A stretch of DNA of 39,699 nucleotides from a virus (IMGVR_UViG_3300042471_000698); one strand, 5' to 3'. Shown: positions 1 to 39,699, counted from the first letter of the stretch. Numbers and translations: made by a program. The notes: generated from the sequence alone by a model not told the origin.

Positions 1-127
1 CCGCGCGCCACGTCGCGCGCCTGATCGCGCTCCACTGTGCGCTGAGCGACGACCTGCCGGGCGCTGTCCAGATCGCGCTGCAGGCCGCCCACGCGCGCCT
101 TGGCTGCCCAGCCCGATCCCCAGCCCC
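1..127. repeat. Terminal direct repeat copy A (exact 127 bp, identical to 39573..39699); circular-contig closure overlap
   Basis: Bases 1-127 (ccgcgcgccacgtcgcgcgcctgatcgcg...gcccgatccccagcccc) match the last 127 bases of the window base for base. Confidence 0.95.
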
Positions 128-323
128 AGATCGCGAGCCCCGACACTGCGACCAGCGCCGTGGTCGTCAGCACACGGCCAAATCGGCTGTCATGAGAGGC
201 TAGCTCCAAGCGCTCATCCGGGCGCAGATCGCGAATTGCCGACAGGTCGCGCAGTGTGTTTCGACGGCTCCAGATGGACCAAAGCGTCAGCGGCCAGCGC
301 AGGAGGGCCAGCGCGTTAAGCAT
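1..323 (-). CDS. 5' part of a junction-spanning CDS (ATG 323, continues across the circular junction to the stop at 39233; ~220 aa): candidate i-spanin / membrane-anchored coiled-coil lysis protein
   Basis: Hand translation upstream of track ORF 39233..39664 stays open through 1-323 to the ATG at 321-323, which overlaps the stop of 316..780 (ATGCTTAA). Hydrophobic segment VLTTTALVAVSGLAIWGWGSGW, then an Arg/Gln/Glu-rich helical region and a Pro-rich C-terminus. An internal GTG at 173 is an alternative start that would put the TM segment at the N-terminus. Confidence 0.6.
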   Translation of the reverse strand, partial: MLNALALLRWPLTLWSIWSRRNTLRDLSAIRDLRPDERLELASHDSRFGRVLTTTALVAVSGLAIWGWGSGWAAKARVGGLQRDLDSARQVVAQRTVERDQARDVAR

Positions 324-780
324 CGCGCTCGTCCCAGCGGCGCTTGATTGCGGGCCACGTGGCTGAGATCACGACCGCGGCGCCGAAAATAACGAACACG
401 AACGGCTGCCACGCGTCGCGCGCCGCCCACATGGCCAGCAGGCCGATCAACGCAATAAGCGCGGCGCTCACGCGACTGGCCCAATTGTGGATGCGCTTTG
501 CGGCGTCCAGTATCTGCGGAACAAGCTCTTCGCGCACGTCGTCCTCCACATCCGCCAATATTTCCTCAATCGTCTCGCTCGCCGAATAGCGCTCGCCGAA
601 CAGGATCGACCACGCTGTCACTACAGACGGCGCCCAGACTGGCAGGCCGCGCATGATCACCCAAACCGCCAACACGACCGCCACGACAGTCCAGGCGCCG
701 ACGACGCTACCCAGCACCCAGACCACGGCGCCGACAAGCCAGCAGCTGGCAACCACATCTGCAGCGCGTTCGGACGTCAT
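316..780 (-). CDS. Membrane protein with about 4 TM segments (holin / lysis-associated candidate)
   Basis: Track ORF 316..792. The ATG at 780 overlaps the upstream stop (ATGA). Hydrophobic stretches include WLVGAVVWVLGSVVGAWTVVAVVLAVWVI, AALIALIGLLAMWAA and FVFVIFGAAVVISATW. Lies directly upstream of the spanin-like pair. Confidence 0.7.
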   Translation of the reverse strand: MTSERAADVVASCWLVGAVVWVLGSVVGAWTVVAVVLAVWVIMRGLPVWAPSVVTAWSILFGERYSASETIEEILADVEDDVREELVPQILDAAKRIHNWASRVSAALIALIGLLAMWAARDAWQPFVFVIFGAAVVISATWPAIKRRWDERDA

Positions 781-1328
781 GACGTTAGCCACTCCTGATG
801 TGCGCTCAAAAGCGTGTGCTCTGCCGCTTGCTCACCCGTCGCGAGCCCCATCTGCAGCAGATGCGTCAGCTCCACCCAGCGGCCCGCCAAGCGTGCGCGG
901 GTGACTTCCGGCGCTTCGTCAGGAAGGACCAGCGGCGCAAGCGCTTCGGGAACCACTGTAGCTTCCGGCTCCGGTTCCGGCGCAGGTTCTGGCGCCGGCG
1001 CGGGCTCGGGATCCGGCTCCACCATGTCGCGCACAATATCGCGGATCATAGCCTGCAGATCCTCGACCGTCATGACTTCGGGCAGCGGCTCGGGTGCCGC
1101 CTCAACCGCTGGCGCTGGCGCAGGCTCCGGCTTGACGACGGGCGCAGGCTCGGGCCGCGTGCCGCTACCGGCGAGCGCTTTGAGATCATGCGCGAGCGAA
1201 ACAGGATCGGCGCGCGTGCCTGCATGGCTGACGCCAGCGTAAGACCCGGCGACGACCCAATAAGACCCGGCGTCTTCGACGCGGAGGTCGTCCCAGTCCC
1301 AAAGGATTGATGCGACTTGCTCGTGCAT
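777..1328 (-). CDS. Hypothetical protein with two Pro/Glu/Ala-rich (PEPAP) linkers
   Basis: Track ORF 777..1544 trimmed to the ATG at 1328, 4 nt after the stop of the upstream fibre gene; the longer version would overlap that gene by 200 nt. Function unknown (fibre-associated or lysis-associated by position only). Confidence 0.6.
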   Translation of the reverse strand: MHEQVASILWDWDDLRVEDAGSYWVVAGSYAGVSHAGTRADPVSLAHDLKALAGSGTRPEPAPVVKPEPAPAPAVEAAPEPLPEVMTVEDLQAMIRDIVRDMVEPDPEPAPAPEPAPEPEPEATVVPEALAPLVLPDEAPEVTRARLAGRWVELTHLLQMGLATGEQAAEHTLLSAHQEWLTS

Positions 1329-1332
1329 GGGC

Positions 1333-2655
1333 TTAACTCGTGGCTGGAATGAGCTGGATGTAGTGCGCGGTGATGCGGATCGCGCCCGCCGTGAACGTCC
1401 CGGCGTCTGGCGTAAGGACGACGCTCGTATCGGTTCCGTAATATTTCGGCGCGGTGATGGTGAAGTTGGCGACGCCGGTCGTAGACCCGACTGTGAATGC
1501 GGTGATGTTATTGCCGAACGCATCCGCATCGGTGCCATCGCCAATGTCGAAATTTACTCCACCGCCGCCCAGCGTGATCTGCGTGATAATCCGCGTCGTC
1601 ACGCCCAGTAGCAGAGAGCCTGCCGGAATGAGGCTGGTCGCCGTCGCCGTCGCGCCGCTCAAGCCCGTCAGGGTCTGCGTCGCGTGCGCGAGTACATTGC
1701 CCTGACCGTTTGTCGGGTTAAGCGTCGAGACGGTCTGGAAAGTCACCAGATCAGCCGTGCCAAGGCCCAGAGTTGTGCGCTGCGCGGCCACGGAGGCGTC
1801 GTCAATGAGGTTGCGGCCTGCCGCAGTCAGTCCAGTCGTCGCAAACGTATCGACGCCGGTCGAGTAGACCAGTTGATCCGCCGCCGTCGTCACGGCGCTG
1901 ATGCCGGCCAGCGTTGCATCAAGGGCGATCGTCGGGTCGCCGCTGACGCCGTCGCCATTGGTCACTGACAGACCCGTGGACACCGCGACCGACCGCGTGG
2001 CCGCCGTGCCTGCGCCAGTGCGGACGATGAGGCCCGTCGTCGCGAGCCCTGCAACGGCTGACAGATCGGCGTCGAACGCCTGCACGTCAGTGCCAATCAC
2101 GACGCCAAGCGTTGCCCGTCCGGCGGTCGCGTCGGCATCGTTGATGAGCGACAAGCCAAACGCGCTAAAAGCCGGGCTGTCCTCATCAAGGCGATACCAG
2201 GCATTGCCAAGCAGATTGTACTTGAACCGAAACGATCCGTACTGGCTCACCGTGCTTGGCGCGCCAATTACGGTCGCGCCGTTGCCGCCGATCGTCAGTG
2301 CGGTAATAGCCTGCGTGCAGGCGATAATGATCTCCTGGTTGTCCGCGAGGCTCGCCTGCGGCGGGAAGGTGATCGTGCCAGCCGCAAAAGCGCCGGTCGG
2401 GCTCAGCACCAGCCATTGATTGTTCGCGTTCGACGGCATCGTGACGGTAAAGCCCGTCGCGACCGGCGAGGCGTACTGCACCACAAACTGACTGACCCCC
2501 GTCCCCGTGCTCGGGAACGTCAGGTTGTTCTGCATGTAGCTCTGCAACGTGGTGAGACTTGCCTTACGCGCATCGCCCTGCGCGGTCGCAAACACGGGCA
2601 GCAGATCGCCAGCGGTCAGGGTGTCAATGGCGCTCAGTTGGTTGATTGTGGTCAT
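1333..2655 (-). CDS. Tail fibre-like protein (440 aa)
   Basis: N-terminus TINQLSAIDTLTAGDLLPVFATAQGDARKASLTTLQSYM resembles the conserved N-terminal anchor motif of many phage fibre/spike proteins. The body is Gly/Thr/Ala-rich beta-type sequence. Immediately follows the gp4-like gene. Confidence 0.65.
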   Translation of the reverse strand: MTTINQLSAIDTLTAGDLLPVFATAQGDARKASLTTLQSYMQNNLTFPSTGTGVSQFVVQYASPVATGFTVTMPSNANNQWLVLSPTGAFAAGTITFPPQASLADNQEIIIACTQAITALTIGGNGATVIGAPSTVSQYGSFRFKYNLLGNAWYRLDEDSPAFSAFGLSLINDADATAGRATLGVVIGTDVQAFDADLSAVAGLATTGLIVRTGAGTAATRSVAVSTGLSVTNGDGVSGDPTIALDATLAGISAVTTAADQLVYSTGVDTFATTGLTAAGRNLIDDASVAAQRTTLGLGTADLVTFQTVSTLNPTNGQGNVLAHATQTLTGLSGATATATSLIPAGSLLLGVTTRIITQITLGGGGVNFDIGDGTDADAFGNNITAFTVGSTTGVANFTITAPKYYGTDTSVVLTPDAGTFTAGAIRITAHYIQLIPATS

Positions 2656-2657
2656 GA

Positions 2658-3143
2658 CTATTCCAGTTCAATCTTACCGTCAGTGCCAGCATCAAGAGGC
2701 GGCGCGCGCTCCAGCAGGTACGGATCGCCGTCATAGCGCCAGTACTTGCTGCCAGCGCCCGCCGGGATCGACATGCGGTCCAGATCCATCTCGGGTATCT
2801 CGCTCGCCCAGCGCAGCAGCGCGTTATAGGCGCGCCTGGCACTGGCCTTGGTGTCAGGGCTCACGGTCTTCCCGAACAGCGGCGCAATCCGCACGGCGAG
2901 ATTGCCCACGATGGCCTCGACCGCCGCGTCAGGCACGCCGGTTGATGCGTCTAGATCGCTCGTGCCTGGCGAGCTGGGGAGCGGGTAGCCGATCCTGATC
3001 CCCTGCGCGTTCCACGTCGCCATCATCGTATCAAGCCGCCGCAACGCCGCCTGCAGCTGTTCCGGCTGCAGGTCGAAAGCGTAGCCTGCGAGGCCGATCT
3101 CCTCGAAAGCATTCTCGACGATCTGGCGCTTGGTCCAGGCCAT
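2658..3143 (-). CDS. P22 gp4-like head-to-tail adaptor (tail accessory factor)
   Basis: 161 aa. Segments IVENAFEEIGL..., LRRLDTMMATWNAQGIRIGY and GNLAVRIAPLFG parallel P22 gp4 (LRKLGV..., LEAMMAEWYQDGKGIITGY, HNLACRIAP), as recalled. Confidence 0.75.
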   Translation of the reverse strand: MAWTKRQIVENAFEEIGLAGYAFDLQPEQLQAALRRLDTMMATWNAQGIRIGYPLPSSPGTSDLDASTGVPDAAVEAIVGNLAVRIAPLFGKTVSPDTKASARRAYNALLRWASEIPEMDLDRMSIPAGAGSKYWRYDGDPYLLERAPPLDAGTDGKIELE

Positions 3144-3472
3144 CAGCCCGCCTCAAGCGCAGCTGTGATCTTGGCGAGCAGGGTTTTGTCGCTCCAGCGC
3201 CCATCCACCTCGATGCCAAGTTCGGCAGCCTTTTCCTCCATCTCCGCGCGGGTCGGCGGTGCATTGTCGTCAGGCTCGGGCGCTGCAACAGGCTTGGGCG
3301 CAGGCGCGGGCGCATGCAGTGCGGCATAAGCCGCCGGCAGCGTGGGGTGCCAGCCAGACGCCAGCGCGGCATCAAGCGCTTCCTGCGTCTCAACGCCCAG
3401 GCTATCCCACGACCCATGCGGCCCGGCGAGCGGACCCGGCGAGCGGTACACAATAGTCGGAAGGTCGCTCAT
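3143..3472 (-). CDS. Hypothetical protein with Pro/Ala linker and C-terminal HeH/SAP-like motif
   Basis: Track ORF, 109 aa. The C-terminus [28 protein letters not shown] is a common phage helix-extension-helix type motif. The stop overlaps the gp4-like start (TGATG). Confidence 0.7.
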
Positions 3473-3612
3473 TTCTTCTTCGCCTTGGCTTTGGCTTTGC
3501 GGGCGGTGCTCAGCGCGATCGCGACCGCTTGCTTCTGCGGCTTGCCGGACTTCATTTCGGTCTTGATGTTGCTTGAGACGGTCTTCTTGCTGTAGCCCTT
3601 CTTGAGCGGCAT
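3469..3612 (-). CDS. Small lysine-rich protein, 47 aa (not in ORF track)
   Basis: Hand translation gives [47 protein letters not shown]. The stop overlaps the next ATG (ATGA at 3469-3472). The [12 protein letters not shown] core resembles a widespread small phage/bacterial protein family (from memory). Confidence 0.7.
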
Positions 3613-3623
3613 CAGTGCCCCCT

Positions 3624-3654
3624 AAAAGCTTGGGGCGGGCTCATCACCCGCCCC
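3624..3654 (-). terminator. Candidate (partial) rho-independent terminator after the coat and post-coat genes
   Basis: Minus strand reads GGGGCGGG-TGATGAG-CCCGCCCC (8-bp GC stem, 3632-3654) followed by AAGCTTTTA. The U-run is short and offset, so probably leaky. Confidence 0.45.
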
Positions 3655-3661
3655 GTTGCTA

Positions 3662-4561
3662 TTACCGATCTGCGGCGAAGCCGATCCAGTCGACGGTCAT
3701 AGACCGGGCGGCTCCGGTGCCGTTCTGCACCATCATCGACAGACGCAACTCGGTCGAGGGCAGGTTCGTGAGAACCGTGGCCTCGCCAAGGATCCGCCTG
3801 TTCTGCGTATAGAACAGCCGCGCGCCATCGTAATAGACGCCCACGTTGACGAACGTATCGTTCGCCATCGTGATGCCGGTCGTGACGACGGTCTCAGTCG
3901 AGGAGTTCTCAATCACGAGATCCAGCGCCGTCGCGGTCGTCAGTCGGCGGAAGTAGACCCCCGCAGCAACGCCGCCTTCCGGGTCGGTGTCCGTGACGTA
4001 GAGACCCAGCAGGGTATCCGCGAGCACGTTATCGACCTTGAAACGCGCGTCGAACCACACCCGCTTTCCGGCCTGGAACGCCACGCTCTCGCCGTTGGTC
4101 GCGCCCAACTGGAAGCAGTTGCGGTCGTTGTCCGCCGCAGCGTTGGTCACAAGCAACTGACCGCCAACCGCGTCGGTGAGAACGCGCGTGCCAGAGCCGA
4201 CTTCGGTGACGGTCCATTCAGTCGGAACGTAGGTCAGGAAGTCGGTCTCGTACTTCAGGATCGACACATCAGTGAGTGGCGACTTGAAGTTGATCGCGCT
4301 GACCGGAGCCACGGCGACGTTGTAGAACACCTTGTCCGCGCCGCTCTCAATGCGGATGACCGCGCCGCCCGTGAACGGCCCGAAAACCTGCTCTTGGTCC
4401 GCAAGCTCAGCCAGCAGGCTCCAGCTGTTGGGATAGTTGGGATATCCCGCTTGCCGGTAGACTTTGGCAAAGCCCTCGCCGCCGACTTGCACCGCGATTG
4501 ATTGCGTCGCCGTCAGGGTGATATCGTCTGTCGCGTAAGGCGACACATAAAGCTGTCCCAT
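3662..4561 (-). CDS. Structural protein downstream of coat (possible capsid decoration protein; jelly-roll/ConA-like C-terminal half suspected)
   Basis: Track ORF, 299 aa. Good SD (AAGGAGA) 7 nt upstream of the ATG at 4561. Beta-rich sequence. The function call is positional only. Confidence 0.5.
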   Translation of the reverse strand: MGQLYVSPYATDDITLTATQSIAVQVGGEGFAKVYRQAGYPNYPNSWSLLAELADQEQVFGPFTGGAVIRIESGADKVFYNVAVAPVSAINFKSPLTDVSILKYETDFLTYVPTEWTVTEVGSGTRVLTDAVGGQLLVTNAAADNDRNCFQLGATNGESVAFQAGKRVWFDARFKVDNVLADTLLGLYVTDTDPEGGVAAGVYFRRLTTATALDLVIENSSTETVVTTGITMANDTFVNVGVYYDGARLFYTQNRRILGEATVLTNLPSTELRLSMMVQNGTGAARSMTVDWIGFAADR

Positions 4562-4576
4562 TGGTGTGTCTCCTTA

Positions 4577-5845
4577 TCAGCCGTTGAACAGCAACACGCC
4601 GGCCATTTCGGGCTGTTTCATGTTGACGCCGAAAAGCGTGTCGATGCGATAGCGCGTCCGCATCGTGTTGATATCGTATTGTTTTTGCATCACAAGTTCG
4701 ATGCCTTGGTCTGTGCTGCCGCGCATGACGGCTGCGCCAGCGTCAGACGGCACCGCGTAGCGGCCCGGCAGAAGCTCGATGGAGTCGCGATGCCAGAAAC
4801 AGTTGATCGGGCGTGTCGCCGAATTGCGGAACACGATGCCCGCCGTGGCCGACTTCGCCGTCACCACGCAGTTTTGGTACTGCGCGCTGGCGTCGTTGGC
4901 GACTTGGTTGGAGATGATCGGCGGGCTAATCGTGACCTGCGTGGAGCTATCCACGGAGATGACGCGGAAGGTTTTCAGCTGCCCGGTGTCCTGCTTGGTG
5001 ATCGCATGCACCGCGTTGACGTTCGCGATGGTGAACGCATCACCTGCGCGCACGTTGGTCGTCGAGTCCAAGGTCACGCGCTGATAGCGGTTATCGACGT
5101 TCGACGTTTCGCCGGTTGAAGCAACCGTGACCGCCTTCGGGATGTAGTAGTTGCCGGCGGCGTCGAGCGTCGAGATGGTGCGGCCCGCTTCGGTGTTTGC
5201 CGTAATGCGGAGCGCGTAGTCCATTTTGTACGTGTCGAAGCCAGCGACCATGCCGACCTGGCTGCGCTCGTAAGCGCTGTCCGACTTGGCGTTGCCAAAG
5301 CTGCGGGTGACTGCCGCGAGGTTCGACGCCATGCCGTTGTAGTCGCGGGTGGACAAAGCCAGATACCGGCTGTCCATTGCCACGCCGATTTCGTTCATGA
5401 TCGCGTCGCACTGGGCCACGTCGTCATACTTGCCGGCGGCGGCGTTGATTGGCACGACCAGCGTACCCTGGTTGCTTGCGACCGTGAGCACCGCGACGTT
5501 GATGTCGCTCGCAAGCTTCTGCTTGGCGCTGTCGCCAAGACGGCCCTCTTGCAGCGCGTCGCGCAGCTCGGTGGCGGTCATGATCCACGGGACCGACTTC
5601 TGGTAGCCGATCGTCGCGGGAACCGACAATTGCGTCTGGTCCTTGAAGTTGCTCGTCATGTCCGTCCCATTGTAGGACGTGACGATGTACGGCATAGGGC
5701 GCCAGATCACATTGTTCGTGCGCTCCATCATGGTCTGGTCGGTCTGATAGATCGACACATTGCGCGAGAGCACGAGCGCGTCGTTGAAACCCTCAAGGAG
5801 GGATTCGAACGCGACCCGCTCTTCTTTCGAGAAGGCGTTGGCCAT
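4577..5845 (-). CDS. Major capsid protein, P22 coat-like
   Basis: 422 aa. TNNVIWRPMP and VDNRYQRVTLDSTTNVRAGDAFTIANV parallel P22 gp5 SSNTIWMPVE and [27 protein letters not shown]. Position scaffold-coat. Confidence 0.85.
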   Translation of the reverse strand: MANAFSKEERVAFESLLEGFNDALVLSRNVSIYQTDQTMMERTNNVIWRPMPYIVTSYNGTDMTSNFKDQTQLSVPATIGYQKSVPWIMTATELRDALQEGRLGDSAKQKLASDINVAVLTVASNQGTLVVPINAAAGKYDDVAQCDAIMNEIGVAMDSRYLALSTRDYNGMASNLAAVTRSFGNAKSDSAYERSQVGMVAGFDTYKMDYALRITANTEAGRTISTLDAAGNYYIPKAVTVASTGETSNVDNRYQRVTLDSTTNVRAGDAFTIANVNAVHAITKQDTGQLKTFRVISVDSSTQVTISPPIISNQVANDASAQYQNCVVTAKSATAGIVFRNSATRPINCFWHRDSIELLPGRYAVPSDAGAAVMRGSTDQGIELVMQKQYDINTMRTRYRIDTLFGVNMKQPEMAGVLLFNG

Positions 5846-5848
5846 TTC

Positions 5849-6685
5849 TTACTTCCCTTTCTGTTTCAGTTGCTTGCGGTAGGCCACGACTTTGCTGTAA
5901 TCGCCCGTCCGCTCAGCTTCCGCCCTCAGGCGGTCTAGGTTGCTATCGACCGTGCCGGACTTAGGCGCAGTGCCAGTGACAGTCCGCTCGGGTTGGGTTG
6001 TGGGTTTCCGGTTCGTGACCTTCAATTCTGCCTCCAGCTTGGCGGCTCGCCATGCGAACACGACCGGGTCCTGAATGCTCGCCAGCTCCTGGGCGCGCTT
6101 GGGGTTCTTGCCCAGTGCGTAGACCAAGAGAGCCGGGTTATCGGCGCCAGCCAGGATCATGCCCTGCTGGGTGACCGACAATGTATCCGCGACCAGCGCT
6201 TCGGCATCCTCGAAATCGCGCACCTTGAGCGAGCTTCGCTTCTCGGTGTAGCCGTTTAGCTTGCCCTGCCACTGCTCGGCCTGCGCCTTCTCGGCGGCTT
6301 CGCGTGCGGCGAGGTCAGCTTCGTGCTGACGCTTCTTCTCGTACCATTGTGCAAGGTCGCGCTCATACCGCTCGGTATCATAGTCGGCGCTCTCAAGGGT
6401 CGGCTTAGGTCCAGGCGCTGGCTTGGTCTCAGCCGCCGGCTGTCCGCCCTGCACGAGCCTCTCAAGCTCGCGGATGCGCCGCTTGTCTTCGCGGCTCTGG
6501 CGTCGAAGTTCCTTCACCCACTCAGGAGCGCGCTGCTGCTCCGGTTCGGGCTCTGGATCGCCGCCAATCGTGACGACAACTTCGTCTTCCTCAACCGGAG
6601 GCGTCTCGCTCTCTTCGGTCGGAGCCTCAACCATCTCGGTCTCGGGCTCAGGAAGCTCTAGCGCTTCGTCGTCTGTATCAGCCAT
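5849..6685 (-). CDS. Scaffolding protein
   Basis: 278 aa, acidic N-terminus, charged coiled-coil middle, basic C-terminus. Lies between the portal and coat genes as in P22 gp8. Confidence 0.7.
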   Translation of the reverse strand: MADTDDEALELPEPETEMVEAPTEESETPPVEEDEVVVTIGGDPEPEPEQQRAPEWVKELRRQSREDKRRIRELERLVQGGQPAAETKPAPGPKPTLESADYDTERYERDLAQWYEKKRQHEADLAAREAAEKAQAEQWQGKLNGYTEKRSSLKVRDFEDAEALVADTLSVTQQGMILAGADNPALLVYALGKNPKRAQELASIQDPVVFAWRAAKLEAELKVTNRKPTTQPERTVTGTAPKSGTVDSNLDRLRAEAERTGDYSKVVAYRKQLKQKGK

Positions 6686-6689
6686 TACA

Positions 6690-8747
6690 CTACCTCTCGG
6701 GCGATTGCAACGGCTGCCCGGCCTGCCGTATTTTGTCGACGGCGTTTAGAACGCTGTCGCGTTGTTTGATGTCGATGCCCGCGAGCGTGTCTGCGGTCTT
6801 GGCCCGCGCTTCCTCGCTGCGCGCGAGCGCCAGTTCCGTATCTGCCTGGGCCTTCTGGGCTTTGGCCTGCGCCTCGGCAGCGAGCGACTGCGCGAGGACG
6901 GTGTTTGCGTCGGGCTGGCTCTGCAGTTGCTGCAGTTCCGCCTGCAGTTCTGCGGCTTCTTTCTCGGTCGGCTCGACCACGCCCATGCGGAGCAGCTTCT
7001 TCCTGAAGTACTTCCGCGCCTCGGTCATGCCCTCGCCTTCGAGGTTCATGAGCACCATCGAAGACAGGACTTGCAGCGTCTCGGGGTCTTGCGTCAGCGT
7101 CATCATTCCGGTCAACGCGCGCACGGTCGCAGCGCGGCGACTGGTCGACGTCGGGCCAATGCTGACCGTCACGTCGAACTTCGCGCGGCTCAGGTCATTC
7201 TCCAGCGTCACCGCGCCGGCCTCGTCAAGGATCGGGCGCGCAAGCTCGACACTGCCGACGTCGCCGGCCTCAGTCAGCGCCTTCATCCTGCGGCCAGGCT
7301 CGACGTAGATGTCGCGCGCCATTGATAGCCACACCTCGCCAGCGCGCTTCACGGCTTTGCTCATGTTCGACATGTAGATGTAGCTCTGCATGTCCAGCCG
7401 GTTCTGGATCAGCTCCACCGCCTTTCCGCTCATGCCCTGCTGCACTTCTTCCGCAGCCTCGGCAGCACCCAGAAGCTCCTTCATGTCGGCATCTGTCAGT
7501 TGCAGGAGCGCCGCCATTGCGGGCGGGATCGCAGGCGGTTTGGTGTAGCCAAGCGGTCCCTGCGGCTGCTCCGCGCCGTCGGCGTTCGTGATGGGGTTGA
7601 CCAACAAATACGGGTAATTACTGACGTTGTCGGTGCGCCAGTATTCCTGCAGACCCGCAACCTGCTCGGGAGTGAAGATCGGCTTTTCGACCGCCGTCAG
7701 CGCGCTGATCTCGCCCAGCTTGGACAATTGCATGTTCTTCAAGCGCTGCGCGTCTTTGGCGAGGCGCACATGGCCCATGCAGCGCTCGACGTTGTCGATA
7801 AACCAGCGCTTGCCGTAGACCGGGATCACCGGGATCTGGTTGCCGGGCAGCAGGCCCATGTCCTCAAGGATGCGACCGCCTGACATCAGCCACTTGTGGA
7901 CCTTGCGCCGCTTGATCCGCCGCTCGCGCACAAGCGTGTGGCCGGTGGCGAGAAGCATTGTCTCAAGCTCTAAATCGTCTTCGAAATCGCGCTCCGGGTG
8001 GCGCACCTCCTCGCCGTCAAGGCTGCGGTAAATCCGCAATCGCTCCCCAACTTCCTCAACCTTGTAGTATTCCGCGACGTAAACGACGTCCGGCGTTGCC
8101 CAGTCGAACGCGGTTTGTTTCAAGTCCTCGGGCCAGCTGGTCGGGTCATCGTCAAAGCGCTCCTTGTAAGCGTCCGGCGTCATGCTGGTCATGACGAAGC
8201 ACTGCGTGGCGTCTGCTTTGTCCTGGCGCTTGGCATCAAGGTCGAAGAAGACCGACGTGTCTGCATCGTAGATCGGCTCGATCCTTACACGCTGACGCTC
8301 GTTCTCCTCGTCCTCTTCGTCTTCATCTGTCGCGCGCAGGCGGAACGCTCCGAAGCCGCCGCCGACGGCTTCTTCAAAAGCGTTGTCATAGGCCTCCTCC
8401 GCGCTGCTGTCCTGTTCGTCGGCCCTGAACAGCTTGTCGCAGGTGTCGGCCAAGCTCTCATCCGTCGCGCCGTCCTTTGGCATGAAGTCCACGGTGATCC
8501 TGTTATTCCTGTACTCGTTGATGATCCGCATCACCGACAAATGGACCTTGTTGACCTCGAATTTCGGTTTGTTTTCGTACTGCTCTTGCAACGACCCTTC
8601 CCACTGCGCGCCGCAGATTGAATAGAACCGTCGATCCTGCACGCACTGCTGGCGCTCGTCTCTGAGCGCCGCTTGAATATCGTCAAACGTCCGCAGCGCC
8701 TCTGCGTGTATCTGCGCCTCGCGCTCGGATTTGGACAGGCGGGCCAT
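6690..8747 (-). CDS. Portal protein, P22 gp1-like, with long C-terminal coiled-coil barrel
   Basis: RRKVHKWLMSGGRILEDMGLLPGNQIPVIPVYGKRWFIDNVERCMGHVRLAKDAQRLKNM parallels P22 RRRVYKSII...[37 protein letters not shown]. The C-terminus is Ala/Gln/Glu coiled coil. Start trimmed to the ATG at 8747 (SD GAGGT; 3 nt after the terL stop). Confidence 0.9.
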   Translation of the reverse strand: MARLSKSEREAQIHAEALRTFDDIQAALRDERQQCVQDRRFYSICGAQWEGSLQEQYENKPKFEVNKVHLSVMRIINEYRNNRITVDFMPKDGATDESLADTCDKLFRADEQDSSAEEAYDNAFEEAVGGGFGAFRLRATDEDEEDEENERQRVRIEPIYDADTSVFFDLDAKRQDKADATQCFVMTSMTPDAYKERFDDDPTSWPEDLKQTAFDWATPDVVYVAEYYKVEEVGERLRIYRSLDGEEVRHPERDFEDDLELETMLLATGHTLVRERRIKRRKVHKWLMSGGRILEDMGLLPGNQIPVIPVYGKRWFIDNVERCMGHVRLAKDAQRLKNMQLSKLGEISALTAVEKPIFTPEQVAGLQEYWRTDNVSNYPYLLVNPITNADGAEQPQGPLGYTKPPAIPPAMAALLQLTDADMKELLGAAEAAEEVQQGMSGKAVELIQNRLDMQSYIYMSNMSKAVKRAGEVWLSMARDIYVEPGRRMKALTEAGDVGSVELARPILDEAGAVTLENDLSRAKFDVTVSIGPTSTSRRAATVRALTGMMTLTQDPETLQVLSSMVLMNLEGEGMTEARKYFRKKLLRMGVVEPTEKEAAELQAELQQLQSQPDANTVLAQSLAAEAQAKAQKAQADTELALARSEEARAKTADTLAGIDIKQRDSVLNAVDKIRQAGQPLQSPER

Positions 8748-8749
8748 GT

Positions 8750-9982
8750 TTACCTCAATGCCATGGGCATATATGTGCCGACCAGCTCGACCGGCGGGCG
8801 TTCCCTCACAGCCGTGGCCCTGCGAACGCCCTCGCACGCATAACGCAGCGCGTCAATGACATGGTTATCCTTGTCGGCAAGGACCGGCAGGACTTGGCCG
8901 GTCTTGTCATCGACCTTGTAGGAATAGAGCGTCAGCTCATCGATGGTTCTGACGCAGCGCGGATGGACGACGATATCGAATGACTTGAGCCATTCAACGC
9001 CCTCTTCCAGGCTCTTCGGCCCCTTTACTGCCGGCTGGATCTTTGGGAAGCCGTTTTTCCGCATATGGCTGATGGTTTCCGGCCTGGCGCTGTCTGCGAC
9101 CATTGGCCAGCGCTCGGCGTCTGGGATCGTCATGAACAGGCTCGGCGTGTCCACGATCTCGCAGCCGACCTGATAAGCCTCGTAATCGATATAGAGCTTG
9201 CGCCCTATGATATGGCAGCGAATGCCGACTGTTGGATCGCTCGCGAAGCCCCAGTCCGCGCCAAGGCGGTGAATTGCGTCTGCCGGCGCTTCAAAGTCAT
9301 CAATCTCCCAATTGTGGAAGACCCGCGCCTCGCTGTTTCTGACGTACTCGCCCAGCCAGATATGCGCGTACTTATCCGGGTCGCGCTCGCGGTCATAGAT
9401 CATCTCATCGCGCAACACCTCGGGAAACCACGGGTTATCGGCGAAGTTCACCTCATGCACGATTGCGTCAGGCGGTGGCCGGTCGCCGCGCAGCAGCGTT
9501 TCGATGGGATCATTCTCGAAGCGCGGGTTCCAGCTGAAAAGCAACTCGCTGCCAGGCTTGCGGATCGTCGGGCGCAGCAGATCAAGGGAGCGCTGGCTGG
9601 CAACCTGCGCTTCCTCAAACCACGCAATATCAAAGCCCTCAAGCGACTTGATGCTTTCCGCAGTGTGGTTGGCCAGACCCTCAAAAATGATCAGCGAGCC
9701 GTTCTTGCCAAGAATGCGATCGTGCTGGATCTCGAAATGCGCGCCAAGGCCAAGCGCCTCGATCTTGCTTTCAATCAGCTTCTTGACCGATTGCTTTAGG
9801 CTGCGCTGGATCTCGCGCAGGCAGACCACGTCAGTGCGTGAGCTGGCGCAGCGGATGACGATGTACTGCGCAAATGCGTGCGACTTGCCAGAACCGCGCC
9901 CGCCAAACGCGCCCTTATACCTGCTTGGTTTCAGGAACGGCAGGAACCAGCGTGGTGTCTCAGGCTTTAGGGTCGATGACAT
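8750..9982 (-). CDS. terL: Terminase large subunit (PBSX/Terminase_3-like)
   Basis: Walker A GGRGSGKSHAF near the N-terminus, ~410 aa, adjacent to TerS and portal. Start is ATG 9982, or GTG 10006 as in the track. Confidence 0.85.
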   Translation of the reverse strand: MSSTLKPETPRWFLPFLKPSRYKGAFGGRGSGKSHAFAQYIVIRCASSRTDVVCLREIQRSLKQSVKKLIESKIEALGLGAHFEIQHDRILGKNGSLIIFEGLANHTAESIKSLEGFDIAWFEEAQVASQRSLDLLRPTIRKPGSELLFSWNPRFENDPIETLLRGDRPPPDAIVHEVNFADNPWFPEVLRDEMIYDRERDPDKYAHIWLGEYVRNSEARVFHNWEIDDFEAPADAIHRLGADWGFASDPTVGIRCHIIGRKLYIDYEAYQVGCEIVDTPSLFMTIPDAERWPMVADSARPETISHMRKNGFPKIQPAVKGPKSLEEGVEWLKSFDIVVHPRCVRTIDELTLYSYKVDDKTGQVLPVLADKDNHVIDALRYACEGVRRATAVRERPPVELVGTYMPMALR

Positions 9983-10316
9983 GCCATTCGACCCGTATTG
10001 GCGCACCGTTTACGCCAGACACTTCAAGGCGGTCCGTCTCGCGCCATCCTGCCTGTGTCTTGAGAAAGAAGATCGCGCTGGCCGTGTCGCCGCCGCGAGC
10101 CTTAGCGATCAGGCCTTCGGCCACATCGCGGATGGCTTTTGCCCTGCCTCTTTTATACGCCTCAGAAATATCTGGCTCACGCTCCATCATGGCGCGAAAG
10201 GTATTGCCTGCGAGGCCGAAGTAATCGGCCATCTGCTCTTGCGACAAAACGGACGCAAGCCGTTCAACCTGCGCCCGTTCTTCTTTCGAGAGCGTCTTAG
10301 GCTTTCTGCCTGCCAT
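9960..10316 (-). CDS. terS: Terminase small subunit (HTH type)
   Basis: 118 aa. HTH-like LSQEQMADYFGLAGNTFRAMM and the typical TerS motif SAIFFLKTQAGWRE. The ATG at 10316 overlaps the upstream stop (TGATG). Confidence 0.75.
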   Translation of the reverse strand: MAGRKPKTLSKEERAQVERLASVLSQEQMADYFGLAGNTFRAMMEREPDISEAYKRGRAKAIRDVAEGLIAKARGGDTASAIFFLKTQAGWRETDRLEVSGVNGAPIRVEWHVIDPKA

Positions 10317-10570
10317 CAACGTTTACTCTTCGCACCGCTACACTTCCACCGTTTCCGACTCAAGTTCAGTGGGCTATTCGGATCCGCCGCCGCCTTCGCG
10401 CTCCGCTTCTTCTGGCCAAGACTACGAGCACAATAAGCATCGCCCTTGGCAGTCCCAGGCTTTACGCGCGGCCCGCCGCCCTTCGCCTGCCCCGCCTGAC
10501 CATAGCTGACGCGCTTGCCGGTCGCTGTGACCTTAACGCGCGCCTTTCCTTTGGCAGGCTTGGCAGCCAT
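10316..10570 (-). CDS. Small basic protein, 84 aa
   Basis: Track ORF 10316..10696 begins at a TTG. The ATG at 10570 lies 1 nt after the stop of the hidden ORF 10572..10724. Product MAAKPAKGKARVKV...AYCARSLGQKKR...DPNSPLNLSRKRWKC. Confidence 0.6.
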   Translation of the reverse strand: MAAKPAKGKARVKVTATGKRVSYGQAGQAKGGGPRVKPGTAKGDAYCARSLGQKKRSAKAAADPNSPLNLSRKRWKCSGAKSKR

Positions 10571-10571
10571 C

Positions 10572-10724
10572 TCACTTCTTCTTCTTCGCCGTCTTGGCGC
10601 TGGCTCGGAAGGCTTTCGCAGTCGGCGCGCCCTTGCTTCCAGGCTTCCGCATGCTCTCGCCGGATCCGGCTTTGATCCGCTTTTTCTTGGCGGCAATGTT
10701 TGCGTAAAGGCCTTTACTGGGCAT
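10572..10724 (-). CDS. Small lysine-rich protein, 50 aa (not in ORF track)
   Basis: Hand translation gives MPSKGLYANIAAKKKRIKAGSGESMRKPGSKGAPTAKAFRASAKTAKKKK. The ATG at 10724 overlaps the stop of 10714..11007. Resembles a recurrent small phage protein (from memory). Confidence 0.65.
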   Translation of the reverse strand: MPSKGLYANIAAKKKRIKAGSGESMRKPGSKGAPTAKAFRASAKTAKKKK

Positions 10725-11007
10725 CGTTAAGCCACCCCTGCATCTCAGCGCTCACCGCATCAGCTCGCTGCGCCACGGCTGCTCCTGTGATGGCAGACGC
10801 ATCGCTCTGCGCGTCTATGGCCGCGTAGAAAGCCAGCAGCACCATGCTGGCGAGCAGGGTCGAGGCGACGCCAATGGCGACGCCCCAAGCTTTCCCGCGC
10901 CGGAAAGACGCGAGCTTTTCCGCACCCACAATGTGGGCTTGTTCGCGCGAAAACAGGGGCGCTTCGGCGGGCGCTTCCTTGCGCGGGATCTGGACAACCC
11001 GCGCCAT
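10714..11007 (-). CDS. Small membrane protein (1 TM)
   Basis: Track ORF, 97 aa. TM segment WGVAIGVASTLLASMVLLAFYAAI. TAATG overlap with the upstream gene. Confidence 0.65.
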   Translation of the reverse strand: MARVVQIPRKEAPAEAPLFSREQAHIVGAEKLASFRRGKAWGVAIGVASTLLASMVLLAFYAAIDAQSDASAITGAAVAQRADAVSAEMQGWLNDAQ

Positions 11008-11501
11008 TAGCGCACCTCCTCAAGGACAGCCACGGGCGCGTCCGCCAGCGTGGCGTCCTCTGCCGGGACCGACGAGAGCAAGTCGCCGGTCTCCGGCTCG
11101 GGCTCAGTAGTGGTATCCCCGCCGCGGATGTCGGGCAAGGAGGAGGCCACGGGAGACGCAACGGCGTCTGACGCGGCGGGGATTTCGTCGGCCCCTTCGA
11201 GGGCGGCTAGGCGGGCTAGGATGCCGTCGATTAAACGGTTGTTCACATTCGTCGCAAGCGTGAGGTTCTCGCAGCGCTCCAGCGCCTCCTCTACACGATC
11301 GTGCAGCTGGTTCAGCGACTGCACCAGCGAGTCAACGCGCCGCGCGCTCTCATTGAGCGCAGCCAGTCGCTGCCCCTGCTCAGTCTCCAGCGCGGCTTGC
11401 AGCTCACGCTGCTCACCGCGCAGCACGGCTGCGTCGTGACGCGCCGCGTCGATGCGGCTTGCCAGCTCGCGTACTGAGGGGGGTTTCGTCGAATTCCACA
11501 T
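11007..11501 (-). CDS. Coiled-coil protein with acidic C-terminus
   Basis: Track ORF 11007..11636 trimmed to the ATG at 11501, which has SD GGTGGAG. The ATG at 11558 is an alternative start. Confidence 0.6.
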   Translation of the reverse strand: MWNSTKPPSVRELASRIDAARHDAAVLRGEQRELQAALETEQGQRLAALNESARRVDSLVQSLNQLHDRVEEALERCENLTLATNVNNRLIDGILARLAALEGADEIPAASDAVASPVASSLPDIRGGDTTTEPEPETGDLLSSVPAEDATLADAPVAVLEEVR

Positions 11502-11559
11502 CGGTTCTTGCTCCACCGGGTTTGATATCCGCGCACCATGCGCTGCGTCTCGGACCATG

Positions 11560-11982
11560 TCAAGAATGGATGAAAAGACCCCTAACGGCCTCAAGTTTAT
11601 CCGCTGCGATCCAATACCCCACGCGGTTACGGACACAGATCGCGTCTCTGAGGCCCTGCGCGCGCAGGTAGGATCGCACCTTGCTCACGACGGCCCTGAC
11701 GAGGCCATCCTGCTCTTTCGACCGCGATCCGATTAGCATCTCCAGCATCTCGGCTATCTGCCACCACGTATGAGCGCGCCCGTCGCACAGGATCGCCAGA
11801 ACGGTCGCTTGCAAGTGCGTCAAGCCAGGCGCGCACGCGCGGCGAAGGTCGATCGTGTGCGCTGGTCGGGTTAGCTCCAGTTCCACGATCCGGGCATGGG
11901 CCTCGTCAAGGGCGGCCTTGGCGTCGGCCAGATCGCGGCGCAGCGCCTCAACCTCGGCATCGGCTAGTCGCGCGTGGCCCAC
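11560..11982 (-). CDS. DNA-binding protein with C-terminal OmpR/PhoB-type winged helix
   Basis: Start trimmed to the GTG at 11982, preceded by AGGAGGAGAG. N-terminal coiled coil, then LQATVLAILCDGRAHTWWQIAEML...VSKVRSYLRAQGLRDAICVRNRVGYWI (pattern of the trans_reg_C wing). Confidence 0.6.
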   Translation of the reverse strand: MGHARLADAEVEALRRDLADAKAALDEAHARIVELELTRPAHTIDLRRACAPGLTHLQATVLAILCDGRAHTWWQIAEMLEMLIGSRSKEQDGLVRAVVSKVRSYLRAQGLRDAICVRNRVGYWIAADKLEAVRGLFIHS

Positions 11983-12353
11983 CTCTCCTCCTGGCTTCTT
12001 GGCTCTCTCGGGCCAGCTTCGTCCCGCCGCATGATTTGCGCGACCCGCAATTCGACCGCGCGCCATGCCAGTCTGTCAATCGCGCGGCCTCGCGCCACGA
12101 TCAGCGGATCGCGCAGACACCGTGTCAGCACGACCCTACATCCGTGCATCACCGTCGTGTGATCGCGACCAAACGCACGCGCGACCTGTGGATAACTCGC
12201 TCCCGTGCGGTATTTGGCGAGCCAGTACGCCAGATGTCGCGCCTCTGCCAGGCGCTGATCCCGGCGTGGTCCGACCAGATTTGCGTACGTGTAACCGTAG
12301 ATCAGACCTGTCGCGTCGATGTAGTCTCGGATTGAGGGGCGATCACTCCGCAT
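11964..12353 (-). CDS. Stand-alone DnaA domain IV (DnaA-box binding HTH) protein, 129 aa
   Basis: RLAEARHLAYWLAKYRTGASYPQVARAFGRDHTTVMHGCRVV aligns with E. coli DnaA [42 protein letters not shown]. Start trimmed to the ATG at 12353. No AAA+ domain present. Confidence 0.8.
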   Translation of the reverse strand: MRSDRPSIRDYIDATGLIYGYTYANLVGPRRDQRLAEARHLAYWLAKYRTGASYPQVARAFGRDHTTVMHGCRVVLTRCLRDPLIVARGRAIDRLAWRAVELRVAQIMRRDEAGPREPRSQEERWATRD

Positions 12354-13053
12354 CGGTTTTTCTTCCCTCGTAGGTTTGAGCGATGGTCTCCAGCGCGCGG
12401 CGCTTATTGTCGTCCACCTCGGACACCGCTCGGTCACGCGCGTTTTTCGCGAGACGGTCGAGATCAGCACGGCCTGCCTGCATAGCTGAAAACCGCCCAC
12501 GCATCGCAGCGCGCGCGCGCCGTTGCTGCGCCGCATCACTTTCCGGCGGCTCGAGCAGAACATCAATCTGAGCCATCAGATCGGCCAGCTCGCGTTTGGT
12601 GATCCGCGCCCCGGCCGGGCGCACACGCGTCTGCGCCGTCTCTGGCAACACGGTCGCCTGCGCCTCTTCGGCCGGTATCTGGTGCTCCGGGCCATACATG
12701 CGCCCGACCGCCTTGCTCATGCGCTCGATGTCCCGCGCCCGTGTCTCCGCCTCCTCCAGCAACTCGGCCAGCGTCGGGCGCCATTTGCCCTGAGCCGTGC
12801 GCGGCCACTCCCGCACGGCCTCAAGGGCCGCCTCGCCAGGATAGTCCCTGAGAGCCTCACAGATGGTCTGGAGCGCGGCTCCCGTCTCGACGCTGTCGTG
12901 ATCTGGTCGGCGCGCCGTGACCGCCCAGAGGCGTCCCAGAGCCTCGAGAAGGGCGCTCAGCGGAGCGGGGGCAATGGCGGCATCAACGCGCGCCCTCAGA
13001 TCACGCCAGTCCGCCTCAGTGATCGGGGTCTGGAGGACATACGCCGTCGTCAC
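12343..13053 (-). CDS. Replication-module protein (possible helicase-loader-like), start uncertain
   Basis: Track ORF 12343..13176 begins at a GTG and overlaps the upstream gene by 160 nt. An in-frame GTG at 13053 with GAGGGG upstream is the shorter option. The motif AVREWPRTAQGKWRPTLAELLEEAE is faintly like G39P-type loader motifs. Confidence 0.45.
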   Translation of the reverse strand: MTTAYVLQTPITEADWRDLRARVDAAIAPAPLSALLEALGRLWAVTARRPDHDSVETGAALQTICEALRDYPGEAALEAVREWPRTAQGKWRPTLAELLEEAETRARDIERMSKAVGRMYGPEHQIPAEEAQATVLPETAQTRVRPAGARITKRELADLMAQIDVLLEPPESDAAQQRRARAAMRGRFSAMQAGRADLDRLAKNARDRAVSEVDDNKRRALETIAQTYEGRKTDAE

Positions 13054-13873
13054 GTAGGTCAACCCCTCGGGACGATAAAGCCTCTCTTCGACGCGCCTCA
13101 GCGGCAAGGGCAAACGCGATAGCGGTTGGGCTTTGAGGCCTGCGGGCAGGCGTGATGGCGACGACGGAAGGTCCACTGGTATTCTCCATTGCAGGTTGAA
13201 TAGGATTTGGCGGGGCTATCCTGCGCGCCGTCGCCTCGCGGACAGCGTCGCGGAAATAGGCCCATGACTTCACCGGCGCGCGCAAGCGCTGCTCGCAAAT
13301 CGCGCGGATGGTCGGGATGATGTCCAGGCGCAGGTCAGCGCCGTCGCGCACCCAGTGATCCACCTCAATCCCGCCAGTGACGATCGCCAGCGTCCTTGAG
13401 GGGTCAAGGAGCGGGCTGTTCACCTCCTCAACGACCTTCTGCCATGCCGGGGTCTCGCGCGCGTAAGCATCAGCAGTAGTAGTGTATAGTTTAGTGTCAT
13501 TTATAGGGGCCGCGCGCAGTGCGGCTCCCCCCTCCGCAGCCGTGCGGCCCCCGGGGGCCGCAGCCGTGCGGCTCCCCCCCTCCCCGGATGGGGCCGCAGC
13601 CGTGCGGCCCCCGGCCAGCACGTAGCGGTTGACCCGCTGCGCTCCAGACGTGTGTGATTGCGTCTGCACATCGACCAGACCAGCGCGGCGCAACAGCGCT
13701 ACCTTGCGGTCGATCGTGTCCGTAGAGCATCCCATGCGCTTCGCGAGCCAGTTGCGCGACGGAAAACACTCGCCGTCCTGATCAGCCAAATTCGCAAGCT
13801 GGATCAGCAGCAGGTGCGCCGTCGCGTCTATGCCAGTCAGACCAAGCGCCCAGTGTATCGCCCCGACGCTCAT
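13016..13873 (-). CDS. Replication initiator-like protein (N-terminal winged HTH, repeat-bearing linker, C-terminal domain)
   Basis: N-terminus AIHWALGLTGIDATAHLLLIQLANLADQDGECFPSRNWLAKRMGCSTDTIDRKVALLRRAGLV is typical of HTH_36-type phage replication proteins. The linker GGRTAAAPSGEGGSRTAAAPGGRTAAEGG is encoded by the iteron cluster. Confidence 0.7.
   Translation of the reverse strand: MSVGAIHWALGLTGIDATAHLLLIQLANLADQDGECFPSRNWLAKRMGCSTDTIDRKVALLRRAGLVDVQTQSHTSGAQRVNRYVLAGGRTAAAPSGEGGSRTAAAPGGRTAAEGGAALRAAPINDTKLYTTTADAYARETPAWQKVVEEVNSPLLDPSRTLAIVTGGIEVDHWVRDGADLRLDIIPTIRAICEQRLRAPVKSWAYFRDAVREATARRIAPPNPIQPAMENTSGPSVVAITPARRPQSPTAIAFALAAEARRREALSSRGVDLRDDGVCPPDPDH
13506..13615. repeat. 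Iteron-like cluster: 3-4 copies of the palindromic unit GGGGCCGCA-GCCG-TGCGGCCCC inside the replication gene
   Basis: Core GCAGCCGTGCGGC at 13536, 13560 and 13596, plus degenerate GCAGTGCGGC at 13516. Each unit is itself an inverted repeat (GCCGCA/TGCGGC). An AT-rich patch at 13474-13505 flanks the cluster. Confidence 0.7.
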
Positions 13874-14112
13874 CTGATCACCCTCAGGTTATTCAGCGCC
13901 CACAGAAGCGTAGGCGAGCGCCCCGGCATGGGCTTGCGTCTCTTTCGCGATGCGATGCCGGCGCGGGCCAGCTCGGTCAGCGCCTCGCGCGCTTGCACGT
14001 CGGTGCACCCAAGCACTCGCGCTACCTGCCGCTCGTCCTGCGCGCCCTGCGACAGTTGTCGCCACGCGCGCCGCGCCAGGTCACTCAGTTGGATCGCGTT
14101 GGTCATCAGCAC
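13870..14112 (-). CDS. Small winged-helix/HTH-like protein
   Basis: Track ORF, 80 aa. ERQVARVLGCTDVQAREALTELARAGI is HTH-like. ATGA overlap with the downstream replication gene. Confidence 0.55.
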   Translation of the reverse strand: MLMTNAIQLSDLARRAWRQLSQGAQDERQVARVLGCTDVQAREALTELARAGIASRKRRKPMPGRSPTLLWALNNLRVIR

Positions 14113-14257
14113 GTCGCCTCCATGCGGCTAGCTCCGCTTCACGGCGCTGTTGCACCAGCGCGGCCAGATATTGCGCGTCCAGACCTGACCTGCGCGCCAC
14201 CTCGTCAAGCGGCATGCCCTGCGCCAGACGCTGCAGGGCCAGCTGCAGACGCGTCAC
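14081..14257 (-). CDS. Possible small HTH protein, 58 aa (not in ORF track)
   Basis: The GTG at 14257 overlaps the upstream stop (GTGA). Product VTRLQLALQRLAQGMPLDEVARRSGLDAQYLAALVQQRRE.... Overlaps the next gene by 32 nt. Weak support. Confidence 0.35.
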   Translation of the reverse strand: MTRLQLALQRLAQGMPLDEVARRSGLDAQYLAALVQQRREAELAAWRRRADDQRDPTE

Positions 14258-14457
14258 TTAGCGTCGTGCGCCGCGTAAGCCCGCACCAGTAGCCTATGCG
14301 GGATGCCGGTGACCTTCTCGACGCGCAGGGCTGTCGGAAGAGACACATAATGACCCTGGTCCAGGAGCCAGCTTAGGCTGGTCGATATCCCAAGCGCCTC
14401 TCCCGCCTGCCGCAAATTGTACCCCTTTGCTTTTCTCCACGCGCGCCATGGCGACAT
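14254..14457 (-). CDS. Cro/XRE-like HTH regulator, first gene of the leftward block
   Basis: 67 aa. YNLRQAGEALGISTSLSWLLDQG is HTH-like. SD GGAGAG 7 nt upstream of the ATG at 14457. Divergent from the rightward block. Confidence 0.65.
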   Translation of the reverse strand: MSPWRAWRKAKGYNLRQAGEALGISTSLSWLLDQGHYVSLPTALRVEKVTGIPHRLLVRAYAAHDAK

Positions 14458-14481
14458 TTTGCACTCTCCGTGTAAAACCCC

Positions 14482-14514
14482 TTGACAGTCTTAAAGGCCG
14501 TGTGGAAAGTGTCA
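14482..14514. promoter_or_regulatory. Overlapping divergent promoter pair: inverted TTGACA ... TGTCAA hexamers
   Basis: TTGACA at 14482-14487 with 17 nt to GAAAGT (rightward). On the minus strand, TTGACA at 14514-14509 with 16-17 nt to TAAGAC (leftward). Both -35 boxes are perfect and both -10 boxes are weak. Each predicted start site lies upstream of the SD of the first gene on its side. Confidence 0.35.
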
Positions 14515-14530
14515 ACCCATGGAGGCACAC

Positions 14531-14719
14531 ATGGACATTCAGGACACAATTAGCCGGCGCGTGCAGCGCCTAAAAACATTGCGGCGGTACGCGCAGGCGC
14601 GCCAAGCCGCACGACATTTGCAATTGCTGGAGCCGCGCTGCCCCGGCTGCGACGGCTCTGGGATCGTCGTGCACCGCGTAGGCGACGACGAATATTGGCA
14701 GGTCTGCCGTCATGGCTGA
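14531..14719 (+). CDS. Small zinc-finger protein with a DnaJ-type CxxCxGxG motif
   Basis: Track ORF 14519..14719 trimmed to the ATG at 14531, which has GGAGG 5 nt upstream. Contains CPGCDGSG plus a downstream Cys/His (VCRHG). Confidence 0.6.
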   Translation: MDIQDTISRRVQRLKTLRRYAQARQAARHLQLLEPRCPGCDGSGIVVHRVGDDEYWQVCRHG

Positions 14720-15023
14720 CCACGAATGTCTCCTCGGCGGCATCCCAGTGCCGCAGTTGCTATTTGAGCGCCACGCGCTTCGGAGCGGCCACCCTGCGCT
14801 CATCGCGCAGTGCAGATATGTGGTGCAACAGGTATGGCTTGCAGGCCAGCGCGGTGACGCGCCGATGCCCAGCCATGCAGAACAGCTCGCTGCAGCACGG
14901 CGCGACCTCGCGCACTGGCAAGCCCTTGCAGACAACCCTTACTGGATCGATGACGCCCCGCATTTTATCGAAACCGCGCACGAACGAGTAGCTCAACTGG
15001 AAGTGAACAATGACCAAACATGA
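14712..15023 (+). CDS. Hypothetical early protein
   Basis: Track ORF, 103 aa. Overlaps both neighbours by a few nt, consistent with coupling. Confidence 0.6.
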   Translation: MADHECLLGGIPVPQLLFERHALRSGHPALIAQCRYVVQQVWLAGQRGDAPMPSHAEQLAAARRDLAHWQALADNPYWIDDAPHFIETAHERVAQLEVNNDQT

Positions 15024-15627
15024 CACTCTGACCGACGCCCTCGCCGCAGCGCAGGGCGCTATGCCGACCGTGCCAAAAGACCGGATAGCTAAGATCGGCC
15101 CAGGCCGCGAGTACCGCTACGCCGATTTGGCCACGGTACTCGCAGCCGTGCGGCCAGTCCTAAGCGCGCACGGTCTGGCGCTGACGCAGCGCACCACCAT
15201 CAGCGACGGCGCGCTCGTGCTCGTCACTGAGATCAGACACGGGTCCGGCGAGGTGATCGACAGCCATTACCCCGTGGCCCCGCTTGGCGGGCGTCATCAA
15301 GAGATGGGCGGCGCTCTTACATACGCACGCCGGTATGCTCTGTGCAGCCTGCTCGGCATCGCAGCCGACGAAGACGACGACGGCGCAACTGCGGCAGAAA
15401 CGCCGCAAGTCAAAATACAACCGGCAAAACCGGCAAAACCGGCGCCGATCAACCTCAAAGAGCGCGGGCAAAAAGCCATTGAGGCGCTTGACGCCGCAAC
15501 GCCCGACAAGCTCCCTGTGCTGCTGCAACGCGCAGAAGCGCTGTGGCACGAAATGATTGACGACGGCATGGCCAGCAGCGCGGCGTTGCTGAAGCAGGCC
15601 ATGCAAGACGCTGGGGCGCGCGCGTGA
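15010..15627 (+). CDS. erf: ERF-family single-strand annealing recombinase
   Basis: REYRYADLATVLAAVRPVLSAHGLALTQ and ALTYARRYALCSLLGIAADEDDDG match the ERF superfamily signature, as in P22 Erf. Confidence 0.85.
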   Translation: MTKHDTLTDALAAAQGAMPTVPKDRIAKIGPGREYRYADLATVLAAVRPVLSAHGLALTQRTTISDGALVLVTEIRHGSGEVIDSHYPVAPLGGRHQEMGGALTYARRYALCSLLGIAADEDDDGATAAETPQVKIQPAKPAKPAPINLKERGQKAIEALDAATPDKLPVLLQRAEALWHEMIDDGMASSAALLKQAMQDAGARA

Positions 15628-16019
15628 TCGAGCTACTGCTCGCCCCCGCGCCTCGCTCGGACGGGCCGTGTCTGACCGCATGGCTACCGGAGGACCGCGA
15701 GGCCCTTCGCACCATGCGGCCAGAGCCGGCGGTGTGGAGGCGTCAGCCCAAGCAGCGCAGCCTGCCGCAGCACCGCATGTTCTGGGCATGGGCGCAGACT
15801 GTCGCGGACAATACGGACGGCCTTGACCGGCAGGCTGCGGCTGACCTGCTCAAGATCATCGCAGGTCATGTCACGACCGTAGGCCTGCCCAGTGGCGACG
15901 TGCTGCGCGTGCCGCGCAGCATCAGCTTCAGCGCCATGAGCCAGGACGAGGCGAATGATTTCATCGCCGCGGTGCAACGCGCGGCGGCAATGACACTTGG
16001 AATAGATTTGTGTGCGTAA
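15624..16019 (+). CDS. NinB/Orf-like recombination mediator (tentative)
   Basis: QRSLPQHRMFWAWAQTVA ... SISFSAMSQDEANDFIAAVQRAAA parallels lambda NinB NRSLDQNRKLWACLGDVS ... STSRMRVGEFAELLELIQAFG. GTGA overlap with erf. Confidence 0.5.
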   Translation: MIELLLAPAPRSDGPCLTAWLPEDREALRTMRPEPAVWRRQPKQRSLPQHRMFWAWAQTVADNTDGLDRQAAADLLKIIAGHVTTVGLPSGDVLRVPRSISFSAMSQDEANDFIAAVQRAAAMTLGIDLCA

Positions 16020-16041
16020 CTATCAACAAAAGGAGGACCAC

Positions 16042-16653
16042 ATGCCACAGACACAAGAGGCCAAAATCACCGCGCCAAACCTTGTCAGCGCACAGTTTGT
16101 GCTGCGCGGGACATCGCCGTTGATGACCAATCGCTTTGCCGCGAAAATGGAACTGCTCGCGAAGCACATTGAGGGCGGCAAAGCCAAGAGGGGCGAGCGC
16201 AAAGCGAAGGATGTCGATGATCTGCTTGAAAAGGCAAGCTACATCGCGCCCGACGGTTGGTACGGGTTTCACGTCAGCGGGTTACGCAGCGCACTGATTG
16301 ATGCGTGCCGGCTAGTAAATTTCAAGATGACCTTCGCCAAACTGTCAATCTTCGTTGCGGCGGACGCGTATGATACCGTTGATGCGATGCCGATCATTCA
16401 AATTCACGGCAAGCGCGAGATGTCTACCATGACGACGCGGACGGCGACGGGAACGCCGGATGTGCGCATTCGGCCAATCTGGCACGCATGGGAACTGCAT
16501 CCGCAAATCACTTGGGATGCGGATCAATTCAGCGCTAGCGATGTTGCTAATTTGCTTATGCGGGTGGGCAAACAGGTCGGGATTGGCGAAGGCCGTCCCT
16601 ACAGCAAAAACAGCGCAGGCATGGGGTTTGGGCTGTTTGACATTGTGGGCTAG
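16042..16653 (+). CDS. Hypothetical protein, 203 aa, in the recombination module
   Basis: Track ORF 16012..16653 trimmed to the ATG at 16042, preceded by AAGGAGG. The C-terminus is Gly-rich (GIGEGRPYSKNSAGMGFGLFDIVG). No family recognised. Confidence 0.7.
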   Translation: MPQTQEAKITAPNLVSAQFVLRGTSPLMTNRFAAKMELLAKHIEGGKAKRGERKAKDVDDLLEKASYIAPDGWYGFHVSGLRSALIDACRLVNFKMTFAKLSIFVAADAYDTVDAMPIIQIHGKREMSTMTTRTATGTPDVRIRPIWHAWELHPQITWDADQFSASDVANLLMRVGKQVGIGEGRPYSKNSAGMGFGLFDIVG

Positions 16654-17001
16654 CGTGGCAGGCCCGGCGCGGCCAGGCTCGGCGGGGCACGGCGGGGCGT
16701 GGCATGGCATGGCAGGCGAGGCGGGGCTTGGCTCGGCGAGGCACGGCGAGGCGTGGCATGGCGCGGCAGGCGCGGCGGGGCCTGGCACGGCACGGCACGG
16801 CGCGGCATGGACTGGCGGGGCACGGCGAGGCACGGCGGGGTAAGGCTGGGCATGGCAGGCAGGGCATGGCAAGGCCCGGCGCGGAGCGGCCTGGCACGGC
16901 GTGGCAGGCGTGGCGGGGCATGGCAAGGACTGGCATGGCAGGCGAGGCGCGGCGCGGCGCGGCAAGGCGCGGCAAGGCCGGGCTGGGCGCGTCTTGGCAG
17001 G
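16654..17001 (+). repeat. Degenerate pentanucleotide tract (GGCNN / CNNGG), about 70 units, top strand strongly G-rich
   Basis: Example: GGCATGGCATGGCAGGCGAGGCGGGGCTTGGCTCGGCGAGGCACGGCGAGGCGTGGCATGG. GG recurs every 5 nt (occasionally 4). Six overlapping track ORFs, one per frame, cross it. Lies between the stop at 16653 and the SD/ATG at 17046/17056. Confidence 0.9.
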
Positions 17002-17014
17002 TGTGCAGCGTACA

Positions 17015-17039
17015 GGCGGCGGGGATGGTCCCCGCCGCC
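17015..17039 (+). other. GC-only hairpin: 10-bp perfect stem, 5-nt loop
   Basis: GGCGGCGGGG-ATGGT-CCCCGCCGCC. No U-run follows. Ends 6 nt before the SD GGAGG (17046-17050) of the next gene. Confidence 0.7.
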
Positions 17040-17055
17040 AACACTGGAGGAAACG

Positions 17056-17547
17056 ATGGAACTGAAGTCTAACCTTGAGATAGTGGCGCAAGAGGTAAGC
17101 GCCCTTCTGGCCGCCAATAACGGCTATCTGCACCCCACAGATATTGTGGACGCAGCGCGCGACGAGGCGTCCCCACTGCATTCGTATTTTGAATGGAACG
17201 ATGGCGAAGCCGCAGAACGGTATCGCCTGCTTCAGGCCGGGAACCTGGTGCGAAAGCTCAAGCTGCACATCGTCAAAAACGGTGAGGATGGTCCTCGCGT
17301 CGTGAAGGTCCGCGCCTACTCATCATTGCCAGATGATCGGCATGCCGAAGGCGGCTATCGGGCCACCGTGACATTGCTGCGCGACGACACAACACGTGAC
17401 GCGGTGTTCGCGACAGCGCTGGCCGAAATGGAAGCCTTGCAGGCCAAATATGCACAGTTAGTGGAGTTTGAGGCGATTTGGCGGGCTATGGAAACAGTCA
17501 AGAAAAGCAAGCGGTCGCGCGTCGTAGCGCAGGCGGTGGCGCCATGA
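17056..17547 (+). CDS. Hypothetical early protein, 163 aa
   Basis: ATG at 17056 with GGAGG 5 nt upstream. The same frame is open back to 16699 through the repeat tract, so a longer isoform cannot be excluded. Confidence 0.7.
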   Translation: MELKSNLEIVAQEVSALLAANNGYLHPTDIVDAARDEASPLHSYFEWNDGEAAERYRLLQAGNLVRKLKLHIVKNGEDGPRVVKVRAYSSLPDDRHAEGGYRATVTLLRDDTTRDAVFATALAEMEALQAKYAQLVEFEAIWRAMETVKKSKRSRVVAQAVAP

Positions 17548-17771
17548 ACAAAGAACAACTAGACTACATCAAGACCATCCTCAAAGACTTGGACGCCTAC
17601 ATCGACCATGTTCTTGAGACGGGTCAGCGCGGCCAATATACGCCGCATGCGATCCAAGTCGAGCAGCTAGCGTCGGAATTATTTGACGTGTCCGAAAGCC
17701 TCTACGTATTGACGCAGCGGCCAGAGAGCCAGTGGCTCCAGACGGAGCGCGAGTGGGAGCGCGACACATGA
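17544..17771 (+). CDS. Hypothetical small protein, 75 aa
   Basis: The ATG at 17544 forms an ATGA overlap with the upstream stop. Product MNKEQLDYIKTILKDL... Confidence 0.6.
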   Translation: MNKEQLDYIKTILKDLDAYIDHVLETGQRGQYTPHAIQVEQLASELFDVSESLYVLTQRPESQWLQTEREWERDT

Positions 17772-17917
17772 CCCTCAACGACCTCTACCGCATCGCCGCC
17801 CAGATCGATGTCGCCTCATTCGAGGCTGCGGAGGACGGCCAGCTCGCGCACGCGCACGAGCTGCACGAGATTGCGGAGCGGATCCGCAGGGACGCTGAGC
17901 GGGAGGACAAGCAATGA
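17768..17917 (+). CDS. Hypothetical small acidic protein, 49 aa
   Basis: ATGA overlap at both ends (17768 and 17914). Product MTLNDLYRIAAQIDVASFEAAEDGQLAHAHELHEIAERIRRDAEREDKQ. Confidence 0.55.
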   Translation: MTLNDLYRIAAQIDVASFEAAEDGQLAHAHELHEIAERIRRDAEREDKQ

Positions 17918-18678
17918 ATAATCTCTGGACAATACCCACCCCCGGAGCCCGCCTTGTGGCGGCGCTTGATCAAGGCGTGCTGCTGCGCCGCGCATGGACG
18001 CGCACGGCCAATGACGGCCGCGAGATGGCCTGCGCGCTCGCATGGATGAGCCGCGAGGTGCGGCAGGCAGAGCGCACAGACGCCTGCCCTGCGACGCTGA
18101 TGCCGTCGTGGGCGGCAGAAATGATGCCTTGGCTGGACGACGCGCCGTCAGAAACGGCGTGGCCCGGCATCATGCGTCGCCTTGGCGCGCTCATCGACCG
18201 GACCACCCCGGAGACATGGACCCGTCGTTTGCAGGCGACGTGGTGTCGGATCGCTGTTGAGGAAGCCATGCGGCATACGGACGAGGCTGCGGCGCTCGCC
18301 GCCTGTCGCGACGTGATGGCACTGCTTGACCGCGCTATTGCAGGCGACGAGCCGTCTACTGATGAGTGGACGGTGGTGACAGCGGCGGCGAATGCGGCGG
18401 CGGCGGCCTGGGCGGCGGCCTGGGCGGCGGCGAATGCGGCGGCGAATGCGGCGGCGGCGGCGTGGGCGGCGGCGGCGTGGGCGGCGGCGGCGACGGCGCA
18501 GGCGGCGGCCTGGGCGGCGGCCTGGGCGGCGGCGAATGCGGCGGCGTGGGCGGCGGCGGCGGCGGCCTGGGCGGCGGCGAAGGCGGCGGCGACGGCGGCG
18601 GCTGACCGCATGGCGGCTGCCATGCTGGACGCGCTGGAGGCTGAGATTGAGCAGCAGGCGATGGAGGTGCGGCCATGA
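17914..18678 (+). CDS. Protein with a structured N-terminal domain and an ~80-aa Ala/Trp low-complexity repeat
   Basis: 254 aa. Repeat AAANAAAAAWAAAWAAANAAANAAAAAWAAAAWAAAATAQAAAWAAAWAAANAAAWAAAAAAWAAAKAAATAAA. Coupled to both neighbours by ATGA overlaps. Confidence 0.65.
   Translation: MNNLWTIPTPGARLVAALDQGVLLRRAWTRTANDGREMACALAWMSREVRQAERTDACPATLMPSWAAEMMPWLDDAPSETAWPGIMRRLGALIDRTTPETWTRRLQATWCRIAVEEAMRHTDEAAALAACRDVMALLDRAIAGDEPSTDEWTVVTAAANAAAAAWAAAWAAANAAANAAAAAWAAAAWAAAATAQAAAWAAAWAAANAAAWAAAAAAWAAAKAAATAAADRMAAAMLDALEAEIEQQAMEVRP
18366..18605 (+). repeat. GCG/GCN triplet-repeat tract (encodes the Ala/Trp repeat)
   Basis: gcggcggcgaatgcggcggcggcggcctgggcggcggcctgggcggcggcgaatgcg.... 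Period 3. Generates shadow ORFs in several frames on both strands. Confidence 0.85.
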
Positions 18679-18845
18679 TCTGGTTGGGCCTCGTCGTAGG
18701 CGTGACCATAGTGATCGCGCTGGCGGCAGAGGTGCTGGCGCTGCGGACAGAAGTGCTGGCGCTGCGGGAGGAGCGGGACGCTGCCAAGCGGACCAGCGCC
18801 GTCGAAATCGCGCGCAGAGCCGCGCGATCAATAGGAGGCACGTGA
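18675..18845 (+). CDS. Small membrane protein, 56 aa (not in ORF track)
   Basis: Hand translation gives MIWLGLVVGVTIVIALAAEVLALRTEVLALREERDAAKRTSAVEIARRAARSIGGT. ATGA overlap upstream and TGATG overlap downstream. Confidence 0.55.
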   Translation: MIWLGLVVGVTIVIALAAEVLALRTEVLALREERDAAKRTSAVEIARRAARSIGGT

Positions 18846-19057
18846 TGGAGTACAGCGTACACTTTTGCCTCAACGACGAGGAACTATTCCAAGTGTATAA
18901 CGCGCCTATTCCGCGCGTCGGCGATCACCTGAGCATGGAGGCAGACACATTCCGTGTACAAACTGTCACGCACGCGTGGCACCGGGGCCGTGCCGGAAAA
19001 CCGTATCTCTATATTACGGTCGCGTTGGAGATGACGGTGGAGGTAGACGATGTATAG
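18845..19057 (+). CDS. Hypothetical small protein, 70 aa
   Basis: ATG at 18845 within track ORF 18392..19057. The upstream part of that ORF is an Arg-rich shadow of the GCG repeat. Confidence 0.6.
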   Translation: MEYSVHFCLNDEELFQVYNAPIPRVGDHLSMEADTFRVQTVTHAWHRGRAGKPYLYITVALEMTVEVDDV

Positions 19058-19235
19058 GCCACCAATAGACTTTCACACCGCTCTGGAGCGGGCGAAGACC
19101 TATTACCGAGCATCAAGACACTGGAAAATGCTGGAAGGAACGCCGTGGGAAAACGACGCTGCCGTTTTTGCTGCGGACTTAATGATTGATGTTCAAGCGT
19201 ACTGGCTCGACGCGATACGGGAGGCTGACGTATGA
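19050..19235 (+). CDS. Hypothetical small protein, 61 aa
   Basis: Track ORF. Short overlaps with both neighbours. Confidence 0.6.
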   Translation: MYRPPIDFHTALERAKTYYRASRHWKMLEGTPWENDAAVFAADLMIDVQAYWLDAIREADV

Positions 19236-19621
19236 CCGCTGACCTTTCCACCCTCCAAGCCCTCCTGGCCCGCGTCGAAGGCGGCGCAGGGGAGGATAGA
19301 GAGCTGGATTTGGACATTGCCGTCCATGTCGCCGGGCTTCCGCGCAACTGGCAGGGCTTCCAACTGGCCCGCTACACCACCTCCCTCGACGCCGCCGTGG
19401 CGTTGGCAGAGCGGCGGTTGCCGGACTGGCCGTGGTTTCTTCGCCGCGACGACACGGACGCTAACGGCAAGCGACCCGCGCCCGTCTATAACGCTGCGCT
19501 GCTGTTTCCTGAAGCGCCGCGGGTGACGCCCGGGACGGCCCAATGCACTTCCCCCGCCCACGCGCTCGTGGCGGCGGTACTGAGGGCGGAGATTGCGAAG
19601 AGGGAGGCAGGCAATGACTAA
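19232..19621 (+). CDS. Hypothetical protein, 129 aa
   Basis: Track ORF. ATGA overlap at 19232. No motif I can name with confidence. Confidence 0.65.
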   Translation: MTADLSTLQALLARVEGGAGEDRELDLDIAVHVAGLPRNWQGFQLARYTTSLDAAVALAERRLPDWPWFLRRDDTDANGKRPAPVYNAALLFPEAPRVTPGTAQCTSPAHALVAAVLRAEIAKREAGND

Positions 19622-19677
19622 CTGGACCCCCGACAAGATCGCCGCACCGCGCTCGCGGCGATGAAGGAGGACCAACA

Positions 19678-19818
19678 ATGACCGACATCCAACCACCAAA
19701 AGACTATGAGGAGCCCATGTCACTAGGCTGGACCCTCGCCGGCATTTGCCTTTTCGCGCTCGCCGCTTGGGCCGCGCTTGCCGTCGTCGCGACAGCAGTC
19801 TGGTGGCTGCTCACATGA
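19678..19818 (+). CDS. Small membrane protein, 46 aa (not in ORF track)
   Basis: SD GAAGGAGG 7 nt upstream of the ATG at 19678. Product MTDIQPPKDYEEPMSLGWTLAGICLFALAAWAALAVVATAVWWLLT. ATGA overlap with the next ORF. Confidence 0.6.
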   Translation: MTDIQPPKDYEEPMSLGWTLAGICLFALAAWAALAVVATAVWWLLT

Positions 19819-19973
19819 CGCGCGAGCATCACCACCTCACTCTCGCCCGCGCGCGGGCGGTCTACGCTGCGCGCCGCGCGGCCAGTCGCCACCGCTGGCG
19901 CAGGCTGTCAGGTGCGGTAGCTGTCGTCGGCGTGGTGATCGCGGTGATGGCGGCGATGTGGGGGTTGGGGTGA
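19815..19973 (+). CDS. Small membrane protein, 52 aa
   Basis: ATG at 19815 within track ORF 19746..19973. Basic N-terminus, then TM segment AVAVVGVVIAVMAAMWGL. Confidence 0.5.
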   Translation: MTREHHHLTLARARAVYAARRAASRHRWRRLSGAVAVVGVVIAVMAAMWGLG

Positions 19974-20569
19974 GGGTGCTGATCGCCTGCGAGTATAGCG
20001 GCGTTGTCCGCAATGCCTTCACGGCGCGAGGCCACGATGCATGGTCGTGCGACCTTCTGCCGTCTGAGGACGGGAGCAACCGCCACATTCAAGGAGATGT
20101 GCGTGACGTGCTAGGCGACGGCTGGGACATGCTGATCGTCGCGCACCCGCCCTGCACCCGGCTGTGCAACAGCGGCGTGCGATGGCTCACCGTGCCGCCT
20201 CCGGGCAAGACCGCTGAGCAGATGCGCGCGGAGCTGGAAGCCGGCGCGGATCTGTTTTCGACGCTTTGGAACGCGCCCATACCGCACCGGGCGCTCGAAA
20301 ATCCCGTGATGCATCGCCACGCCAAGGCGCTAATCCGAAATTACCAAGAGCCCGCCCAGAGCGTGCAGCCCTGGCAGTTTGGCCACGGCGAGTGCAAACG
20401 CACCTGTCTGTGGCTGCACGATCTGCCGCCGCTCACGCCGACGCGCATTGTCGAGGGGCGCGAGCAGCGCGTCCACCGGATGTCGCCCAGCCCGACGCGC
20501 TGGAAGGAGCGCTCGCGCTTTTATCCGGGCATCGCCGCAGCGATGGCAGAACAGTGGGGGTCGCTATGA
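19970..20569 (+). CDS. Short C5-cytosine DNA methyltransferase-like protein (~199 aa)
   Basis: The GTG at 19970 overlaps the upstream stop (GTGA). ACEYSG (motif I-like), AHPPCTRLC (PC motif IV) and ALENPV (ENV motif VI). No obvious target-recognition domain at this length. Confidence 0.6.
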   Translation: MRVLIACEYSGVVRNAFTARGHDAWSCDLLPSEDGSNRHIQGDVRDVLGDGWDMLIVAHPPCTRLCNSGVRWLTVPPPGKTAEQMRAELEAGADLFSTLWNAPIPHRALENPVMHRHAKALIRNYQEPAQSVQPWQFGHGECKRTCLWLHDLPPLTPTRIVEGREQRVHRMSPSPTRWKERSRFYPGIAAAMAEQWGSL

Positions 20570-20763
20570 CCCCCATCGCAATCAACCGCGACAGCGGCCT
20601 CGTGCTGTGCGAAGACGGCAGCATCCTTGAGGTCGCCGTCTGGTTTGGCCCAGGCGGTCGCCGTCTGCCTGACGGCGAGGGCGCGCTGGCGTGTGTGATT
20701 GAGACTGATGCGGGCTGGGTGGTGGTGGATCTTCGGTGCTTTGATCCGGTGAGCGTGCATTGA
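20566..20763 (+). CDS. Hypothetical small protein, 65 aa
   Basis: ATGA overlap at 20566 and TGATG overlap at 20763. Product MTPIAINRDSGLVLCEDGSILEVAVWFGPGG... Confidence 0.55.
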   Translation: MTPIAINRDSGLVLCEDGSILEVAVWFGPGGRRLPDGEGALACVIETDAGWVVVDLRCFDPVSVH

Positions 20764-21449
20764 TGCGAGTGGAGACGATAGGCGACGCCACGCTGTATTG
20801 CGGCGATTGCCGGGAGATATTGCCGACGCTTCCGAAGGTGGACGCTGTGGTGACGGACCCGCCTTATGGGATTGCACATACAAGCAATCGCGGAGCATCA
20901 TGGCAAAAAACGCAGATTGCCAACGATCACGACACATCTTGCCGTGATTTCGTGGCCAACTGGTGCGCCGACATGCCGGCGGTGTTTTTCGGCACATGGA
21001 AAATGCCACCAACACAAACAGCACGCGCTTGCGTCGTTTGGGATAAGGGGCCAGCGTCTGGGATGGGCGATTTATCACTTCCGTGGAAGCCATCATTCGA
21101 GCTTGCATATATCTGCGGAAATGGATGGCGCGGAGCACGTGGCGAAGGCGTTTTGCGCGGCCCCGTAGTTGTGAGTTGGGAAAGCGCGGGGCGAGTTCAT
21201 CCGCATCAAAAGCCGGAATGGCTTGCGGCACATTTTATTGAGCGCGCGCCTGGCTTGACCATCCTCGACCCCTTCATGGGCTCTGGCACGACGGGCGTTG
21301 CCTGCATCAAGCTAGGCCGTCGGTTCATCGGGATTGAGATGGAGCCGAAGTATTTCGACATCGCCTGCCGCCGCATTGAGGAGGCGTGGAAACAGCCGCG
21401 CTTGTTTGAAGAGCCAAAGCGCAAGCCTACGCAGTTGGATATGCTTTAA
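20763..21449 (+). CDS. Beta-class N6-adenine/N4-cytosine DNA methyltransferase (N6_N4_Mtase family)
   Basis: DPPY (VVTDPPYG) precedes FMGSGTTGVAC, the order typical of beta-class enzymes such as CcrM. HQKP motif present. ATG at 20763. Confidence 0.85.
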   Translation: MRVETIGDATLYCGDCREILPTLPKVDAVVTDPPYGIAHTSNRGASWQKTQIANDHDTSCRDFVANWCADMPAVFFGTWKMPPTQTARACVVWDKGPASGMGDLSLPWKPSFELAYICGNGWRGARGEGVLRGPVVVSWESAGRVHPHQKPEWLAAHFIERAPGLTILDPFMGSGTTGVACIKLGRRFIGIEMEPKYFDIACRRIEEAWKQPRLFEEPKRKPTQLDML

Positions 21450-21496
21450 GCGCATATCCTGCGAATTTATTTTTCCCAATGTTTTCAACGCCGCAT

Positions 21497-21570
21497 GCGC
21501 ATGTATGCGCACGGAATATCCGCGCTCGGAAGATCGCGGTAGCAATTTGTTAGGGGATGTGCTATATATT
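21497..21570 (+). promoter_or_regulatory. Candidate promoter/operator for the 21640 gene: palindrome plus extended -10
   Basis: Perfect palindrome GCGCAT-GT-ATGCGC at 21497-21510. TGcTATATA(TT) extended -10 at 21560-21570. No good -35. Lies in the only ~190-bp AT-richer gap of the rightward block. Confidence 0.35.
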
Positions 21571-21639
21571 GGCGGCGTCGGAGAGGGGCGGCAACCCCTC
21601 CCCGGTACGCGACTTACTCGGGCGGAGGAGGCCCAAGCA

Positions 21640-22332
21640 ATGACAACACTTATCACATTCGTGCGCGAGCGCAATTGGCTTACCGCCACGGCGCTCTGGA
21701 CTATCGCCCTTAGCTGGGCAACCGCAGGCGTCTGGGGTTGGTCCCAGACAGCGGCAGGCATCATCGCCCCCGTGCTCATGGCCTTGACGTTGGGCGCTCA
21801 GATCGCAGGCGCGCGCATGGTGGCGATTGCTGCCAGCGCAACCCGCGCCCGCCGCGTGGCCTTGGTCGCCCTGGCGATCGGCTGCGTGTGCTGGAGCGGA
21901 TACGCAGGCAAGCGCGCCATCGAGACGTCAGAGGCCCAGCGCCTTGCCCCTGCGGCGGCCTACGCTGCTGCGGTGGCGCGTGCTGATGCTGCTGCGGCTG
22001 CGGTCGCTGCGGTGCCTGCCGTGGCGCTCCAAGACGCCGCAGGGCGGCCTATCGGCCCGCAGCGACTGGCGATCCTGCAGGAGGCTCGCGCCTCTGAGAT
22101 CGCCCGCCTCGCTGCGGAGCGGGACGCGGCTGTCGCTGCGATCCCGGTCGCGCCGGTCGCTGCGGCGCAGCCGATGCCGCAATGGCTCATGTGGGCCGTG
22201 GCGGCGCTGGTTGAGCTTTTGGAGCTGCTCGGCTTCTGGGCGATTGGCGCAGGCCACGCCCGCAAGGCGGCGACGGTGACGGCGATTAACCCGGCGGCGG
22301 AGCTGGCCCGCAAGAGGTGGAACAAGGTGTAA
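21640..22332 (+). CDS. Multi-pass membrane protein with Ala-rich central region (moron-like; function unknown)
   Basis: ATG at 21640 with GGAGGAGG upstream. N-terminal TM segments (WLTATALWTIALSWATAGVWGW, IIAPVLMALTLGAQIAGA, VALVALAIGCVCW) and a C-terminal TM (WLMWAVAALVELLELLGFWAIG). Followed by a terminator. Confidence 0.7.
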   Translation: MTTLITFVRERNWLTATALWTIALSWATAGVWGWSQTAAGIIAPVLMALTLGAQIAGARMVAIAASATRARRVALVALAIGCVCWSGYAGKRAIETSEAQRLAPAAAYAAAVARADAAAAAVAAVPAVALQDAAGRPIGPQRLAILQEARASEIARLAAERDAAVAAIPVAPVAAAQPMPQWLMWAVAALVELLELLGFWAIGAGHARKAATVTAINPAAELARKRWNKV

Positions 22333-22338
22333 GCAAGG

Positions 22339-22369
22339 AGCCCCGGTCAGAAATGGCCGGGGCTTTTTT
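22339..22369 (+). terminator. Rho-independent terminator
   Basis: AGCCCCGG-tcagaaatgg-CCGGGGCT followed by TTTTTT (22364-22369). Confidence 0.85.
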
Positions 22370-22526
22370 GTGTCACGATACGCCTCACGGCCTGCCCACG
22401 GCTCTCGCCAGGCTGGCGATCGGCATCGAGCGCGGCGAGTTCCGGAGCGGTGAAGCGGACGCTGACAGGACGCGGACGGCTGGCGTCCTGGCGGCGATTG
22501 GCGGCTTTCTGCGCGTTGCTAGACAT
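22347..22526 (-). CDS. Ribbon-helix-helix (CopG/MobC-like) regulator, 59 aa
   Basis: Track ORF 22347..22562 trimmed to the ATG at 22526. RPVSVRFTAPELAALDADRQPGESRGQAVRRIV fits the beta-strand plus two helices RHH pattern. The only minus-strand gene inside the rightward block. Confidence 0.6.
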   Translation of the reverse strand: MSSNAQKAANRRQDASRPRPVSVRFTAPELAALDADRQPGESRGQAVRRIVTQKSPGHF

Positions 22527-22535
22527 TTTGCATTC

Positions 22536-22569
22536 CCCTGTTGACAGGGCATCTAGGTGCACCTATATT
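22536..22569 (+). promoter_or_regulatory. Near-consensus sigma70 promoter with two embedded palindromic operators
   Basis: TTGACA (22541-22546), 17 nt, TATATT (22564-22569). Palindrome CCCTGT-TG-ACAGGG at 22536-22549 covers the -35. Perfect 12-bp palindrome TAGGTGCACCTA at 22554-22565 spans the spacer and -10. An inverted TGTCAA lies at 22577-22582. Confidence 0.7.
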
Positions 22570-22594
22570 AGCACGGTGTCAAGGAGGACATGAC

Positions 22595-22810
22595 ATGTAC
22601 ACAGTCTACAGAAACGTCGAACAGCAAGCGTACACGAAAGTCAGCCGCCATCGCACGCTATGGCGTGCAGGCCGCGCGTATCAAGACGCGCGCACGGGCA
22701 ACCTGAGCCGCGTGCTGGACCGCGACGATAATGACGTCACGCAAGCCGCGTTGGATGCAGCCAACGCAGACATGGTTGGCCAATGCCGCTGGTTTAAAAA
22801 GCGGATCTAA
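22595..22810 (+). CDS. Hypothetical small protein, 71 aa
   Basis: ATG at 22595 with AAGGAGG 7 nt upstream. Directly downstream of the strong promoter. Confidence 0.65.
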   Translation: MYTVYRNVEQQAYTKVSRHRTLWRAGRAYQDARTGNLSRVLDRDDNDVTQAALDAANADMVGQCRWFKKRI

Positions 22811-22822
22811 GCCGAAACCTAG

Positions 22823-22865
22823 CCAGCCCTTCGGGGCTGGTGATGGTCTGCGGGTGATGCCCGCA
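22823..22865 (+). other. Two intercistronic hairpins (one with a UUCG loop)
   Basis: CCAGCCC-TTCG-GGGCTGG at 22823-22840 and TGCGGG-tgatg-CCCGCA at 22849-22865. No U-runs. Lie just before the SD of 22882. Confidence 0.4.
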
Positions 22866-22881
22866 CTGAGGAGGCTATGCA

Positions 22882-23163
22882 ATGAAATACGAATTCCAAA
22901 GCACGCTGTACCGCTGCGCCGACGACCTCGCAGGTGCTATCGCGTATGAATGGATGACAGCAGGCGGGATGAACAACCCGCAGCAAGTCGACTACTTTGT
23001 CACCGGCCCAAACGCCACGACGCCAGCCCAACAGGCTGATGAGTGCGCCTACGGTTGGGGTCTTGACGACGAGTGGCTGGAAGCGCGCGATCTAAGTCGC
23101 GACGCCCTAGTCGCAGCGTTTGCTGATTTCTTCAAGACGCGGCCCGACCGTCGCGCAGACTAA
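22882..23163 (+). CDS. Hypothetical acidic protein, 93 aa
   Basis: Track ORF. SD GAGGAGG upstream. Asp/Glu-rich (DDLAG, DECAYGWGLDDEWLEARD). Last gene before the convergent terminator. Confidence 0.65.
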   Translation: MKYEFQSTLYRCADDLAGAIAYEWMTAGGMNNPQQVDYFVTGPNATTPAQQADECAYGWGLDDEWLEARDLSRDALVAAFADFFKTRPDRRAD

Positions 23164-23168
23164 CCCCA

Positions 23169-23198
23169 AGCCCCGCCCTAACCGGCGGGGCTTTTTTG
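23169..23198 (+). terminator. Rho-independent terminator at the convergence of the rightward and leftward blocks
   Basis: AGCCCCGCC-ctaacc-GGCGGGGCT followed by TTTTTT. Lies between the stop at 23163 (+) and the stop at 23203 (-). Confidence 0.85.
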
Positions 23199-23202
23199 TT
23201 GC

Positions 23203-26115
23203 CTAGTCCACCCGCTCGCGCTCGCCCTGCGCTGCGGCCATGCCCAGGCCGGCGGCAGGGGCGGCGATGCCAAGCATGGGGATGCCCTCGCGCTTGATAC
23301 GCGCGCGCATCTCGGGCGTGAGGTCGAGGATGTAGGCGCTATAGCCGACTGTCCCGTCTGCTTCGTTTCGTGTGGCCATTTCTTCTGCAGTCGCTTCCGC
23401 TTCATCGCGCTGTTGGGACAATTGTCGAATTGATAGCCAATCCGGCCCTTCAAGATTCGCTTCAAGAAACGCTTTTTGTCCTCTAGCAACTGCATCAATG
23501 GCTTCTTGCACCTTGGCTTCTTCGCTCGCCTTCCATTGCTCTATTGCTTGCTGGCGCTGCCGCTCCCAGGCAGCAAGCGTGGCATCAAAACTATTGCGCC
23601 GTTGCGCCATATTAAAATCGTTTTCAGCGTTCTGGATAGCCCGCTGAAACGCTGTTTCAATTGCGTTTGTCTGTTGTCGAACAATTGGATCTGTGCGCCA
23701 GTTCTCGCCAGCGGCATTTCTGATTGCGGCAATGCGCGCGCGCTTTTCTTCCAGCAGTGGCGCTTTCGCCGCGTCAAATGCTTCTCGCGCGCGCACCAGC
23801 GCCTGACGCTGTTCGTCTGTAATCGTTGTCGGCCTTGGCGGCGCTAACCTTTCGTCGAAGGTCGCCGTTTTTAATTGCTCCTGCGCGGCCATCATTTGGC
23901 GGCGCAATTCGTTTTGTGTGTTCTGTGCCGCCCGCATTTTCACACGGTGTTCAGCAAGCTCTCGCTCTAAATCATTAAGGCGCGTTTGCTTTTCGGCAGG
24001 GAACATCTGCTCAAACAGTTGCTCCTTCCTGTCTTCATCGACCACTAGCCTTTTCGGAGACGAAATTATGTCCCCGACGCGCACACGCCCGCCCAGCGCC
24101 TTTGCAACCCTGTCCAGCGCCTCGCGCACGAAAGTATCGTAATACTGATTTGCTTGGTCGTTGCCTTGGATGTCCGCGCTTGTCTTGCCTGTCGGAAACG
24201 AAATGCTGTCGGCATTCTGATTTGCCGCTTTTATTGTCAGAGCGCGCACGCCTGCATTGGTCCATTGTTTCGTGTTTTCTGTGAGAGGGGGCGTTCCGTC
24301 TTGAAGATTAATTCGGCCCAAACGCAATCCCTGCGCCAGGTCGCTTTGCAGCTGACGAACAAACAGTGAGGAACCGCCCTTGTCATCAGGTCTTTTCGCC
24401 CACAGACTGTGCATCAATTCGCCTTTTTGCTGCGTATGGGGACCGACTTTTTCAGCGCCAGCACTCCCGGGCGGCAACAGAAATGAACTCTCCCCTCTTG
24501 TGATATTTGGATCTTCGTCGATGTCATATCGGCTTCCGACGCGGCCCATCTGCCGCTCGCGCAGTTCAAACCTGTTCGACCTGATATAGTCTTCGACCTC
24601 TTGCCGCGTCACGGTACGCCGCCCCTCAAAAGCGTCGCGCAGACCCAGCAGGTCTATTTCCGCCTTGATGTCGCCCTTAAAGCCCTCAAGCCCTGCGCCC
24701 TTCTGGATCAGCGCCACGGCCTCGCTGGGCGGCATGGGCCGATCCGGCAGGCGTTTCGCAGCCTCTAAAGCGCTCAACCGGAAGCCCAACGGGTCTAGCT
24801 CAGGCGGACGGATTGGCGGGGCAGACGCTTGCCCCGGCCCTGCCCCCATCGCGCTGACGAACGACCCCGGCCGATACAGATCGCTGAGTGCGTCCATCAT
24901 TGACCCGACGACAGATCGGGGCGCGTTTGGGTCCGGTTGGTCTGGAGTAAAAAAGGGTCTGCGCGCTGTCGGCATTGGCGGCTCCATAGGCTGCGGCGTC
25001 TCCGCTCTCACCGGCTCCATCGGCGGCGGCGGCGTCAGATCCGGCGCCCCCCGCGTGCTCCCCGGCTCATACAGATTGCCCAGCCCCAGCTTATCAAGAT
25101 ACGCCCTTGCCGCCTCACTCGTGCCGGGCGGGTTCTGGCGCTCGGCAGGCGCTGGGCGCAGGCGCTCCAGATCAGCGCGCGCTGCGGCCAGGTCGGCTTC
25201 AATCGCGCCACGGCCCTGCGTGAGGCGCGCCGGAAAGGCCTCTTTGCGCCAGCTTTCGCCAGGCCCGCCACGCGTGCGGAGTTGACGCGTCTGGCCAAGC
25301 TGCATGCCGCTGCGTGTCATATCGTCCAGCTCGGCCTCGAGCGCGCGCACTTGGTCCAGCGCCTCGTCGTAGGTGGCGGGCGCGGGGCGCGGAGCGCGCT
25401 CGGGCGCAGGCGGCTCGGTGTAGTCAAAGACGCTCGGGCGGGCGGGGCGCAGCGCCGACCCTGCCGGCGCGGCCTCCGGTTCGGCAACCTGCGCCAGCGT
25501 GCGCCCTGCCTGCGTCGCGCCGATAAACGGAATAGCGCCGCCCGCGACAGACGCAGCAATCTGGCCGACCGGCCCAGCGCCCGCAGCCTCCGCGCCCATC
25601 CGCGCAGCCTCGCCCGTCGTTGCGCCGGCAAGCTGACGCCCCGGCATGGCCGCAAGCTCCGTCAGCGTCCCGCGAGACACTGCGCCAGTGGCAAGAGGCA
25701 CAGCCGCCCGCGTAGCGCCAGCGACGCCACCGCCAGCGGCCAGCGCGCGGCTGAGATTGCCAACCGTCTCCTCGACCGCTCCACGCGGCTCTGGCACGCC
25801 AAGCGCGGTCAGCCCCTGCCCGACAACCTCACGCAAAGGCTGGAAGCTTTCCATCTGCCCAGTCGCAGCAGCCGCGCCTGCGGCCAGCGGGTTGGTGACG
25901 ATGCCCGCGACATCCGCCGCGCCCTCTGCCAGATACCGGCCCGTAAGCGCCACCTGCCGCCCCACTTGCCGCAAATACAACCCGCCCAGTGCGTTGCCGA
26001 CTTGGGACAGCGCCTCGCGCGCCTGCTCGGCTGGCGTCGGCGGGCGGTAGACCTGTTGTAGACTGTAGCCGGTGGGGCTCGACGGGTCTGGCACCATGCG
26101 GGTTTCGTAAGGCAT
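23203..26115 (-). CDS. Large internal virion/ejection-type protein, 970 aa, compositionally chimeric
   Basis: Last gene of the leftward block. The Ala/Gly-rich N-terminal ~200 aa are paralogous to the N-terminus of 26631..28889. The C-terminal half is coiled-coil-rich and encoded by visibly lower-GC DNA. Confidence 0.8.
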   Translation of the reverse strand: MPYETRMVPDPSSPTGYSLQQVYRPPTPAEQAREALSQVGNALGGLYLRQVGRQVALTGRYLAEGAADVAGIVTNPLAAGAAAATGQMESFQPLREVVGQGLTALGVPEPRGAVEETVGNLSRALAAGGGVAGATRAAVPLATGAVSRGTLTELAAMPGRQLAGATTGEAARMGAEAAGAGPVGQIAASVAGGAIPFIGATQAGRTLAQVAEPEAAPAGSALRPARPSVFDYTEPPAPERAPRPAPATYDEALDQVRALEAELDDMTRSGMQLGQTRQLRTRGGPGESWRKEAFPARLTQGRGAIEADLAAARADLERLRPAPAERQNPPGTSEAARAYLDKLGLGNLYEPGSTRGAPDLTPPPPMEPVRAETPQPMEPPMPTARRPFFTPDQPDPNAPRSVVGSMMDALSDLYRPGSFVSAMGAGPGQASAPPIRPPELDPLGFRLSALEAAKRLPDRPMPPSEAVALIQKGAGLEGFKGDIKAEIDLLGLRDAFEGRRTVTRQEVEDYIRSNRFELRERQMGRVGSRYDIDEDPNITRGESSFLLPPGSAGAEKVGPHTQQKGELMHSLWAKRPDDKGGSSLFVRQLQSDLAQGLRLGRINLQDGTPPLTENTKQWTNAGVRALTIKAANQNADSISFPTGKTSADIQGNDQANQYYDTFVREALDRVAKALGGRVRVGDIISSPKRLVVDEDRKEQLFEQMFPAEKQTRLNDLERELAEHRVKMRAAQNTQNELRRQMMAAQEQLKTATFDERLAPPRPTTITDEQRQALVRAREAFDAAKAPLLEEKRARIAAIRNAAGENWRTDPIVRQQTNAIETAFQRAIQNAENDFNMAQRRNSFDATLAAWERQRQQAIEQWKASEEAKVQEAIDAVARGQKAFLEANLEGPDWLSIRQLSQQRDEAEATAEEMATRNEADGTVGYSAYILDLTPEMRARIKREGIPMLGIAAPAAGLGMAAAQGERERVD

Positions 26116-26124
26116 AGCGAGCCC

Positions 26125-26634
26125 CTAGCGGATGATCACCGACACTTCGTCGCCTGCAGCGAGCCCGGTCACGAACGTAATGCTCGTCGATGAGGTCTCG
26201 GCGTAGTCAGCCGTACGCTCCATCAGCAAGCCGTTGACGTAGACCTGCAGGTCATTCGTCCCCGGATCATAGGACGCGCCAAGCGTGAACAGCGTCTGCC
26301 CTGCGGTCGCCGTCAGCGTCTGGCGGTAGCCGAAGGCGGGCGCGGAGAAGTTCAAGTCGCTGTAGACCAGCGCGCCGGTCTTGTCCTTAATCAGGATGCT
26401 GTAGGGCGACTGGCTGGCGATGATGTTGCTCGGTGAGCCGTTGCGACTTGGGTAGCCCGCCAACGTGCGGATCGGCTGAGGAGCCGTCGTCGTCAGGCTG
26501 TTGTCCCAATACACCGTGATCGGGTTGGTCTCAGGGTTCTGGCCCGGGAGGCCGATATAGATGTAGCCCGCCTCAAGCGGCTCTCCCTTGCGGTCGTAGA
26601 AGAGCAAGAAGGGCTGGGTGACGATGACGCTCAT
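26125..26634 (-). CDS. Fibre/spike N-terminal-domain-like protein, 169 aa
   Basis: FLLFYDRKGEPLEAGYIYIGLPGQNPETNPITVYWDNSLTTTAPQPIRTLAGYPSRNGSP resembles a recurrent N-terminal module of phage fibre/depolymerase proteins (from memory). Confidence 0.5.
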   Translation of the reverse strand: MSVIVTQPFLLFYDRKGEPLEAGYIYIGLPGQNPETNPITVYWDNSLTTTAPQPIRTLAGYPSRNGSPSNIIASQSPYSILIKDKTGALVYSDLNFSAPAFGYRQTLTATAGQTLFTLGASYDPGTNDLQVYVNGLLMERTADYAETSSTSITFVTGLAAGDEVSVIIR

Positions 26635-28889
26635 TTCTGCCTCATCTGGGCTGGGGTCACGGGACGAGGCTCACGATAGCCTGACTGTGCGTAAGACGAT
26701 GCGATAGCGCCGCGAAGCCAGCGGCTCGGATCGGCAATGCCGGCCTCCTTCGCCCACGCTCGGAAAGCCTGGCTTGCCTCAACGCGGCGGACGGCTTTCT
26801 CATCCACGCGCGTCTTCGTGCTCATGGTGATGACCAGCTCTTGGAACTCTGGCGACGAGAACAGATCACCAGCCGATTGCAGTGCATCCTTGCGCGAAGC
26901 GCTGACCATCTGATCCAAAGCCATTGCCGTTGCGGCACCTGCTATCGGCCCCCCGGCTGTGCCAGCAACGACAGATGCCGCACCCTGCGCCGCGCGCCGT
27001 CCCACAGTGCTGTTCAGCGCGCGCGCCACCAAGCCCTCGCCGGTCAGTGCCTGCACAAGCGCCTGGTTGGCTTTGCCCGTCGTCAACACCTGCGCGCGCG
27101 CATCGGTCACGCGGCGACTGACCTCATAGAGATCGCGCAGAAAGCTTTCACCTTCTGGCCCCATCGCTTGGGCGACAAGCCGATAAGTCTCGCTGTTGCG
27201 CCGGATACCCTGATATAGCGTTGCGTACTGAGCAAATCCAAAAGCGCCTTCCGGTCCTCCGCGACTAAGCGCTGCGATTGTGCTGCCGATCGCCTGCCGG
27301 CGCAGATCCTGGGGGATGGCGCGCAGTGCGCGATTAAGTCCGCTGGTGTCTCCACGACCGCCAGAGGATAGCGCCGTACGAAGTTGCGACGCGATAGAGC
27401 CCTCTTGATCGGACCCGAATACTTTCGTGATGCGCCTCTCAAGCGCTTTTTGCATTGCTGTCGTTTGGTTCGCAAGGCGAAGATCGGCGCGTAACTGCGC
27501 GCCCCCGACGCGCTCAACGGTCGCGAGTTGATCTTCAGCAAGTGCTGAATACAAACGCTTAAGCGTCGCTTGGTCAACGTCAGCGTAAGGCCCTTCAAAC
27601 CGCTCCAGAGCGCGCCCGATTGCTTGCTTCTCGCGCATCAGGGCGAAATAACTCACCGGCTGGCGTTGGTTAGTGACCATATTGAGCAGCCGTTGCTCTT
27701 GCGCCGTCAAACCCCTCTGCCCGCGCAGGTTTGCAATGACTGTATTAAGGGCGCGCACCGTGTTGTCAGGCTCCACAATCGTGTTCTGCGGCACCCGTGC
27801 GTCGATTGTGTCGTAAAGTTGTTTGGCCTGCCGTTGCAGGGTGTCGCGCTGGTCAGTCAGCGCTGTCCGAATGCGTGACGATACCGCCGACAGATCGGGT
27901 GAACTGTCGATCTGCGTCAGTGCATCATCAGCCGCACGCGCCGCCTCCCGCACTTGATCGCGCCATGTCGCACTGGCGACAGAGCCAGCCACGCTGCGCG
28001 TCAGGCCCACGGCTTCCCGAAGCTGCGTATGATCCGCCCAGACGTCGGGCGGCAGATCAATGCCCAGGCGCTGCGCTGCGGCAAGCGCCTCCGGGTCTAC
28101 CTTCGCCAGCTTCGCCAGCTCCTCAACTGCTCTCTGGCTTCCCAACCCGCCGGTTGCTGCCGTGCGGACCAGCTGACCCAGCTCAGCCGCTGTGATCTCG
28201 CGCTGCGGCGGCGGTGGAGCCTGGCGCGGCATTGGCACGCGCAACGTTGCGCCCGTCTCCGTCTGGAGTTCGCGCGTCACCGTCTGCGGCGCAGTCGGCG
28301 CACCGCGCACCAGTGCAGGCGCCACGCCGCCCAGAACGCCTGCCGCAAACTCCTCAACGGGCGTCCCGCCCATCTCGCGCGTAGCCTGCGCCGCGCCGGT
28401 TGCGCCAGCAGCGCCTGCGAGTTGCAGGCCGGGCTCCTCCGCAAGGAAGCGGCCAGCCTGGCCAACAGCACCAGGCGCTTGCGACAACATCCTGCCAGCA
28501 GCGACGCCCCCGCCCGCGCCAGCCACGGCGCGCGATGCTTCGCCCACAATCTGCTCAACCGGTCCCTGCGGTTCGGGGACGCCGACTGCGGTCAGCGCTT
28601 GGCCAACGCGCTCGCGCAGCGGGACGAACTCCTCTTGCCGCCCTGCCGCTGTCAGCGCCATGAGGCCCAACGGATCTGCGACAATGCCAGGAACCGCAGC
28701 AGCGCCCTCTGCAAGGTATCGTGCCGTAAGGCCAAGTTGTCGCGGCACTTCCTCCATGATCGTCTGGCCAATCGGCTCACGCGGTTGCTGCGCCAGCATC
28801 TGCTCCACGAGCGCAATCGCCTCGGCCTCAGACGTGGCCTCCACCTCAACCTCAGTGCCGTCGTCCAGAGTGATGATATAGCGCTCCAT
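26631..28889 (-). CDS. Large internal virion/ejection-type protein, 752 aa
   Basis: The ATG at 28889 overlaps the upstream stop (TGATG); the track uses GTG 28892. N-terminal RYLAEGAAAVPGIVADPL...VPLRERVGQALTAVGVPEPQGPVEQIVGEASRAVAGAGGGVA is shared with the 970-aa protein. Confidence 0.8.
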   Translation of the reverse strand: MERYIITLDDGTEVEVEATSEAEAIALVEQMLAQQPREPIGQTIMEEVPRQLGLTARYLAEGAAAVPGIVADPLGLMALTAAGRQEEFVPLRERVGQALTAVGVPEPQGPVEQIVGEASRAVAGAGGGVAAGRMLSQAPGAVGQAGRFLAEEPGLQLAGAAGATGAAQATREMGGTPVEEFAAGVLGGVAPALVRGAPTAPQTVTRELQTETGATLRVPMPRQAPPPPQREITAAELGQLVRTAATGGLGSQRAVEELAKLAKVDPEALAAAQRLGIDLPPDVWADHTQLREAVGLTRSVAGSVASATWRDQVREAARAADDALTQIDSSPDLSAVSSRIRTALTDQRDTLQRQAKQLYDTIDARVPQNTIVEPDNTVRALNTVIANLRGQRGLTAQEQRLLNMVTNQRQPVSYFALMREKQAIGRALERFEGPYADVDQATLKRLYSALAEDQLATVERVGGAQLRADLRLANQTTAMQKALERRITKVFGSDQEGSIASQLRTALSSGGRGDTSGLNRALRAIPQDLRRQAIGSTIAALSRGGPEGAFGFAQYATLYQGIRRNSETYRLVAQAMGPEGESFLRDLYEVSRRVTDARAQVLTTGKANQALVQALTGEGLVARALNSTVGRRAAQGAASVVAGTAGGPIAGAATAMALDQMVSASRKDALQSAGDLFSSPEFQELVITMSTKTRVDEKAVRRVEASQAFRAWAKEAGIADPSRWLRGAIASSYAQSGYREPRPVTPAQMRQK

Positions 28890-30220
28890 CACTGACCCGC
28901 CTTCCGCACGTCAACAATGCGCCCGGTTGACTGCGCGCCTGATGGTGCTGGGCGGCGATTTACTATGCCGCCAAACCTTTGCGCTGCGGGCGGTGGTGGT
29001 GGCGGTGGAGCAGGTGGCGCGGGTGGCGGCAACGGCGCTGATGCGCCCAGAAACACATTCTCTGGATTAAGGCCCCGTCGTTCAGCAAACCGCTTGTAGT
29101 CGGCCATGTTCTTGCGTTGACGGGCCTCAATCGCATTGAAGGCCGCTGTTGCTTGCGCCATCAATTCCGAACGCGTTTTTTCGTTCAATAAGTTTCCGCT
29201 TCTCAGACTGCTCACATATGTATCAAGCTTGTTTAGGATGCCGCCAATGTTTTGCGTCTGCGCGAATTCGGTTTCGCGAACACCAGTGGCGGGATCAAGA
29301 ATGCGGCGGAACATTGTAATCAACGCAAGATCGCCTGCGCCGGTTCCAAGCCGTCTGCTAACTAGCATTTGCTCGTAGGCATTGCGCGCGTCTGCGAAAA
29401 CGGTTGATGCCTTGTTCACTTCCGTCCGCAAACTGTCTTCCGCTTTCATTTGGTCTTCCGGCGGCAGGAACCCTCCACCAGCATTCCTTGCCGCCTCAAC
29501 CTGCGCTGCAATCTGACCAATGCGCGCGCCAACCTCTTGCGTCTCGCGTTTCACTTTTGCCGTCTGCGCTTGCGTCAGGCCAAGGTCAGCGGCCATGTTC
29601 TCGACTTCCAGCGCTGCCTTTTCCCGGCCCGCTGGCGCATTCATAAACGCCTCACGCGCTTTCACGATCTGCTCAAACCGCTCGGGATCAAGCACGGCAA
29701 GCTGCATCGCAACGTTCTGCTTAAAAGCCGTCGGGTCGCTTTTGAGCATTTGCAACATGCCGTCTACGACCTTAGCGCCATCCATATCGCCGCTGTTTTC
29801 GTAAGCGGCTTTCTGTTGTTCCAAGCTTGCTTGCGCGCGCGGCATGTTGTTGGTTTCGATCTCGGCAAAAATCCGCACCAAGTCGTTGAAGCCTGCTTCT
29901 TTCTGCTGCGCGGATTGTTGAGAAATGATCTGCTGGATCGGCTGCGCCAAGGCAGGGTTTCCGGAGATAACCTTCAGGACGTCCGACGCTTTCCAGTCGC
30001 CAGCATCGATCTTGCCGTACAGCGCCGCCATATCGTTCTGCATTCGCTGCGCCGCCGCCATCTCCTGCTCGACCTTCATCCGCTGCGCTTCGGCCTGCGC
30101 CTGCTGGGCCTGGATCAGCGCGCCCTGTTGTTGCTGCTGGCGCAGGCCCTGCCCCAGCTGCAACCCTTGCACGGCGGCTTCCAAGGGGTTGACCACGTCC
30201 ATCTGATAGTTAATCGCCAT
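28889..30220 (-). CDS. Coiled-coil virion protein with C-terminal poly-Pro tract, 443 aa
   Basis: Track ORF. Gln/Ala-rich coiled coil. PLPPPAPPAPPPPPPPAAQ near the C-terminus. Position matches the ejection proteins of P22-like phages. Confidence 0.7.
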   Translation of the reverse strand: MAINYQMDVVNPLEAAVQGLQLGQGLRQQQQQGALIQAQQAQAEAQRMKVEQEMAAAQRMQNDMAALYGKIDAGDWKASDVLKVISGNPALAQPIQQIISQQSAQQKEAGFNDLVRIFAEIETNNMPRAQASLEQQKAAYENSGDMDGAKVVDGMLQMLKSDPTAFKQNVAMQLAVLDPERFEQIVKAREAFMNAPAGREKAALEVENMAADLGLTQAQTAKVKRETQEVGARIGQIAAQVEAARNAGGGFLPPEDQMKAEDSLRTEVNKASTVFADARNAYEQMLVSRRLGTGAGDLALITMFRRILDPATGVRETEFAQTQNIGGILNKLDTYVSSLRSGNLLNEKTRSELMAQATAAFNAIEARQRKNMADYKRFAERRGLNPENVFLGASAPLPPPAPPAPPPPPPPAAQRFGGIVNRRPAPSGAQSTGRIVDVRKAGQ

Positions 30221-30223
30221 GGC

Positions 30224-31057
30224 TCACACCCTCACTGGCAAACGCGGAATGCCAATATCTGCGGGCAGGCCAGGCGGCGTGATGCCTGGACCCATCATCG
30301 GCCCCATGTAATTCATCGCGCTTGGAGCAGCCCCCCTGCCGCCCGTCCCGCCAAACGCCCCCAGCCCCGCAGCCAGGCCCACGCTCCCGGCGATATTGCC
30401 CCACATATTCGCGGACGCCTGCCCCCGCGCGAGCGCGAGCTGTGCGGCGATGTTGCCGCGGCCCATCGCCTGGTTGGCGAGCGCCTGGCCCTGCTGAGAG
30501 TAGATGTTGCTGATGTTGGTTCCGAATGCCTGCCCCTGCGCGGCTTGGCCGGCGGCTGAGGCCTGGCCCACTTGTGTCAGGCCGCCAAGGCGGGTGTATT
30601 GCTGATTGATCAAGCTAGACAGCACTTCTGGCCGAAACTTCGCCAACGCCTGCTGCACATTGCCGCCGCGCAGACCGCCGGTCGCTGACGCCTGCTGCAG
30701 GATCGCCTCTTCGCCCTGCCGGGTCAGCGCAGCGAATTCCGGACCCATTTCAATCTCGCGGATCGCGTTGGCCTGCGCCTCCGGGCCTGAGACGCCAAGC
30801 AACGCCATCTGCCGCGAGAGCGCTCCCCCGCCCGCTTCGACGTAGGGCTTGAACAGGGCCTGGATCGCGTCGAACTGTCGGCGCTGCTCCTCGAGCGCCA
30901 TGCGCGAGCCCTCAAGCTGCGCCTGCGTCGCTGCGTCTGTCGCCTGCGTCTGAGCGGCTGCGGCGCTCTTAGCGGCGCTCTTCTGCGCGCGCGCCGACAT
31001 TGCGCCACCGACGACGCTGGATCCAATGATGGCCGCAGCGATAAGAGGAAAAGGCAT
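30224..31057 (-). CDS. Gly/Ala/Gln-rich internal virion protein, 277 aa
   Basis: Track ORF. N-terminal hydrophobic segment FPLIAAAIIGSSVVGGAM and a Gly-rich C-terminus. Confidence 0.7.
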   Translation of the reverse strand: MPFPLIAAAIIGSSVVGGAMSARAQKSAAKSAAAAQTQATDAATQAQLEGSRMALEEQRRQFDAIQALFKPYVEAGGGALSRQMALLGVSGPEAQANAIREIEMGPEFAALTRQGEEAILQQASATGGLRGGNVQQALAKFRPEVLSSLINQQYTRLGGLTQVGQASAAGQAAQGQAFGTNISNIYSQQGQALANQAMGRGNIAAQLALARGQASANMWGNIAGSVGLAAGLGAFGGTGGRGAAPSAMNYMGPMMGPGITPPGLPADIGIPRLPVRV

Positions 31058-31452
31058 CAGTCAGTCTCCTCTTCTTCGCGCTCTTCCCACGCCTTGCACG
31101 TTCGCATCGAGGAGCACGCGAACTCATGCTCTTTGCAGTATCCGCGCGATCCGCCAGCCTCGTCGTAAGGCGTTACAGGGATGCTCTCTAGCATTTCCTG
31201 CGTGCCTTCGCAGCTTTTGAAGTACTCGCAGTTGACGCACATGCGCCTTCTGGCTTCCGCCTCCTCGACCAGCCAGGCTTTGGCCATGGCTGACCAGAAT
31301 GGCTTGTTCGCGCCCTTGGCGAGGCTTGGCGCGTCCGGGCCATAGCCCCACTCTTCCTGCGCCATCTGCAAGTGCAGGCGCGACTGGCGAGGCGTAAGCT
31401 CGACCTCGGGCAGGCCGCCCAACTCACCCAGGCGCTCGAAAAAGTCCTTCAT
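31057..31452 (-). CDS. Cys-rich (metal-binding?) virion-module protein, 131 aa
   Basis: Track ORF. CVNCEYFKSCEG...GYCKEHEFACSSMRTCKAW. Coupled overlaps at both ends. Confidence 0.65.
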   Translation of the reverse strand: MKDFFERLGELGGLPEVELTPRQSRLHLQMAQEEWGYGPDAPSLAKGANKPFWSAMAKAWLVEEAEARRRMCVNCEYFKSCEGTQEMLESIPVTPYDEAGGSRGYCKEHEFACSSMRTCKAWEEREEEETD

Positions 31453-31784
31453 GACACTTCCCGCCCGCTAACACGGAAGGTCAGGCTCGTCGCCGCTCCC
31501 GCGATGGTGGAGATGAACGAACCCGGCTCAAGGATCTGCCCGACCAGCTCGGGGCAGAGGTAAGTCTCGTCAGGGACGATCGTCTTATTGTCGATGACCA
31601 GATTACTGTTACCAGCCGACCCGCCCGACGTGACGAGGTTCACGCCCAGCGTCACGTTGCTGGCGCTCGTGTTGGTCACGGTCGCCTTGTCGATGATCGC
31701 CTTCACCGCGGTCGCGGTGTACTGCGTCGTCTGGCTGTTCTCCAGCTGCTTCGGAGGCACTAGCACTTTTGCGGTAACGGCCAT
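31449..31784 (-). CDS. Hypothetical tail-module protein, 111 aa
   Basis: Track ORF. Beta-rich, Thr/Ser/Asn-rich. ATGA overlap downstream. Confidence 0.65.
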   Translation of the reverse strand: MAVTAKVLVPPKQLENSQTTQYTATAVKAIIDKATVTNTSASNVTLGVNLVTSGGSAGNSNLVIDNKTIVPDETYLCPELVGQILEPGSFISTIAGAATSLTFRVSGREVS

Positions 31785-31785
31785 A

Positions 31786-32640
31786 TCAGCCCCCTATGTT
31801 GTTGGTCACGGACACGATGACAGACGGCGTAGCGGGCGCGGGCGCAGCGGTGGCAAAACTTCTAATCTCCACCCCGGTGTCGTTCACGCTCCACTTGTAC
31901 TCAATGTAGTCGCCAGCCTTAAGGCTGAAGATGTAATTCCACGCCGCCACCGTCTCGCTGTTATTGCCGTCAAGACGCATGCGGGTCGCGCTGTTGGCCA
32001 CGTCCACGCCGTTCTTGGCATACCAAAGGTAGAGCAGCCCCTTGCCGCCGGTCGTTTTGTCGACCTGGATGCTGTGCTGGTAATTGAACAGCCCGCCTTG
32101 ATCCACTGTGATGCGCGTCGCGGGGCTTCCGGCGACGAAAACGCCGAAGCTCAAGTCGGTGTTTGACAAGCTGACGGTGTACGCGGTGTTGATCACCGCG
32201 GCCTGCTGCGTGTTCAGGTCATAAAATGTTCCGTACACTTCACGCTTCGGCGGCGTCGCGGGCGGCGCAAGCGCGAGGAGGTCAACCGTCTGGCGCAGCC
32301 CGTCGATCTCGCGCGTGGGTGAGGTCGCGAGCAGGTCCAGCGCCTGACGCGCGCTTACCAGCGCATCAAGCGCCTGTTGCGCCATCGCAGTCGCCGTGTC
32401 GGCCTGCATGACCTGCTGCGCCAGCGTGGCGAGGATCGCAGCCGTGACCTCCGCGCTGTTGGCGTTAGCGCCGATCGCGAGGCTGTTGGCCTCAATGGCG
32501 CTGTTAATGGTTGCAATGTCGCTTGGCGTCAGTTCGCCAGCGACCTTGAAAAGCCGCTCAATGGCGCGGATAGCCTCAGGATCGTTACCCACGAAGGCCG
32601 CGATCTGCGCGCGCGTGATGGGCTTTGGGTCTGCTACCAC
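31786..32640 (-). CDS. Tail needle-like protein (gp26 position): N-terminal plug, coiled coil, C-terminal beta knob
   Basis: Directly follows the gp10-like gene. Ala/Leu/Gln heptad-like middle (AAILATLAQQVMQADTATAMAQQALDALVSARQALDLL). Beta-rich C-terminal ~130 aa. GTG start at 32640. Confidence 0.55.
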   Translation of the reverse strand: MVADPKPITRAQIAAFVGNDPEAIRAIERLFKVAGELTPSDIATINSAIEANSLAIGANANSAEVTAAILATLAQQVMQADTATAMAQQALDALVSARQALDLLATSPTREIDGLRQTVDLLALAPPATPPKREVYGTFYDLNTQQAAVINTAYTVSLSNTDLSFGVFVAGSPATRITVDQGGLFNYQHSIQVDKTTGGKGLLYLWYAKNGVDVANSATRMRLDGNNSETVAAWNYIFSLKAGDYIEYKWSVNDTGVEIRSFATAAPAPATPSVIVSVTNNIGG

Positions 32641-34034
32641 GCCAGACCCTCCAACTGCGCCTCAAGGCGCGCCACGCTGAGGTAAGCGTCAGACGTACCG
32701 GCAAAGCGCTGCACACGCCAATTTCGGAACGCGCCCTGCTGCAGCCATTGCAGCCGCTTGGCGCGGTCCCCGATCTTACCCGCGGCGATCCACTTGGGCT
32801 GCGACCACGTCACGCCGTCGAGGCTGTATTGCGTGGAAATGCGCGGATCCTCGCCCAGTGCGACGCGGCCAGGCAGGGCGACAAGCTCAAGCGTATGCAC
32901 GATAGCGCCGCGGCTGTCGTTGTAGATGATGCTGGTCTGGAACTGCCAGCCGACCGTCTGGCCCCACTGCGTGGACACGGTGTCCGTGAGATAGCCAAGC
33001 GCCGGGCTGGTCGTGTCGGCTGTGTTCCAACGGTTGTACGCCCACACAAGCGACTGCGAGCGCCACGGCGTCGAGCCGTCAAGGCTTGTCGAGAGGCAGA
33101 ACCACACTGGTTCGCTGAGCACCTGGCTCGCCGCGCCGTCATAGACCAGCGTCTTGCGCGGCAGGTGCATCACCAAGTGCTGATAGTTGCGATCCACGCG
33201 CGTCTCGAAGAACGCCGTCGCCAGCTCGGCTTCTGTGTACTCAGCGAGGATGAGGTCCACTTCGCGCGTGCTGATTTTCGCCGTGTTGCCATTGCCGCCA
33301 AGCCAGACGCCCGGCGCTTCGTTCTGACCGCTTCCAAGAAAGGCGATCTGCTCAAGGAACACCGTCACGCAGTGCGTGCCGATCACGCCGCGCTGCAACT
33401 GAGCCCCAGGCACGCGCTCAAAGGGAAAGCCCGTCTGGCCGGTGTTTTGGAACACTTCGACGGTGTGCCTGTTAAGCGCGTAGACCTCATTGCGAAGCTT
33501 GACGATCGCCTTGACCGGATCGGGATCGACTTCGCTGCTGCCATACTTGAAAGGATCGACCGCGAACGGATTATTTAGCTCCGTGATGACGAGAAACTCG
33601 CCATCCGTCGTGAGAAAGTAGCCATCTACCCAGATCACATCGAGCACGGTTCCAAGGTCGGGATCGGTGTTTTGGGTTAGCGTGCTGCCGTCGTAGAAAT
33701 ACAGGCCGCCGCCGCCAGCGATGGCCAAGTAGTCGAAGCTGTAGACCATTGTCACCCGGTCAGTGCCGGGAATGTCGCCCAGCACGGTCACCGCGCCGGA
33801 AGCGTCGATCCTGCACAGCTTGGTGCCAAGCACGCGATAGAGCACGCCGTCCCACTCAATCCCGCCACGACTAACGCCTGGCCCTGTACCCTGCGCGACG
33901 ATGCCGTCAGCAGGACGCAGGTAGCTGGTATTGATCCCCGTCGGCGCGACAATTGGGATCAGATTGCGCGGGTATTCGGACCGAAAATCGGCCCGCGCGT
34001 CTGTCCAGATGCCGCTGAGGATCGGGATTTGCAT
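32634..34034 (-). CDS. P22 gp10-like tail hub protein
   Basis: 466 aa (P22 gp10 is 472). TEAELATAFFETRVDRNYQHLVMHLPRKTLVYDGAAS parallels P22 TAEEMATGVMETLRFDSHELLIIHLPRHVLVYDASSS. Confidence 0.85.
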   Translation of the reverse strand: MQIPILSGIWTDARADFRSEYPRNLIPIVAPTGINTSYLRPADGIVAQGTGPGVSRGGIEWDGVLYRVLGTKLCRIDASGAVTVLGDIPGTDRVTMVYSFDYLAIAGGGGLYFYDGSTLTQNTDPDLGTVLDVIWVDGYFLTTDGEFLVITELNNPFAVDPFKYGSSEVDPDPVKAIVKLRNEVYALNRHTVEVFQNTGQTGFPFERVPGAQLQRGVIGTHCVTVFLEQIAFLGSGQNEAPGVWLGGNGNTAKISTREVDLILAEYTEAELATAFFETRVDRNYQHLVMHLPRKTLVYDGAASQVLSEPVWFCLSTSLDGSTPWRSQSLVWAYNRWNTADTTSPALGYLTDTVSTQWGQTVGWQFQTSIIYNDSRGAIVHTLELVALPGRVALGEDPRISTQYSLDGVTWSQPKWIAAGKIGDRAKRLQWLQQGAFRNWRVQRFAGTSDAYLSVARLEAQLEGLAW

Positions 34035-34081
34035 CAGACCGCCGCTGCTTGGCGTTGCGAATGGCCTTTTTTAATTGGCAT
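34034..34081 (-). CDS. Possible 15-aa micro-ORF coupled to the gp10-like start
   Basis: GGAGAG SD, ATG at 34081, product MPIKKGHSQRQAAAV. The stop overlaps the ATG at 34034 (TGATG). Resembles both ends of the 47-aa product of 3469..3612. Confidence 0.25.
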   Translation of the reverse strand: MPIKKGHSQRQAAAV

Positions 34082-34098
34082 CAATGTCTCTCCAGAAA

Positions 34099-35742
34099 TT
34101 ACGCCGTGATAGCCCCGAACGTTTTCCACGTTCCAGGGTTTCCGGCTGTCGTGCACACGGATCCAATATGCCCGCCTGCTGTTGGATTTGGGTTTAGAAC
34201 CACATCGCCTACAATCGCGCCGCCCACGGCCGCCGCCCAGATTGTCGGGTCATAATGCGCGACCCAACGCGTCTGCTTTCCGCCCGAAAGCCCATCGTTA
34301 GCTCGAAACTTTAAGGTTTCGGTTTCTGGCAAAATGATAGTTCGATAGTCTCCGCCGTTAACGGTCACAGGACCAAACAACAACGACCCGGCAAAATCGT
34401 TTGAGCCTGCCGTTACAAACGTGTTTTTGCTTGTGAATTGGCCTCGTGTGAACGATGCTCCGGTTCCTACCTGCTCGAAATAACAATTGTTGAATGTCGC
34501 GCTGTTGACGCCACCCGAGCAAAACGGCAACTGATATCCGGTGGCCGCAAAAAACACGCAATCCGAATAATTCACATTTTGACTGTTAGACAGTTCAAAT
34601 CTGTTTGCCGTTCCGCCATAGATCACGCCAGACGGCGAATAGGCCGGATCAAGAATGAATTTACACCCATAATATTTTGCCGCTCGCTCTGGATCTGTTG
34701 ACCCGCCAGCATTAACAGACGCGCCAACAAACGAACAGCTTTCAAAGCGAAAGCGTGGGTTTACCGTCCAAAACGACCACTGCGTCGTGCCGATGAATTG
34801 ACAGCCAACAAAAGTGCAATCGCTGGATCCTGCAACATCTGAAACAACGCCAACACCAGTGTTATTAAAACACCGCACATTAAAAAACATACCGCCAGTT
34901 ATAATCGATCCGGCTTCGGGCTCGATATCAATGCCCGCGCCAGGCGGCGACGACACAACCCCATTCTTCCCTGTATCTGAAAAGTCTGAATCAATAATCG
35001 TAAGGCTATTACCGCCGACCCACGACAAACCTTGTCTGCCGTTATACGTTGCGCGGCAGTTGATCATTGTATGCGGGTATTTTGGCTGCGTTGACGATGT
35101 GACCACGCGCGAGATTTCAAAGCCGTCAAGCCCATGATGGTGCGAATAGACGTTTGAAATCGACACCATGTTGTTCTGATATGCGCGAATGCCTGTAGCT
35201 CTAATCTGAGTGCCCAAGTCGCCCCAAAAACCGCCGATGATCATTGCGTTGATGTTGCCATCTATCTCTAAATCGCTAATTGCAACGCTTGCGTTGTTAA
35301 CAACATTGATCACATCAGGCAGAAATGCCCGCAAATCCTGATTATATTCAGGCAGCGTTGTAACCACTGCAGCGCCTGTCACCGGATTAAATGACCCATA
35401 TCGCAATCCGGCGGCGACTTTTAGAATGGCGCCATTTCCCTGAATAATTACGGGCCGCGTGCAGTTCTCGACTGTTATGACCTTGGGAACTACCGACCAT
35501 CCCGTGCCAGGAACGTCACCGTAAGAAAACCCTTTGCCCGTCGCTCCTGCAAAATTTTGTTTTCCGACGATATATGTCCCTGGCGGAATGACGAGAGTGC
35601 CGCCGCTAGCGGTGTTAATAGCCGCGCTCGCTGCGATAAAAGCGTCCGTGTCGTTTGTAACGCCATCGCCTTTAGCGCCAAAATCTTTAACGCTCACAAT
35701 GGCGTTTAATTTCTGCACATTGTCGAGCGCTTTGCTGCTCAT
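34099..35742 (-). CDS. Tailspike / polysaccharide depolymerase, right-handed beta-helix (pectate-lyase superfamily)
   Basis: VKDFGAKGDGVTNDTDAFIAASAAINTASGGTLVIPPGTYIV is the classic Pectate_lyase_3 N-terminal motif. Repetitive beta-helix-like body. Start trimmed to the ATG at 35742 (ATGA overlap). Encoded by low-GC DNA. Confidence 0.8.
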   Translation of the reverse strand: MSSKALDNVQKLNAIVSVKDFGAKGDGVTNDTDAFIAASAAINTASGGTLVIPPGTYIVGKQNFAGATGKGFSYGDVPGTGWSVVPKVITVENCTRPVIIQGNGAILKVAAGLRYGSFNPVTGAAVVTTLPEYNQDLRAFLPDVINVVNNASVAISDLEIDGNINAMIIGGFWGDLGTQIRATGIRAYQNNMVSISNVYSHHHGLDGFEISRVVTSSTQPKYPHTMINCRATYNGRQGLSWVGGNSLTIIDSDFSDTGKNGVVSSPPGAGIDIEPEAGSIITGGMFFNVRCFNNTGVGVVSDVAGSSDCTFVGCQFIGTTQWSFWTVNPRFRFESCSFVGASVNAGGSTDPERAAKYYGCKFILDPAYSPSGVIYGGTANRFELSNSQNVNYSDCVFFAATGYQLPFCSGGVNSATFNNCYFEQVGTGASFTRGQFTSKNTFVTAGSNDFAGSLLFGPVTVNGGDYRTIILPETETLKFRANDGLSGGKQTRWVAHYDPTIWAAAVGGAIVGDVVLNPNPTAGGHIGSVCTTAGNPGTWKTFGAITA

Positions 35743-35975
35743 TGGCCACGCCCCTTCGCTATAGCCGCGTCCCAAGAAGACAAGTCATAGCCGTCCCACC
35801 ACGGGTTTGCGCGCGCCTGCTCAAGATGCAGCACGTTGCGCGCAATTGTCGCCAGCTCGTCCGGGTCCGTAGTCCCAGCCAGCCGGTTGATCAAGGCCAC
35901 GCTGTGGCCAGCGCGGGCATAGTGACCGGCGATTTCCTCTGCGGTGGGTGTGTCATCGAGCATTGTCACCTCCAT
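35739..35975 (-). CDS. Hypothetical small protein, 78 aa
   Basis: Track ORF. TAATG and ATGA overlaps with the flanking fibre and spike genes. Confidence 0.6.
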   Translation of the reverse strand: MEVTMLDDTPTAEEIAGHYARAGHSVALINRLAGTTDPDELATIARNVLHLEQARANPWWDGYDLSSWDAAIAKGRGQ

Positions 35976-36994
35976 TAGGGCCAGAGTGTTCCGGCGCTAT
36001 GGTCAAACAGAATTGCGTAATTGGTCACACCGCCCGCAGTGCTGGCGATAATCACGTCGCCGTCGTCGCCAAGCCCGGTGCCGTCGCTCATCCATACGAT
36101 CATGTTGCCTTCGGCGGGCTTGGCTGGGTCTGAGGTGCGCTCAAGTAAGCGGATGCGATTGTGGAAGTACCGGTCGCCAATGTTGATTTGGTTCGATCCC
36201 GTCGCACTGTCCACGTCGATATCGTAGCCAATGACGATATTCGTTGAGCCAGTCGTGATCGCATCACCGGCCTGAAACCCGATGGCGATATTGTTTGTCC
36301 CGGTGTTGTTGGCGGGAGTTGCGTCGCCGCCGTAAAGAGAGCGAGTTCCGATCGCCACTTGACGGCCATCGCTCACGAAGCGCCTCAATGCCTCTTCGCC
36401 AAAAGCGCAGTTATGCGATCCTGTTACGTTTTCGCGTAGTGCCAAAACGCCGATAGCGTTGTTGCAGCTGCCGGTCGTGGTGTTTCGGATGGCCGATCCG
36501 CCAAAAGCATTATTCCGTTCTCCCGTTGTAGCGGAAAATAATGCCGAAGACCCGCAAGCTGTATTTGCTGGGCCTGTTGTTATGGAATTGCCTGCGACAT
36601 ACCCGATTGAAGTATTCTCTGAGCCCGTACTGTTGGATAGTAAGGCATTGAGACCAACTGCAACGCACTGCGTTCCAGTGGTGAGGTTTCGCAAGGCGCG
36701 ATATCCCACGGCCGTGTTCAGGTCGCCTGCCAAACTTGGGCTGTGCAGCGCCTCAAAACCGATCGCCGTATTGCCGGCCAGAGCCGTCTGGCCGCCCAAG
36801 CCAACAGTCAAGGTCTGCGCCGTGATCCGGCCGCCTTTTGACACGCTGAACTGAGAGACGCCGCCGACCTTCAAGTCAATCAGCAACGAGCCAGCGGCGC
36901 TCGCCGTATCCGCGACGTTCATGCCAATCGCGGTGAACGTCGTTGCGACGTTGTTCCACGTATCGGTCAGGCTATGAATTGGGATCGTGCTCAT
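35975..36994 (-). CDS. Tail fibre with YadA-head/Hep_Hag-like repeats
   Basis: Repeated N-x-A-x-G-x-x-A-L units (NTAIGFEAL, NTAVGYRAL, CVAVGLNAL, NTSIGYVAG, NNAFGGSAI, NNAIGVLAL, NCAFGEEAL, NIAIGFQAG). Confidence 0.7.
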   Translation of the reverse strand: MSTIPIHSLTDTWNNVATTFTAIGMNVADTASAAGSLLIDLKVGGVSQFSVSKGGRITAQTLTVGLGGQTALAGNTAIGFEALHSPSLAGDLNTAVGYRALRNLTTGTQCVAVGLNALLSNSTGSENTSIGYVAGNSITTGPANTACGSSALFSATTGERNNAFGGSAIRNTTTGSCNNAIGVLALRENVTGSHNCAFGEEALRRFVSDGRQVAIGTRSLYGGDATPANNTGTNNIAIGFQAGDAITTGSTNIVIGYDIDVDSATGSNQINIGDRYFHNRIRLLERTSDPAKPAEGNMIVWMSDGTGLGDDGDVIIASTAGGVTNYAILFDHSAGTLWP

Positions 36995-37131
36995 GGCTGC
37001 CTCGCAATGACGAGCGACCCGTCACGGGTCTCGATGTAAGACGCGTCGCGCGTCACGATCTCGCGCTGAAGGGTCACGCCCGTCGAGCTGGCGCGCATCC
37101 GGCTCCGAAAGCGTCCGCGTCCCAGCTGCAT
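36991..37131 (-). CDS. Possible small protein, 46 aa (not in ORF track)
   Basis: The ATG at 37131 overlaps the upstream stop (TGATG) and the stop overlaps the ATG at 36994 (ATGA). Product MQLGRGRFRSRMRASSTGVTLQREIVTRDASYIETRDGSLVIARQP. Confidence 0.45.
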   Translation of the reverse strand: MQLGRGRFRSRMRASSTGVTLQREIVTRDASYIETRDGSLVIARQP

Positions 37132-37433
37132 CAGATGCCCTCGCCTGCAATGATGTGCAGCGATGTACTGTCGCCCGCGCCGCAGACGGCAGCCAGGACG
37201 CTGTCGTCCAGGCTCTTGCTAATGCTGACCTGGCTGAGAGGCAGGACCGGATAGTCTGCGGTCGTTGCCGTGACGGTTCCGCGCCCGATACGGACGTAAC
37301 AGACGTCTGCGCCAAGGTTGGTCAGGCACACTGCGAAGTTGCCCTGACCGAAGGTCACTTGCGCGCTGGTGTCCGTGACGCTCAGCGTCTGCCCGCTGCC
37401 ATATCTGGGGTTGAAAGTTCGATCAAGTTCCAT
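37131..37433 (-). CDS. Hypothetical beta-rich protein, 100 aa
   Basis: Track ORF. Overlaps the upstream gene by 11 nt. Confidence 0.6.
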   Translation of the reverse strand: MELDRTFNPRYGSGQTLSVTDTSAQVTFGQGNFAVCLTNLGADVCYVRIGRGTVTATTADYPVLPLSQVSISKSLDDSVLAAVCGAGDSTSLHIIAGEGI

Positions 37434-38460
37434 ATCTGGCCTCGTTTCCTTCTGTCATAAGCCAAATTACCTCCGACAACAATGCGCCAACGATTGCCGC
37501 ATTGGCCGGCGTCGGCGGGGCCGGCGTTGACGGGTCCGGGTCGTCAGGCGCGCGCATGTCCACCAAGCGAGGCCGGGAGAAGCGCCCGCCCTTGCGCGCC
37601 TGCTGCTTGGCGCGATCGCTCGCCGCCGCGCGCTTGTCCTGCTCGCGCTTGACTTCCGGTGACATTGTGAGCGCCAAAGGCAAGCCGAAAAACACCACGC
37701 TCTTGATGAACAAGGCCCTGAGCAAGTCGAGCGTCACGCCCCAGAAGTCGCGGTCGCCTGGCAGTGCCGACGCTATCACCGTATCAAGCGGGCGCGGATC
37801 CACCGCCAGCGGCGCGGCCACCATCGCCGCATCGCGCTGGCCGGCGATCTGCGTCACCAGCTGCACGCGCTGCGCGGCGCGCTGCGTGACATACTCTGAG
37901 ATCGCGCTCACCAGGCGGCTGCGTCCAGTCGGGCTGTCTGCCGGCGCATCCGCCAGAGCCTGGCGCATCGTCGCCACCATTGCCGCCGTCTCAGCGTCGA
38001 AAGCCGCCAGCGGGTCCACAGCCGCCACGGTGACGACGGCTTGCGCTTGCGCGGATAGCGCGCGCGCCACCTGCTGTTCGTGCAGGAGGTAATTCCAGCC
38101 GCTGGCTAAGGAGACTGAGAACGCCGCGACCGCAAGCACGTTACCCCAGATCACGAGATCACGCCTGCCCGCCTCGCGCGCGTAGCGCGTCAGCATGCCG
38201 ATCAACAGCGCCACCGCAACGACGCCGATTGCGACGTGCGCGGCGAATTGTCTGTCTTGGAGCCAGAGTTCCCACCCCTTGCGCTCCAAGGGGTAAAAGA
38301 CAAACAGCACGAAGATGGGGATGCCGATTGCCGCCGCGGTCTTAATCGACACCCGCGCGCCGTGCAGGCGCAGGCGCTCCACTACGTCGCTCAGCCAGCG
38401 GCCGAAACTGTAGTACAGCGCCCTGCGCAGCGGGCCACGGGACCAAAAGTCATCCGTCAT
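37423..38460 (-). CDS. Multi-pass membrane protein, 345 aa
   Basis: Track ORF. TM segments AAAIGIPIFVLFVFY, VAIGVVAVALLIGML, VLAVAAFSVSLASGW and FIKSVVFFGLPLAL. Basic, Pro-rich C-terminal tail. Confidence 0.65.
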   Translation of the reverse strand: MTDDFWSRGPLRRALYYSFGRWLSDVVERLRLHGARVSIKTAAAIGIPIFVLFVFYPLERKGWELWLQDRQFAAHVAIGVVAVALLIGMLTRYAREAGRRDLVIWGNVLAVAAFSVSLASGWNYLLHEQQVARALSAQAQAVVTVAAVDPLAAFDAETAAMVATMRQALADAPADSPTGRSRLVSAISEYVTQRAAQRVQLVTQIAGQRDAAMVAAPLAVDPRPLDTVIASALPGDRDFWGVTLDLLRALFIKSVVFFGLPLALTMSPEVKREQDKRAAASDRAKQQARKGGRFSRPRLVDMRAPDDPDPSTPAPPTPANAAIVGALLSEVIWLMTEGNEARYGT

Positions 38461-38873
38461 CGGATCACCGCCGTGAGCGCCTGCGCGAGGTCAGCCAGAC
38501 CCAGCCAGCCTGCGAGCAGCGCCAGCAACGCCATCACCAGTGACGGCGTCGGATTGGCGCGCGCCCAGGCGAGGCCGCGGCTGAGTGCATTGTCAGCACT
38601 CACTGCGCGCTGTTTCATCGTGTCGGCGTAGGCCAGCGCTGCGGCTCTGGCGGCAATATTGTCCATATCCTTCCGCAAGTCATCGAAGGCCGCGTGCCAG
38701 CGGCGCTCAAGGTCAGCCGCGGTCTGCAGGGTCAGATCACGCTGACGGCGCTCGAATTCCGTGAGCATCGTCTCAACGCGGTCGACGCGTTTAGTGAGGT
38801 CCGCGTGGCCCTGCTGCAGCGCGCCCAGCGAGCGCGAGAGCGCCATCAACTCTGAGATATCTACACTGCTCAC
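38457..38873 (-). CDS. Coiled-coil protein with C-terminal TM anchor, 138 aa
   Basis: Track ORF (GTG start at 38873; the ATG at 38846 is an alternative). C-terminus SLVMALLALLAGWLGLADLA. Confidence 0.55.
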   Translation of the reverse strand: MSSVDISELMALSRSLGALQQGHADLTKRVDRVETMLTEFERRQRDLTLQTAADLERRWHAAFDDLRKDMDNIAARAAALAYADTMKQRAVSADNALSRGLAWARANPTPSLVMALLALLAGWLGLADLAQALTAVIR

Positions 38874-39040
38874 TGCCGCCCCCGCTGTAGATCAGTCGTC
38901 AGAGCAATCACCCACAGCGCCCCCATGACGGCTGCGCCGCGCACCAAGTCGTGCGCGCTTGTCCAGTCCAGTATCGCGACGATACCGACGAGCGACAACG
39001 CGCGATAAGTCAACGCGATGGCCAGAGGGAGCCAATGCAT
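38870..39040 (-). CDS. Two-TM mini-protein, 56 aa: class II holin/pinholin-like candidate (not in ORF track)
   Basis: Hand translation gives MHWLPLAIALTYRALSLVGIVAILDWTSAHDLVRGAAVMGALWVIALTTDLQRGRQ. Starts 5 nt after the o-spanin-like stop. Its stop overlaps the next start codon. Confidence 0.55.
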   Translation of the reverse strand: MHWLPLAIALTYRALSLVGIVAILDWTSAHDLVRGAAVMGALWVIALTTDLQRGRQ

Positions 39041-39045
39041 TAGTC

Positions 39046-39414
39046 TCACTGCTGCGCCCTCACCGCATCGCAGGCCGCATCAAGGCGTGTCTCCAGCAGG
39101 TCGCCGCGCTCGCGCTGGCTGATCGCATACTGCACCACGAGCGCCGTGAGGTCCTGCACCCAACGTCGCAGATCATCCGGCGCAGCGGTCCACGATGCAG
39201 GTGGGTCTGGCAGGCTGTCCACCGGAGGCGGCTCAGGGTCCAGGATCGGTGAGGCCTCGCAGCTCTGGGGCAGGCTGATCGGCGGGCGCTGGAGCGGGCA
39301 GGTTGGACACACCGTCGGGAGCGGCTTGGATGCCGAGGAGCAGCCCGCGAGGGTCAGGGGCAGGAGTGCTAGGCACAGGGTCAGCCACAGTGGCCGGTGG
39401 AGTTGTGATAGCAT
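39046..39414 (-). CDS. Outer-membrane lipoprotein, o-spanin (Rz1-like) candidate, overlapped architecture
   Basis: ATG at 39414 with GGGGAG SD. Signal peptide plus lipobox MLSQLHRPLWLTLCLALLPLTLAG|C. The mature part is Pro-rich. Starts inside the +1 frame of the i-spanin-like gene and extends beyond its stop at 39233. Confidence 0.65.
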   Translation of the reverse strand: MLSQLHRPLWLTLCLALLPLTLAGCSSASKPLPTVCPTCPLQRPPISLPQSCEASPILDPEPPPVDSLPDPPASWTAAPDDLRRWVQDLTALVVQYAISQRERGDLLETRLDAACDAVRAQQ

Positions 39415-39699
39415 CGATTGCTCCCCGTCTCCGCGCCGCCTCACGGCGCACTCTCGTCTCACTGCGGCGAGCCCCCTCGCCGATTACGCGCGCACACATC
39501 GCCTGCGACGTTGACCAACGCGCCTCGCATTGCCCGCGCACTGTACGCTCGCCCTCGAGTGACGCTTGCAGCCCGCGCGCCACGTCGCGCGCCTGATCGC
39601 GCTCCACTGTGCGCTGAGCGACGACCTGCCGGGCGCTGTCCAGATCGCGCTGCAGGCCGCCCACGCGCGCCTTGGCTGCCCAGCCCGATCCCCAGCCCC
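39233..39699 (-). CDS. 3' part of the junction-spanning i-spanin-like CDS (same gene as 1..323)
   Basis: Track ORF 39233..39664 starts at a GTG only because the window ends. The frame is open to the window edge and continues in copy A of the terminal repeat. Confidence 0.6.
   Translation of the reverse strand, partial: GWGSGWAAKARVGGLQRDLDSARQVVAQRTVERDQARDVARGLQASLEGERTVRGQCEARWSTSQAMCARVIGEGARRSETRVRREAARRRGAIDAITTPPATVADPVPSTPAPDPRGLLLGIQAAPDGVSNLPAPAPADQPAPELRGLTDPGP
39573..39699. repeat. Terminal direct repeat copy B (identical to 1..127)
   Basis: Same 127-mer as the window start; unique genome length is 39,572 bp. Confidence 0.95.

Follow-up and report, generated by a model that had tools for sequence, protein, structure and literature searches.

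The window, by which we mean the whole 39,699-nt stretch of DNA analyzed, belongs to a P22-like podovirus. Its late operon comprises, in order, a gp10-like gene, a gp7-like ejection protein gene (30224..31057, −; PF25688, phrog_598), a gene for a 443-aa protein at the gp20 position (28889..30220, −), a gene for a 753-aa ejection ("DNA transfer") protein at the gp16 position (26631..28892, −; 752 aa from the ATG one codon in), a gene for a 169-aa protein (26125..26634, −), an ORF of 970 aa (23203..26115, −), and a terminator hairpin (10 bp, G+C-rich; 23168..23193, no strand) that lies between the convergent late (−) and early (+) operons and has a T-run on the + strand only. This gene order is identical to that of P22 gp7, gp20, and gp16 (the E-proteins) and of Sf6 gp11–gp13. 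The 753-aa protein is homologous over aa 232–744 to the gp16-type proteins of P22-like phages (family phrog_770), and by its gp16 position it is the third ejection protein of the phage.

The 970-aa gene is the final gene of the operon, runs in the same direction as the ejection genes, and is tightly coupled to them. An AGGGG Shine-Dalgarno sequence, 7 nt 5′ of its ATG, adjoins the stop codon of the 169-aa gene, and the terminator comes only after the 970-aa gene, which thus has the late-gene position next to virion genes that is typical of polyvalent proteins. P22 differs in lacking such a gene beyond gene 16, where sieA, mnt, arc, and ant are found, none of them virion genes. The locus is conserved: synteny is identical on L001, L002, and L210, and the 169-aa protein, a marker of the locus, shares 91% identity with its counterpart on L001. 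An assembly chimera or gene-fusion artefact was dropped as an explanation because the ORF is intact and the same architecture is repeated on four independent contigs. Long antisense ORFs in the GC-rich half of the gene (e.g., 24937–26061, +) were also dropped as genes, such ORFs being expected by-products of high G+C.

Modules of the 970-aa protein

The 970-aa protein is modular, with the build of a polyvalent-type protein. It begins with a leader (aa 1–40, MPYETRMVPDPSSPTGYSLQQVY...; 25996..26115, −) that is kept in the homologues sharing its N-terminus (P0003, P0005, and P0156) and is missing from the 753-aa protein. The leader is followed by the N-module (aa 41–200; 25516..25995, −), an Ala/Gly-rich segment with homology to the N-terminal domain of gp16-position ejection proteins, which contains the motifs RQ(V/L)(A/G)LTGRYLAEG, GVPEP, and E..VG..SRA and has moderate hydropathy peaks (KD19 1.0–1.34). 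A conserved linker (aa 201–362, RPSVFDY...LERLRPAPAERQNPPGTSEAARAYL...; 25030..25515, −), common to P0002, P0003, P0004, P0005, and P0156, leads to the junction motif PPPMEPVRAE (aa 363–372; 25000..25029, −) and a Pro-rich spacer (aa 373–436; 24808..24999, −).

Behind the spacer lies the cargo domain (aa 437–686 and 926–950), a member of the QSD-motif family, which is without a model. It consists of a helical N-subdomain (aa 437–515; 24571..24807, −) in which GC3 is still high, an α/β core (aa 516–686; 24058..24570, −) whose predicted fold is distantly GNAT-like, and a C-terminal element (YILDLTPEMRARIKREGIPM, aa 927–946). The last is followed by a hydrophobic Ala/Gly tail and then a charged end (AAPAAGLGMAAAQGERERVD) before the stop codon, the whole segment lying at 23203..23340 (−), and the tail is common to P0001, P0002, and P0004. 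The core and the C-terminal element are separated by an Ala/Glu/Arg/Gln-rich helical insertion of ~240 aa (aa 687–925; 23341..24057, −), which occupies a variable loop of the cargo domain, is missing in close relatives (e.g., P0002), has the lowest GC3 of the gene (0.40–0.60), and shows only patchy nucleotide identity (60–92%) to a close relative on L005. The first-pass annotation had described this region as a long coiled coil following a globular region; it is an insertion within the cargo domain and not a separate C-terminal domain.

Ancestry of the N-module

The N-termini of the 970-aa and 753-aa proteins had been proposed to be paralogous over ~200 aa. Pairwise BLASTP aligned aa 43–198 of the former with aa 41–194 of the latter (28311..28772, −) at 48% identity (E = 2e-23, composition-based statistics), and both peptides quoted in support of the proposal were found. 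The homology therefore stands, but its extent is ~155 aa and the first 40 aa differ. At the DNA level, BLASTN aligned 25719–25952 with 28499–28734 (68% over 247 nt, E = 8e-14); the similarity previously noticed at ~25900–25990 versus 28680–28760 lies mostly inside these intervals, with a slight overshoot at the upper end.

The same module is present at aa ~35–250 of gp16-position proteins on 12 IMG/VR contigs, where the gp16 position was set by phmmer against the late proteins of the window. In an NJ tree, the polyvalent copies of the N-module form a single clade (bootstrap 1.0), and the copy in the 753-aa protein is sister to that clade (0.995), nested among gp16-position modules. Judged from these sequence relationships, the N-module is native to the gp16-position ejection-protein class, and by its N-terminus the 970-aa protein falls in the N-terminal-domain subgroup of gp16-position proteins from environmental P22-like phages. 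The 753-aa neighbour, formerly read as a second adaptor-plus-cargo protein, is instead a gp16-position ejection protein carrying a module native to its class. The paralogy is old (dS ~1.1, i.e., saturated). Within the polyvalent lineage the N-module is under purifying selection (dN/dS = 0.07–0.24).

BLAST detected no N-module in the gp16-position proteins of the two closest phages (L001 and L002), so a simple model of the same module with the same docking partner fails in places. A cryptic N-module in the L001 protein (l750) or in P22 gp16 was rejected, since an HMM search at maximum sensitivity detected none in either; the L002 protein (L2_753) was checked by BLAST only. The N-module HMM matched no PHROG family, Pfam had no model for the N-module, PHROG scans of the N-module-bearing proteins gave no match, and 10 neighbouring ORFs sampled from three IMG/VR loci had none in Pfam. 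Single-sequence scans of IMG/VR and GTDB genomes with the N-module returned no match, nor did an alignment-based genome scan; neither a prophage copy nor a host came out of these scans. No similarity to the C-terminal body of gp16 was detected in the 970-aa protein, which also had no match in PHROGs and so falls outside the phrog_770 family body, unlike its 753-aa neighbour; DNA and protein searches with the gene, including tblastn, gave no match among 50,697 phage records.

Composition, recombination, and the QSD-motif cargo

G+C content is 55.8% at 23203–24600, 70.5% at 24601–26115, and 62.8% over the whole window, and among 383 sliding windows of 1.4 kb the 5′ half of the gene is among the 3 highest in G+C and the 3′ half among the 22 lowest. 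The profile is not flat, in agreement with the GC-rich 5′ half and AT-richer 3′ ~1.4 kb reported in the first-pass annotation, whose hand counts of ~47–50% G+C for the lines at 23401, 23641, and 24181 correspond to 0.50, 0.483, and 0.467. Such a break could reflect amino-acid content alone, with an Ala/Gly/Pro-rich N-half next to a Glu/Lys/Gln-rich helical C-half and no foreign DNA. All three codon positions drop by ~0.17–0.19 between the gene halves. With GC1 and GC2 declining in step with GC3, amino-acid composition accounts for about two thirds of the drop, as that explanation would have it (an Ala/Gly/Pro-rich N-half, with 18–24% Ala and 22–28% Pro+Gly, against ordinary or helical composition), and synonymous sites account for one third. 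However, GC3 has a sharp change point at codon 526 (nt ~24538), from 0.755 to 0.566, with a likelihood ratio reached in 0 of 500 permutations, and the change point coincides with an abrupt drop in nucleotide identity to the near-identical relative on L004, from 96–100% until ~codon 497, within the helical N-subdomain of the cargo, to 54–76% past codon 513. These results largely refute amino-acid content as the sole cause, which we regard as highly improbable.

As read from the aligned sequences, a sharp recombination breakpoint relative to near-identical relatives coincides with the low-GC3 part, and import of the cargo in part from a lower-GC lineage is the best explanation. The break had been placed at the start of the cargo (~24600, aa ~505); it is real, but it sits ~90 codons inside the cargo domain. 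The cargo had also been called recently acquired, which is not supported: relatives with the same cargo share its low GC3. Patchy composition was also observed in other late genes, with a GC3 of 0.517 in the tailspike gene and stretches at 0.56–0.65 in the gp20- and gp16-position genes.

The locus is a recombination mosaic at which cargos are swapped. At the same locus in related phages, the leader, N-module, and linker are retained, whereas the cargo behind them varies or is absent: P0156 (343 aa) is a chassis without cargo, P0003 (748 aa) has two ART-like modules, P0005 (883 aa) has other cargos, P0004 carries ART-PolyVal (PF18760) above the Pfam cut-off (40.9 bits versus 31.2), and P0002 combines an ART-like cassette with the cargo of the 970-aa protein. 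In the L004 allele, the ~30-nt junction sequence (encoding PPPMEPVRAE) stands as a direct repeat on either side of an additional ART-like cassette; this cassette, ~720 nt long and missing from the 970-aa gene, separates two near-identical alleles. The junction sequence also precedes the second cargo on L006. A search of metagenome and viral collections for the exact junction 17-mer (CCGCCGCCGATGGAGCC) returned 190 loci, 0 of them related by tblastn, the motif being too GC-simple. The proposal of an adaptor with swappable cargo, following the logic of polyvalent or effector-delivery proteins, is supported by the exchange or loss of cargo behind a kept chassis, by ART-PolyVal in P0004, by the recurrence of the cargo in giant polyvalent proteins, and by the recombination breakpoint at the low-GC3 part.

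The QSD-motif family has 214 cluster representatives (50% identity) at E ≤ 1e-3, and 44 of the best 149 are at least 2000 aa long. The cargo domain recurs in proteins of 2000–6600 aa; one representative, P0014, carries LPD23 and a DUF6782/MPTase metallopeptidase (zincin-like). LPD23 was rejected as the C-terminal element of the cargo family, since in P0014 it comes after that element. Solo QSD-domain members are found in phage late regions among virion genes, and the BFVD matches are large polyvalent proteins of uncultured phages (best E = 4e-8). Residues conserved in the family are E542, H560, Q590-S591-D592, Q595, R598, P610, T615, W618, R624, and Y659, and the conserved polar residues are all retained in the 970-aa protein. 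No model in Pfam, PHROGs, or NCBIfam matched the full-length protein, none in Pfam matched the isolated cargo or its relatives, and PDB sequence searches, single-sequence and profile, returned noise only.

Structure models of the cargo (pLDDT 83 and 91) had top PDB matches in Foldseek that were all GNAT for both models (SSAT, RimI, GNA1, and the ICL2 C-terminal domain), with best E-values of 1.2e-3 and 3.2e-3, probability up to 0.99, and TM-scores of just 0.26–0.45. The strand/helix order of the cargo fits β2-β3-β4-α3-β5-α4 of the GNAT fold, and its invariant residues lie at the end of β4 (QSD), at the N-terminus of the α3-like helix (T and W), and in the α4-like helix (Tyr); it differs from the fold in that the α1–α2 pair is not evident and in its large variable insertions. 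GNAT motif A (Q/R-x-x-G-x-G/A), which in the β4–α3 loop binds the CoA pyrophosphate, is missing from the cargo, where β4 is followed by QSDLAQG (QSDWGQK in relatives) and then by a variable insertion. At the level of sequences and profiles the cargo does not group with GNATs: 17 members of the QSD-motif family gave no Acetyltransf hit in Pfam at E ≤ 10, hhalign of the cargo family against a RimI-type alignment returned 0.15% probability, and a profile search of PDB sequences was empty. The assignment of the cargo core to GNAT, suggested by the predicted structures, is weak.

A proposed delivery model and its alternatives

We consider the 970-aa gene to encode, with fair probability, a polyvalent-type modular effector on an ejection-protein chassis, for which we infer packaging, ejection, enzymatic activity, and a target. 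The chassis would comprise the 40-aa leader, the 160-aa N-module, and a 165-aa linker ending in the Pro-rich junction (PPPMEPV). The N-module is probably an ancient capture, its source being a gp16-position ejection protein similar to that encoded two genes upstream. Cassettes are probably swapped behind the junction in two ways, through recombination between copies of the repeated junction sequence and through homologous recombination within the cargo domains. The single cargo here is a QSD-motif domain with a predicted, distantly GNAT-like α/β core, split by the 240-aa helical insertion. Through the same contacts as the gp16-type protein, the N-module would enter the procapsid, and it would exit through the gp7/gp20/gp16 channel; the cargo would arrive at the cytoplasmic membrane or in the cytoplasm before any phage gene expression and would modify a host target. 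P22 gp7 and gp20 can be incorporated into procapsids by their N-terminal parts alone (PMC8402733), contact between the N-terminal region of gp16 and the gp20 plinth has been predicted (bioRxiv 10.64898/2026.09.03.749273), and polyvalent proteins have been proposed to be injected along with DNA (PMC5512222). Against the model, a 171-aa N-terminal amber fragment of P22 gp16 was undetected in particles (PMC8402733).

Polyvalent proteins (Iyer, Burroughs, Anand, de Souza, Aravind 2017; PMC5512222) resemble the 970-aa protein in their beads-on-a-string build among late virion genes, in the ART-PolyVal (PF18760) carried by its relatives, in the recurrence of its cargo domain alongside LPD23 and a zincin-like metallopeptidase, and in their proposed delivery with DNA at the start of infection. 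The 970-aa protein differs in having one cargo domain, itself without a model in Pfam, PHROGs, or NCBIfam, and no peptidase; in its allelic relatives the cargo modules number two or three, and because only one is present here the protein is polyvalent mainly by kinship. A further difference is that its putative delivery part derives from a P22-type ejection protein, of which it is a gp16-position domain, whereas phage polyvalent proteins have been linked to MuF, portal, and N4 vRNAP in a text without P22, gp16, or ejection (PMC5512222). The N-module occupies the position of the N-terminal region of P22 gp16, which is likewise Ala/Gly-rich and without a strong transmembrane helix, although the N-module HMM misses P22 gp16. 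In the T4 IpIII capsid-targeting sequence and Alt, in MuF-toxin fusions, and in N4 virion RNA polymerase, an N-terminal or fused virion-targeting part takes an enzyme into the capsid and then the host, and an ART is a typical payload; the parallel is an analogy only, and the tag here would differ in being a 160-aa domain from a podovirus channel-forming ejection protein and not a 10-aa signal, a MuF/portal domain, or a giant polymerase. Polymorphic toxin systems share the conserved N-terminal delivery part (a putative one in the 970-aa protein), the pre-toxin-like linker or junction, and C-terminal modules swapped by recombination, but the 970-aa gene has a phage virion context, no adjoining immunity gene, and a different junction motif.

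The protein might instead be structural, adding a fourth component to the DNA-ejection channel as a diverged gp16-type paralogue whose C-terminal part extends or anchors the conduit in the inner membrane and is not an enzyme or effector. Its N-module shared with the gp16-position protein, its Ala/Gly-rich and moderately hydrophobic segments, hydrophobic C-terminal tail, and long helical region, and the place of its gene within the ejection-gene block are all compatible with such a role. It is nevertheless an unlikely one: P0156 fills the same locus with a chassis of 343 aa, other relatives carry ART-type enzyme modules, most occurrences of the cargo family are in giant polyvalent proteins that have no relation to podovirus channels, close relatives such as P0002 do without the helical insertion, and free cargo exchange is hard to square with an essential structural role.

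That we infer packaging also leaves room for a late-expressed, non-virion protein, e.g., a membrane-associated one acting in exclusion, lysis timing, or assembly, in which the shared module would denote a common membrane association or assembly partner and not co-ejection; P22 gp16 is membrane-associated without a strong transmembrane helix (bioRxiv 10.64898/2026.09.03.749273), and the P22 genes past gene 16 (sieA, mnt, arc, and ant) are not virion genes. The tight, co-directional coupling with the ejection genes ahead of the terminator argues against a non-virion role, as do a module otherwise known only from gp16-position proteins, relatives with ART-PolyVal, a family defined in proteins predicted to be injected (PMC5512222), and solo QSD-domain genes among virion genes. 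We regard such a role as quite unlikely.

A wider form of the effector-on-chassis model is put forward tentatively, as a possibility for a clade of environmental P22-like podoviruses: the N-terminal domain of their inner-membrane ejection protein would be a general delivery tag within the conserved chassis that the last late gene encodes, enzyme cassettes (ARTs, the QSD-motif GNAT-like domain, and others) would be plugged in and removed at the repeated Pro-rich junction, a strain-specific effector would be injected ahead of the genome through the gp7/gp20/gp16 channel, and the QSD-motif domain would represent a new, widespread family of injected anti-host or anti-defence enzymes. Should the chassis prove not to deliver cargo, the locus nonetheless stands as a clean case of cassette exchange at repeated linker sequences within one phage gene. 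To our knowledge, the proteins that P22-like phages are known to inject are the three or four of the channel only. If the chassis does deliver its cargo, it would reveal how phages with short tails fit accessory effectors into an ejection apparatus that is very small, and it would offer a 160-aa candidate tag and a natural junction for engineered delivery by P22-type particles. It would also highlight a large unannotated family, many members of which lie inside giant polyvalent proteins, and the invariant E/H/QSD/R/T/W/Y set of the QSD-motif domain would make that family directly testable as an enzyme.

Genomic setting and origin of the N-terminal module

The genes of the window are those of a P22-like podovirus: terminase, P22-type portal, scaffold, major head protein, Ad3 adaptor, beta-helix tailspikes, a gp10-like Phage_stabilise protein, and a gp7-like ejection protein (PF25688, phrog_598), as well as an ERF recombinase (15010-15627, +; PF04404, 81 bits) and a DNA N6/N4 methyltransferase with a DPPY motif (20760-21449, +; PF01555, 78 bits) in the early region. 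Its nearest portals are those of metagenomic "Caudoviricetes sp. Manatee Spring" genomes (64%), followed by Pseudomonas and Ralstonia P22-like phages. The late operon is on the minus strand, in the order gp10-like gene (32634-34034), gp7-like ejection gene (30224-31057), gp20-position gene (443 aa, 28889-30220), gp16-position gene (753 aa, 26631-28892), a 169-aa gene (26125-26634), and, last, the 970-aa gene (23203-26115). This last gene starts 9 nt behind the stop of the 169-aa gene, with the ribosome-binding site AGGGG. A G+C-rich 10-bp hairpin with eight GC pairs (23168-23193) separates the convergent late and early operons; because its T-run is on the plus strand only, the hairpin is a canonical terminator in the early direction, whereas for late transcripts it could at best be one lacking the U-tract.

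Other late-region features were recorded. The 169-aa protein is 91 and 68% identical to its counterparts in the two closest phages, L001 and L002, with weak PHROG matches to tail-fibre/tailspike N-terminal regions. In base composition, a beta-helix tailspike gene (34099-35775, -) deviates more than any other part of the late region (G+C 0.509, GC3 0.517 vs. about 0.78-0.84 in core genes); it is similar to its L001 counterpart at both ends only and looks like an exchanged receptor-binding module. A 345-aa ORF near the tailspike genes (37423-38460, -) gave a subthreshold Acyl_transf_3 match (E = 0.0022, 17.6 bits vs. a cut-off of 31) and may encode an O-antigen-modifying acyltransferase. Antisense ORFs of 374 and 206 aa (24665-26061, +) face the GC-rich half of the 970-aa gene; long ORFs are expected there from high G+C and few stop codons, and with no sign in favour of their being genes we regard them as a by-product.

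PHROG matches place the 753-aa protein in the gp16 "DNA transfer protein" family (phrog_770, aa 128-663; phrog_6704, aa 234-717), and it is thus the gp16-position ejection protein; P22 gp16 is the part of the channel that spans the cytoplasmic membrane (bioRxiv 10.64898/2026.09.03.749273). It matched gp16-type genes of 39 phages in tblastn, all matches starting at aa 232-265, and its first ~230 aa form a lineage-specific N-terminal region. The first-pass annotation had taken the N-termini of the 970-aa protein and this neighbour to be paralogous, and the composition-corrected alignment bears this out (aa 43-198 vs. aa 41-194, 48% identity, E = 2e-23), as does the DNA (25719-25952 vs. 28499-28734, 68% over 247 nt, E = 8e-14).

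A profile of this N-module matched few proteins in a large protein database but 12 IMG/VR contigs, on all 12 of which the module occupies aa ~35-250 of proteins of 460-1045 aa. On the three contigs with recognisable neighbours (L008, L009, and L016), the module-bearing protein comes after gp10, gp7, and gp20-position homologues. In a neighbour-joining tree, a single clade (bootstrap 1.0) unites the module of the 970-aa protein with those of its two full-length relatives, the copy of the 753-aa protein is sister to this clade (bootstrap 0.995), and the joint group sits inside gp16-position modules. The two copies in the window differ by a saturated dS of ~1.1, and dN/dS of 0.07-0.24 within the polyvalent lineage shows purifying selection. 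We infer that the module belongs natively to ejection proteins of the gp16 position, that the ancestor of the 970-aa protein captured it a single time, long ago, and that selection has kept it. The module HMM matched neither P22 gp16 nor the gp16-position protein of L001, BLAST did not find the module in that of L002, and no PHROG family matched; given the HMM result for P22 gp16 and the PHROG result, the homology is not extendable to the classical gp16 N-terminus.

Between the window (26631-30220, -) and L001 (5870-9489), flanking genes are 70-91% identical, but the proteins in the gp20 and gp16 positions have essentially been replaced. Identity between the two gp20-position proteins is 28% across residues 1-183; between the two gp16-position proteins, BLAST matched nothing but the C-terminal decapeptide PV(T/S)PAQMRQK, which overlaps the beginning of the following gene and is probably a recombination boundary. 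By eye, the first ~30 aa of the 753-aa protein (MMERYIITLDDGTEVEVEATSEAEAIALVEQ, within aa 1-35) look like the start of P22 gp16 (L019 2485-4314, gene 16), and several metagenomic gp16-position proteins start alike; this stretch may be a small conserved N-terminal mini-domain.

Cargo exchange and composition

A full-length search with the 970-aa protein returned five relatives. On their contigs the gene is the last late gene, behind a 169/170-aa gene as in the window, and proteins flanking the locus are 68-91% identical to those of the window. Relatives share a leader, MxxxxxMVPDPSSPTG... (P0003, P0005, and P0156), most of them the N-module, and a ~165-aa linker (RPSVFDY...LERLRPAPAERQNPPGTSEAARAYL), behind which they vary. 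As the first-pass annotation had envisaged, the C-terminal cargo is swapped at the kept locus. Complete proteins end after the linker (P0156, 343 aa), carry two ART-like modules behind it (P0003, 748 aa), or combine a different N-region with unrelated cargos (P0005, 883 aa); among 5'-truncated ones, P0004 has ART-PolyVal (40.9 bits, cut-off 31.2) and another module and ends in the same tail as the 970-aa protein, P0002 has an ART-like cassette and then the window's cargo without its helical insertion, and P0001 has that cargo with the insertion. In P0005 (L210 414-3065), the 40-aa leader and the linker are kept, and aa 45-260 differ from the N-module, weakly resembling its second half; the N-module itself may be exchangeable.

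Compared with L004, the contig encoding P0002, the linker is 89% identical and codons 363 to ~497 are 96-100% identical, with ~720 extra nt between the two in L004. A 30-nt direct repeat coding PPPMEPVRAE flanks this piece on either side (L004 448-477 and 1195-1224); the sequence is present once in the window (25000-25029, with an exact 17-mer at 25013-25029) and once in contig L006, ahead of the second cargo. Cassettes would be gained or lost by recombination between such junction repeats. Past about codon 513, identity to L004 falls to 54-76%, and against contig L005 it alternates along the 3' half (94-99%, 71-86%, ~90%, 60-74%, and 91-97%): a second mode of exchange acts within the cargo domain itself.

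The G+C contrast reported within the gene is real (70.5% in 24601-26115, 55.8% in 23203-24600, 62.8% in the window; the profile is not flat), and three lines counted by hand were exact. G+C drops by similar amounts at codon positions 1, 2, and 3, so the contrast is mostly one of amino-acid composition. Synonymous sites shift too: under a two-segment likelihood, the change point of GC3 falls at codon 526 (0.755 to 0.566; 0 of 500 permutations reached the observed ratio), coinciding with the first identity breakpoint against L004. Relatives with the same cargo also have low GC3, which argues that the segment is older than their divergence. Of the proposal that the low-GC cargo was recently acquired, the acquisition is favoured by this shift and breakpoint and the recency is not; the low-GC3 segment appears foreign and to predate the divergence of the relatives.

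Family and fold of the cargo domain

An exhaustive HMMER search with aa 437-690 recovered 214 cluster representatives (E <= 1e-3) of a family that we name QSD-motif after its conserved Gln-Ser-Asp. Among the best 149 of the 214, 44 have at least 2000 aa and 23 at least 3000 aa. In one of the 214, P0014, LPD23 and a zincin-type peptidase (DUF6782) adjoin the domain, and BFVD structure matches of the cargo are large uncultured-phage proteins, some labelled "large polyvalent protein associated domain". Stand-alone domains lie immediately behind a gp10-like gene (contig L211) or between structural genes and a lysozyme (contig L212). No model in Pfam or PDB sequences covers the domain, and an NCBIfam scan matched neither the full-length 970-aa protein nor two family members.

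The family has three conserved blocks with variable insertions between them, and it has a C-terminal element, Y(I/V)LD(I/L)TPEMR..I...G.P(L/M), which 23 of 72 relatives carry 3-130 aa behind the core. This element is aa 927-946 of the 970-aa protein, so that the 240-aa Ala/Glu/Arg/Gln-rich helical region (aa 687-925), previously read as a long coiled coil, is an insertion within the cargo domain and not a C-terminal domain of its own. The 970-aa protein keeps every residue that 80% or more of the 72 relatives conserve (E542, H560, Q590, S591, D592, Q595, R598, P610, T615, W618, R624, and Y659). Proteins ending just behind the QSD domain or a sister cargo (P0007, P0017, P0004, and the window's, 23203-23270) share a tail of a short hydrophobic Ala/Gly stretch followed by charged residues (e.g., AAPAAGLGMAAAQGERERVD, AGAGVGMLGALRAALSEEEQSDG), which could be a membrane anchor or sorting signal.

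AlphaFold2 with family alignments gave confident models of aa 437-690 (pLDDT 83, pTM 0.80) and aa 496-690 (pLDDT 91, pTM 0.86). The top PDB structure matches of both models are all GNATs (spermidine/spermine acetyltransferase, RimI, GNA1, and the GNAT-like domain of ICL2), with E-values of just 1e-3 to 1e-1 and TM-scores of 0.26-0.45, and the order of elements in the core is consistent with beta2-beta3-beta4-alpha3-beta5-alpha4. From the secondary-structure strings, QSD would end beta4, T615 and W618 would start an alpha3-like helix, and Y659 would lie in an alpha4-like helix; the equivalent GNAT positions are the cofactor loop and the catalytic Tyr. In motif A and profile signal, however, the core is unlike GNATs: motif A is not present, Pfam acetyltransferase models gave no match at E <= 10 in 17 family members, and hhalign against a RimI-type alignment, itself verified against PDB, gave 0.15% probability. 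We therefore describe the modelled core as distantly GNAT-like and do not class it as a GNAT.

Proposed delivery by an ejection-protein module

Through its cargo family and ART-bearing alleles, the 970-aa protein is related to the polyvalent proteins of Iyer et al. (PMC5512222) and would work alike. Phage polyvalent proteins have been linked to MuF, portal, and N4 polymerase contexts (PMC5512222), and the text of that study makes no mention of P22, gp16, or ejection. A delivery part derived from an ejection protein of the P22 type, a defined junction repeat at which cassettes are exchanged, and the QSD-motif family appear undescribed in the literature searched.

Packaging by way of an N-terminal module would have precedents: N-terminal fragments of P22 gp20 and gp7 are sufficient for incorporation, and a 10-aa T4 signal directs fusions to the capsid (PMC8402733). 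The simplest docking model is weakened by two observations: in L001 and L002 the N-module is found in the polyvalent protein only (in L002 by BLAST), and a 171-aa gp16 fragment was not detected in P22 particles (PMC8402733). The mechanism that we propose is that the N-module would bring the 970-aa protein into the procapsid and then out via the channel, and that the cargo would act on a host target early in infection.
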